In this document: positions 1-44,722 of the stretch, in pieces
Layout of the letters: every line of letters starts with the position of its first letter
Position numbering within the stretch: position 1 is the stretch's first letter
Assembly: GCA_016211945.1 (NCBI GenBank)
Contig: JACRHV010000006.1
Span: 1-44,722 of the forward strand
Origin: Minisyncoccota bacterium
GTDB lineage: Bacteria; Patescibacteriota; Microgenomatia; UBA1400; UBA12028
Direction: 5' to 3'
Length of the DNA stretch: 44,722 bases
Notes under the pieces: model-generated
Databases searched by the model: none
Seen by the model: only the letters and a program-made list of their open reading frames with translations
Told to the model about the DNA's origin: nothing
Translations under genes and position numbers: made by a program

Positions 1-416
1 CGACGAATGTGAGGACTTCCCGCAATGAGATCGAGATCTTCTGGTCGAAAAAGCACCGTGAGTACATGCCCCACAACGTCTTTTTTTCGTTTTGATACTC
101 CGTCTAAAAGATACTTGCGCTTTTGCACACGCTCCCCTTGCACCATTCCTGTTGTCACGAGAACCTCAAGATTTTCATCCCCATTCTTTGATGAAATCTC
201 GCCTTTCACCCTCCCCACCTCTTTTCCCCACTGCACCATTTCCTCTATGCGACGCGCACGAAAACTTTCACCCGTAGAAAGGAGTGTTATCGCTTCCAAA
301 ATATTTGTTTTCCCACGAGCGTTTTCACCAATAATAACCGTGATTTTGGGAGAGAATTGAAATGTTTTTGCAGAGTAGTTGCGAAAATGGTGGAGTGAAA
401 GAGAGCGTATCTGCAT
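1..416 (-). CDS. recF: DNA replication/repair protein RecF (N-terminal part, runs off the window)
   Basis: Not in the ORF track. Hand translation from ATG at 416 gives MQIRSLSLHHFRNY...IIGENARGKTNILEAI...GESFRA...LFRPEDLDLIAGSPHIRR, with the RecF FRNY, Walker A and FxPEDL motifs. Confidence 0.92.
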   Translation of the reverse strand, partial: MQIRSLSLHHFRNYSAKTFQFSPKITVIIGENARGKTNILEAITLLSTGESFRARRIEEMVQWGKEVGRVKGEISSKNGDENLEVLVTTGMVQGERVQKRKYLLDGVSKRKKDVVGHVLTVLFRPEDLDLIAGSPHIR

Positions 417-443
417 AGTAATATTATGACAGATTTATCGCGA

Positions 444-2240
444 TTATCTTTCCAAAACCGCTAAAAATGCTTCCTGTGGAAGTGAGATTTTGCCAAACTC
501 TTTCATCCGCTTCTTCCCCTTTTTCTGCTTCTTCAATAGTTTATCTTTCCGTGTTTGGTCACCACCATACAGTTTTGCAATCACATCTTTGCGGTACGAT
601 CCAATTGTTTCGCGCGCAACAATGTCTCCACCAACCGCCGCCTGAATTGCCACCTCAAACTGTTGACGAGGAATCACCTCTTTCAGTTTCTTTGTGATGA
701 CTCTACCAATGCGTTGCGCTTGCGATCGAACGACCATCTGCGAAAGCGCCTCCACAACTTCATGGTGAACCAAGATATCCAGCTTCACTGCATCCACCGG
801 TTCATATCCAATGAGTTCATATTCAAGACTCGCAAATCCGGATGAAACAGACTTTAATCGATCATGAAACTGTACAATCAACTCTGCCAACGGCAAAAAA
901 TACGTTGCGCGCACGCGTGACCCAATGTCCTGGAGTTCCTGCAAACTCGCGCGATGTTCCTCACACAATCGCATCACGGCACCTAAATAGTCTTTAGGTG
1001 TGTAAATTGTTGCCAGTGTCATAGGCTCATCATACTGCGTAATCTCTGATGGATCCGGCAGTTCTGATGGATTATGAATCATTTTTTCTGTGCCGTTGGT
1101 TAAATGGATACGGTACGGGACCGAGGGAGAGGTTGCGATCAACTCAAGATCATACTCATCTTCCAGTCTTTCCTGCACAACATCGGCATGCAAAATCCCC
1201 AAGAAACCCACGCGTAATCCATTCCCCAGTGCGTGCGAATGTGTCGGCTGATATTGAATTGCGGCATCATGAAGTGCCAACTTCCCCATCGCGTCTACCA
1301 ACAACACAAAATCGTCTCCATCCATCGGGTAAAAATCCATATAGACCATCGGTTGTGGTTCTTTATATCCTGCGAGTGGCAAAGTCTTGCGCTGTTGTGC
1401 GGCTACTGCGGTTGTGACAGTATCACCTACGCGTACGAGCGCGACTTCCTTCAGTCCTGTTGCCAAGTACCCTACCTCGCCCATACGAAGTTCCGTGACT
1501 TCCTTCATCTCAGGATTGAAGATGCCAATTTCTGTTGGGAGAAATGTTGCTTTTGCTGCCATCAAATGAAGCTGTTCGCGTTTCAGCACGCCACTCATCA
1601 CGCGAACATACGCAATCACCCCTTTATGCGGATGATACAGCGATGCAAAAACAAGAACGCGCAATGGTTCGTCCTCGCGGCCAGTTGGAGGCGGAATATG
1701 ATCAACAATGGCCTGCAACAATGTATCAACACCAGCACCGGATTTTGCGGAGACACGGACAATGTCCTGTTCGGAAACTTTAAGTACTTCAATCAGATCT
1801 AACGCAACTTGGTCAGGATCGGCAGCTGGCAGATCAATTTTATTAATCACTGGAATAATTTTTAAACCTAAAACACGCGCTTTCTCAAAATTTGAAAGTG
1901 TTTGCGCTTGAATTCCCTGAGTCGCGTCCACCACTAAAAGAGCCCCTTCACACGCAGCCAAGGAGCGGGAAACTTCGTATCCAAAATCAACATGTCCTGG
2001 TGTATCAATCAAATTTAATTCATATGTTTCCGTGCCAACGGAGTGAAACATGCGAACCGGTGCCAATTTAATCGTAATCCCTCGTTCCTTTTCAATCGGA
2101 TTACTGTCCATCATCCGCTCTTCAAGTAGACGCGCAGAAACCGTGTTTGTTGCACGCAGTAAGCGATCGGTCAGGGTCGTTTTGCCGTGATCGATATGCG
2201 CGATAATGCTGAAGTTTCGAACATTTCTTGAGGAAATCAT
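444..2240 (-). CDS. lepA: Elongation factor 4 (LepA GTPase)
   Basis: RNFSIIAHIDHGKTT, DTPGHVDF, NKID and C-terminal YGGDQTRKDKLLKKQKKGKKRMK. Start moved to ATG 2240 (MISSRNVRN), removing the overlap with murJ. Confidence 0.97.
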   Translation of the reverse strand: MISSRNVRNFSIIAHIDHGKTTLTDRLLRATNTVSARLLEERMMDSNPIEKERGITIKLAPVRMFHSVGTETYELNLIDTPGHVDFGYEVSRSLAACEGALLVVDATQGIQAQTLSNFEKARVLGLKIIPVINKIDLPAADPDQVALDLIEVLKVSEQDIVRVSAKSGAGVDTLLQAIVDHIPPPTGREDEPLRVLVFASLYHPHKGVIAYVRVMSGVLKREQLHLMAAKATFLPTEIGIFNPEMKEVTELRMGEVGYLATGLKEVALVRVGDTVTTAVAAQQRKTLPLAGYKEPQPMVYMDFYPMDGDDFVLLVDAMGKLALHDAAIQYQPTHSHALGNGLRVGFLGILHADVVQERLEDEYDLELIATSPSVPYRIHLTNGTEKMIHNPSELPDPSEITQYDEPMTLATIYTPKDYLGAVMRLCEEHRASLQELQDIGSRVRATYFLPLAELIVQFHDRLKSVSSGFASLEYELIGYEPVDAVKLDILVHHEVVEALSQMVVRSQAQRIGRVITKKLKEVIPRQQFEVAIQAAVGGDIVARETIGSYRKDVIAKLYGGDQTRKDKLLKKQKKGKKRMKEFGKISLPQEAFLAVLER

Positions 2241-2283
2241 GAGAGTGTATTGTACCAGGTTCTTGTAGGATTCTATACCAAAC

Positions 2284-3972
2284 CTAGTCCACACTCGCTT
2301 CCGCACTCACTGTTTCTATCGCCTCGCCAGATTTTGCCAAGTTCTTCTGCCACCCCGCCATGCGGCCCCACAAATTCTTCACAATATACAACTCCTCCAG
2401 TTTAAACAACCAAACAAGAAGCAAATAAACTGTCATACCAATCACCGACACAACCCCCGTCAATACCAAAAGTCCAATGGTGTGTGTCGTATCGATGATC
2501 GCGATATCCAACACCTTTAGCGGAAAGTACAGTCCACACGCCATGAGGACTGACGCAATCATCATCTTGACTTGCGGTACGAGAACATCGTGCAGAGAAA
2601 ATCGAATCTTTACAAACAACATCGCTGTTAAAACCGCAGCTTCTATCCATCCGGAAATACTCACAGTAGCGGCTAACCCTAACATTGAGAATGAGGTGAA
2701 GTATGTGATGTACCAACCGGAAATAACTCCTACAACCATAGACGCCAGTGAAACGACAAACGGCCCCTTTGTGTCGTGCAACGCATACAGTCCCCGCACT
2801 AAAACGTGCGTAACCGCCTGGGCTGCTACCGATAACGCGAGGATTGCGACAATTTTCCCTGTAAGTACCGTGTCCGCCCATGGGAAGTTTTTTGCTCCAA
2901 ACGCAAAACGGACAATTGGAATACGCAAAATCAACAAAAGTACAGAGGCTGGCCATGCAAAAAACATTACCTGATGAATCGACTGAACGAGCAATTTGCG
3001 AAACCGATCCTCATCCCCTTTTCCTGATTCTTGCGATAAAAACGGAAGTGCCGCCTGTCCGATAGGCACACCAAAAATGCGAATAGGGATCGACATGAGC
3101 CGTTGCGCGAATCGCATAATAGTCAAGTTTGCACCACTAATTGAAGTGATAAAAAATGTCAAAAAGTATGGCTGAATTAAGTCAATTGCCGTTCCAATCG
3201 CCCTCGGAATAGTGAGGCGAAACGTTTCCCGCACACCTGGATGGTTCCACAGTACAATAGGTCGATAATGGAATCCCAATTTCCACGCGAGCGGCAACTG
3301 CAATGCCATGTGCAAAAACGCCCCGATTAACGTTCCGTACACCGGACCAAAAATCCCAAAATATTTACTGAGTACAACTGTTCCAAAAATAATGCCCAAG
3401 TTATACACAACGGGAGAGATTGCGTGAATGATAAACCGCTGATATGACTGAATCATTCCAGATAAAAAGTTCGAGATCGCAAAAAAGAATTGTGAAAACA
3501 ACATTGTACGCGTCATGTTTGCAGCAAGAGCTATCTGCGACGCTGAAAACTGTGTTCCCGTCATTCCACGTATAATCTGTTCTGCAAAAATTATGACCGT
3601 TATCGATACAACACAAAAAAGAATCAATACAACATTCATAACACTGGATGCAATAGCAAATGCATCATCCTCACTTTTCTGCTTGTACTTGGTAAATACG
3701 GGAATAAATGCCGCAGAAAGAGCGCCAATCACTAAGAGTTGAAACACGAGATCCGATGGTTGGAACGCCACCCAATAGGCATCAAGCTGTTCCTGTGTTT
3801 TTGTCGATGGGTTATAGAATGTTGAGGCTAAAAGTCTATAACTCAATAACCCCGTCAATGAAGAAAGAAGCACTGATGCTGTAATAATCACCGCAGCTGA
3901 AAGAATCGATGTTTGTTGTTTTTCAAGCCATTGCGTGCCGTTTTGAAAGTTTTTGAGTATGGAAAGGACCAT
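2284..3972 (-). CDS. murJ: Lipid II flippase MurJ/MviN
   Basis: Many TM segments; LDAYWVAFQPSDL, GALSAAFIPVF, RGLYALHDTKGP are MviN-type motifs. Likely start ATG 3972. Confidence 0.9.
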   Translation of the reverse strand: MVLSILKNFQNGTQWLEKQQTSILSAAVIITASVLLSSLTGLLSYRLLASTFYNPSTKTQEQLDAYWVAFQPSDLVFQLLVIGALSAAFIPVFTKYKQKSEDDAFAIASSVMNVVLILFCVVSITVIIFAEQIIRGMTGTQFSASQIALAANMTRTMLFSQFFFAISNFLSGMIQSYQRFIIHAISPVVYNLGIIFGTVVLSKYFGIFGPVYGTLIGAFLHMALQLPLAWKLGFHYRPIVLWNHPGVRETFRLTIPRAIGTAIDLIQPYFLTFFITSISGANLTIMRFAQRLMSIPIRIFGVPIGQAALPFLSQESGKGDEDRFRKLLVQSIHQVMFFAWPASVLLLILRIPIVRFAFGAKNFPWADTVLTGKIVAILALSVAAQAVTHVLVRGLYALHDTKGPFVVSLASMVVGVISGWYITYFTSFSMLGLAATVSISGWIEAAVLTAMLFVKIRFSLHDVLVPQVKMMIASVLMACGLYFPLKVLDIAIIDTTHTIGLLVLTGVVSVIGMTVYLLLVWLFKLEELYIVKNLWGRMAGWQKNLAKSGEAIETVSAEASVD

Positions 3973-4175
3973 ATAGGTGCATTTAACCACAAGGTTGATG
4001 TTTTCGGTATCCGGCAGAAATTGAGATTGTTTATGTTCGTCTTCGTATTCTCTTCGCCTTGCGCAATCTCTGGCAGTTCTATACACTCATTTCATAGCCT
4101 GAATAAGGCAGATTTTTGTACTGGAAAAGATCGAGAGATTGAGGAAAAATAAAACAACAGTAAAGCCTGCCAACT

Positions 4176-5573
4176 ATGAATGTAAAAGAATTTTTTTCTA
4201 AACGCATTCCAACAATACTCGGAATATTATTCCTTGTCGGTGGTTTGGGTGTGGGAATTTTTATTGTGAACCAAGGAACTGGCGGATTTTTGCCAAAAGC
4301 AAGTCCTGAAACAACACCAAAAAACGTCAAGATTACCAATATTACTGACAACACATTTACCGTTTCATTCATCACCGATACCGCAGTCCCCAGCTACGTA
4401 AAGTACGGGACGGAAACAAACAAACTTTCCAGTCAGACAAGCGACGACCGCGATCAATTAAGTGGAAGTGTTGGCCAATTCACCACACATCACATTACAC
4501 TCCGCAGTCTTTCTCCATCCACAACGTATTACTTTGCCATCGGCACTGCTTCGAGAGAAATTTATACAGACAACGGAAAACCATATCAAGTTGCCACCGC
4601 ACCAAAAATTGGCGCAGCACCAGAAGCGTTTACCGCCTACGGAAGTGTGGTAACCAAAGCCTCAACTCCAGCAAGTGACAGCATCGTCTATGTTTCGCTG
4701 GACGGGGCAAGTCCTCTCTCCACTCTCGTGAAGTCGTCGGGGAGCTGGGCCATCCCACTCTCTACTGCGCGTACTAAAAATCTTTCCTCGTACGCACAAA
4801 CAACACCGGATACACAGGTCGACATTTTTGTACAAGGAAAGGAGGCGGCAACTGTTTCTAAAGGACAGGTAACCGTTGCAAAAACACAACCCGTGCCGAC
4901 CATAACATTGGGGCAGTCTTTATCTGTTGAAACAACTGCGTCAACCGCGACTCCAGCAACAGAATCGGCACAAGCAAGTTCTATGGAAGCTTCCGGAAGT
5001 TCAAAGTTCTCTGCCGCACAATTGAGTCCGGCAGTTGAAAGTACTGCAGGCGCAGTGCAAGCGCTCGGCATCACGTTTTATAATCCATCGAAAAATGGCG
5101 AGGAACTCAACACATTGAAACCTGCTTTACAAGGAAAAGGGCCTGCAAAAACAAAGCTTACCATCGAGATTCATTCTGATCCCGTATATAAGGGTACCGT
5201 AACAACCGACGCCAATGGCGAGTGGACATATACACCAACCGGCAATCTTACTCCCGGCGAACATACAATCACTGTAAGTTATAAAGACGCGAATGGACAA
5301 ACCGTCACCGAACAACGTACGTTCAAGGTGCTTGCACAAGGCAAAAGCGTGAATCCAGCCTTCACCTCTACTCCGTCGGCAACAACGACAGGCAGTGCGA
5401 CAACGCGAACAACCACAGTCGCAAGTGGGTCAGCAGTTCCAAAGTCAGGAAGCGTGGAGCAAACGTTTGTCTTACTTTTCGCCGGCCTTTTGAGTGTGTT
5501 TGCCGGTCTGTACCTATGGCATCGGTCATCGCAATACAGTCTTGACGCGCTAGAGGAATATACCGTACTGTAA
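4176..5573 (+). CDS. Membrane-anchored surface protein with Fn3-like and Ig-like domains and a C-terminal VPKSG+TM tail
   Basis: N-terminal TM; Fn3-like PKNVKITNITDNTFTVSF...HHITLRSLSPSTTYYF; Ig-like TTDANGEWTYTP...LTPGEHTITV; Thr-rich linker; VPKSG then a hydrophobic helix. Confidence 0.75.
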   Translation: MNVKEFFSKRIPTILGILFLVGGLGVGIFIVNQGTGGFLPKASPETTPKNVKITNITDNTFTVSFITDTAVPSYVKYGTETNKLSSQTSDDRDQLSGSVGQFTTHHITLRSLSPSTTYYFAIGTASREIYTDNGKPYQVATAPKIGAAPEAFTAYGSVVTKASTPASDSIVYVSLDGASPLSTLVKSSGSWAIPLSTARTKNLSSYAQTTPDTQVDIFVQGKEAATVSKGQVTVAKTQPVPTITLGQSLSVETTASTATPATESAQASSMEASGSSKFSAAQLSPAVESTAGAVQALGITFYNPSKNGEELNTLKPALQGKGPAKTKLTIEIHSDPVYKGTVTTDANGEWTYTPTGNLTPGEHTITVSYKDANGQTVTEQRTFKVLAQGKSVNPAFTSTPSATTTGSATTRTTTVASGSAVPKSGSVEQTFVLLFAGLLSVFAGLYLWHRSSQYSLDALEEYTVL

Positions 5574-5584
5574 GAGAGAGTCAC

Positions 5585-8500
5585 ATGGACGATACACAAA
5601 AGACCCTGCCACCATCTTCCCCCACTCCGAATCCTTCAAAAGACCCGCAGAGCACATTGGACGATATTCTGTCGCAGTTGGAAGAACAGTATAAGAAGGC
5701 AATGGATCGTGGTACTGTGCAGGAAAAAGTTATTGAAGAGAAAAAAGAACACGTTTCCGTTCCCGTTATTACCCCTCCACCACCATCTTCATCAACTGTT
5801 TTAGAGAAACCAGCAGACGCCATTTTGTCTGCTCCAAAGACTGAGACTATAAAAACAGAACTCTCTGGGGCAAATCTATCCGTTGCACATTCCCCAATAT
5901 CTCACGCTGAAGAACATACCCTCCCCCATTCCTCAGCTATCGATGCGGCACAAAAAAAGGTTACTGTTGAACCTATTGGAAGTGTTGTAAAACCGACCAC
6001 AATCATCGAGCCAAACGTGATGAAAACTATGCAAGAGGATGGAATTCCACCGAAAAAAGTTGAACCATTGCCAGCTTCAGCTCAGTCAACGACACAGGAA
6101 CCTACTTCTCCTTTTGCTCGCGTCGTAAAAAAAATGGGCAAGACTAGAACATTGGTGGGGAGTTTGCTTATTGTATTGACAATAGGTGGGCTTATAGGCG
6201 CATCATATCTAGTAAAAAAATCACAGGATACACGAAAACATGCGGCTGGATTTTGTGAAGTGAAAACAGAAAGTGGAGAAACTGCGGGATTTGTTATTTG
6301 TGATACACCGGGGGAAACACTTACTGGTACTTGGGATGATGTAAATAAAAATCGAAATGTTGATAATGCCGCTGTAACAGATAGTCAAATTAACTATAGT
6401 AATAGTACAGTTACTTCAGACCAACCTTTAGTTACTGTACAAACCGATAATAACAATAATATTGTTGATAATGGCGGGGGGGGTGGCAACAATAATAATG
6501 GTGGAAATAACGATGGTGGAAACAATGGAGGGGGCAACACTACTCCACCCACCACTGCTGGTGGAGTTGCCATTGGTGGCGCTGACACGAAATGCACAGC
6601 AGCAGAACAAAAAGACTGCGGTGGAGCCAACCAAGGATACTGTGTCTGTGGATCCTCGCAAGAAAAACTCTGTAAAGGCAACTACACCCCTATGGGTGGA
6701 GACTGTGTTCCTGCAGGAACGAAGGAGGCAGTCGCCGGCAAACCAGGAGATACTGGAACACAGTGTCAATCTAATAGTGGATGTGCAGATGGCCTAGAGT
6801 GCTCTAGCCACGTTTGTCAGGAGAAACCAAAAACACAGCCAACATCTGTTGCAGATACCGGAGTTGGTCGTGGAGCACAAGGCGCATGTTGGTGTCAAGA
6901 AAAAGGTCTTGTGTGTACGAATAACGGAAAAGCACAATGGATGGGACCTGTTGGAGAATGTACTGATGCAAAAAACGATGGAAAAAGTGCGGGTAAAATT
7001 TTAGATTTTTCATCGAGTAATGCTGTCAATGAGCGTGTTGGTATCAATGAAGCAAAATACGGAACAGGCAGTCTTGAAATTATTACTCCAGGAGGGGGAC
7101 CGAGCGGTTACCAGGTAAAAGATCTCGTTGCTGGACAAACGATCGGTAATATGTGTGATAACGCTGATTATGCAAAAGCAAAACCGTGTAACACTCATGC
7201 GGATTGGGAGCGCGGATATTATGATGCAAAAAAACCGGAGAACTTTGGGAAAAAGGCCACACAACCAGAGTACACTGATGCTGTTGGTCATGATTTAGAC
7301 GGAAATTCGGCAAATGGATATCAAATTGGGAAAATTGAGTGGGATCCTGTCACAAAGCAATTCGTTATAAAAACAGCATTTACATTAAATACATCTGCGA
7401 TGAAAATTGATCCTTCTTCTGTGTTTACCGTTTCGCAAAATGCTGATGGAACTGCAAGTTTGACACGTATTTCATCGAGTGCGAGCGGAGGATCTTCTGG
7501 GACTCTCCCTCCCGATTGGTTTGATCGAGCAAAAAATGGGAAATGCAACTCACCAGCAGTCGTTCCAAATGATAATCCTAATGTATTGAATACCTATGAT
7601 TTAGTAGATCCTACCTTCTCAAAACATGATTTATTATGTGAACCTGTAAATGGTATGGCGGCATTCTGTGTACCAAATGGATGGTTGGGCAGTAAAGGAT
7701 GTGATCAGTACGTTCTCGAGGGTGGTGGTGCATTGAGATACGGTGGAAATGCTGTGTTTGTTGCACAAGCATGTTCTGGTGTTCAAGATGAGCATGGAAT
7801 TATTACTTGTTCGAAAGACAGTAAGTATTGGCAATGCAGTCCATATGAGTATTCAACGCTTGGATCTGGAAATGTCGTATCTGTAACTGAAGTTGGCTTC
7901 AAATGCTATGAAAAGGATCCAGCAAAAAGACTGAGTGCCCCAGCAGCCGCACCGTTTACGGTCAATGGTGACTGTATTTCTTCCAAAAACGGGGGCACCA
8001 TTGCGGGATATTATTGTCAAGGATCTGCCGAGGCAGGAAGAAGTCTTGGATGTAATGATCCATCTCCTCTAAATGTCTCTCCTCGAACAAGTGGGCAGAT
8101 TTGTGTGAATGATATCGTGGCAGCATCGGATATTTGCGGCGTCGTACAGGTAGATGGAGATGGTATTGGCACTGATGGACAGTATTATCACTACTCCATT
8201 AATGTTGCTTCAACAAACGGGTGTGGATCTGGTCCAAGAATACCAACTCCACCAATAGTTCAGGTGAGTTGTCTGCCGGGGCAATGTGGCGGAACAACAT
8301 CAATCTGTACAGAAAATTGTGGCGGCACCACCCCATCTCCTCCACCTCCAGGCTCCCCGGTGTGTGTAGACATCACAACATCAATTGCGGCACCCACAAT
8401 CGGACAGGCCCCAGTCTTCACCTGCTCCCCCGCCGCCGAGGCAACACGATATGAGTTCCGGTACAAAATTGGTTCCGGCGCATATTCCGCGATTACACCA

Positions 8501-8614
8501 GCCTCAACAAACAGCAATGTTTCCACACCGCTTACCGTGAATGCGAGTGGTGTCTATACTGTGCAATGTCGACCATGTAATGCAAACGGATGCGCAAATT
8601 GGGATAATCTATGA
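5585..8614 (+). CDS. Large (1009 aa) Cys-rich single-pass surface protein
   Basis: About 190-aa Pro/Ser/Glu-rich N-terminus, one TM (LVGSLLIVLTIGGLIGASYLV), Asn/Gly low-complexity tract, many Cys modules, C-terminal Fn3/Ig-like domain. Confidence 0.75.
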   Translation: MDDTQKTLPPSSPTPNPSKDPQSTLDDILSQLEEQYKKAMDRGTVQEKVIEEKKEHVSVPVITPPPPSSSTVLEKPADAILSAPKTETIKTELSGANLSVAHSPISHAEEHTLPHSSAIDAAQKKVTVEPIGSVVKPTTIIEPNVMKTMQEDGIPPKKVEPLPASAQSTTQEPTSPFARVVKKMGKTRTLVGSLLIVLTIGGLIGASYLVKKSQDTRKHAAGFCEVKTESGETAGFVICDTPGETLTGTWDDVNKNRNVDNAAVTDSQINYSNSTVTSDQPLVTVQTDNNNNIVDNGGGGGNNNNGGNNDGGNNGGGNTTPPTTAGGVAIGGADTKCTAAEQKDCGGANQGYCVCGSSQEKLCKGNYTPMGGDCVPAGTKEAVAGKPGDTGTQCQSNSGCADGLECSSHVCQEKPKTQPTSVADTGVGRGAQGACWCQEKGLVCTNNGKAQWMGPVGECTDAKNDGKSAGKILDFSSSNAVNERVGINEAKYGTGSLEIITPGGGPSGYQVKDLVAGQTIGNMCDNADYAKAKPCNTHADWERGYYDAKKPENFGKKATQPEYTDAVGHDLDGNSANGYQIGKIEWDPVTKQFVIKTAFTLNTSAMKIDPSSVFTVSQNADGTASLTRISSSASGGSSGTLPPDWFDRAKNGKCNSPAVVPNDNPNVLNTYDLVDPTFSKHDLLCEPVNGMAAFCVPNGWLGSKGCDQYVLEGGGALRYGGNAVFVAQACSGVQDEHGIITCSKDSKYWQCSPYEYSTLGSGNVVSVTEVGFKCYEKDPAKRLSAPAAAPFTVNGDCISSKNGGTIAGYYCQGSAEAGRSLGCNDPSPLNVSPRTSGQICVNDIVAASDICGVVQVDGDGIGTDGQYYHYSINVASTNGCGSGPRIPTPPIVQVSCLPGQCGGTTSICTENCGGTTPSPPPPGSPVCVDITTSIAAPTIGQAPVFTCSPAAEATRYEFRYKIGSGAYSAITPASTNSNVSTPLTVNASGVYTVQCRPCNANGCANWDNL
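6446..6540 (+). repeat. Asn/Gly low-complexity coding tract including a G8 run (6476-6483)
   Basis: Encodes DNNNNIVDNGGGGGNNNNGGNNDGGNNGGGN; imperfect AAT/GGN codon repeats. Confidence 0.6.
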
Positions 8615-9336
8615 GCTTCAACGTCATACAAAAACACCGGCTGAAAACATACCTCATTGTTGGAGGTACGATCTTGACACTTGTTCTTGCGGGTGCGGTT
8701 GTATTTATTGCCGGTAAAATCGAGAAAAAAGGAAGCACCTCTATTGCTCCAAACGTGCCCACTTCCAGACCGAAAGCGGCGAATGCGGGCACATGTTCCC
8801 TTCAATTTACTGTTACTGGCTCCTCGCCAAGTCCTTCGCCGTCTACGACGCCGAGTCCATCACCAAGCGTTTCACCGTCACCATCGGTTTCGCCTTCTCC
8901 AACACCTCCGATTTCATGCAACTCAAGTTGTACGACCAATGCGAACTGTCAGTCTGGTCTTGTGTGTTCCGGCGCATCTCCTGGACAAGCCGGTTCATGC
9001 CGCAATCCCCTGTGTACAGGTTCATCGAGCTGTCTCTGCCCAACTCCCTCTCCAACCCCACCAAACGGGTGTAATAACGGCTGTGTCACGAACAACGACT
9101 GTGCCGCAGGACTTGTGTGCTCAAACAACCTTTGTCGAACAGCCGCATGCTTAAGCAGTGCAAACTGTCTTTGTTCTTCATCACCAACACCGACAACAAC
9201 GACAGGGACATCACGCCCCACACCAACGCCAACCTCAACGTTACCAAAGGCAGGGTCTGTTTTAGGCACAACAACAGTCTTTGGACTGGGAACAATCTTG
9301 ACTATTCTTGGAATTATTGGATTCTTCGCGCTTTAG
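8611..9336 (+). CDS. Small Cys-rich surface protein with Ser-Pro linkers and a C-terminal LPKAG+TM tail
   Basis: ATGA overlap with the upstream gene; N-terminal TM; (SP)n linker; two 8-Cys repeats; LPKAG followed by a hydrophobic helix. Confidence 0.75.
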   Translation: MSFNVIQKHRLKTYLIVGGTILTLVLAGAVVFIAGKIEKKGSTSIAPNVPTSRPKAANAGTCSLQFTVTGSSPSPSPSTTPSPSPSVSPSPSVSPSPTPPISCNSSCTTNANCQSGLVCSGASPGQAGSCRNPLCTGSSSCLCPTPSPTPPNGCNNGCVTNNDCAAGLVCSNNLCRTAACLSSANCLCSSSPTPTTTTGTSRPTPTPTSTLPKAGSVLGTTTVFGLGTILTILGIIGFFAL

Positions 9337-9351
9337 TTTTGCATCAAAAAT

Positions 9352-9567
9352 TTAGTGATCTGCCCGACGAATTGTTTTTTTCAGTCGTATTCCCTCATAT
9401 CGTTTTTCCTCGCCAGTATGTGTGTTTCGCGCGGTTAACACATATGCCTCATGTTCCTTGAGTTCCGTATCTGCGAGTTGTTCGATCTGAAAAAACTGCT
9501 TCCAAAAACGCTGATGTTCGATTTCCTGAAATGGGTGTTTGAAGAAAAGATGTTTTGGTTTTTTCAT
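9352..9567 (-). CDS. Hypothetical protein (71 aa)
   Basis: Fills the gap between the surface-protein cluster and the tRNA; no recognisable motif. Confidence 0.5.
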   Translation of the reverse strand: MKKPKHLFFKHPFQEIEHQRFWKQFFQIEQLADTELKEHEAYVLTARNTHTGEEKRYEGIRLKKTIRRADH

Positions 9568-9568
9568 G

Positions 9569-9641
9569 TGGGCGCGCCTGGATTCGAACCAGGAACCTTG
9601 AAGGTATAAGCTTCCTGCGCTAACCGTTGCGCCACGCGCCC
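9569..9641 (-). tRNA. tRNA-Ile, anticodon UAU; CCA not encoded
   Basis: Reverse complement folds as GGGCGCG/CGCGCCC acceptor stem, GCGC/GCGC D stem, GGAAG-CTTATAC-CTTCA anticodon arm (TAT at 9608-9606), CCTGG-TTCGAAT-CCAGG T arm, discriminator A. Confidence 0.93.
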
Positions 9642-9652
9642 GCTATGGGAGG

Positions 9653-9661
9653 ATTGTAGCA
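9653..9661 (-). promoter_or_regulatory. Extended -10 promoter for tRNA-Ile
   Basis: TGcTACAAT on the minus strand, 11 nt upstream of the tRNA 5' end. Confidence 0.55.
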
Positions 9662-9670
9662 TATTACTTC

Positions 9671-9717
9671 TTGACATCAGAGTCTCATCATGTTAGTATG
9701 CGTTATAACAATGGAGG
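9671..9717 (+). promoter_or_regulatory. Sigma70 promoter, candidate operator and RBS of the toxin-antitoxin operon
   Basis: TTGACA (9671-76), 17 bp, TAGTAT (9694-99) preceded by TGn; palindrome GTTATAAC (9702-09) inside TGTTA...TAACA; GGAGG (9713-17). Confidence 0.75.
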
Positions 9718-9720
9718 CAT

Positions 9721-10041
9721 ATGCAAACACAAAAGATTAAGACACAAAAACTCATCAAGGTCGGAAATAGTTACGCTGTAACTTTGGATCGGGAGTTTGT
9801 TTCTCAGTCAGGTCTAGACAAGAAAAAAGATGTAACTGTTCAATATAATATTTCCGAACCATCCGTTCATCTTCTCCTCCGAGATAAACCAGAGGTTGGA
9901 TATACAACATCGGAGAGGAAACTTACAAAATCTGAAAAATCGGCATATCTCGCGTCTGAAATAACGCCAGAATTTAAGAAATGGGTCGATAAAACACTAG
10001 AAGAAGACCGTAAATCAATGAAGGCACTCGCACATCTATGA
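9721..10041 (+). CDS. AbrB/MazE-family antitoxin
   Basis: KLIKVGNSYAVTL swapped-hairpin motif; ATGA overlap with the Fic/Doc toxin. Confidence 0.85.
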   Translation: MQTQKIKTQKLIKVGNSYAVTLDREFVSQSGLDKKKDVTVQYNISEPSVHLLLRDKPEVGYTTSERKLTKSEKSAYLASEITPEFKKWVDKTLEEDRKSMKALAHL

Positions 10042-10433
10042 CGGATTATTCTTCTCTTTCCATCGAGAAAGTACTCTATCTTCATGATAGAATCATTCAA
10101 CTTGCTGGAGGAAAAGAGGGTATTCGAGACTTCACTCTTCTCCATTCTGGGTTAGAACGATGTAAAGCCACATTTGCTGGAGAGGATCATTACCCCACAC
10201 TCTTTGATAAAGCATCTGCTCTTCTCCATTCGATGGTCATGAATCATCCTTTTCTTGACGCGAATAAAAGAACGGCATATCAAGTGATGAAGCGTTTTCT
10301 CTATACAAATGGATATCTCATGCAGGTCGATCAGGACGAAATCGTCCGCTTCTGTATTTCTGTTGATAATGAAGGGATAAAAGGAAAACAAATTGTTGCT
10401 TGGTTGAAAAAACACACCGGTCACGAACAATAA
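10038..10433 (+). CDS. doc: Fic/Doc (death-on-curing) family toxin
   Basis: HPFLDANKRTA Doc motif; GIRD..LLHS and YPTLFDKA segments typical of the family. Confidence 0.9.
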   Translation: MTDYSSLSIEKVLYLHDRIIQLAGGKEGIRDFTLLHSGLERCKATFAGEDHYPTLFDKASALLHSMVMNHPFLDANKRTAYQVMKRFLYTNGYLMQVDQDEIVRFCISVDNEGIKGKQIVAWLKKHTGHEQ

Positions 10434-10441
10434 GTAAAAAG

Positions 10442-11149
10442 TTATCGCTCCACCCGTACATCATGAAGCCAAATTTTTTGCGGTTGTGAAAGCATAAAAA
10501 CAACAACTTCCGCTAAATCATATGGCTCGGTGAACTCCACTGTTGAAAATTCCTCGCCAGCTTTTTGAAACATAGTTGTGTTGATTCCCCCTTGATACAC
10601 TCCCGCAACGCGTACTGATGTCCCCTTCAAATCTTCCTTTAATACCTCGGTAAATCCATGGACACCCCATTTTGCCGCAGAATATATCGACTGGCCCATT
10701 TGTGCGGTGGTTCCAGATCTCGAGGAAATATTAATAATTGCCGCCTCTGGTTGTTTGAGTAAATGCGGAAGCGTTAAGCGTGTGCAGTGGATAACTGCGG
10801 TAAGATCAATCCCAATGACCTGATCTACCACCTCCTGAGAAATGGTGTCCAATCTCCCCTTTTTCTGCCAAATGCCGGCGTTATTGATCAAAATATCAAG
10901 TACCCCAAAATCATGAATGATCGAGGAAATTGCCCTGCTAAGCTTTTTTGTATCTACAACATCACATGGATATATTCGAGCCTCAGCTGCCCCCAACTTT
11001 TTCGCCTCATCCGCAACCTTTTGAAGCGCATCCGCACGACGTGCCAGCAAGGCCAACTTTACCCTACGAACAGCCAGCCGTAACGCAATTTGTTTTCCGA
11101 TCCCATCACTCGCACCAGTGATCAACACTACCTTACCCTGAAGATTCAT
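10442..11149 (-). CDS. Short-chain dehydrogenase/reductase
   Basis: TGASDGIG, NNAG and catalytic YSAAK. Confidence 0.92.
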   Translation of the reverse strand: MNLQGKVVLITGASDGIGKQIALRLAVRRVKLALLARRADALQKVADEAKKLGAAEARIYPCDVVDTKKLSRAISSIIHDFGVLDILINNAGIWQKKGRLDTISQEVVDQVIGIDLTAVIHCTRLTLPHLLKQPEAAIINISSRSGTTAQMGQSIYSAAKWGVHGFTEVLKEDLKGTSVRVAGVYQGGINTTMFQKAGEEFSTVEFTEPYDLAEVVVFMLSQPQKIWLHDVRVER

Positions 11150-11159
11150 ATCTCCTCCG

Positions 11160-13493
11160 CTACAACTTCGCCCGTACCGCCATCTCGGCTTCGATAATAT
11201 CGCGCGGAATACCGTACTTCAACATAGAAAGTTCCTTTATCATCTCAGCCACTTTGGGATTCATCATCGCCCGCTCTTTATCCACATCACGTGTGAGGTC
11301 CATGCTAAACGCCGGCACAGGCTCATTCCCCACAATAGTCTTGACGTAGACGTGGAATCGTTCAATATTCGTTAAATCTCCCTCGGTGAAAATTGGCGCA
11401 AATTCGTGCTGTAAAAAGTTTGCGTCTGGTACACCGACGCGGAAGGTAACTAATGTACCAACGTTTCCAAACACAGCATTCTTGACGTCTTCCTCGATCT
11501 GCGCGACAAACTGGTTTGCCACCACAAGATTGAGTTTGTACTTTCGCGCCTCGGACAAGATCGTTGCAAAATCTTGCGTCGCAAAGTTCTGGAACTCGTC
11601 AACGTATAAGTAGAAATCTCGGCGTTGCTCCATCGGAACGTTCACGCGTGACATTGCGGCAGCCAAGATTTTTGGAACCATGATCAACCCAAGAAACTTT
11701 GCGTCTTCCTCACCCAATGAACCTTTGGACAAATTCACCAATAAAATCTTTCCATTGTCCATCACCTCACGGAGATTAAACGCAGACTTAGACTGGCCGA
11801 TGATATTACGCATTGTTTTATTCGTGATGAATCGGCCGAATTTAGAGACGATGTAGTCCAACACCTCGGACTTATGGAAATCGCTCGTCTGCGCGATTTG
11901 GTCTGTCCAATACCGGCGAACAATCGGATCTTTCACTTGCGGCAACAGTTCCTGGAGAAACTTTTGATCGGTCAACACGCGAACAAGCTCGATAAATGTG
12001 CTTCCCGGCGTTGCCATAATCGTCAACATGGCGTTGCGAATTGCGTGTTCAAACCGCGGCCCAATGATACCGGTTTTGTGTGGATCGTACAGTTTGTACA
12101 TGAGTCCAATAATCGAACCTGCAACAAAATGCATCTGCTCTTCTGTCTCTGCCTCCATCATGTTGAGACCCATGGGGCGTTCTGTGTATGATGGGTTGAA
12201 GTAAATCACTTCCTCGGCACGATCCGGAGGCATCATCTGGAGCAGATCTTCCACAAGCTCACCGTGAGGATCAATAACCGCCATTCCCTTCCCTGCACGA
12301 ATATCCTGCAAAATCATGTCCTTCAAAAACTCAGATTTTCCAGTGCCGGTTTTTCCTACGATATACATGTGCCGCTGCCGATCTTTTTCTGAGATATAAA
12401 TGGGCTTTGACACACCACGATAGAGACTTTTCCCTATGTACAAGCCAGAAGTTGGAATGGAGGCCGGTGCCGGCGAACTTTTTGCCTTGAGCCAATGAAT
12501 GTGATGTGTTTCTACTGTTTTGTTTGGAAAGTGAATCATTGTTGCCAACTCCTCACTGTTAAAAATGGAGGTGCGCCATCCAAAAAGCGGCATGTATCGA
12601 TAAATAAAGTCAATCATGAAAAGCTGTTTCAGCCAAATACGCGGTTTTTCTAGACTGTTCTGAGGTGAGGTGAATTGGCCGAACGATCCAACGATATTAG
12701 TTAGATGTGAGTTTGCGGACTGCTCGTTTGTTGAGTTGACCACAATACGAATGATCGTGCGGAATCCAGGTTTGCTTACCTTTCCATCAATAGAGTCGAG
12801 TTTTTTTGGATCATTGGAATAACTTGCCTTTTGCGGATCTGCTTCGCGTTTTTTCGTTGATGCCAAATAACTTCTTCCTTTATTTTGCCACCCCTCACTC
12901 TCCGGTTCTATGACAAACTGGACAACCGCCCCTTCCCCTTCCTGCATTTTAGAAAGTGCGGAAGTTAAAAGAGAAAGACTGTCCGTTGGCAAATCTTTGT
13001 ACGTTTTTATGGGAAAATATTCACTGTCTTTTTCTTTGAGCGTTGCGAAGGTAACCTTCCCACCTTCGCTAAAAATATTAGGCTCATCTACGACTTGAAT
13101 TTCCGCTCCTGGATACGCGCCATTGACTTGTTTTTCAATAAAATCGCGAAGATGTTCGGAACATGAGATGTAAAATTTGATGTCTTCATGGAGCGCAACA
13201 ACCTCTATTGCAAAGTGGTCCTCGTGTTTGAGGAACGCGAACCATCCGTCGTTTTTTAACGAATGAAGACCGGCAAACATCTGTTCCGCCGCGTCAACTT
13301 TTATCTCATTATCTTTTGGCAACGCAACAAGAAGATGAACAAATTTTAAACTGTACTCTTCACGATCACGATGCTTCCACCATTGGAGTAAAAGGTATAA
13401 CACCATAAAAAGTGCAACACCGCCAATGCACAGCAACACAAGACCTGTAAGAAGTGTCGTTGCCCGAACAATCACAGTATCTATTGGATTCAT
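11160..13493 (-). CDS. VirD4/TraG-like (HerA/FtsK superfamily) membrane-anchored ATPase
   Basis: N-terminal TM; RQRHMYIVGKTGTGKS Walker A; IDPHG; LYVDEFQNF Walker B; LSEARKY; ANQF. Confidence 0.85.
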   Translation of the reverse strand: MNPIDTVIVRATTLLTGLVLLCIGGVALFMVLYLLLQWWKHRDREEYSLKFVHLLVALPKDNEIKVDAAEQMFAGLHSLKNDGWFAFLKHEDHFAIEVVALHEDIKFYISCSEHLRDFIEKQVNGAYPGAEIQVVDEPNIFSEGGKVTFATLKEKDSEYFPIKTYKDLPTDSLSLLTSALSKMQEGEGAVVQFVIEPESEGWQNKGRSYLASTKKREADPQKASYSNDPKKLDSIDGKVSKPGFRTIIRIVVNSTNEQSANSHLTNIVGSFGQFTSPQNSLEKPRIWLKQLFMIDFIYRYMPLFGWRTSIFNSEELATMIHFPNKTVETHHIHWLKAKSSPAPASIPTSGLYIGKSLYRGVSKPIYISEKDRQRHMYIVGKTGTGKSEFLKDMILQDIRAGKGMAVIDPHGELVEDLLQMMPPDRAEEVIYFNPSYTERPMGLNMMEAETEEQMHFVAGSIIGLMYKLYDPHKTGIIGPRFEHAIRNAMLTIMATPGSTFIELVRVLTDQKFLQELLPQVKDPIVRRYWTDQIAQTSDFHKSEVLDYIVSKFGRFITNKTMRNIIGQSKSAFNLREVMDNGKILLVNLSKGSLGEEDAKFLGLIMVPKILAAAMSRVNVPMEQRRDFYLYVDEFQNFATQDFATILSEARKYKLNLVVANQFVAQIEEDVKNAVFGNVGTLVTFRVGVPDANFLQHEFAPIFTEGDLTNIERFHVYVKTIVGNEPVPAFSMDLTRDVDKERAMMNPKVAEMIKELSMLKYGIPRDIIEAEMAVRAKL

Positions 13494-14080
13494 GACCGAT
13501 CCCCCTGCGACTCCTCCCTATACACCACCATGCCATGAAATTTTTTGATTACACGCAAACACCACTCCGCAAGCCACCGAATACTTTCCGCTACACTTTT
13601 TTTCATTCCTGTTTGCACTTTTTGATGTGAAATCGGAAGGATGATGACGGGATCAGATGCGTAGTGCCCGGTGGGCTGTGCTGATGTTTGGTCCGCGACC
13701 ACCACTTCTTTTGGCGCGGCAATTTCATGGTGGTCCACCTTCTCCATCCAACTCTCTACCTCCGGAGGAATCTCTGCTGATTTCTCCGTTTCAATGACCT
13801 GCGCTCCGGGGACTTCCTGAACAAGCGTGTCTAAACCACTAGACACACGCTCCTTTACTCCAAGCCCTGGCTTGCCACCAGCGTGCGGTGGATTGAGTGG
13901 ATCATATGCTTGGGCGGCTTGAAGAACTGATGTCGTTACCACCGCATCAACCGGAGTAATTGGATCTTGTTGTAGAGTGGACTGCTGAGACCACGCACCT
14001 TTTCCATCATCAGATTGCGATGATAAAACAGGCTGAGCACTATCGTCATGTACCGGAGGTTGAACGGGCAGATCAGACAT
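13490..14080 (-). CDS. Hypothetical protein translationally coupled to the ATPase
   Basis: Disordered N-terminus and C-terminal SIRWLAEWCLRVIKK helix; 4-nt overlap with the ATPase start. Confidence 0.65.
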   Translation of the reverse strand: MSDLPVQPPVHDDSAQPVLSSQSDDGKGAWSQQSTLQQDPITPVDAVVTTSVLQAAQAYDPLNPPHAGGKPGLGVKERVSSGLDTLVQEVPGAQVIETEKSAEIPPEVESWMEKVDHHEIAAPKEVVVADQTSAQPTGHYASDPVIILPISHQKVQTGMKKSVAESIRWLAEWCLRVIKKFHGMVVYREESQGDRS

Positions 14081-14113
14081 GTCTTTATAATAGCATGGAA
14101 AAGGAAACGTTGA

Positions 14114-14713
14114 CTAAAAATCTAACCCCTTAATCGCGAGCTTCCCACTATCAAATGGATGTTTAATTTTTTTGATATCACTCACCAAATCTGCTTTCTT
14201 TATGATCGCCTGCGTTGCGTTTCTTCCGGTTAGTACAAGATGAACACCTTGTCTTTTTTCCACAATACGCATGACATCTTTTTCATCCACCAATTCGTCA
14301 TGTATTGCGTTGCATACCTCATCCAACACTAAAACATCAACTGCAGACAAAAGATTTTCTGCCTTTTGTAAAGCACTATTTGCAACAATACGATGACTGT
14401 CAGCACTGTCGTCATCAACGATAACCGCGCTGTTCGCACGCACAATTTTTACCTTTCCTACATGTTGTGACATTATTCCATTCTGAAGGTAAAACCCCTT
14501 TCCCATAGGAAAGAAAAAAAGTCTTTTTTTTGCCTCATCACTTAAAATTGTATCGAGTTTGTGTTCGCTGATTCCCCAACTCGCTTCCTTGTACCAACTG
14601 ACCCATCCCACGCTCCACCCATGTGTTAAGGCGCGCAAGACTATACCAAGCGCAGCACTCGTTTTCCCTTTTCCATCACCAGTAAATACATACACCAACC
14701 CGCGATCAGACAT
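14114..14713 (-). CDS. btuR: Cob(I)alamin/cob(I)yrinic acid a,c-diamide adenosyltransferase (CobA/BtuR/CobO family)
   Basis: GLVYVFTGDGKGKTSAALG, VLVLDE, LVLTGR, ADLVS, KHPFDSG...GLDF. Start moved to ATG 14713. Confidence 0.92.
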   Translation of the reverse strand: MSDRGLVYVFTGDGKGKTSAALGIVLRALTHGWSVGWVSWYKEASWGISEHKLDTILSDEAKKRLFFFPMGKGFYLQNGIMSQHVGKVKIVRANSAVIVDDDSADSHRIVANSALQKAENLLSAVDVLVLDEVCNAIHDELVDEKDVMRIVEKRQGVHLVLTGRNATQAIIKKADLVSDIKKIKHPFDSGKLAIKGLDF

Positions 14714-14733
14714 GGAGATATTGTACCGCACTC

Positions 14734-15294
14734 TTATTTTTTAGCGAAAAATGGAAAAAATCGAAACATCTCGCTCAACCAAGTTGTTACCATTGATACG
14801 ATATTTTTCTTCTGTACAAGAACTTCAACATTCATTGGAGGTTTTGTAAGAAGATCTTTTCCTTTTACGTCAACGACCCCAGTTTTCGAGGTGCTCCCTT
14901 TCTCATATACATATGAAATCTTCGCCATTCCTTCTTTTTTTGCTCGAAAATATACCGTTCCAAATAAGCCGGTCGCCGAGACAGGTTTGCTCACACTCGC
15001 GGAACCGGACAAAACAATGAGTCCTTTTGCCGCTTGAACACGTTGTGTCTCAACCGGATTGTACGTTGCATAACTCGTACCCTGCGTAACACGCATAGGC
15101 TCAAGAAGATCTTTATCATATTGGAGAATGACGTCTGTTCCTATTGTTTTTTCCCCGCCACTCAGCGTCATTGCGACAGGAAACTCATCTCCAATATACA
15201 CTTTCTTTTGCACAGAAAATCCAAGATCTGCGGCATATCCATTCGTGGGAAAAAACAACGTAAAAGCAATACATCCAATAATAACGTACTTCAT
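14734..15294 (-). CDS. Secreted cohesin-like domain protein
   Basis: Signal peptide; GDEFPV...GTDVILQYDKDLL...GLFGTVYFRAKKEG pattern typical of cohesin-like beta-sandwiches. Confidence 0.7.
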   Translation of the reverse strand: MKYVIIGCIAFTLFFPTNGYAADLGFSVQKKVYIGDEFPVAMTLSGGEKTIGTDVILQYDKDLLEPMRVTQGTSYATYNPVETQRVQAAKGLIVLSGSASVSKPVSATGLFGTVYFRAKKEGMAKISYVYEKGSTSKTGVVDVKGKDLLTKPPMNVEVLVQKKNIVSMVTTWLSEMFRFFPFFAKK

Positions 15295-15302
15295 GATTAC
15301 TC

Positions 15303-17858
15303 CTATTGTACCGGCGCTCTGTTCACCGGCGTTAACTCTTCACCACCGCCCCCGCCAGAAATCGGAGGTTCTGGTGGAATAAATCCGCCATCTAAATCCC
15401 AGTCTGTTGGAGGTGTTTTCACTACTCCTGGTGGAAACTGCGCACCTTGTTTACCAAAGTTATTCATAAGAAGTGCGTAATCGCGGTTGTTTACAATACC
15501 ATCGCCATTGAGATCCGCTGACTGGTACTTCCTGAAACACGCTCCCGTATCACTGCCTACACACTCGGTCTTTGGATCACCCCATTGCGTAAACATCTCC
15601 GCGACGTCAAACGTGTTGATCGTGTTGTCCTTTGCTGAACTCGTCGAGTCCGCATACACATTTCCTGCCGCTAAGGTTCCAAAATTCAGTTTTGTATTTG
15701 TCGTCAGCATATAGGCGATCGGTTTTCCGTAGTATGTTCGGAGATGTGCTGGAGTATCGACGTACAAATAGACCGGTCTCGACATCGTTTTTATGACCGA
15801 TGCATCAACAATCTCAAAAACCCCCGACGGAATACTATTTTCATTTCTCTGTAGCGGCACCGTTCCAACTGCTTGAAGTGTTTCTGTAGAAGAGACGCTC
15901 ATTCTCAAATCTTGTGGAGCTGTCGCTATATAGAGGGTGAGCGACGGCAATACGGCGGGATTCCCTTCCAATCCAACCTCCACTGGTATACGCAGTGTTG
16001 TTGCTGGTTTTGGAGTACTTGAGGGAACTGGAGTTGCAATAAGTATGGGTGATGGAGTTGGTGTTGGCGGGAGCGGGGATGGAGCTATCGTTGGCCTTGG
16101 AAAAGGCGTTGGACCAACACTTACCGACGGGAACGTAAAGGTATTTGTCAGTGCGTTATAACACAACGGACTGTCCATGGTCGCAACGAGGACATCATTG
16201 TTCGGATTTCCACTCAATACCGTCAATCCTTTCAACCATTTCATGATCATATACTTTCCATCCTTAGGATAGATGTAATACCACCCCTCATTGGTAGACG
16301 AATCAGGAAGAAAAGTGCTATCAACGAACCATTTTTCCTGTAATCCACCCCAATTTACATAGATGCCGTTTACGTGAATACGTAATGGGGCCACATATGC
16401 CAAAGCCTGTACAACATCAAGACAGGCCTTTTCTTGTACAGGCGGCGACGGAAATGGTTGAGTGCCAAGAACACACATACCGGGAGCACTTCCGTCTGCA
16501 TTCATACCAGCCTCGTCAATAATTTTGCAGTACATGTTGGCGGGACACGTCATGTTTCTACTCGAACAACCTGAGGATGGCGGCGTTGTTGTAGAAGATG
16601 GTGTTGAGGTTTTCCCCTCACATATCAACATTTTTTCACACGGATCCTTAAAACACTGAACACTTTCATATCGACAACCCTCTGGAGGAGCCGGATAGTC
16701 TACAACTGCCGGTCTACAGTATGCAGGCTGCATCTTTTCTGTGCATCCCTCACCGTTTATTGTCACGGGACAGAGCGGCTGTGGTGGTTGATAGCATATT
16801 TCACCCTTCGCACAATCGAGGTCTTTTACACACGTTTTGCTTGGTGGTGGCGTAGGGGTTGGAGAAGGAACTGCAGTTCCTATCTCCGCTTCAAATGTGG
16901 GAGGAGCACTCAAAAGACGTTCTTGTGGTTTCTGCACACTTGCCGCAAGAAGGGTGGAAAAACCGTTTATGTTTGTATCGTCTGTTGTGGTTGCTCCCCT
17001 ATACACGTACTGTATACGAAGTTTTCCAGGATTTTTTGGTGCGATAAAATGCAAGGTGCCAAATACACCCTTTCCAGAAAATCCTTTAAAATGACCTTGA
17101 TCGTCCACGGCATACGCCTTTACACCGGACAAGGCGATGGTGTTTTGATTGGAGATGATCGTTCCCCTATTTGCCGTTGGATATTCGTCAAAAAGAGACC
17201 CTTGTTTCAAATCGGTCAACACGAGTTGGTCCTGCGTGTTTGAAAGCGCCGCATCCACAGTATTGTCAGGAGGGACTGGATTAATAACCATCTCGATTGG
17301 CTTTATGTCCATTCCAGGGAGATATGGGACACCCTCACCAGGTGGAATTGGCAACGGTCCATCTTCCCTTGGCATACAGTATGAGGAAGGAAATACCTGA
17401 ATACACGCTTGTCCCTCCGGACACAACGGCATCGGCGGCTGATAACATCTCCCCCCTCCACAATCATCATCTGTTGTACAGCCCTTTTGTGAACTTTGTG
17501 AGGTTGGGGTAAATGAGTATGAGACAATCGCGTCCACACCGGATATTGAATAATTCTCATCTTCCACTGTATTAAGGACCAGATCAACTGTAAATGGTTG
17601 TCCTGGAGAAATTGGTGAGACATTCATGGCGAGAAAACTTTGAGGTTCTCCGCCCGCTTTACTCCTATTATCGGTTGTAGTGTTTTTCACCATAAGATAG
17701 GCTCCTCCGGACAATGCGGCGAGCATAATACCCAATCCCAAACTTACATCGAAAATCGTTCGTTTTGCCTTTTGCGAGATATGAACTGTGGGTGTACCAG
17801 ACGGAGACGTATCGTCATCTGGACGATCAAAAAAATCCTGAGGTTGGACATGAAGCAT
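15303..17858 (-). CDS. Membrane-anchored protein with cohesin-like, Cys-rich and dockerin-like domains
   Basis: One TM; cohesin-like GQPFTVDLVL...SGVDAIVSY...FGTLHF; repeated CYQPPxPLCP modules; Pro/Thr linkers; dockerin EF-hand pair DNTINTFD and ADLNGDGIVNNRDY. Likely start ATG 17858. Confidence 0.72.
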   Translation of the reverse strand: MLHVQPQDFFDRPDDDTSPSGTPTVHISQKAKRTIFDVSLGLGIMLAALSGGAYLMVKNTTTDNRSKAGGEPQSFLAMNVSPISPGQPFTVDLVLNTVEDENYSISGVDAIVSYSFTPTSQSSQKGCTTDDDCGGGRCYQPPMPLCPEGQACIQVFPSSYCMPREDGPLPIPPGEGVPYLPGMDIKPIEMVINPVPPDNTVDAALSNTQDQLVLTDLKQGSLFDEYPTANRGTIISNQNTIALSGVKAYAVDDQGHFKGFSGKGVFGTLHFIAPKNPGKLRIQYVYRGATTTDDTNINGFSTLLAASVQKPQERLLSAPPTFEAEIGTAVPSPTPTPPPSKTCVKDLDCAKGEICYQPPQPLCPVTINGEGCTEKMQPAYCRPAVVDYPAPPEGCRYESVQCFKDPCEKMLICEGKTSTPSSTTTPPSSGCSSRNMTCPANMYCKIIDEAGMNADGSAPGMCVLGTQPFPSPPVQEKACLDVVQALAYVAPLRIHVNGIYVNWGGLQEKWFVDSTFLPDSSTNEGWYYIYPKDGKYMIMKWLKGLTVLSGNPNNDVLVATMDSPLCYNALTNTFTFPSVSVGPTPFPRPTIAPSPLPPTPTPSPILIATPVPSSTPKPATTLRIPVEVGLEGNPAVLPSLTLYIATAPQDLRMSVSSTETLQAVGTVPLQRNENSIPSGVFEIVDASVIKTMSRPVYLYVDTPAHLRTYYGKPIAYMLTTNTKLNFGTLAAGNVYADSTSSAKDNTINTFDVAEMFTQWGDPKTECVGSDTGACFRKYQSADLNGDGIVNNRDYALLMNNFGKQGAQFPPGVVKTPPTDWDLDGGFIPPEPPISGGGGGEELTPVNRAPVQ

Positions 17859-17919
17859 ACTGCCATGCTGAACTACATCATGGAGAATGTCAAATATGTT
17901 TGGTTTTTCTTTGGTAAGG

Positions 17920-18549
17920 TTATGTGCGCATTCCAGTTTTTTCAAATGCACTACGTTCTATGTCAACCTCAATCGGAACACCAAGTTCCTCTAACATGTT
18001 CCGAACTGTTACCAGCGGAAATCCCACAACGTTCAACTCACTTCCTTGTACTTCTTGAATGAATCGCTTCGCGAAGCCTTGAAGTGCATATCCGCCTGCT
18101 TTGTCGTATGGCTCGCTCGTTTCAATGTATTGGTTTATCATCTCGTCACTAAAAGGAAAAAATGTAACGAGACTTTTCACAACCTCTGTCTTTTTCTCGC
18201 CGGTTTCACCATCAATCATGACAACTGCAGTAAAAACTGTATGTTGCTTTCCGCGTAAGGTTTTCAGCATAGCTCGGGCGTCATACAAATCTTTCGGTTT
18301 CCCATAGATCTTTTCATCAAGATAAACCGTTGTGTCCGATGCAATAATAAGTGCTTCCGGAAATTGGTCTGCAACAACAAGCGCTTTTCCCATCGCAATG
18401 GCCGACACATACTCTTCCGGATTGTTGAAATCTTCAAATTTTATTTGTTCTTCCAGAAAATTGCTCACATGTATTTCAAAAGGGATGCCCAACCATTTCA
18501 TGAGTTCTTGACGTCGAAATGAGCTTGAGGCGAGAACAATCTTTTTCAT
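17920..18549 (-). CDS. maf: Maf family nucleoside triphosphate pyrophosphatase
   Basis: IVLASSSFRRQEL, IIASDT, GKP, DKAGGYALQG, NVVGFP. Start ATG 18549. Confidence 0.93.
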   Translation of the reverse strand: MKKIVLASSSFRRQELMKWLGIPFEIHVSNFLEEQIKFEDFNNPEEYVSAIAMGKALVVADQFPEALIIASDTTVYLDEKIYGKPKDLYDARAMLKTLRGKQHTVFTAVVMIDGETGEKKTEVVKSLVTFFPFSDEMINQYIETSEPYDKAGGYALQGFAKRFIQEVQGSELNVVGFPLVTVRNMLEELGVPIEVDIERSAFEKTGMRT

Positions 18550-18595
18550 AACCGCTATGATACACTGTTCTGTAGTGAGATTATAAAGGAGGTAT

Positions 18596-19117
18596 ATGAG
18601 AAAGATCATCTATATATCTGCGTTACTAACGCTCATTCTTCTTGTCGCAACTCCCGCTTCCGTACTCGCTGTGGAAACCTCGCCCTCACTTCGTCAAGAG
18701 ATTAAAACTATAAAACAGGAAAAAAGACAGGTTGTTGCCGCAAGAAAGGCCGATCGATTGGAGAAATATTGTACTGTCGTTGAACAACGTATTATGAATC
18801 TCCTTCGTCGCATAGAGTCAAGAATGGCAAAACAGAAAGCCGATGGAAAAGATGTCACTGCGGTTGAGGCAGCTGTTACTGAAGCAAAAACACACATCAA
18901 TACGGCAACCTCCATGTGTCAACAGGCAGTTGCAAAATATGATGCGGTACCAACCGACAAATGGTCTGCTCAACATCCTTTTGTTGTTGAGGCAAGAGGA
19001 TTCGCAAAACAAGCACATGATGCATTTGTGAATGCGAGAAAGGCAGTTTCCCAAGCTCTCAAATCTCTCGCAGCGAATAATAATAAAGAAACACCTACGA
19101 TAAAAATCACACAATAA
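18596..19117 (+). CDS. Secreted helical/coiled-coil hypothetical protein
   Basis: AGGAGG RBS, signal peptide ending VLA, Ala/Lys/Glu-rich helices, two Cys. Confidence 0.7.
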   Translation: MRKIIYISALLTLILLVATPASVLAVETSPSLRQEIKTIKQEKRQVVAARKADRLEKYCTVVEQRIMNLLRRIESRMAKQKADGKDVTAVEAAVTEAKTHINTATSMCQQAVAKYDAVPTDKWSAQHPFVVEARGFAKQAHDAFVNARKAVSQALKSLAANNNKETPTIKITQ

Positions 19118-19127
19118 AAGGAGAGAT

Positions 19128-19418
19128 ATGACAAAGCAACAAGTATTTCTTTTCCTTGCAGGGATCGTTGTCGTGTTTGGAGGATACATACTTCTTCTCC
19201 AGAAGAAAAATGTTGTACCCCGCGCTCCTTCTTCAACTCAAACACTGTCTCCTGCACCTATGCAAGCAACTCCATCAACAACACAGATGGATAGTCCTTC
19301 ATATAAACTCGAAGGAACAACCGAAAGTGGTATGAGCGATAAGGATGATACAGCTGCGATACAAAAAGACTTGGACAGTACCGTCATTGACGAGAATTTC
19401 AGTGTGCTCGTTGAATGA
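19128..19418 (+). CDS. Small membrane-anchored hypothetical protein
   Basis: AGGAG RBS; N-terminal TM, Ser/Thr/Pro linker, acidic C-terminus. Confidence 0.65.
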   Translation: MTKQQVFLFLAGIVVVFGGYILLLQKKNVVPRAPSSTQTLSPAPMQATPSTTQMDSPSYKLEGTTESGMSDKDDTAAIQKDLDSTVIDENFSVLVE

Positions 19419-19432
19419 AAAGGCACGGTGTT

Positions 19433-21754
19433 TTACAGTTTGCACTTACTGTACGCGCAGTTCGGGCAGAGGTTGCACCCCTCTTGGTTTTGCATTACAG
19501 TTCCACATTCCGGACATTTTTCTTCATCTGTGGTAATGTCGACGACATCTCCATGTTTGATTTCCTGCCGAATAACGGTAGAAAAATCGTTACGATCGGC
19601 AAGCGGAGTTACTCTATGCTGGCTTTGCATGATCTGCACTGATTTTTTATCCTTTTTCTTATCACTTCCCTGAGACATCACTGAAAGCACCTGAACGCTC
19701 TTGGATCTGTCACGATAAATTGTGATTCCTTTTAGACCTAATTTCCAAGCCAAAATGTAGGCTCCTCGAATTTCCTCAACCGTAGCGTTTGACGGAAAGT
19801 TAATTGTTTTACTCACAGCATTGTCGGTGTGTTTTTGAAATGCGGCCTGCATACGAACGTGCCATTCCCATGAAATATCGTGCGCTGTAACAAAGATGCG
19901 CCGGAGTTCATGCGGAACACTATCGCTATGCTGCACACTTCCCGTTTGTGATACCTCAGCGATAATCGCGTTATACTCACCATTACTTCCAACATATTCT
20001 TTCAATGCATGCTCAAAGTGCGCGTTTACATATGTTAATCCTGATGTATCAACAACATTCTTGTTATAACTCAACGCGAAAATCGGCTCAATACCGCTAC
20101 TGCAATCCGCAGTCATAGAAATTGTTCCTGTTGGTGCGATTGTTGTGATTGCGACATTTCTAAATTTTCTTGGAGAATGTTTGTGTGTATAGCTATGGGT
20201 CACCGGGTCGTATCCACGGGCAAACCAACTCTCCTTCCATCGAGGAAACGATCCCTTTTCCCTTGCCAGTTGCTCCGATGAAATCCAGCTGTTTTCTTGC
20301 ACATGTCGCATCACTTTTTCCGCAAGCTTAACCCCTTCTTCCGAGTTGTATGGAATTCCAAGCTGCACAAGCATATCCGCCCATCCCATGACGCCCAGGC
20401 CTATGCGTCTATTTTTTTTCACCGTTTCTGTAATTTGAGGTAATGGATATTTACACGCGTCAATAACGTTATCTAACATACGTGTTGCAATACGTGCGAC
20501 TTCACCCAACCGTTCCCAATTCACAACACCTTTTCCCTTTGAGTCCATCTTCACAAACGCGGCGAGATTAATCGATCCCAAGTTACACGAGTCAAAACCA
20601 TGAAGGGGTTGTTCACCGCATGGATTTGTTGCATAAATAGGTCCGACGCTATCGCAGAGCGGGTTGTTGCGATTGATCGCATCCCAATAGATCATCCCCG
20701 GATCGCCCGTTCTCCATGCTAAAGAAACAATTTGATCCATAAGCAGTCGTGCAGAGATTTTTTGTATTGGCTCCATAGTGCGTGGATTGCGTAACGCAAA
20801 CTCCGTATCTTTTTCTACCGCTTTCATAAACTCATCTGTCGCACCAACGGAAATATTGAAGTTGCTGATTTCTCCCTCTTCACTTTTACACGTAATAAAC
20901 TCGAGAATATCGGGGTGCCAAGCGGCCAAAATTCCCATGTTCGCACCGCGTTGCTTTCCACCTTGCATAACCTGACGCGTCGCGATATCAAATACCTTCA
21001 TAAATGAAACCGGTCCTGTGGAAAAGCCGCCGGATGATTTGGTGACTGCATCACCGCGGGGACGAAGAGGAGTGAAATCAAAACCCGTACCGCCGCCCGT
21101 CCTATGGACAAGTGCGGTCCACTTTACTGCATCAAAAATGCCTTCCATGCTATCTTCTACTGGTAAGACGAAACAATTTGCGAGTTGATTTTGTGGTGTC
21201 CCAGCATTATTGAGTGTTCTTCCACCGGGCAAAAACTCAAATTTTGTCATGACTTCATAAAACACTTCTCCCCATTTTTTCTGAACTGCTTTTTTTTCTA
21301 CTCCCGCAAGTGTTCGCGCAACACGACGGAACATTTCTGCTGGAGTCTCTGTGGGTTTTCCCTGCTGATCATGAAGGAGATAGCGACGCTCAATAACTTT
21401 AAGTTGATTGATGGAAAGATTGAGGTCATTCTCAACACCAAGAACCGTTTCTGCTTTACGGATTTTTGCGTGTTCTGCTCGATACAAAATGTATGCTTTC
21501 GCGGTTGAAAAATGACCTGCTGCCATGAGAACTTGTTCAACGGTGTCCTGAATCTGTTCAACAGTAACAGGAGATTTTTTTACACCAACAACCTTTTCCA
21601 AAATTCCACGCACTATGCCAGCCAATCGTACCGCATCCTGCTCTCCAAACTCACGCGTCTGAACTCCCGCCTTCTCAATAGCAGTCCCTATTTTTTTCTC
21701 TTCAAATGAAACTTTTGATCCATCTCTCTTTACCACCGTCTTCAACGCAGTCAT
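19433..21754 (-). CDS. nrdJ: Class II (adenosylcobalamin-dependent) ribonucleotide reductase, paralogue 3, with ATP cone
   Basis: VVKRDG ATP cone; [39 protein letters not shown] (no class I YY pair); C-terminal CPEC..GC..CPNC.YSKC. Confidence 0.92.
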   Translation of the reverse strand: MTALKTVVKRDGSKVSFEEKKIGTAIEKAGVQTREFGEQDAVRLAGIVRGILEKVVGVKKSPVTVEQIQDTVEQVLMAAGHFSTAKAYILYRAEHAKIRKAETVLGVENDLNLSINQLKVIERRYLLHDQQGKPTETPAEMFRRVARTLAGVEKKAVQKKWGEVFYEVMTKFEFLPGGRTLNNAGTPQNQLANCFVLPVEDSMEGIFDAVKWTALVHRTGGGTGFDFTPLRPRGDAVTKSSGGFSTGPVSFMKVFDIATRQVMQGGKQRGANMGILAAWHPDILEFITCKSEEGEISNFNISVGATDEFMKAVEKDTEFALRNPRTMEPIQKISARLLMDQIVSLAWRTGDPGMIYWDAINRNNPLCDSVGPIYATNPCGEQPLHGFDSCNLGSINLAAFVKMDSKGKGVVNWERLGEVARIATRMLDNVIDACKYPLPQITETVKKNRRIGLGVMGWADMLVQLGIPYNSEEGVKLAEKVMRHVQENSWISSEQLAREKGSFPRWKESWFARGYDPVTHSYTHKHSPRKFRNVAITTIAPTGTISMTADCSSGIEPIFALSYNKNVVDTSGLTYVNAHFEHALKEYVGSNGEYNAIIAEVSQTGSVQHSDSVPHELRRIFVTAHDISWEWHVRMQAAFQKHTDNAVSKTINFPSNATVEEIRGAYILAWKLGLKGITIYRDRSKSVQVLSVMSQGSDKKKDKKSVQIMQSQHRVTPLADRNDFSTVIRQEIKHGDVVDITTDEEKCPECGTVMQNQEGCNLCPNCAYSKCKL

Positions 21755-22182
21755 TTCTTCTCCTTCTCTTGCTCCGGTTCATACAGTGGATGACCGCCTC
21801 GAGTTGCTGCTTTTATTTTGTAATAGGCCCGATCTTTTTCTTCCTGTGTCATGGTGGGGGAAAAAAGTGATTCTGGATATTTCTTCTCATTTTTTTCCAT
21901 TTTTCTCTCAAATGCTTGTGCGACATCGATTCCAAGTCGATCGCCCAAGTTCACGAGCCACCACAACACATCACTCATTTCTTCACTAATTGCGTCCTTA
22001 ATTTTTTGATTGTTCAGTACTTCATCACCAGTGAGCCACTGAAAATGCTCAAGAAGCTCGGACCCCTCAAGAATCAAGGAAAGTGCTATATCCTTAGGAT
22101 CCTCATTTGTCCATCCTCGCTTTTTTCGAAATATTCGAATAAGCTCTTTTATTTGTGAGAGTGATGTCGTCTGGTCATTCAT
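21751..22182 (-). CDS. MazG-like nucleotide pyrophosphohydrolase (dCTPase-like)
   Basis: RGW...PKDIALSLILEGSELLEHFQW...EEMSDVL...KMEKNEKKYP. Start ATG 22182; overlaps the nrdJ-3 start. Confidence 0.87.
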   Translation of the reverse strand: MNDQTTSLSQIKELIRIFRKKRGWTNEDPKDIALSLILEGSELLEHFQWLTGDEVLNNQKIKDAISEEMSDVLWWLVNLGDRLGIDVAQAFERKMEKNEKKYPESLFSPTMTQEEKDRAYYKIKAATRGGHPLYEPEQEKEKK

Positions 22183-22216
22183 TTGTTTTTCTCCCTCTGT
22201 GGCGCAGTGTCCCTTT

Positions 22217-22705
22217 TTACAACGTTTTTGCGTAATCATCAAGCATTGTTCTATGATCAAAAGCAACGTTTTCTGGTAATTGATGAAGTGGGAACCATTG
22301 GATATCGGTTGCTTCTTCCTCATTTGCCGTCAACACTCCTTGGTACGTTGCAATAAAACAATGTCCTATGTTCTGTCTTCCATCCAAATCTCTTGCGGGA
22401 TTATCGTAGAGTCTGAAGAACGTGATCGTGCTGACGTCCAAACCAGTCTCTTCTTTTACTTCCCTCTTGGCTGTTTGCTCCAACCGCTCTCCCCAATCAA
22501 CATATCCTCCAGGAAGTGACCACCACCCTTGTTGTGGCATCGCAGCGCGCCGAATAAATAAGACCTCTTTTCTTTCATTGAGCATGATCACCTCAACCGT
22601 ACTACACCGAACGTTATATCGAGCACAGGATGGACAAAACGTCCCAGTTGGAATCTTTCCATTTGGATACTTTGTCCATGTTATAGTGATTTGATCTTTA
22701 GTCAT
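22217..22705 (-). CDS. Nudix hydrolase (ADP-ribose pyrophosphatase-like)
   Basis: Nudix box GGYVDWGERLEQTAKREVKEETGL; AFDH; N-terminal CPSC. Confidence 0.92.
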   Translation of the reverse strand: MTKDQITITWTKYPNGKIPTGTFCPSCARYNVRCSTVEVIMLNERKEVLFIRRAAMPQQGWWSLPGGYVDWGERLEQTAKREVKEETGLDVSTITFFRLYDNPARDLDGRQNIGHCFIATYQGVLTANEEEATDIQWFPLHQLPENVAFDHRTMLDDYAKTL

Positions 22706-23609
22706 GCGTTCTCTCTTTCATTAATGCAACGTCAAGATAATCGAGAAAAACATGTTCGTTCATCTCAATCGCACCACTTAATTCTTGAAAAAGTGTGTCA
22801 CCAAAGTCGTATGAAAACTTTTCTTCTACAGCTCTACCATAAACAAAACCAAATACCCCCAGGCCCATACTTAATAAAAACAAGCTAACTCCTAGCCCCT
22901 CATCAATTGAAGTTAATCTTTCACTAAAAATGTTTACCAGCCATGTTGTTAATAACGTTGGAGTTAACGCCAGTGTTGTGATAAGTGCTCTTTTCTCAAA
23001 TATTTTTCTCCGATGTTCCAGTTCATGCGCAAGCGTCCAGGACATTTCAGATTTCAACGCACGAACAAGCTGTCTTTTTATAAATTCCTTTGCACGCGTC
23101 TGTTGTTCTTCCGCTGGAAGTGTATTTGAAAGAGTTCCTTGTTTTGAAGCCTTGAGATACTTTGATCTCCTCTTCATATTTCCTTTTAAAAGACTTCTAT
23201 GAAAATCTGTCCCTAATGTTTTCATTGCCATATATGGCCAATTTGTGGGAAAAAAAGGAGAGGTTACTACTTTTGTTACAAGATCATCTTCATTCATTTT
23301 CTCTTTTGTGAGATATCCATACACATAGCATAATGCTTTCATAAAACTTTGTTGATAAATAAGAATTCTCTTTTTTGATAGTTCATATCTTGCCAGACTC
23401 CCCGGGTCTTCTTCATTTGTAAGCACAACAGAAGAAAGTAGGTTCTCAGGAAAACCAGCCCGCAACAAAACTTCGCGCACTTTGTGCATATCAATTGAGA
23501 AAATTGCTTCTTGTGGAGACATTTTCTCCAACTGAAATGTAAAATCTTCGACTAATTCTGTGGGAACTTCTGCTGTATCAAGATTTTTATTTACCATATG
23601 TTGTTTCAT
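22698..23609 (-). CDS. Hypothetical protein with an HExxH motif and two C-terminal TM helices
   Basis: LAHELEH followed by two hydrophobic segments and EE; AT-rich; abuts the nrdJ-2 stop and overlaps the Nudix start. Confidence 0.65.
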   Translation of the reverse strand: MKQHMVNKNLDTAEVPTELVEDFTFQLEKMSPQEAIFSIDMHKVREVLLRAGFPENLLSSVVLTNEEDPGSLARYELSKKRILIYQQSFMKALCYVYGYLTKEKMNEDDLVTKVVTSPFFPTNWPYMAMKTLGTDFHRSLLKGNMKRRSKYLKASKQGTLSNTLPAEEQQTRAKEFIKRQLVRALKSEMSWTLAHELEHRRKIFEKRALITTLALTPTLLTTWLVNIFSERLTSIDEGLGVSLFLLSMGLGVFGFVYGRAVEEKFSYDFGDTLFQELSGAIEMNEHVFLDYLDVALMKERTHD

Positions 23610-26600
23610 TTACATCGTACACTTGCTCCACCCACAATCTGGACAGCTCACACACCCACTTTCATACTTCAATGAAGCCGCCGCACATTCCGGACACACG
23701 TGTTTTTCCCCACTCGCCGGCTTGTTCGAATGTGTGTGCGCATACTCTACTTCACTCTTTTTCATCTTGGAGACAGCATCTTTTGATAAGGCGCTTTCTT
23801 TGCCTGCAACATTCAATACCTGATCCACTTTGCTTCCATCTCGGTAAATCGTAATTCCTTTCAACCCCAATTTCCACCCCAAAAGATACGCTTTTTTCAC
23901 ATCCTCAATCGTTGCATTATTTGGAAAATTAATCGTTTTACTTACTGAATTATCGATCCATTTTTGCCAGGCAGCTTGTATACGTACATGCCATTCTGGT
24001 GAAATGGTATGCGTTGTCACAAACATACGTTTCTCTTCTCTTGAAAGTTCTTTAACACCATCCAAGTTACCATCGTGTACAACCTGCTTCATGATTTTTT
24101 CTCTAGTTTTTTCATCAAATTTTGACCGCAAAAATTCATCAAATATAGGATCTGCAATGGTAAACTCGCGTGTTGGAGCGTTTGCTGTACTGTCCTCATT
24201 AAAACTTCGCCGAACTTGCACTAAAGAAAATACCGGCTCTATACCAGAACTTGTGTTTGCAAACAATGAAATGGTGCCCGTGGGTGCAATCATCATCACC
24301 GCACAGTTTCGATATCGCTCGGATGTTCCAGCATATATGGAAACATCAAAATTTGGAAATGCGCCACGCTCCTTCCCAAGTTCGATCGATGCTTCCTCTG
24401 CTTTTTTCCGCATAAATTTTGCGATGCGTTCCGCGAGCCGCACGGCTTCCTCGGAATTATATGGTATTCGCATGCGGTACAACATGTGCGCATATCCCAT
24501 AACGCCGATGCCAATACGCCGGTTTCCCTCCTTTACCATCTGTCGAATTTCGTCCAGTGCATAGGTATTAACCTCGATCATGTCGTCTAAAAATCGCACG
24601 CCTAGTTTTACGGATTTCTCGAGGTCATCCCAATCAATCTCCCACTCGCCTTTCTTGTTTTTTATGAGATGACGATTGAGATCAATTGATGTTAAATTAC
24701 ATGATTCATAGGGCAATAATGGTATCTCTCCGCAGTTATGGACAACAAAGCCGTTGGCAATAAAAGAGTGTGTGTCAGGTTCGGTTACATCAAATACGGG
24801 TTCCTCTTCGCCTTCTGTAATCGAAAAAATTTGATCTTCAAACTTCTGTTTATAATATGTTTTTAAAAAGAGTTTATCTATTTTTTCATGATGAAGTGGT
24901 CCAATAAATCCGATTTGTCGAATAAATTCTTGCACTTGATCTTTAGATATCTCCAATTCCCACAAGACCCCATCACTCCCATACCTCACTTTAGTTCCAT
25001 TCGCTTTTGTGTATTCAGGAAAAATAGCAACACGCGCTTTCCTTGATCGATTATATATTTTACTAAAAATTCCAAAGTTAAGGAGTAAAGTCTGTACATC
25101 ACGTAAAAGCTCTTTTGACTTTGAGGTTAAACGAACATATGACGACTTATTTTTTACAAAATTTACAGTACCATCAGCACTAAATAGACCACGCAAAAAC
25201 CCTGAAACCGCTGCTTTATGCATTTTATAAATGCATTCGGGAACACGTTTGAATTCGGAGCGAACAGGAAGAACTCCCAGATCTACTAAGAAATGCGCAA
25301 ATATTTTATTATGCATCCATAATTGATTCGAACGATTATTTGGACTACGATTTGTGATATGAAGACCCCATCCAGAAAGACATTCCTCAAAATATTCTTG
25401 AATTTCTTGTCGTGATTTTCCAAAAGTCACATAGACATAATTATCTTTTGCGTCTGAACGTAATGATCCATCACCAACCAAATACCCTAGAAATTCTCCG
25501 AATCGTTCTGTAGAAACTTTTGGATATGAATCGGGATATTTTTGTGAAAATTCAATAAATGATTCAAGTTTTTTTTCCGCTGACCATAATCCTCTTCCCG
25601 ATTGAATAAGCATAGTATCTTTTAGATTTAAATCTTTTACCTCAATCCAGCCGCGCGTTGTCATAAATTTATGTTCTGCGGTCGCTCGAATAGTGAAGCC
25701 ATATACAGTTTTTATTTCATAAATTTTCTTCATTCCTGTGCATTGAAAATTGTGAGCTTTTCTTGATGAGACTCCATCTTTACTTTTCTCAGCAAGCCTT
25801 GAATCAATCGCCATCAAGACATGCTTTTCTCCATATTTCTTTACAACTTCATCAAACCGTAATAACCCATATTCTGTTGGAATTCGTGCATCACCGGTAA
25901 TACAAGGATTTGTTGCATTTAACACGCCCAAAGAAGGTGTGGGATTATCTTCTTGAAGTCGGTCCAAAAACGCAAGTCCAGGGTCACCTGTTGCCCATGC
26001 GTGTTCTGCAATCAAATCAAAGACCTCACGAGCTTTTACGGTTTTCCACACTTCTCCATTTCGCGGATTCATTAAATCCCACTCCTTATCCGCCTGTACC
26101 GCCTCCATAAATTCGTTTGAAACACCAACGGATATATTGAAATTTTTGATTGTGCCATCCTGATCTTTCAACGTAATAAACTCAACGATGTCCGGGTGGT
26201 CGGCATTCAAAATCGCGATGTTTGCTCCCTGTCGTTTCGCTCCCTGTAAAATTTGTGAGAGTGCTGCAGAATAGGCTTTCAAAAAATCAACGGGCCCTGA
26301 TGACGCCTTAGGTACATTCTTAACTTTGTCACCATGCGGCCGAATTTTCGAGAAATTAAATCCTGTTCCACCGTTGTTTTTATGAACAACAGCAGCATCG
26401 CCTAACGTTTTAAATATTTTTTGGATACTGTCATCGATAGGCAAAACAAAGCAACTTGACAACTGCCCTGTGCCTCCGGGATTCCCAGCCTCAAACATTG
26501 CTTTTCCCGCACAGACAAACTTGAGATTCACCATGCGTTCGTAAAATGCGCGTGCCGTCTCATCAACAATTCCATTCTCGCCCCATTGAATCTCCGCTTT

Positions 26601-27041
26601 TGCCATGTGTCGCGCAACGCGCCACAACATCTCGCCTGGAGTTTCGATCACAACTCCATTCATATCTGTGCGGAGATACCGCTTCTTAACAATTTCGAGT
26701 GCCGTGGGGCTAAGTTCTGGTTCCTGAACGTGAATAGCTTTATTGGCCTTCTGTTGCTTTTTTTCGCCATACAAAATGTAGTATTTTGCCGTCGCAAAAT
26801 ATCCCGCCTCGGCAATCGTAGGCTCTACAACATCCCGAATCTGTTGCACCGTCACTGCGTCATGCTGTGTGCGGACAGACGCAAGTTTTACCTCGACCTT
26901 ACGGACAATACGATCCGCATCTTTTTCCTCATACTCTCCAGTGTCTTTTCCTGCATGAATGATGGATGAAGAAATTTTTTCCATTGAAAACGGAACTTTT
27001 TTTCCATCACGCTTGATCACAAAAACAATAGATACACCCAT
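23610..27041 (-). CDS. nrdJ: Class II ribonucleotide reductase, paralogue 2, with ATP cone and intein
   Basis: VIKRDG ATP cone; QLSSCFVL; TNP[intein]CGEIPL; SCNLTSIDL; APTGT; KGITIYRDGSK; C-terminal CPEC..GC..CPDC.WSKC. Confidence 0.92.
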   Translation of the reverse strand: MGVSIVFVIKRDGKKVPFSMEKISSSIIHAGKDTGEYEEKDADRIVRKVEVKLASVRTQHDAVTVQQIRDVVEPTIAEAGYFATAKYYILYGEKKQQKANKAIHVQEPELSPTALEIVKKRYLRTDMNGVVIETPGEMLWRVARHMAKAEIQWGENGIVDETARAFYERMVNLKFVCAGKAMFEAGNPGGTGQLSSCFVLPIDDSIQKIFKTLGDAAVVHKNNGGTGFNFSKIRPHGDKVKNVPKASSGPVDFLKAYSAALSQILQGAKRQGANIAILNADHPDIVEFITLKDQDGTIKNFNISVGVSNEFMEAVQADKEWDLMNPRNGEVWKTVKAREVFDLIAEHAWATGDPGLAFLDRLQEDNPTPSLGVLNATNPCITGDARIPTEYGLLRFDEVVKKYGEKHVLMAIDSRLAEKSKDGVSSRKAHNFQCTGMKKIYEIKTVYGFTIRATAEHKFMTTRGWIEVKDLNLKDTMLIQSGRGLWSAEKKLESFIEFSQKYPDSYPKVSTERFGEFLGYLVGDGSLRSDAKDNYVYVTFGKSRQEIQEYFEECLSGWGLHITNRSPNNRSNQLWMHNKIFAHFLVDLGVLPVRSEFKRVPECIYKMHKAAVSGFLRGLFSADGTVNFVKNKSSYVRLTSKSKELLRDVQTLLLNFGIFSKIYNRSRKARVAIFPEYTKANGTKVRYGSDGVLWELEISKDQVQEFIRQIGFIGPLHHEKIDKLFLKTYYKQKFEDQIFSITEGEEEPVFDVTEPDTHSFIANGFVVHNCGEIPLLPYESCNLTSIDLNRHLIKNKKGEWEIDWDDLEKSVKLGVRFLDDMIEVNTYALDEIRQMVKEGNRRIGIGVMGYAHMLYRMRIPYNSEEAVRLAERIAKFMRKKAEEASIELGKERGAFPNFDVSIYAGTSERYRNCAVMMIAPTGTISLFANTSSGIEPVFSLVQVRRSFNEDSTANAPTREFTIADPIFDEFLRSKFDEKTREKIMKQVVHDGNLDGVKELSREEKRMFVTTHTISPEWHVRIQAAWQKWIDNSVSKTINFPNNATIEDVKKAYLLGWKLGLKGITIYRDGSKVDQVLNVAGKESALSKDAVSKMKKSEVEYAHTHSNKPASGEKHVCPECAAASLKYESGCVSCPDCGWSKCTM
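24735..25904 (-). mobile_element. 390-aa intein with LAGLIDADG homing endonuclease in nrdJ-2
   Basis: Block A CITGDARI, block B IRATAEHKF, LAGLIDADG motifs FLGYLVGDG and FLRGLFSADG, blocks F/G VFDVTEPDTHSFIANGFVVHN/C; in frame; AT-rich relative to the exteins. Confidence 0.95.
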
Positions 27042-27050
27042 CAAAACCCC

Positions 27051-29135
27051 CTATATACTACATTTGCTATACGCACAACTCGGACACACAAAACACCCCT
27101 CCTGAATAACAAGCGTGGTACTACATTCGGGACATGCCTCATCACCAGGCCTCACTTTTATTAGCGGCGCGCCAACAAACGCCTCGTTGTTAAATGTCTT
27201 TCCATCTTCTTCTCGTTTGCGTTTTGTATCACCGGTCTCCAACACAACCTTGCTTCTGCTTCCCGTAACATACACCGTCATTCCTTTTAATCCTAATTTC
27301 CATCCTTTGAAGTATGCTTTCCAGACTTCGTCTTCTGTTGCTTCTGCTGGAAAATTAATTGTTTTGGAAATGGCATTGTCGACAAACCGTTGCAGTGCCG
27401 CCTCCATCTCAACGTGTTCGCTCACAGGAATGTCACCCGATACAACAAACACTTCACGAATCTCTTTTGGCACATCGTCAAGATCTTGGCATGTTCCGTG
27501 TTGTCTGATCTCCTCAAAAATGGTTTCAATGCGTTTTTCGTCGAGCTTTGCGCGTTCAAGTGATTCTTTAAATAAACGACTCTCATAATACAACTCACGA
27601 AAATCTTGGCCGAGTTTTTCTGCTCCTTCATGTGTTCGCATCACGTAACTCAACGCAAAGACTGGTTCACATCCGTATCCCTCCAAACCAGAAATCGTGG
27701 CAATTGCTCCAGTAGGCTGAATGGTGTTTTGACAGCTGTGACGCACTCCATGTGTTTTGATATTTTTTTCGAGTAACTCCCAGTCTAATTTTGGCATTCC
27801 AACGTGGTGTTTGTAGTCGTGTAATGGTTTTGGACGACTCCAAACTTTGATTCCTTTTACCTTGAGTGTTGCAATATTCTGTTCAGAATAGTCATACCGA
27901 CTTCCTTTTATTCCTGGAAATGCGCCGCGTTCTTGTGCAAGCGCGTTTGATGCGCGTAGTGTGTGGAAACGAATATATTCCATGATTTGGCCGGCAAAAT
28001 CGATGCCTTTTTCGCTCCCATATCGGACTCCAACAGCGTAAAGCATGTCTGCTAATCCCATAATAGAAATACCAATACGTCTATTGCGTTTTGCAGCCTC
28101 TTCCAACTCCGGAACCGCAGAAACATATTTATTCGCATCAACGACATCATCGAGCCAACGCACGGTATACTCGACAGTTTCCGCTAATTTTCCCCAGTCA
28201 ACGCTGTACGGGAACATACCTTTTTTCTTCTCGTCAAGTTTTACGTGTTCCGCAAGATTGATTGAGGCCATACAACAGTTTTCGTACGGAAGGAGGAATT
28301 GTTCTCCGCAAGGATTTGTCGCTTCAAGATCTCCTTGTGATGGGGTTGGATTTTCTCGATTTGCCTCATCCAAAAACAACACCCCTGGCTCCCCATTGTG
28401 ATGCGCAAAATGAACAATGTCATGGAACAACTCCCGCGCCTTAACACGCTCCCACACTTCCCCATTCCGTGGATTTATTAACGGAAAATCAGTATCTTTT
28501 TCCACCGCCTCCATAAACGCATCGGTAATACCAACAGAAATATTAAAATGCTCGATGACACCCTCCCGCTCCTTACAATGAATAAATTCACGAATATCTG
28601 GATGGTGGACAGGGAGAACTGCCATACAGGCCGACCTACGTCCCCCACCCTGACCAATGACCCAAAACGCTGTGTCATAGACCTTCAAGAAGGACACCGC
28701 TCCCGTTGCCTTTCCTTTTGATGAACCAATAGAGTCTCCTTTGGGTCGAATACGCCCAAAGCTAAATCCAACACCCCCACCCGATTGCAGTACGAGCACG
28801 GCATCACGTAGTGTTGTAAATATCCCATCCTGCGTACGACCCATATCATCGCTGATAGGAAGAACAAAACAGTTCGCGAGCTGCCCCCATCCCGTTCCTG
28901 CATTTGCTAAAGTTCGTCCGTTTGGCATAAATCGAAAATCTTGTAAAAGATCTAAAAATTTCTTCTCGATTTCCTGAGGTGTTGAACCATCTCTGTAGTT
29001 ATGCTCTGCCTGTGCAACAACTCGCGCAGTGCGAGACAAAATATCTTTCACTGTCTCTTTTGGATTGCCATCATCATCGCGAAGCGCATAGCGGTTAATC
29101 ATGACTTCTTGTGCGTTCGGCGTTAATTTTTTCAT
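27051..29135 (-). CDS. nrdJ: Class II ribonucleotide reductase, paralogue 1, without ATP cone
   Basis: [42 protein letters not shown]; C-terminal CPEC..GC..CPSC.YSKC. Confidence 0.9.
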
Positions 29136-29137
29136 GC

Positions 29138-29611
29138 TTAGCGGCCTTTCTCTCTCTCCATCTCACTTTTTACTTTTCGAATTTCGCTCTCAAAGTCCTC
29201 AAGTGTTTGAAAATCTCTGTACACACTTGCGAATAGAAGATACGAAACGGGATCTACCTTACGTAATCGATTCATCACGAGCTTTCCAATCTCCCAACTT
29301 TTAATTTCATTCGTATGTTTAATACGGAGTTTCCGTTCTATTTCCTCGATAAGCGCCTCAATGTCCTCGACTGAAATAGGCCGTTTCCATGTTGCCTTCA
29401 TCACACCCTTTTTTACTTTTTCTCGATCAAAAGGTTCTCGTTCCCCATTTTTCTTCACCACTGTGAGATCGACTCCCTCAACACGCTCGTAGGTGGTAAA
29501 TCTCTTTTCGCATTTCTCACATTGGCGGCGGCGGCGCATCGTCGCTTGATCCGGCACAATACGACTTTCAAGAACGATAGAGTCATCGTGTGAACAATAT
29601 GGACATTGCAT
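29138..29611 (-). CDS. nrdR: Transcriptional repressor NrdR
   Basis: MQCPYC...RRRRQCEKCEKRFTTYE Zn ribbon, ATP cone VVKKNG, YLLFASVYRDF. Start ATG 29611 with a GGAGG RBS. Confidence 0.97.
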   Translation of the reverse strand: MQCPYCSHDDSIVLESRIVPDQATMRRRRQCEKCEKRFTTYERVEGVDLTVVKKNGEREPFDREKVKKGVMKATWKRPISVEDIEALIEEIERKLRIKHTNEIKSWEIGKLVMNRLRKVDPVSYLLFASVYRDFQTLEDFESEIRKVKSEMEREKGR

Positions 29612-29646
29612 ATCTCGTGTATTCCTCCAAAACATCTCGCAATAAA

Positions 29647-29694
29647 TCACTAGATATAGTGTGCGAATATTCAGTGAAACACTACCACTAGTGT
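29647..29694. promoter_or_regulatory. Tandem NrdR boxes
   Basis: TCACTAGATATAGTGT (29647-62) and ACACTACCACTAGTGT (29679-94) match the acaCwAtATaTwGtgt consensus; starts are 32 bp apart, the canonical spacing. Confidence 0.88.
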
Positions 29695-29804
29695 TCGTCA
29701 ACTGTTCAGAAACGATCAAACTCGATCATTATGTACAATCCAGATTCAAATATATTCCAGCAGTTTTTGAGGAGATAACCGAACACGTTTTATATGCAAG
29801 AATA

Positions 29805-30398
29805 TCAAAAAGAGGCCCGTACAAAGCCATAAAGTGTTTGTTGTAATGCGAGATTGTAGCTTATCAGTTTATCAAGCTCCGTTTTCTGCGTATCGGAAAG
29901 TGCATCATGAATCTCGCGCATATACTGCTCGTGGATGGTGAGGGCGGTAAACAACTGATTAATTTGATGTTGATCAATAGTTTGTTCTGGATGATATTTC
30001 AATAGTGTTTCAACAGCCAATCCAAGATATACCTCCGCTTTTGCGAGCGTCGTAATCCCCAAGGATACCTCGTCGTATCGTATGAGTTCCTGCGCAGCTA
30101 GAAGCCTTGAACGCGCATACTCGACAAGGAGGAGATACCGTTCCTGTGGACGATGTTCTGTGATAAAACGGATACGATCTCTCGCCATGTAAAACAGATA
30201 GAGCGGATTGCCCGGAATTATTTTCCCTCCAAGTAATTTTGCTAAAGGACGGGTGGCATAAAGATCGGAAGGCTGTTTTGTTAACGAGTCCGAGGATCGG
30301 AGAGAAAGAAAGAGAATAATGCATGCAAAAAGGCCGACAAAAAGAGAGAGTATAAGATACCTCCATGTTAAGGGAGGATGTACGTTACGGTGTGCCAT
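29805..30398 (-). CDS. DUF5667-like helical membrane-anchored protein
   Basis: N-terminal TM; IIPGNPLYLFYMARDRI...YARSRLLAA motif. Confidence 0.6.
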   Translation of the reverse strand: MAHRNVHPPLTWRYLILSLFVGLFACIILFLSLRSSDSLTKQPSDLYATRPLAKLLGGKIIPGNPLYLFYMARDRIRFITEHRPQERYLLLVEYARSRLLAAQELIRYDEVSLGITTLAKAEVYLGLAVETLLKYHPEQTIDQHQINQLFTALTIHEQYMREIHDALSDTQKTELDKLISYNLALQQTLYGFVRASF

Positions 30399-31068
30399 AA
30401 ATCATGAGTACCATCCCCCACAATGCGTGGGAGATCACAATCGAATACAAACTCTTGGTTCGTAAAAACAGTATCGCTTGTCCCGCGGCAAAGATCCCCA
30501 AAAGCGTGAGCTGCGCTACAGCAACGGAACCAAAACCCTCAAGCATAAAACGGAGCGGGGCGTGGAACGCGACAAACACAATACATGCGGCGACAACCGC
30601 AAATACTTCTGGTAGTTTGTATTCATCCTTCATCGCATTCATGATGTATCCGAAAAAGAACACGCTTTCCCACCAACCCGTCATCATCGCCAAGAAAAAC
30701 GTGTACCAAAACTGTGATGATGCAAACAACATTCCAGGCTCAACGTGTGTTCCAGAAGACAAGGAACGAAATGCCCCCACAAATCCATAAATACCTCCAA
30801 CGAGCAGTCCCATGTACATGCCGCACCAAAACCGATCCGGGGACAACCCAAGTTTTTCCCTCACACGAAGCGCGTTCCGTGCGTAAAGAAGTGATGGGAG
30901 ACCAAACACGATTCCCTTTGCAAAAATCTCGTCAAACCAATCTGGAAATACAAACAATGAACGATACAACGCCCAGAGAACAAAAAGGCCAATTATCTGA
31001 AAAAACACCGGAATATGTTTTGGTGTAGACACTTTCTTACGAGCCGAGCGCACGAAGGACTGTTTCAA
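30385..31068 (-). CDS. CPBP/Abi (CAAX protease-like) intramembrane protein with degenerate motifs
   Basis: Multiple TMs; ESVFFFG, FVAFH and SHALW align to EExxxR, FxxxH and HxxxN. Start uncertain. Confidence 0.7.
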   Translation of the reverse strand: MKQSFVRSARKKVSTPKHIPVFFQIIGLFVLWALYRSLFVFPDWFDEIFAKGIVFGLPSLLYARNALRVREKLGLSPDRFWCGMYMGLLVGGIYGFVGAFRSLSSGTHVEPGMLFASSQFWYTFFLAMMTGWWESVFFFGYIMNAMKDEYKLPEVFAVVAACIVFVAFHAPLRFMLEGFGSVAVAQLTLLGIFAAGQAILFLRTKSLYSIVISHALWGMVLMIYGTP

Positions 31069-31648
31069 GTGTTTCCTCTCGCGAGTTTGAGTATGTATCG
31101 ATAACTACATCGTAGAGGGATGGGAGCCAAAAATCAATTGCGTCGTTTTTCTTGACTTTACCTGGCTGAACAACCCACTCATTCCATTCTTTTGCATATA
31201 CCCGAGACCACTTCTCAACATTTTTTTTCTTCCTCTCTAAGATGTGCTGTTTTGCTTCTAGAATGCTGATGTCGTCTCTGTTCACGATACGGTCGATACG
31301 AACCGCATCATCTTTGCACACAAGGAGTACCTTCAACACTCCGGGTACTCCCTGCGCCATAAAGCCGGAAAGCCACGATTCCAATATCCATTTCTCTTCA
31401 TGTTCTAACCTTGATCGCATACCGTAGTCCACCTCACGATCAAACTCCTCACCGTACACCGTAGCATCGTGGTGAAATTTGTTTGTTTTTGCATCAAAAA
31501 GGCCTTTGTCTGCCGCATACATCCGCATGAACTCACCGCCAGAAAACCCCTTCCATCCCTTCGATTCCAACGTATCCTTGAGTAATTTTAGGAGCGTTGT
31601 TGATCCGTTTCCAGGAAGTCCTGATATGGTGATGTTGCGGTACTGCAT
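31037..31648 (-). CDS. Archaeal-type cytidylate kinase family protein
   Basis: ITISGLPGNGSTT, SGGEFMR, DREVD, ILESWLSG, RIVNRD, YDVVIDT. Confidence 0.78.
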   Translation of the reverse strand: MQYRNITISGLPGNGSTTLLKLLKDTLESKGWKGFSGGEFMRMYAADKGLFDAKTNKFHHDATVYGEEFDREVDYGMRSRLEHEEKWILESWLSGFMAQGVPGVLKVLLVCKDDAVRIDRIVNRDDISILEAKQHILERKKKNVEKWSRVYAKEWNEWVVQPGKVKKNDAIDFWLPSLYDVVIDTYSNSREETLETVLRALGS

Positions 31649-31664
31649 AGATCGATCCTTTCTT

Positions 31665-31683
31665 GGTAGAATAGCATTCTACC
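31665..31683. promoter_or_regulatory. Inverted repeat carrying TAGAAT on both strands; candidate bidirectional promoter
   Basis: GGTAGAAT-AGC-ATTCTACC in the 36-bp gap between divergent genes. Confidence 0.55.
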
Positions 31684-31684
31684 T

Positions 31685-33985
31685 ATGTATCTTTCACGTC
31701 GCAATACTTTCATCCGCCTTCTCTCTATGGTACGCCATCGTAAACGTCTTGTACTTGGAGTCGTAAGTGGATGCACCATCATCTTCTTTCTTTTTCTTCT
31801 ACTCAAGGATATTCCATCGCCGACAAAATTAAAACGCGCGCAAGATTTTGCAATTAGCACAAAAATCTTTGATCGCAATGGATTGCTGCTGTATGAAATT
31901 TACTCGGATAAAAATCGAACTCCTGTGGCACTCAATGATCTCCCCCCATACGTTTATCAAGCATCCATTGCGATAGAGGATCAGCGCTTTTATCAACATT
32001 TTGGATTCGATGCATCCGGTATTATTCGGGCACTAAAAAATATGGTGTTTCGACAACAAATACAGGGGGGTTCAACGATAACACAACAGTTGATAAAAAC
32101 AGCGTTGTTAACAAGAGAGAAAACATTGATAAGAAAAATGAAAGAGGCGATTCTCACAATAGCAGCAGAGATTATGTACTCGAAAAACGAAATTCTTGAG
32201 ATGTATCTCAATCACATTCCATACGGCGGAACTTCTTGGGGGGTTGAGGCAGCAGCAGAGACATTTTTTAACAAACACGCAAAAGAGTTAGATATCGCGG
32301 AGGCGGCGTTTCTCGCCGGATTGCCGCAGTCTCCTTCCAGATACTCTCCTTTTGGCATAAATCCGGACCTAGCAAAAAACAGACAAAAGGATGTGCTTCG
32401 CCGTATGGCGGAAGATAAGTACATTACAAAAGAACAAGCGCTAAAAGCGGAACAAGAAACTTTGCATTTTGCGCAATCAAAAACGCAGATTGCCGCACCG
32501 CATTTTGTGTTTCATGTTCGCGATATTTTGGAAGAGAAATATGGACAAGCACTCGTAGAAAGTGGCGGGTTGCGTGTATACACCACACTTGATTTAAAAC
32601 TGCAGAATGACGCTCAGGCCTCTCTGTCTTCTGAGATAAACACCCTGAAACGGTATCGTGTGGGAAATGGAGCAGCACTTATCACAAAACCAAGTACCGG
32701 TGAGATATTGGCGATGATTGGATCGAGAAATTTCTTTGACGCAACGCACGACGGTCAAGTGAATGTTGTACTTCGCCAAAGACAGCCAGGAAGTTCGATA
32801 AAACCCATCAACATCGTCACAGCGTTACAACTAAAAAAAATCACACCGGCAACAATGTTGTTGGATATTCCGACGTGTTTTCAAGTCGGCGGTCAAAAAG
32901 CGTACTGCCCTAAAAATTATGACGGAACATTCCATGGTCCAGTTCAAACACGCTTTTTCCTGGGAAATTCATACAACATTCCGGAAATCAAGGTTATCGG
33001 GCTCAATACCGTTGAAAACTTCATTGCAACGGCTTCTGCAATGGGGATCACTACCTGGAAAGACACATCACAGTATGGTCTATCGTTGACGTTGGGTGGC
33101 GGTGAAGTAACGATGTATGACATGGCAACGGCATTTGGAACACTCGCAAATCAGGGGGTAAAGGTTCCGCTTCAGTCAATTCTTCGGATAGAGGATTACA
33201 AAGGAAAAATATTGGAAGAATATGCACCAGACCAAACAAAAAAAACTGTAGAAAAAATGACAAAAGATCAGGACATTCCCGAGCTTGAAGGAATTCATCG
33301 CGTGTTGAATAGAGAACCATCGTATCTCGTTTCACACATGCTTCTCGATAACAGTGCGCGTGTCGGGGCGTTTGGTCCGAATTCAAAGCTCGTGATACCA
33401 AATCAAGTGGTAAGCGCAAAAACTGGAACAACAAATGATCTCAGGGACAACTGGACGATCGGATACACCCCGGAGTACTTGACCGCAGTGTGGGTGGGCA
33501 ATAACGACAATACACCGATGAATCAAGCGCTTGTTTCTGGTGTTACCGGCGCCGCACCAATTTGGCATGACATTATGTCGCGTGTGCTCAAAGGTCAAAA
33601 ATCATTATGGCCGGAAAAACCGTCGGGTGTGATTGATAAGGAAGTCTGTGCTCTATCAGGCCTTCTTCCAAACCCGGAGGCTCCATGTCAAACGAGAGTT
33701 GAATACTTTTGGGAAGGGACAGAGCCCATAGACCTTGATCCCCTCCCACGCGACACGTGGATTGTATCGACAACTGGACTTCCACCAAAAGAAGGAGATT
33801 CTATTGACGGCCTTCAGTTACAGAAAAAACTTCTTCTTTCCGATCCATTTACGCGTGATTTTTGTGTTGACTGTGTTCGGCCAATTGATGAAAAAGGTCA
33901 TGTTGTGTACGAACAGCATGATGTCGATATGCAGCAGTTCTATGCACACTATGATGAACGACCAACACCAAGAACAACTCAATAG
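31685..33985 (+). CDS. Class A penicillin-binding protein (PBP1A-like), copy 1
   Basis: Transglycosylase motifs EDQRFYQH, QGGSTITQQL, RKMKE; transpeptidase SSIK, SYN, KTG. Confidence 0.93.
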   Translation: MYLSRRNTFIRLLSMVRHRKRLVLGVVSGCTIIFFLFLLLKDIPSPTKLKRAQDFAISTKIFDRNGLLLYEIYSDKNRTPVALNDLPPYVYQASIAIEDQRFYQHFGFDASGIIRALKNMVFRQQIQGGSTITQQLIKTALLTREKTLIRKMKEAILTIAAEIMYSKNEILEMYLNHIPYGGTSWGVEAAAETFFNKHAKELDIAEAAFLAGLPQSPSRYSPFGINPDLAKNRQKDVLRRMAEDKYITKEQALKAEQETLHFAQSKTQIAAPHFVFHVRDILEEKYGQALVESGGLRVYTTLDLKLQNDAQASLSSEINTLKRYRVGNGAALITKPSTGEILAMIGSRNFFDATHDGQVNVVLRQRQPGSSIKPINIVTALQLKKITPATMLLDIPTCFQVGGQKAYCPKNYDGTFHGPVQTRFFLGNSYNIPEIKVIGLNTVENFIATASAMGITTWKDTSQYGLSLTLGGGEVTMYDMATAFGTLANQGVKVPLQSILRIEDYKGKILEEYAPDQTKKTVEKMTKDQDIPELEGIHRVLNREPSYLVSHMLLDNSARVGAFGPNSKLVIPNQVVSAKTGTTNDLRDNWTIGYTPEYLTAVWVGNNDNTPMNQALVSGVTGAAPIWHDIMSRVLKGQKSLWPEKPSGVIDKEVCALSGLLPNPEAPCQTRVEYFWEGTEPIDLDPLPRDTWIVSTTGLPPKEGDSIDGLQLQKKLLLSDPFTRDFCVDCVRPIDEKGHVVYEQHDVDMQQFYAHYDERPTPRTTQ

Positions 33986-35210
33986 CATTGCCCGTCATAA
34001 TGGAAGTGTACTCAAAAAATTTATGACACTTCTCCTTTTGGGATTCGGGGCCGCTTGTTTTGTTTTTGGAATAAAATTCGTCAATGAATATGACAAACCA
34101 ATCCTCCTTTCTCCGATAGACTTCAATACTTTTGTATCGCCAACAGCAGGTACTTCGTCTGCTAGAGTTCAACCACAGTCCGTGCAACAAAAAGTAATCT
34201 ATGGATTTCTCCCCTACTGGACAATAAAAAATGCAACATTCGATTCATCATTGACACACATTGGGTATTTTTCATTACCAATAGATAAGAATGGCAATTT
34301 TGTTACATCAACGGATGATGCCGCAACAGGATGGAAAACGTTCCGCACAGATGCTGTTGAACGAGTGCGACAAGAAACAACAAAAAACAATCAGAAATTT
34401 GAAGTTCTTATTACCATGATGGATGCAGATGACATTGCGTCGTTTTTACATAATGCAAAAGCACAGGATACTTTTATAAAAAACGTGAAGATGTTCATCA
34501 AAAGTCAACCAGTTGATGGCATTAATCTTGACATAGAGTATGCGGGTGAAGTTGATGACAAACTTCGTAACGAATACACCACATTTATCTCAAAATTCTC
34601 CAAAAGTATGCGCGCGTCTTTTCCGTCACTTCATATTTCACTCGATATCTTTGCAGACAGTGCGCTGAAATATCGCATCTGGAATTTACCACAGCTCGCG
34701 CCTTTCGTTGACCATATTGTCGTGATGACCTACGATTTTTTCCGTAGTTCCTCTTCACAATCCGGTCCCGTTGCTCCTCTTTTTGGAAGTGAAAAAAACA
34801 GATGGGATGTGGATATTGTAAAGACACTCAAGCCGATGCTTGATCAGGTTCCGTCAGAGAAAATTTTACTAGGTATCCCCTTCTACGGATATGAGTGGCA
34901 AACCGTTGGTTCGGCGCCGGGATCAAACACCTTCCCCCAAACGGGTGGTCTTGCAACATACAAGCGCGTAAAAAAATTACTCGAGGAAAAAAACATAAAA
35001 GAGCAATGGGATGCTGATGCCTTTTCACCGTATCTTACCTATATAGACAAGGGAAAAATTCAAACCATTTTTTATGAAAATGCGCTTTCTCTCTCGTATA
35101 AACTAGACCTCGTTCGCGAGACAAACATGGGTGGAATTGCTATTTGGGCGCTCGGGTATGAAGGAAGCGGACCCGAACTTTGGCATGTCATCCGACAAAA
35201 ATTGCGATAA
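33951..35210 (+). CDS. Membrane-anchored glycoside hydrolase family 18 protein
   Basis: GFLPYW, DGINLDIEY, VMTYDF, GPVAP, KILLGIPFYG, GGIAIWALG. Likely start ATG 33951. Confidence 0.87.
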   Translation: MMNDQHQEQLNSIARHNGSVLKKFMTLLLLGFGAACFVFGIKFVNEYDKPILLSPIDFNTFVSPTAGTSSARVQPQSVQQKVIYGFLPYWTIKNATFDSSLTHIGYFSLPIDKNGNFVTSTDDAATGWKTFRTDAVERVRQETTKNNQKFEVLITMMDADDIASFLHNAKAQDTFIKNVKMFIKSQPVDGINLDIEYAGEVDDKLRNEYTTFISKFSKSMRASFPSLHISLDIFADSALKYRIWNLPQLAPFVDHIVVMTYDFFRSSSSQSGPVAPLFGSEKNRWDVDIVKTLKPMLDQVPSEKILLGIPFYGYEWQTVGSAPGSNTFPQTGGLATYKRVKKLLEEKNIKEQWDADAFSPYLTYIDKGKIQTIFYENALSLSYKLDLVRETNMGGIAIWALGYEGSGPELWHVIRQKLR

Positions 35211-35267
35211 ACCAAGAACTTTGATAGTGCAATCAAATGAATTCTCTGTTGTTTAGTCTGGAACTTC

Positions 35268-37565
35268 TTGGTAAAATCCCGCCAGATGCGCCGCAAGATA
35301 CACCATCCCGCTGTCCGTGAGTCTCTTCACCTATTTTTGCTGAGGATGTTTTGGTCGTTCTGTGTACTGTGCGGAAAACCGTTGTATTACATCACATCTT
35401 TTCTTTTCGTTATCATTCCATTTCTTTTTCTTACAATAACTATTCCTCGATTTTTTCGTGCGGTCACTTCCAGCCTCTTTCCTCTTATTTCCTCTATAAA
35501 AACATACGTCGTATACAAAGGAACACATCTCGGAATTTTTGTGTCCGTTGTTCTCATGATCATGGGGATTACCTTGTATTCATTTATACTCCGAGACCTT
35601 CCTTCTCCACGCGAACTCATTACGCGCAAACAAATCGTGACAACCAAAATATATGACCGCAATGGCGAGGTGCTTTATAAAATTTACAAAGATGAAAATC
35701 GCACTCTCGTTCCACTCTCCTCCATTCCTCTCCCATTAAAACAGGCAACACTTGCTATTGAAGATAAAGATTTTTACCGACACAACGGATTTTCTTTTGC
35801 TGGAATTGCCCGCGCAATCAGAGCAAATATCGAGCGTAAAAAAATACAAGGTGGATCAACGATTACTCAGCAATTAGTCAAAAACACACTTCTTACGCCG
35901 GAAAAAACATTGAGAAGAAAAATGCGCGAGATCGTGCTCTCCATGATGGTTGAGGCAACACTGAATAAAGACGAAATTCTTGAAATGTATTTCAATGAGG
36001 TTTCGTATGGCGGTTCTGTCTACGGAGCCGAGGAGGCGAGTCGCCGATATTTTAATAAAAGTGTGCGTGAACTCACTCTGGCTGAAAGCGCGTATTTAGC
36101 TGGTCTTCCTCAAGCTCCAACCGCCTATTCCCCTTTTGGTCCAACGCCAGAATATGGATTTATGCGCCAACATCAAGTTCTGCAGCGGATGGTTGAGGAT
36201 CGGTACATCACTGAAGAACAAGCGCAATACGCACGAGAGGAAAAAATCACGTTCCAACCAGATTTGAATAACATTAAAGCACCTCATTTTGTCATGTATG
36301 TGCGGGATTTACTCGCAAAGGAATACGGCGAAGAGGTTGTCGCACAAGGAGGACTTGAGGTTGTCACATCGCTTGATTATTCGATTCAATCTCTTGCACA
36401 GCAGTCCATTGAAAAAGAGTTGCAACGTCTGCAGAGACTCAACGTGTCTAATGCCGCAGCACTCGTAACCAATCCGCAAACCGGTGAAATTCTCGCAATG
36501 GTTGGAAGTAAAGACTACTTTGATGTGAAGCATGACGGTCAAGTTAATGTTACGATCCGTCCACGTCAGCCAGGAAGCTCGATTAAACCACTGACCTATG
36601 CAACAGCATTTGAAAGGGGTATGACGCCTGCCTCTATGATCGAGGATGCGCCAATCACCTACAAAATGATCGGTTCTCCTCCCTACTCGCCAAGAAATTA
36701 TGACGGAAACTACCATGGAAAGGTAACAATCCGCACTGCGCTTGCAAACTCGTATAACATTCCCGCAGTAAAGACGCTCGCGACAGTAGGAGTTTCTACG
36801 GTGGTACAGCAGGGCCGAAAGATGGGAATAACAACATGGGGAGATGAAGAGGCATCACGTTTTGGTTTGTCACTCACACTTGGAGGGGGTGAGATCCTCA
36901 TGACCGACATGGCAACGCTGTATGGTACCTTCCCCAATGAAGGAATCACCGTTCCACTCTCCCCCATTATTTCTGTAAAGAATTACAAAGGGGAAACATT
37001 GTACGCAAATCCATGTATTCATCAGACAACGCCATGCCATGGTACACGCACACTTGATCCTCGCGTCTCGTACCAAATCACCGATATTTTATCTGATACC
37101 ATAGCACGTGCTCCGGCTTTTGGAATGAACTCTGTGCTTACTATTCCAAAACAGCAGGTCGCGGTAAAAACTGGGACAACCAATAGTTTGCGCGACAACT
37201 GGACGTTCGGATATATCTCGAATCGCGTGATTGGCGCTTGGGTTGGGAATAATGACAACACACCAATGAGCCACATCGCCTCTGGAATCACGGGGGCCTC
37301 TCCCATTTGGAATGCAATTATGCGTGGTTTGCTTGACGAACATGAGCCACATCGCTTTGCGTCACCATCCGGTTTGTTGAAGCTACGTACTTGTGCTGTG
37401 ACAGGAACGCTCTCATGTAAAGCCTGTCCTCTTCAAAAAGACGAGTATTTCATCCCAGGAACGGAACCAAAACAAGCGTGTACAGATGAAATGTTCATTC
37501 CAAAAGATGATCAACAGAATGGCGAAAAAAGAGACGGCATACTTGAGGGAGTTCGCACGCCTTGA
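35268..37565 (+). CDS. Class A penicillin-binding protein (PBP1A-like), copy 2
   Basis: EDKDFYRH, QGGSTITQQL, SSIK, SYN, KTG; extended hydrophobic N-terminus; start uncertain. Confidence 0.93.
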   Translation: MVKSRQMRRKIHHPAVRESLHLFLLRMFWSFCVLCGKPLYYITSFLFVIIPFLFLTITIPRFFRAVTSSLFPLISSIKTYVVYKGTHLGIFVSVVLMIMGITLYSFILRDLPSPRELITRKQIVTTKIYDRNGEVLYKIYKDENRTLVPLSSIPLPLKQATLAIEDKDFYRHNGFSFAGIARAIRANIERKKIQGGSTITQQLVKNTLLTPEKTLRRKMREIVLSMMVEATLNKDEILEMYFNEVSYGGSVYGAEEASRRYFNKSVRELTLAESAYLAGLPQAPTAYSPFGPTPEYGFMRQHQVLQRMVEDRYITEEQAQYAREEKITFQPDLNNIKAPHFVMYVRDLLAKEYGEEVVAQGGLEVVTSLDYSIQSLAQQSIEKELQRLQRLNVSNAAALVTNPQTGEILAMVGSKDYFDVKHDGQVNVTIRPRQPGSSIKPLTYATAFERGMTPASMIEDAPITYKMIGSPPYSPRNYDGNYHGKVTIRTALANSYNIPAVKTLATVGVSTVVQQGRKMGITTWGDEEASRFGLSLTLGGGEILMTDMATLYGTFPNEGITVPLSPIISVKNYKGETLYANPCIHQTTPCHGTRTLDPRVSYQITDILSDTIARAPAFGMNSVLTIPKQQVAVKTGTTNSLRDNWTFGYISNRVIGAWVGNNDNTPMSHIASGITGASPIWNAIMRGLLDEHEPHRFASPSGLLKLRTCAVTGTLSCKACPLQKDEYFIPGTEPKQACTDEMFIPKDDQQNGEKRDGILEGVRTP

Positions 37566-37594
37566 TTACGCGTTACCTCTGCCAAAACGCGTAA
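37566..37594. terminator. Hairpin at the junction of convergent genes
   Basis: TTACGCGTT-11 nt-AACGCGTAA right after the PBP stop; no clear U tract. Confidence 0.35.
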
Positions 37595-37743
37595 CCGAAA
37601 AACAATGTTAAAAGAAATATAAGAATGGTAATCCACCTACCACGTTTCGCTTTTTCCTCTGGTGCAACAATAATCTTCCGCACGCGCGGCTTTATCTCTT
37701 CTTTTTTATTCTTCTTCGAATTTTTCTCTGCGCGATCATTCAT
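37573..37743 (-). CDS. Small (56 aa) basic protein with a C-terminal TM
   Basis: Below the ORF-track cutoff: MNDRAEKNSKKNKKEEIKPRVRKIIVAPEEKAKRGRWITILIFLLTLFFGYAFWQR; ATGA overlap with the cmk stop. Confidence 0.7.
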   Translation of the reverse strand: MNDRAEKNSKKNKKEEIKPRVRKIIVAPEEKAKRGRWITILIFLLTLFFGYAFWQR

Positions 37744-38429
37744 ACCGCTCCCAATTCTTTTGCTTTTGTGGCAATAAGCTCAACAACATCCTCAATTGTA
37801 AGATTTGTCGTATCAAGCACCCAAGATCCCTCGACTACATGGAGTGGGTCAACCTTGCGACCCATGTCACGGGCGTCACGATCTTCGATGTCTTTATACA
37901 CCTGTTCATATGCTGTATCCACGCCCCTCGACAATAATTCTTGGTGCCGGCGTTTCGCACGCGTTTCCACCGAGGCATCTAAATATATTTTCATCTGTGC
38001 ATCTGGAAGTACACGAAAAGTGATGTCGCGGCCTTCCATAACAACGTGTGTCGTTTGTGCAATCCGTTGCTGTTTTTTGACCAACTCTTTCCGTACCTCT
38101 GCGTACTGAGCAACAATCGAGGCTCCCCTGCTCATTTCTTCTGTGCGGATCATCCATGACACATCCTCGCCGTTGAGTAACACTGTAATTTGGCGACCAT
38201 CTTGCTCAGAAAGGAGTGGATTGCGAAGCATCATCTCACTGTGTGAGATTTCTTGAGACAGCGCTGCTTCGTTATTAAGATCTATCCCTTTTTGTTTTCC
38301 CAAAAGCGCAGAGGCACGATACATAGCACCGGTATCAACATAGAGAAAACCCAACCTAGACGCGACAAGGCGCGCTACAGTTCCCTTGCCCGCGGCAACG
38401 GGACCGTCAATGGCAATTTGAAATGACAT
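37740..38429 (-). CDS. cmk: Cytidylate kinase, bacterial type
   Basis: IAIDGPVAAGKGT, DTGAMYR, VMEGRDI, KIYLDAS, RDARD. Start ATG 38429. Confidence 0.95.
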   Translation of the reverse strand: MSFQIAIDGPVAAGKGTVARLVASRLGFLYVDTGAMYRASALLGKQKGIDLNNEAALSQEISHSEMMLRNPLLSEQDGRQITVLLNGEDVSWMIRTEEMSRGASIVAQYAEVRKELVKKQQRIAQTTHVVMEGRDITFRVLPDAQMKIYLDASVETRAKRRHQELLSRGVDTAYEQVYKDIEDRDARDMGRKVDPLHVVEGSWVLDTTNLTIEDVVELIATKAKELGAV

Positions 38430-38431
38430 GA

Positions 38432-38659
38432 TTATTTCTTCGATTTTTTCTTTGCTGTTTTCTTTACACCCGAGTCCATTCGGCATTCATCACAGCTCCC
38501 GGAAAGACCAATAAGTCCAACAACGACCAATACAACAGGCCAAAACTTCCAAAGAACCATTGGTAAAACACCAATATTCAACATCATGACCAAAGTTCCC
38601 ACAAAAATGAGGGTCAACGGCCAAAAAAGTTTATGATTATATCCACATTGTCCGCACAT
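38432..38659 (-). CDS. Small membrane protein (DUF5668/LiaI-LiaF-like) flanked by CxxC motifs
   Basis: AGGAGG RBS; FWPLTLIFVG..LN.G...WKFWPVVLVVVGL; CGQC and CDEC. Confidence 0.65.
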   Translation of the reverse strand: MCGQCGYNHKLFWPLTLIFVGTLVMMLNIGVLPMVLWKFWPVVLVVVGLIGLSGSCDECRMDSGVKKTAKKKSKK

Positions 38660-38743
38660 ACATCCTCCTTCGCCCAGTGTGTAATGATGGGGGCAGAACA
38701 ATATGTAGTGTAGCAGAAAGTAGAAAGAAGAAACAGGTTGTTC

Positions 38744-40341
<1,598 letters not shown>

Positions 40342-40390
40342 TTCTCCCTCCTCCAAAAACAATTTTCTTCGATTTATCCATACATTATAC

Positions 40391-41332
40391 CTAAATCTTA
40401 GGTAAAACAATATTGAAACAATCGGTGTACCTTTTTGAAAACTCTTCTTTTGTATAGGTGTGCGTGACGGTTCCGTACATTTCTACCGTATACGCCGCGG
40501 CAACCGCCCCCATTCTTCCGCAGGTTTCCAAATCAAAATCGCGTAAATATCCTGCTAAAAAGCCACCGCGGTAGGCATCGCCAGCGCCGGTGGGATCCAA
40601 AATAGAGGTTGGCGGAGCAATGGGAATTTCTAGTGTTTTCCCATCAGATTCAATGCGTGACCCCTGTGCTCCAAGTGTCGTAATCAAGATCGGTGTCATT
40701 TTCTTCAAATCATCATGCGACAGAGCAAGTTTTTGTTCGATCAACGCGATCTCATAGTCATTTCCGATCAATATTTTCGCACCACCAATTCCCTCCTTTA
40801 ATTCTTCTGCAGAAAAATCTGCAATTTGAAAGGCTGGATCGTAGATATATGGAGCTTTATCTTCGATACATTCTTTGACGTATTTTTTCATCGCCTGAGG
40901 TTCGGTTGGCGAGATCACCACAATATCCGCTGGCAAACACGTTTCTATAGACAATTGATCCGCATACGCAATAGCCCCTTTGTAAAAGGATCCTATTTGG
41001 TTATCCTCTTGATCGGTTACGACAAAATAACTTCCCATCGTCACATCATCATGTACTGAGATATGTTCTGTAGAAATTCCATTCTTTTCTAAAAATTCAC
41101 GATATGATGCAAAATCATTTCCGGCCGGCGCGAGCAAGGATGGTTCAACTCCCAATAGTTTTAATGTGTATGCAATATTTCCCGCCGTTCCACCAAACTG
41201 TTTCTTTAGACTATCAACTAAAAAACTCAGTGAAATTTTATGCGCTTTTTCTGGCATGATACGATCCGCGAACTTGCCTGAAAAATCCATGATATAGTCG
41301 TAGCCCAAACTACCAGTGACAATGACATTCAT
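40391..41332 (-). CDS. PfkB family kinase, adenosine kinase-like
   Basis: TGSLGYDYIM...KISLSFLV...FGGTAGNIAY, TDQEDNQI, NDYE, DPTGAGDAYRGG. Confidence 0.87.
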   Translation of the reverse strand: MNVIVTGSLGYDYIMDFSGKFADRIMPEKAHKISLSFLVDSLKKQFGGTAGNIAYTLKLLGVEPSLLAPAGNDFASYREFLEKNGISTEHISVHDDVTMGSYFVVTDQEDNQIGSFYKGAIAYADQLSIETCLPADIVVISPTEPQAMKKYVKECIEDKAPYIYDPAFQIADFSAEELKEGIGGAKILIGNDYEIALIEQKLALSHDDLKKMTPILITTLGAQGSRIESDGKTLEIPIAPPTSILDPTGAGDAYRGGFLAGYLRDFDLETCGRMGAVAAAYTVEMYGTVTHTYTKEEFSKRYTDCFNIVLPKI

Positions 41333-42252
41333 AGTGATCGCAGCAATCCCGTTTTTGCTCCCATACTGCGAATGACAGAACCCGCATTCTTCTTACCATA
41401 TTCGATACACTGAGTAATTTCTTTATTCGTCAATTGCCCCCCAAGAAATCCAACTGCAAACGCATCTCCGGCGCCGGTTTCTTGTACTGTTTCTACGCGT
41501 TCTCCCTCGTACCAAAAACACTTGCCTCCAATACAGTACCGGCCACCATGTTCTCCATCGGTAACCACGGTTATTTTGGGTCCAACAAAGCACCACTCGC
41601 TCCTCCACGCATCACCCTCCAACGACACTCCACTCAACTTTTCCATTTCCTCTTTATTCACAAATAACACTTCAACAGCAGACCAGTTGGGTTTTAACAC
41701 TCCAGAAACAATGGCTTCTATCTCCCAATTCCCAGGATTCCAACTCAATCGAATATGACGTTCCTTACAATACGAAAAAATACGAGAAATGACATCGGTA
41801 TTCCCAATAGACGAAAGGTGTATCCAGTTCGTCTGAAGAAGGTCTGAATGAAGATCGCTCACCGTGATCATCTGTGCCGCACCTCGAAACACCAATGCCG
41901 TTCTCGCACCATCTTGCGAAATGAGCAATCCGGAAATTCCCGTTGCCTCGCTCTTTTCTTGTACCAACAACTCTGTTGATACGCCTTCACGCTCCAGATC
42001 GTGAACGATAACACTCCCAGCAAAATCTTTTCCTATCTCCGCCAAACATGCAACGTGAAATCCAAGTCGCGCTAATCCCACAGCCACATTGGTTCCCGCT
42101 CCTCCACTGGAAATCATCGCTTGTTCCACCTCAATTTTTTCATTAAATGTCTCGCACAGTGCCAAAGATCCGTCCTTTTTCACCAGTTGAAACTGAGATG
42201 ACTTAAAAAATACATCGAGTATCGCTGATCCTATGGTGATAGCGTCAAACAT
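41329..42252 (-). CDS. PfkB family carbohydrate/nucleoside kinase
   Basis: IGSAILD, GGAGTNVAVGLARLG, VNKEE, ETGAGDAF. Start ATG 42252. Confidence 0.88.
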   Translation of the reverse strand: MFDAITIGSAILDVFFKSSQFQLVKKDGSLALCETFNEKIEVEQAMISSGGAGTNVAVGLARLGFHVACLAEIGKDFAGSVIVHDLEREGVSTELLVQEKSEATGISGLLISQDGARTALVFRGAAQMITVSDLHSDLLQTNWIHLSSIGNTDVISRIFSYCKERHIRLSWNPGNWEIEAIVSGVLKPNWSAVEVLFVNKEEMEKLSGVSLEGDAWRSEWCFVGPKITVVTDGEHGGRYCIGGKCFWYEGERVETVQETGAGDAFAVGFLGGQLTNKEITQCIEYGKKNAGSVIRSMGAKTGLLRSL

Positions 42253-42982
42253 GCGCCTCCTCAAGTTCTGTCTCTCCAGGTTCCGCTCGTTTTTGCTTCA
42301 AACATACTTCACATGTTGAATGATCTATGTTCCCCATTTCTTCATCAAACGCCCAAATTGCCGCTAACGCTTCTTCTGGTGTTGTGGCAACGCGCAGTAC
42401 TTCACGCTCATTTCCGCGCATCATCATGCGTTCACCTATAACATCCAACAACTCGTTCCAAAACTCGCCATACAAAATAAACGGCTTGTGATGACCAAAG
42501 TAGAGACGCGCCAACACCCATGCCGTGCCAAACTCGGAGAGTGTTCCTGTTCCGCCATTAAAAATAATATAGGCATCCGCGTGTTCCATGAGCTTGAACA
42601 TACGCTCAATATAGTTTTGTGTAATCACCTCTGTGTCTGCAACATTTCCAACATACCGCCCCTCAAATCCCGGAGCATCTTTGGGATAAAACGTCACCGC
42701 GATTGTCTCGCCACCGACTGAGGCCGCCCCCTTTGTTGCGGCATCCATAACACCAGGTCCACCGCCATCAACAATCGTAAGACCCTGTTTTGCAACGAGC
42801 TGCGCGGTTTTAAAGGCTTCTTTGTATAGCTCGGTTTCTGGCTCTGCATCCGCGTATCCAAAAAATGCCACATTTTTAATGTGTCGCATGAGTTGATATT
42901 TCTGTTCGCTCGATGTTTTTGAGGTGTCGTGAATAACGGTTTTTGCTCCGCTATGCTCTTCTTGTAGAGGTTGCGTATTCAT
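42245..42982 (-). CDS. LOG family (nucleotide 5'-monophosphate phosphoribohydrolase-like) protein
   Basis: GGGPGVMDAA, ER..L, NGGTGTLSE, KPFIL. Confidence 0.85.
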   Translation of the reverse strand: MNTQPLQEEHSGAKTVIHDTSKTSSEQKYQLMRHIKNVAFFGYADAEPETELYKEAFKTAQLVAKQGLTIVDGGGPGVMDAATKGAASVGGETIAVTFYPKDAPGFEGRYVGNVADTEVITQNYIERMFKLMEHADAYIIFNGGTGTLSEFGTAWVLARLYFGHHKPFILYGEFWNELLDVIGERMMMRGNEREVLRVATTPEEALAAIWAFDEEMGNIDHSTCEVCLKQKRAEPGETELEEAHV

Positions 42983-42989
42983 ACATACA

Positions 42990-43634
42990 CTATACAAGTT
43001 TTTTCAGCGACTCTGCAATGTTTTGTGATGCCCATAAATAATGCCCCGGCGTATAATGCGTCGCGCCAGCATCCTTACACAACCGAAACGTTTCCGGAGT
43101 AATTCCGCCATCAACAAAGAGATCACAGGTCAAATGCCTTTCATCAAGATGTTTTCGCACTTCATGTATTTTCTGTACTGCGATCAGCTCAAATTTCTGT
43201 CCCTGAAAGCCAGCGTGAATCGTCATCACTTGAATGACTTGCAGTCGCTTCCATTGATCTTCCTCTATTGCTGATACAGGCGTGTAAAGATCGAGTGAGA
43301 GACCAGCACTCCATCCACAACTTGCAACGTGATCAATAAAATCTTTTTGCGAGGACATCCGTTCTACTTGCCCAATAATTGCTCGAAGATTCTGTACACG
43401 CTCACATTCCACAACATAATCAATTGGTTCTATCGTTTGCAAGTGTAGATCTATGGACATGTTGTGGGTCGTTAATGAAGTGATATCAACGGGATGAAAT
43501 GTGATGTTATCCGCAAACTCCCCATCAATGATATCGATTTGAACACCAGAAACAAGTCCTTGAACAAGGTTGAGTTGTTCTTGGGCAAGCTCGAGTGAGT
43601 CAGTAAGAATTGAAGGAAAAATGTCGTTACGCAT
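42990..43634 (-). CDS. rpe: Ribulose-phosphate 3-epimerase
   Basis: IFPSIL, QIDIIDGEF, DLHL, MTIHAGFQGQKF, VDGGI. Confidence 0.88.
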   Translation of the reverse strand: MRNDIFPSILTDSLELAQEQLNLVQGLVSGVQIDIIDGEFADNITFHPVDITSLTTHNMSIDLHLQTIEPIDYVVECERVQNLRAIIGQVERMSSQKDFIDHVASCGWSAGLSLDLYTPVSAIEEDQWKRLQVIQVMTIHAGFQGQKFELIAVQKIHEVRKHLDERHLTCDLFVDGGITPETFRLCKDAGATHYTPGHYLWASQNIAESLKKLV

Positions 43635-44061
43635 AGTGTTTTTCGATCTCTTGAACACGTCTGTGATAGCGTTCGTCTTTCCCGTACGGAGTTTCTATAA
43701 ATGTCTTCACGATTGTTTCTACTTGATCTGGATCGACCCACTGTGCGGATAATGTCATGATATTCGCGTGGTCATCATTTCTTGCCCATCGCACTTCTTC
43801 CGACGTCCTGCACTCCACTGCACGAATTCCGGTAAAACGATTTGCCGCAATGGCCATACCACCTCCACTTCTACAAACAAGAATCCCACTATTATTCTCT
43901 GGATCTTGAAGCACGCGCGTTGCAACCGATTGTGCGTATGTAGGATAATCGTCATCCGGATTCAATGTAAATGCACCGCAATCTTCAGTTTTTTGCCCCA
44001 AAAGCTGCTTTATGTGTTCTTTCAATGCAAAACCGCCATGATCCGCGCCAAGAAAGATCAT
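43627..44061 (-). CDS. rpiB: Ribose-5-phosphate isomerase B
   Basis: GADHGGF.LK, DDYP, GILVCRSGGGMAIAANR, ARNDDHAN, RYHRRV. Confidence 0.92.
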   Translation of the reverse strand: MIFLGADHGGFALKEHIKQLLGQKTEDCGAFTLNPDDDYPTYAQSVATRVLQDPENNSGILVCRSGGGMAIAANRFTGIRAVECRTSEEVRWARNDDHANIMTLSAQWVDPDQVETIVKTFIETPYGKDERYHRRVQEIEKHYA

Positions 44062-44069
44062 AGAATTCC

Positions 44070-44489
44070 TTACTCAATAATCAATGTCCCCTTCATACCC
44101 ATCATTCTGTGTGCACCGACCGAACAATAATACTCGTACTTTCCTGCAACATCGCTAGAGACAATAATCGCTTGCGATTCTCCTTCTTTGAGCTGTTTTG
44201 TTTTGACGCCAAGTTCGTCAATAACAAGATCGTGAAATCCTTCTGTATTTTTTACCTCTAACACAATTTTTTCACCCCTTTTTATCCGAATTTCTTTGAG
44301 ATCATATGAGAAGTTTGTCGCGTTGATCGTCACCGTTCTTTCTGGAACTGTTTGTGTCGTTTCTTTTTGTGTCTTTGTTCCACTACTCGGAGGCGTTGGT
44401 GCTGCTGGTGATTTTGATTGTTTTACGATGAAATATCCAAAAACAAGACCAATAAGAAGAAGAAAACCAATACCGTATTTTTTAGACAT
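44070..44489 (-). CDS. Membrane-anchored cupredoxin (blue copper) protein
   Basis: N-terminal TM; type-1 Cu ligands H(DL)...YYCSVGAHRMMGM. Confidence 0.88.
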   Translation of the reverse strand: MSKKYGIGFLLLIGLVFGYFIVKQSKSPAAPTPPSSGTKTQKETTQTVPERTVTINATNFSYDLKEIRIKRGEKIVLEVKNTEGFHDLVIDELGVKTKQLKEGESQAIIVSSDVAGKYEYYCSVGAHRMMGMKGTLIIE

Positions 44490-44530
44490 AACACTCCTTT
44501 GTAAATGATGTATTTCTTTTGCTTATCGTA

Positions 44531-44722
44531 TCACAACCCGAGTTGCGCGCGCGATTCGGGATTCATCATATCAATAACCCATGGCGGATCAAAAGTAAGT
44601 TCGATTGTTACATCCTGCTTTGGGTCAATGTCTCCCAATCCCTTCAGTCCATCTTTTACCATTTGATCAAACACACTTGCTAATGGACAGCCTGGGGTAG
44701 TTAAGGTCATGAGAATATGAAT
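44531..44722 (-). CDS. DUF59/SufT metal-sulfur cluster assembly factor (C-terminal part)
   Basis: Not in the ORF track. Hand translation gives IHILMTLTTPGCPLASVF...LTFDPPWVIDMMNPESRAQLGL*. Confidence 0.9.
   Translation of the reverse strand: MHILMTLTTPGCPLASVFDQMVKDGLKGLGDIDPKQDVTIELTFDPPWVIDMMNPESRAQLGL

What the first reader, a model, noticed from the sequence alone, without database searches (positions are those of the whole stretch)
19433..29694. Three divergent, apparently intact class II ribonucleotide reductases in one NrdR-controlled operon
Seen: nrdR, nrdJ-1, nrdJ-2, HExxH gene, Nudix, MazG-like and nrdJ-3 lie on one strand with gaps of about 35 bp or less, behind tandem NrdR boxes. 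All three RNRs keep the redox Cys pair (xCFVL and xC[N/C]), the NPCGE radical motif and a C-terminal Cys cluster. None has the class I YY pair, and no R2 gene is in the window. They are strongly diverged, so this is not a recent duplication or assembly repeat. Known: one RNR normally reduces all four substrates by allosteric switching, and multi-RNR genomes usually mix classes. Inference: keeping three co-regulated same-class enzymes in a reduced genome implies division of labour or a hetero-oligomeric RNR. I know of no characterised example.
Basis: partly seen in the sequence, partly recalled or inferred. Interest (0 to 1): 0.9.

Follow-up and report, generated by a model that had tools for sequence, protein, structure and literature searches.

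The report
Three B12 ribonucleotide reductases, one operon
A tiny groundwater bacterium makes its DNA building blocks with three old, different, intact copies of the same vitamin-B12 enzyme kept side by side under one switch, an arrangement that its relatives also keep and that nobody has yet tested at the bench.

Summary
On the minus strand lie nrdR, three class II (NrdJ) ribonucleotide reductases, an HExxH gene, Nudix and MazG-like genes, packed tightly behind NrdR-box-like palindromes. All three NrdJ pass the curated NrdJ model and keep the catalytic residues and the C-terminal Cys-rich tail. They are the only RNRs found in this 908-kb, 100%-complete genome.

New points:
- NrdJ-2 carries a 390-aa LAGLIDADG intein just before the radical cysteine.
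- The three are 38-41% identical and belong to three separate old lineages.
- The order nrdR-J1-J2-J3 recurs in 13 of 40 sampled relatives and in another order of the class. Most of these also hold a fourth, unlinked copy.
- Most of the class has one NrdJ.
- Clade-specific fixed differences are concentrated in the specificity and dimer-interface region.
- By the published motif rule none is a diphosphate type.

Co-occurring NrdJs are already a documented puzzle (1108 organisms, PMC8365446), so this is a new variant, not a new kind. My best reading is co-expressed, specialised isozymes. Heterodimers are not excluded: other Patescibacteria carry fused double NrdJs whose N unit is sister to J2. 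Against that, J1's nearest outside relatives work alone. No biochemistry exists.

The parts
29679..29694 (-). NrdR-box-like palindrome 1 (ACACTAGTGGTAGTGT), 83 nt upstream of the nrdR ATG
   Evidence: It has 4 mismatches to ACACWATATWTWGTGT and lies 32 bp from box 2. The same tandem pair occurs in G006.
29647..29662 (-). NrdR-box-like palindrome 2 (ACACTATATCTAGTGA), 51 nt upstream of the nrdR ATG
   Evidence: It has 2 mismatches. A box with at most 4 mismatches lies upstream of nrdR in 10 of 11 operons scanned.
29138..29611 (-). nrdR, 157 aa (Zn ribbon plus ATP-cone). The listed ORF runs up to 29719, but the start is ATG 29611 (MQCPYC...).
   Evidence: TIGR00244 scores 186.4 bits against a cut-off of 124.65. 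Pfam finds PF22811 and PF03477 from ORF residue 37. The sequence was read.
27051..29135 (-). NrdJ-1 (J1), 694 aa, no ATP-cone. Apical loop P-N-G-R, loop 2 [18 protein letters not shown], Cys-rich tail.
   Evidence: Its clade of 9 rows (100*) is sister to a P-N-S-P clade of Anaerolineae, WWE3 and Saccharibacteria.
23610..27044 (-). NrdJ-2 (J2), 1144-aa precursor, 754 aa after splicing, with ATP-cone. Apical loop C-A-G-K, NPCGEI, Cys-rich tail. Start is TTG 27044 or ATG 27041, 6 nt after the J1 stop.
   Evidence: Its clade (100*) is sister to the N units of fused double NrdJs.
24735..25904 (-). Intein in J2 (residues 381-770) with a LAGLIDADG homing endonuclease, inserted directly before the thiyl-radical Cys
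   Evidence: Pfam finds PF14890 and PF14528. The junctions read ATNP|CITGD...VVHN|CGE. Orthologues in G006 and G009 lack it. A homologous intein sits at the same site in a J3 orthologue, P0124.
22698..23609 (-). 303-aa HExxH protein with two predicted C-terminal membrane helices, family unknown
   Evidence: Pfam gives only a sub-threshold MMADHC hit, 17 bits against a cut-off of 27. NCBIfam gives none. It was found in 2 of 41 genomes, G000 and G007, in the same slot. The Atlas scores are all below 0.9.
22217..22705 (-). Nudix hydrolase, 162 aa
   Evidence: PF00293 at 1.2e-27. Orthologues lie between J2 and J3 in G006, G008, G023 and G040.
21751..22323 (-). MazG-like NTP pyrophosphohydrolase. 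The ORF as listed is 190 aa. Orthologues are about 140 aa, so the real start is probably internal.
   Evidence: PF12643 at 3.2e-12. Orthologues sit directly before J3 in G006, G008, G009, G023 and G040.
19433..21754 (-). NrdJ-3 (J3), 773 aa, with ATP-cone. Apical loop P-G-G-R, loop 2 QVMQGGKQRGANMG, Cys-rich tail. Its start overlaps the MazG stop.
   Evidence: Its clade (100*) is sister (98*) to the unlinked fourth paralogue J4 of other genomes.
17920..18609 (-). Maf-like nucleotide pyrophosphatase (context, syntenic downstream neighbour)
   Evidence: PF02545 at 2.3e-54. It is found next to J3 in 9 relatives.
14117..14704 (-). CobA/CobO/BtuR-type ATP:corrinoid adenosyltransferase (context: makes AdoCbl from scavenged cobalamin)
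   Evidence: PF02572 at 6.8e-42. No PduO-type enzyme was found.

Best explanation
The locus is a vertically kept operon, autoregulated by NrdR. It encodes three anciently separated adenosylcobalamin-dependent RNR alpha chains, each complete on its own, and they are the cell's only RNRs.

Each chain has the full catalytic set, an effector site and its own Cys-rich tail for re-reduction. I therefore take them to be three co-expressed isozymes, each most likely a homodimer like other non-monomeric NrdJs. They have specialised in two respects:
- How substrate choice is coupled to dNTP effectors. Loop 2, loop 1, helices alpha-A and alpha-B and the phosphate-binding apical loop are fixed differently in each lineage.
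- Feedback by dATP. J1 has no ATP-cone, J2 and J3 have one.

Together they would give the balanced dNTP pool that one allosterically switched enzyme gives elsewhere. Nudix, MazG-like and Maf enzymes beside them would clean that pool, and a CobA-type adenosyltransferase nearby would supply the cofactor. J2 becomes active only after its intein splices out.

Shown: gene content, integrity, age, synteny, purifying selection, and where the fixed differences lie. Inferred: co-transcription, homodimer state, and specialisation of function.
For: Integrity:
- All three exceed the NrdJ_Z cut-off.
- They keep the equivalents of T. maritima C134, N320, C322, E324 and C333, plus a Cys-rich tail. So do all full-length orthologues examined.

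Sole RNRs: the genome has 3 PF02867 matches, 0 NrdD and 0 NrdB.

Cofactor: a CobA-type adenosyltransferase lies 5 kb away.

Age and conservation:
- J1, J2 and J3 are separate clades with 99-100 support.
- In 14 of 41 genomes sampled as relatives, counting G000 itself, a dimeric-type NrdJ exceeds the cut-off. 13 of these 14 hold three or more copies or pieces of them.
- The order nrdR-J1-J2-(Nudix-MazG)-J3 recurs. It also recurs in G088 and G131 of another order.
- dN is 0.126, 0.126 and 0.174 for J1, J2 and J3 between G000 and G006, with dS saturated.

Rarity: in 251 genomes of the class, 200 have NrdJ. By my count of the table, 163 show one match, 26 two and 11 three or more.

Specialisation:
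- 26 of 563 core columns are fixed within each clade but differ between clades.
- 12 of these lie in the 82 columns of the specificity module and 14 in the other 481 (odds ratio 5.7, Fisher p 7e-5). I set the regions beforehand from T. maritima numbering.

Self-sufficiency of the J1 type:
- Its nearest outside relatives (49-58% identical) stand alone in 79 of 80 loci.
- They are the only PF02867 match in 5 of 5 whole genomes checked.

One regulator: NrdR-box-like palindromes lie upstream of nrdR in 10 of 11 operons. Gaps between genes are 0-6 nt or overlaps for most junctions.
Against: - No expression or enzyme data exist. No RNA run was listed.
- Co-transcription is inferred from spacing only. 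The promoter and terminator scan was at chance level: 15 against 21.3 expected, and 9 against 9.1.
- The enriched region includes the dimer-interface helices, so the same result fits heterodimer-specific or cross-dimer-avoiding changes as well as substrate specialisation.
- The region borders rest on my recalled T. maritima residue numbers, mapped through.
- Sequences are related, so the Fisher p is descriptive only.
- The effector-site residues I could check (D141, R171 and F190 equivalents) are the same in all three, so no specific substrate assignment can be read from sequence.
- Four genomes put a non-orthologous P-N-S-P enzyme (J1') in the first slot, so the set is not fixed in composition.
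- Many same-family relatives manage with one monomeric NrdJ, so three are not needed in principle.
Confidence: 0.5

Rival explanations
1. Hetero-oligomeric RNR. Two of the paralogues, most plausibly the tightly coupled J1 and J2, form a mixed dimer. Its two different specificity sites and active sites divide the work. J3 acts separately or joins as well.
For: Fused double NrdJs of 1300-1670 aa are common in other Patescibacteria: 104 of the 120 best clusters listed are longer than 1300 aa. Sources name Dojkabacteria, Kerfeldbacteria and Parcubacteria.

- In all 23 fused proteins split and examined, both units keep the catalytic Cys set. Only the C unit has the Cys-rich tail, so the two units must cooperate.
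- J2 is sister to the N units of these fusions, with support of 98 and 96, and shares their loop 2 (QILQG.KR.GAN).
- J1 and J2 are 6 nt apart here, and 5-60 nt apart or overlapping in most relatives.
- The first slot always holds a cone-less enzyme, even where J1 is replaced by the non-orthologous J1'.
- Type II sites occur in the interface helices alpha-A and alpha-B.
Against: - No member of the fused C-unit clade is in the window or in the relatives' operons. The Rosetta-stone link therefore covers one partner only.
- J1, J2 and J3 each keep their own Cys-rich tail and complete active site, unlike the N units.
- J1's closest outside relatives are solitary.
- G020 and G037 have 616- and 825-nt gaps between J1 and J2.
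- No interaction was tested.
Confidence: 0.25
2. Plain redundancy or a buffered supply. The copies are interchangeable four-substrate RNRs kept for dosage, for tolerance of different cobamide forms or redox partners, or as insurance against intein invasion of one copy.
For: - All three have the same domain core and catalytic residues.
- Inteins do invade these genes: J2 here, and J3 in G021, G032 and P0124.
- Composition varies between lineages, with J1 or J1', and J4 present or absent.
Against: - A 0.9-Mb genome spends about 7.8 kb on them.
- The three lineages have been kept apart and in order across families and two orders. Strongly conserved, clade-specific loop 2 and apical loops and enrichment of fixed differences in the specificity module go with that. 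Interchangeable copies would be expected to be lost or homogenised.
- One promoter region argues against condition-specific use.
Confidence: 0.17
3. At least one paralogue has left ribonucleotide reduction. It might be a regulatory pseudo-enzyme or act on another substrate.
For: - J2's apical loop (C-A-G-K, with variants C-S-G-K, P-G-G-K and V-A-G-K) matches neither published motif.
- J1's stem branch is long, 0.36-0.63.
Against: - Every catalytic and redox residue, loop 2 Gln, and the effector-site Asp, Arg and Phe equivalents are kept in all clades.
- All three score far above the NrdJ equivalog cut-off.
Confidence: 0.05

Closest known systems
Dimeric class II RNR of Thermotoga maritima (PDB 1XJE, 1XJN and others)
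   Same: It is the best solved-structure match to J3, at 2e-113. It shares the barrel, the NPCGE finger loop, the redox Cys pair, loop 2 with Gln, and the effector-site Asp, Arg and Phe. None of these proteins has the monomer-type insertion domain.
   Different: T. maritima has one NrdJ with a P-N-S-P (NDP) loop and no ATP-cone in the crystallised chain. Here there are three chains with P-N-G-R, C-A-G-K and P-G-G-R, two of them with ATP-cones, and all with a Cys-rich tail.
Genomes with more than one nrdJ (Loderer et al. 2021, PMC8365446; abstract, Results and Discussion read)
   Same: Several NrdJ in one genome is recognised there as an unexplained redundancy. They counted 1108 organisms.
   Different: Their proposed reason is the pairing of NDP (P-N-S-P) with NTP (P-A-G-R) reducers, seen in 69% of cases. 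Here no copy is P-N-S-P, there are three or four copies, they share one NrdR operon, and they are the only RNRs of a 0.9-Mb genome. That paper's supplements could not be opened, so I cannot say whether these lineages are in its tables.
Split class II RNR NrdJa plus NrdJb of Pseudomonas aeruginosa (PMC4520616, search listing and abstract only)
   Same: Adjacent nrdJ genes are expressed together and regulated by NrdR.
   Different: There one enzyme is cut into two pieces, a catalytic part and a Cys-rich part. Here there are three full-length enzymes.
Mixed-class RNR sets (for example P. aeruginosa with classes I, II and III; PMC4009431, search listing only)
   Same: Several RNRs occur in one genome under NrdR.
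   Different: Those differ in oxygen and cofactor needs and are expressed under different conditions. Here all copies are the same class and lie behind one promoter region.
Fused double NrdJ of other Patescibacteria
   Same: Two diverged NrdJ chains are kept together in ultra-small genomes. The N unit is sister to J2. Some carry a house-cleaning Ham1 domain between the units, much as Nudix and MazG sit between J2 and J3 here.
   Different: They form one polypeptide. The N unit has lost the Cys-rich tail, and the C unit has a divergent loop 2 without the conserved Gln plus a TSCPD domain. No C-unit orthologue is in this window.

Membership tests
Class II (AdoCbl) ribonucleotide reductase, non-monomeric NrdJ (TIGR02504 NrdJ_Z) | Score above the curated equivalog cut-off (399.95 bits) | tested here: met
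   J1 scores 608.0, J2 614.6 and J3 717.0 bits.
Class II (AdoCbl) ribonucleotide reductase, non-monomeric NrdJ (TIGR02504 NrdJ_Z) | RNR ten-stranded barrel plus all-alpha N domain, without the monomer-type insertion domain PF21995 | tested here: met
   PF02867 scores 1e-122 to 5e-136 and PF00317 is present in all three. PF21995 is not listed for any of them. It is present in relatives' monomeric enzymes.
Class II (AdoCbl) ribonucleotide reductase, non-monomeric NrdJ (TIGR02504 NrdJ_Z) | Thiyl-radical Cys with Asn and Glu in the finger loop (NPCGE), and the redox-active Cys pair | tested here: met
   Read. Aligned to T. maritima C134, N320, C322, E324 and C333. Kept in all full-length orthologues. 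In J2 it is met only after the intein is removed.
Class II (AdoCbl) ribonucleotide reductase, non-monomeric NrdJ (TIGR02504 NrdJ_Z) | C-terminal Cys-rich Zn-finger domain that shuttles electrons (PMC5704485, passages read) | tested here: met
   A CPEC...C..C..C tail is present in J1, J2 and J3 and in all full-length orthologues. Zinc binding itself was not tested.
Class II (AdoCbl) ribonucleotide reductase, non-monomeric NrdJ (TIGR02504 NrdJ_Z) | Radical generated from adenosylcobalamin, with no R2 subunit or activase | not testable with these tools
   Support is indirect: no PF00268 and no PF13597 in the genome, and a CobA-type adenosyltransferase in the window.
NrdR regulon | NrdR protein (Zn ribbon plus ATP-cone) | tested here: met
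   TIGR00244 scores 186.4 bits against a cut-off of 124.65.
NrdR regulon | Tandem 16-bp NrdR boxes about 31-32 bp apart in the promoter (consensus recalled from memory) | tested here: inconclusive
   One box has 2 mismatches and one has 4, 32 bp apart. A box with at most 4 mismatches occurs in 10 of 11 relatives' operons, and a tandem pair in 2 of 11. The window-wide count is not above chance. Binding was not tested.
NDP-reducing NrdJ (apical loop P-N-S-P, PMC8365446) | P-N-S-P in the apical phosphate loop | tested here: not met
   J1 has P-N-G-R, J2 C-A-G-K and J3 P-G-G-R.
NTP-reducing NrdJ (apical loop P-[ASG]-G-R, PMC8365446) | G-R pair in the apical loop | tested here: inconclusive
   J3 fits. 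J1 has G-R after P-N, a hybrid that the paper does not list. J2 has G-K after C-A. Some J3 orthologues have P-A-G-G or P-A-G-C. The phosphate preference needs an assay.
Intein with LAGLIDADG homing endonuclease | Splicing domain, endonuclease domain, Cys at intein position 1, and His-Asn followed by Cys at the C junction | tested here: met
   PF14890 at 2e-17 and PF14528 at 2.7e-23. The junctions read CITGD... and ...VVHN|C.
Fused or heteromeric double NrdJ of Patescibacteria | An N-unit-type chain paired with a C-unit-type chain. The N unit lacks the Cys-rich tail. | tested here: not met
   J2 groups with the N units but keeps its own tail. No C-unit-clade protein is in the window or in the relatives' operons.

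The most novel reading that the evidence does not exclude
In these Microgenomates, one allosterically switched RNR has been replaced by a fixed team of three or four class II alpha chains. The team would work either as obligate mixed dimers, the unfused counterpart of the fused double NrdJs of other Patescibacteria, or as near one-enzyme-per-substrate specialists. J1 (P-N-G-R) would then be a natural switch of phosphate preference next to a P-N-S-P sister clade. The literature takes such a change to have happened essentially once.
Probability: 0.22. Interest if true: 0.85.

Novelty: new variant of a known kind. Interest (0 to 1): 0.62.

Why it matters
The textbook view is that one RNR makes all four dNTPs through allosteric switching. 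Why some genomes keep several enzymes of the same class is an acknowledged open question (PMC8365446).

Here the question appears in a clean form. A 0.9-Mb genome, under strong pressure to lose genes, spends about 7.8 kb on three same-class enzymes under one regulator. It has no other RNR to confuse the picture, and the set is conserved across two orders. That makes the question directly testable with three recombinant proteins.

The session also turned up three related leads:
- Fused double NrdJs are widespread in other Patescibacteria.
- A P-N-G-R enzyme lineage is sister to a P-N-S-P lineage, a natural experiment on the NDP/NTP determinant that mutagenesis could not reproduce in one direction.
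- dNTP-sanitising genes are embedded in the RNR operon.

If specialisation or heterodimers are confirmed, this would change how dNTP balance is thought to be achieved in ultra-small symbionts.

Tried and rejected
Assembly repeat or recent duplication: rejected. Identity is 38-41% and there are three separate clades.

NDP/NTP pairing as the reason for co-occurrence (PMC8365446): it does not fit G000, which has no P-N-S-P copy. It could fit G023, G032 and G040, where the first gene is P-N-S-P.

Stop-codon read-through fusing J1 to J2: J1 and J2 are in the same frame in 7 of 13 genomes, but several spacers contain further in-frame stops. Rejected.

The HExxH gene as a B12-handling (MMADHC-like) protein: the only hit is a sub-threshold Pfam match, 17.3 bits against a cut-off of 27. 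The Atlas gives nothing at or above 0.9. The gene is present in only 2 of 41 genomes. Not supported.

dN/dS: the NG86 and YN00 methods returned no dS because synonymous sites are saturated. Only dN is reported, so no ratio can be given.

Promoter and terminator scan inside the operon: at chance level.

Expression: no RNA holder was listed. The only holder is a DNA run that may be the source sample.

Literature searches found no paper on a triple nrdJ operon in Patescibacteria or on fused double NrdJs. This covers only the held library. Supplements are closed, and RNRdb itself could not be consulted.

The polarity of P-N-G-R against P-N-S-P is unresolved. The next outgroup, P0167 and P0212, has P-A-G-R, and the trees are midpoint-rooted.

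The class tally includes G106, which is flagged as unpublished. No specific claim rests on it.

Full report
WHAT IS THERE

Seven ORFs lie head to tail on the minus strand between 19433 and 29719. Pfam and NCBIfam identify them as follows.
- NrdR: TIGR00244 scores 186 bits against a cut-off of 125.
- Three proteins pass the curated equivalog model for adenosylcobalamin-dependent RNR, TIGR02504. J1 scores 608, J2 615 and J3 717 bits against a cut-off of 400.
- A 303-aa protein has no family.
- A Nudix hydrolase.
- A MazG-like pyrophosphohydrolase.

The nrdR ORF as listed starts too early. The gene begins at ATG 29611 (MQCPYC...), giving 157 aa.

J1 (694 aa) has no ATP-cone. J2 and J3 each have one.

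J2 (1144 aa) is interrupted by a 390-aa intein with a LAGLIDADG endonuclease. It sits at residues 381-770, exactly before the radical cysteine: ATNP|CITGD...VVHN|CGE. The spliced product is 754 aa.

The three enzymes are 37.6-40.9% identical. All carry xxCFVLP, NPCGE, the second redox Cys and a CPEC...C..C..C tail. The alignment of J3 to the T. maritima enzyme places these at C134, N320, C322, E324 and C333.

Two NrdR-box-like palindromes lie 51 and 83 nt upstream of nrdR, 32 bp apart. One has 2 mismatches to the consensus I recalled and the other has 4. Window-wide, the pattern is not above chance. The position and the recurrence in relatives carry the weight.

THE GENOME

The window lies in a 908,181-bp genome of 16 contigs, scored 100% complete.
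- It holds exactly three PF02867 matches.
- It holds no NrdD and no R2.
- A CobA/BtuR-type corrinoid adenosyltransferase lies at 14117-14704.
- A PduO-type adenosyltransferase was not found.

Sources name the closest J1 homologues Pacebacteria, Microgenomates, Beckwithbacteria and Chisholmbacteria. The only sequencing run that holds the DNA is a groundwater metagenome.

IS THE TRIO CONSERVED?

The sample of relatives is 41 genomes counting G000, so 40 relatives. 14 of the 41 have a dimeric-type NrdJ over the cut-off. One of these is G000, and 13 of the 14 hold three or more copies or pieces of them. G035 has two.

I fetched the clusters of 12 of those relatives. BLAST against the three window proteins shows one-to-one orthologues.

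| Paralogue | Same-family genera (G006, G008, G009) | Other families (G020, G021, G037, G038 and others) |
|---|---|---|
| J1 | 75-84% | 59-60% |
| J2 | 79-83% | 57-69% |
| J3 | 68-77% | 49-58% |

The gene order nrdR-J1-J2-(Nudix-MazG)-J3 is kept, with Maf downstream. The same order, without Nudix and MazG, is found in G088 and G131. These belong to a family of the same class that the tool does not list in the window's order.

In G023, G024, G032 and G040 the first slot holds a non-orthologous enzyme, J1', which also lacks an ATP-cone.

Most trio genomes outside the window's own family also carry a fourth, unlinked paralogue, J4, with NLCGE in place of NPCGE.

Between G000 and G006, dN is 0.126 for J1, 0.126 for J2 and 0.174 for J3, against 0.160 for nrdR. 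Synonymous sites are saturated, so no ratio could be computed, but none of the three looks relaxed.

A box with at most 4 mismatches lies upstream of nrdR in 10 of 11 operons.

HOW UNUSUAL IS IT?

In 251 genomes spread over the class, 200 have an NrdJ at E <= 1e-60. By my count of that table, 163 show one match, 26 two and 11 three or more. Matches are not copy numbers, because an intein splits a gene into two matches.

Single-copy genomes that I opened (G042, G145) have nrdR followed by one P-N-S-P NrdJ.

Within the window's own family, nine genomes have only a weak hit. In the two weak-hit genomes I examined, G003 of that family and G015 of the same order, the hit is a monomeric-type class II RNR with the PF21995 insertion domain. 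Nine of 41 relatives have NrdD, often two copies.

The trio is therefore a lineage-specific but stable solution, not the norm.

WHERE DO THE THREE COME FROM?

Three trees agree that J1, J2 and J3 are separate clades with 99-100 support, and that other sequences lie between them:
- FastTree, 116 rows.
- IQ-TREE quick with LG+G4, 71 rows.
- IQ-TREE quick with LG+G4, 90 rows.

All trees are midpoint-rooted. Support is SH-like only, and deep branches are weak.

J1 is sister (100) to a clade from Anaerolineae and other Chloroflexota, WWE3 and Saccharibacteria.
- Those enzymes are 49-58% identical to J1.
- They are the only NrdJ in 79 of 80 loci with up to 10 kb of flanks.
- They are the only PF02867 match in 5 of 5 genomes searched whole.

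J3 is sister to J4 (98).

J2 is sister to the N units of fused double NrdJs (98, 96).

THE PHOSPHATE LOOP

Loderer et al. (PMC8365446; abstract, Results and Discussion read) showed three things:
- P-N-S-P in the apical loop marks NDP reducers, and P-[ASG]-G-R marks NTP reducers.
- 1108 organisms have more than one NrdJ.
- 69% of those mix the two types.

fixes the position of this loop: T. maritima FIPNSPTL aligns with J3 FLPGGRTL. The loops here are as follows.
- J1: P-N-G-R, in all 9 J1 orthologues.
- J2: C-A-G-K, with variants C-S-G-K, P-G-G-K and V-A-G-K.
- J3: P-G-G-R, with variants P-A-G-R, P-A-G-G and P-A-G-C.

None is P-N-S-P, so the published rationale does not explain this trio.

J1's sister clade is P-N-S-P in 52 of 60 loci parsed. 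Of the other eight, 4 were not parsed, 3 were truncated or ambiguous, and 1 hit a second gene. The next outgroup is P-A-G-R. A change of motif therefore happened on one of these two branches. The direction is open.

WHERE DO THE PARALOGUES DIFFER?

I aligned 9 J1, 14 J2 and 13 J3 sequences. Columns were scored as conserved within a clade at 85% or more.
- Of 563 core columns, 115 are the same in all three clades.
- 26 columns are fixed within each clade but differ between clades.
- 12 of those 26 lie in the 82 columns of the apical loop, helix alpha-A, loop 1, helix alpha-B and loop 2. The other 14 lie in the remaining 481 columns (odds ratio 5.7, Fisher p 7e-5).

I set the regions before counting, from recalled T. 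maritima residue numbers mapped through. The sequences are related, so the p value is descriptive.

This region holds both the allosteric specificity site and the dimer interface. The result therefore fits specialisation of substrate choice and also changes in who pairs with whom.

FUSED DOUBLE NRDJS

The representative search with J3 returned two very long hits. Each is two complete NrdJ units in one chain.

A search with one of them found many more. 104 of the 120 best clusters are longer than 1300 aa. Sources name them Dojkabacteria, Kerfeldbacteria, Parcubacteria and 'Patescibacteria group'.

In all 23 that I split, both units keep the catalytic cysteines.
- The N unit lacks the Cys-rich tail.
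- The C unit has the tail and a divergent loop 2 without the conserved Gln.
- The C unit also carries a TSCPD domain.
- Some carry a Ham1 domain between the units.

This shows that pairs of diverged class II chains working together exist in this phylum, and J2 is the nearest unfused relative of one partner. No orthologue of the other partner is in the window, and J2 keeps its own tail. The link to a heteromer here is therefore a hint only.

VERDICT

The functional reading stays open.
- Co-expressed, specialised isozymes: 0.5.
- Mixed dimers: 0.25.
- Redundancy: 0.17.
- A paralogue that has left ribonucleotide reduction: 0.05.

Multi-NrdJ genomes are known, so this is a new variant of a known kind. 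It is well suited to settling an acknowledged puzzle.

Searches of the held library found nothing on this operon or on fused double NrdJs. Supplements and RNRdb could not be consulted.

Noticed in passing
P0125, P0126, P0274-P0377: Fused double NrdJ proteins of 1300-1670 aa, two complete class II RNR units in one chain, are widespread in other Patescibacteria. Source names include Dojkabacteria, Kerfeldbacteria and Parcubacteria. Only the C unit has the Cys-rich tail. Some carry a Ham1/ITPase domain (PF01725) between the units. I found no paper on them.
   Followed up: partly
window 27051-29135 (J1); L049-L106: J1 has a hybrid apical loop, P-N-G-R. Its sister clade (Anaerolineae, WWE3, Saccharibacteria) has P-N-S-P and the next outgroup has P-A-G-R. 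This is a natural switch of the motif said to set NDP against NTP preference. The direction is unresolved.
   Followed up: partly
window 24735-25904; P0124; L025 7200-10880; L027 2481-6131: The J2 intein has a homologue at the same site in a J3 orthologue from another genome (P0124). J3 of G021 and G032 carries an insert at a different site, near model position 111. Inteins seem to move among these paralogues.
   Followed up: partly
window 22698-23609; L130 (G007:C39:5378-6277): A 303-aa HExxH protein with two C-terminal hydrophobic helices sits between J2 and Nudix. It was found only in G000 and G007, at 77% identity and in the same slot, out of 41 genomes. No family could be assigned. The M48-like leads all scored below 0.9. 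GC content here is about 0.39-0.40 against about 0.45 around it.
   Followed up: partly
G001-G005, G010-G013 (same family); L036 2281-4431; L038 1869-4175: Same-family genomes without the trio have one protein of 716-790 aa that matches NrdJ_Z only weakly. In the two examined (G003, and G015 of the same order) it is a monomeric-type class II RNR with the PF21995 insertion domain. Closely related genera therefore use quite different RNR solutions.
   Followed up: partly
G014, G017, G018, G022, G028, G034, G035, G039: Relatives that use the anaerobic class III enzyme often show two or more NrdD matches on different contigs. Same-class RNR paralogy may be a wider habit of this order.
   Followed up: no
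L020, L022, L024, L026, L033, L041 (J4 genes): The fourth, unlinked paralogue J4 is present in most trio genomes but was not found in G000. It has NLCGE instead of NPCGE at the radical loop and loop 2 ..LQAGGRRSGNMV. It is sister to J3.
   Followed up: partly
window 17920-18609, 21751-22705, 31037-31648: The RNR genes are surrounded by nucleotide-pool genes: Maf, MazG-like, Nudix and a cytidylate-kinase-like P-loop protein. All are syntenic in relatives.
   Followed up: partly
L017 5647-6258 and 6167-8035 (G008): The J2 orthologue of G008 appears as two overlapping ORFs, an ATP-cone part and a core part. This could be a frameshift, a sequencing error or a real split.
   Followed up: no
window 15303-17951: An 882-aa ORF has only a sub-threshold dockerin-like hit. 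It is of unknown function and lies between the adenosyltransferase and Maf.
   Followed up: no
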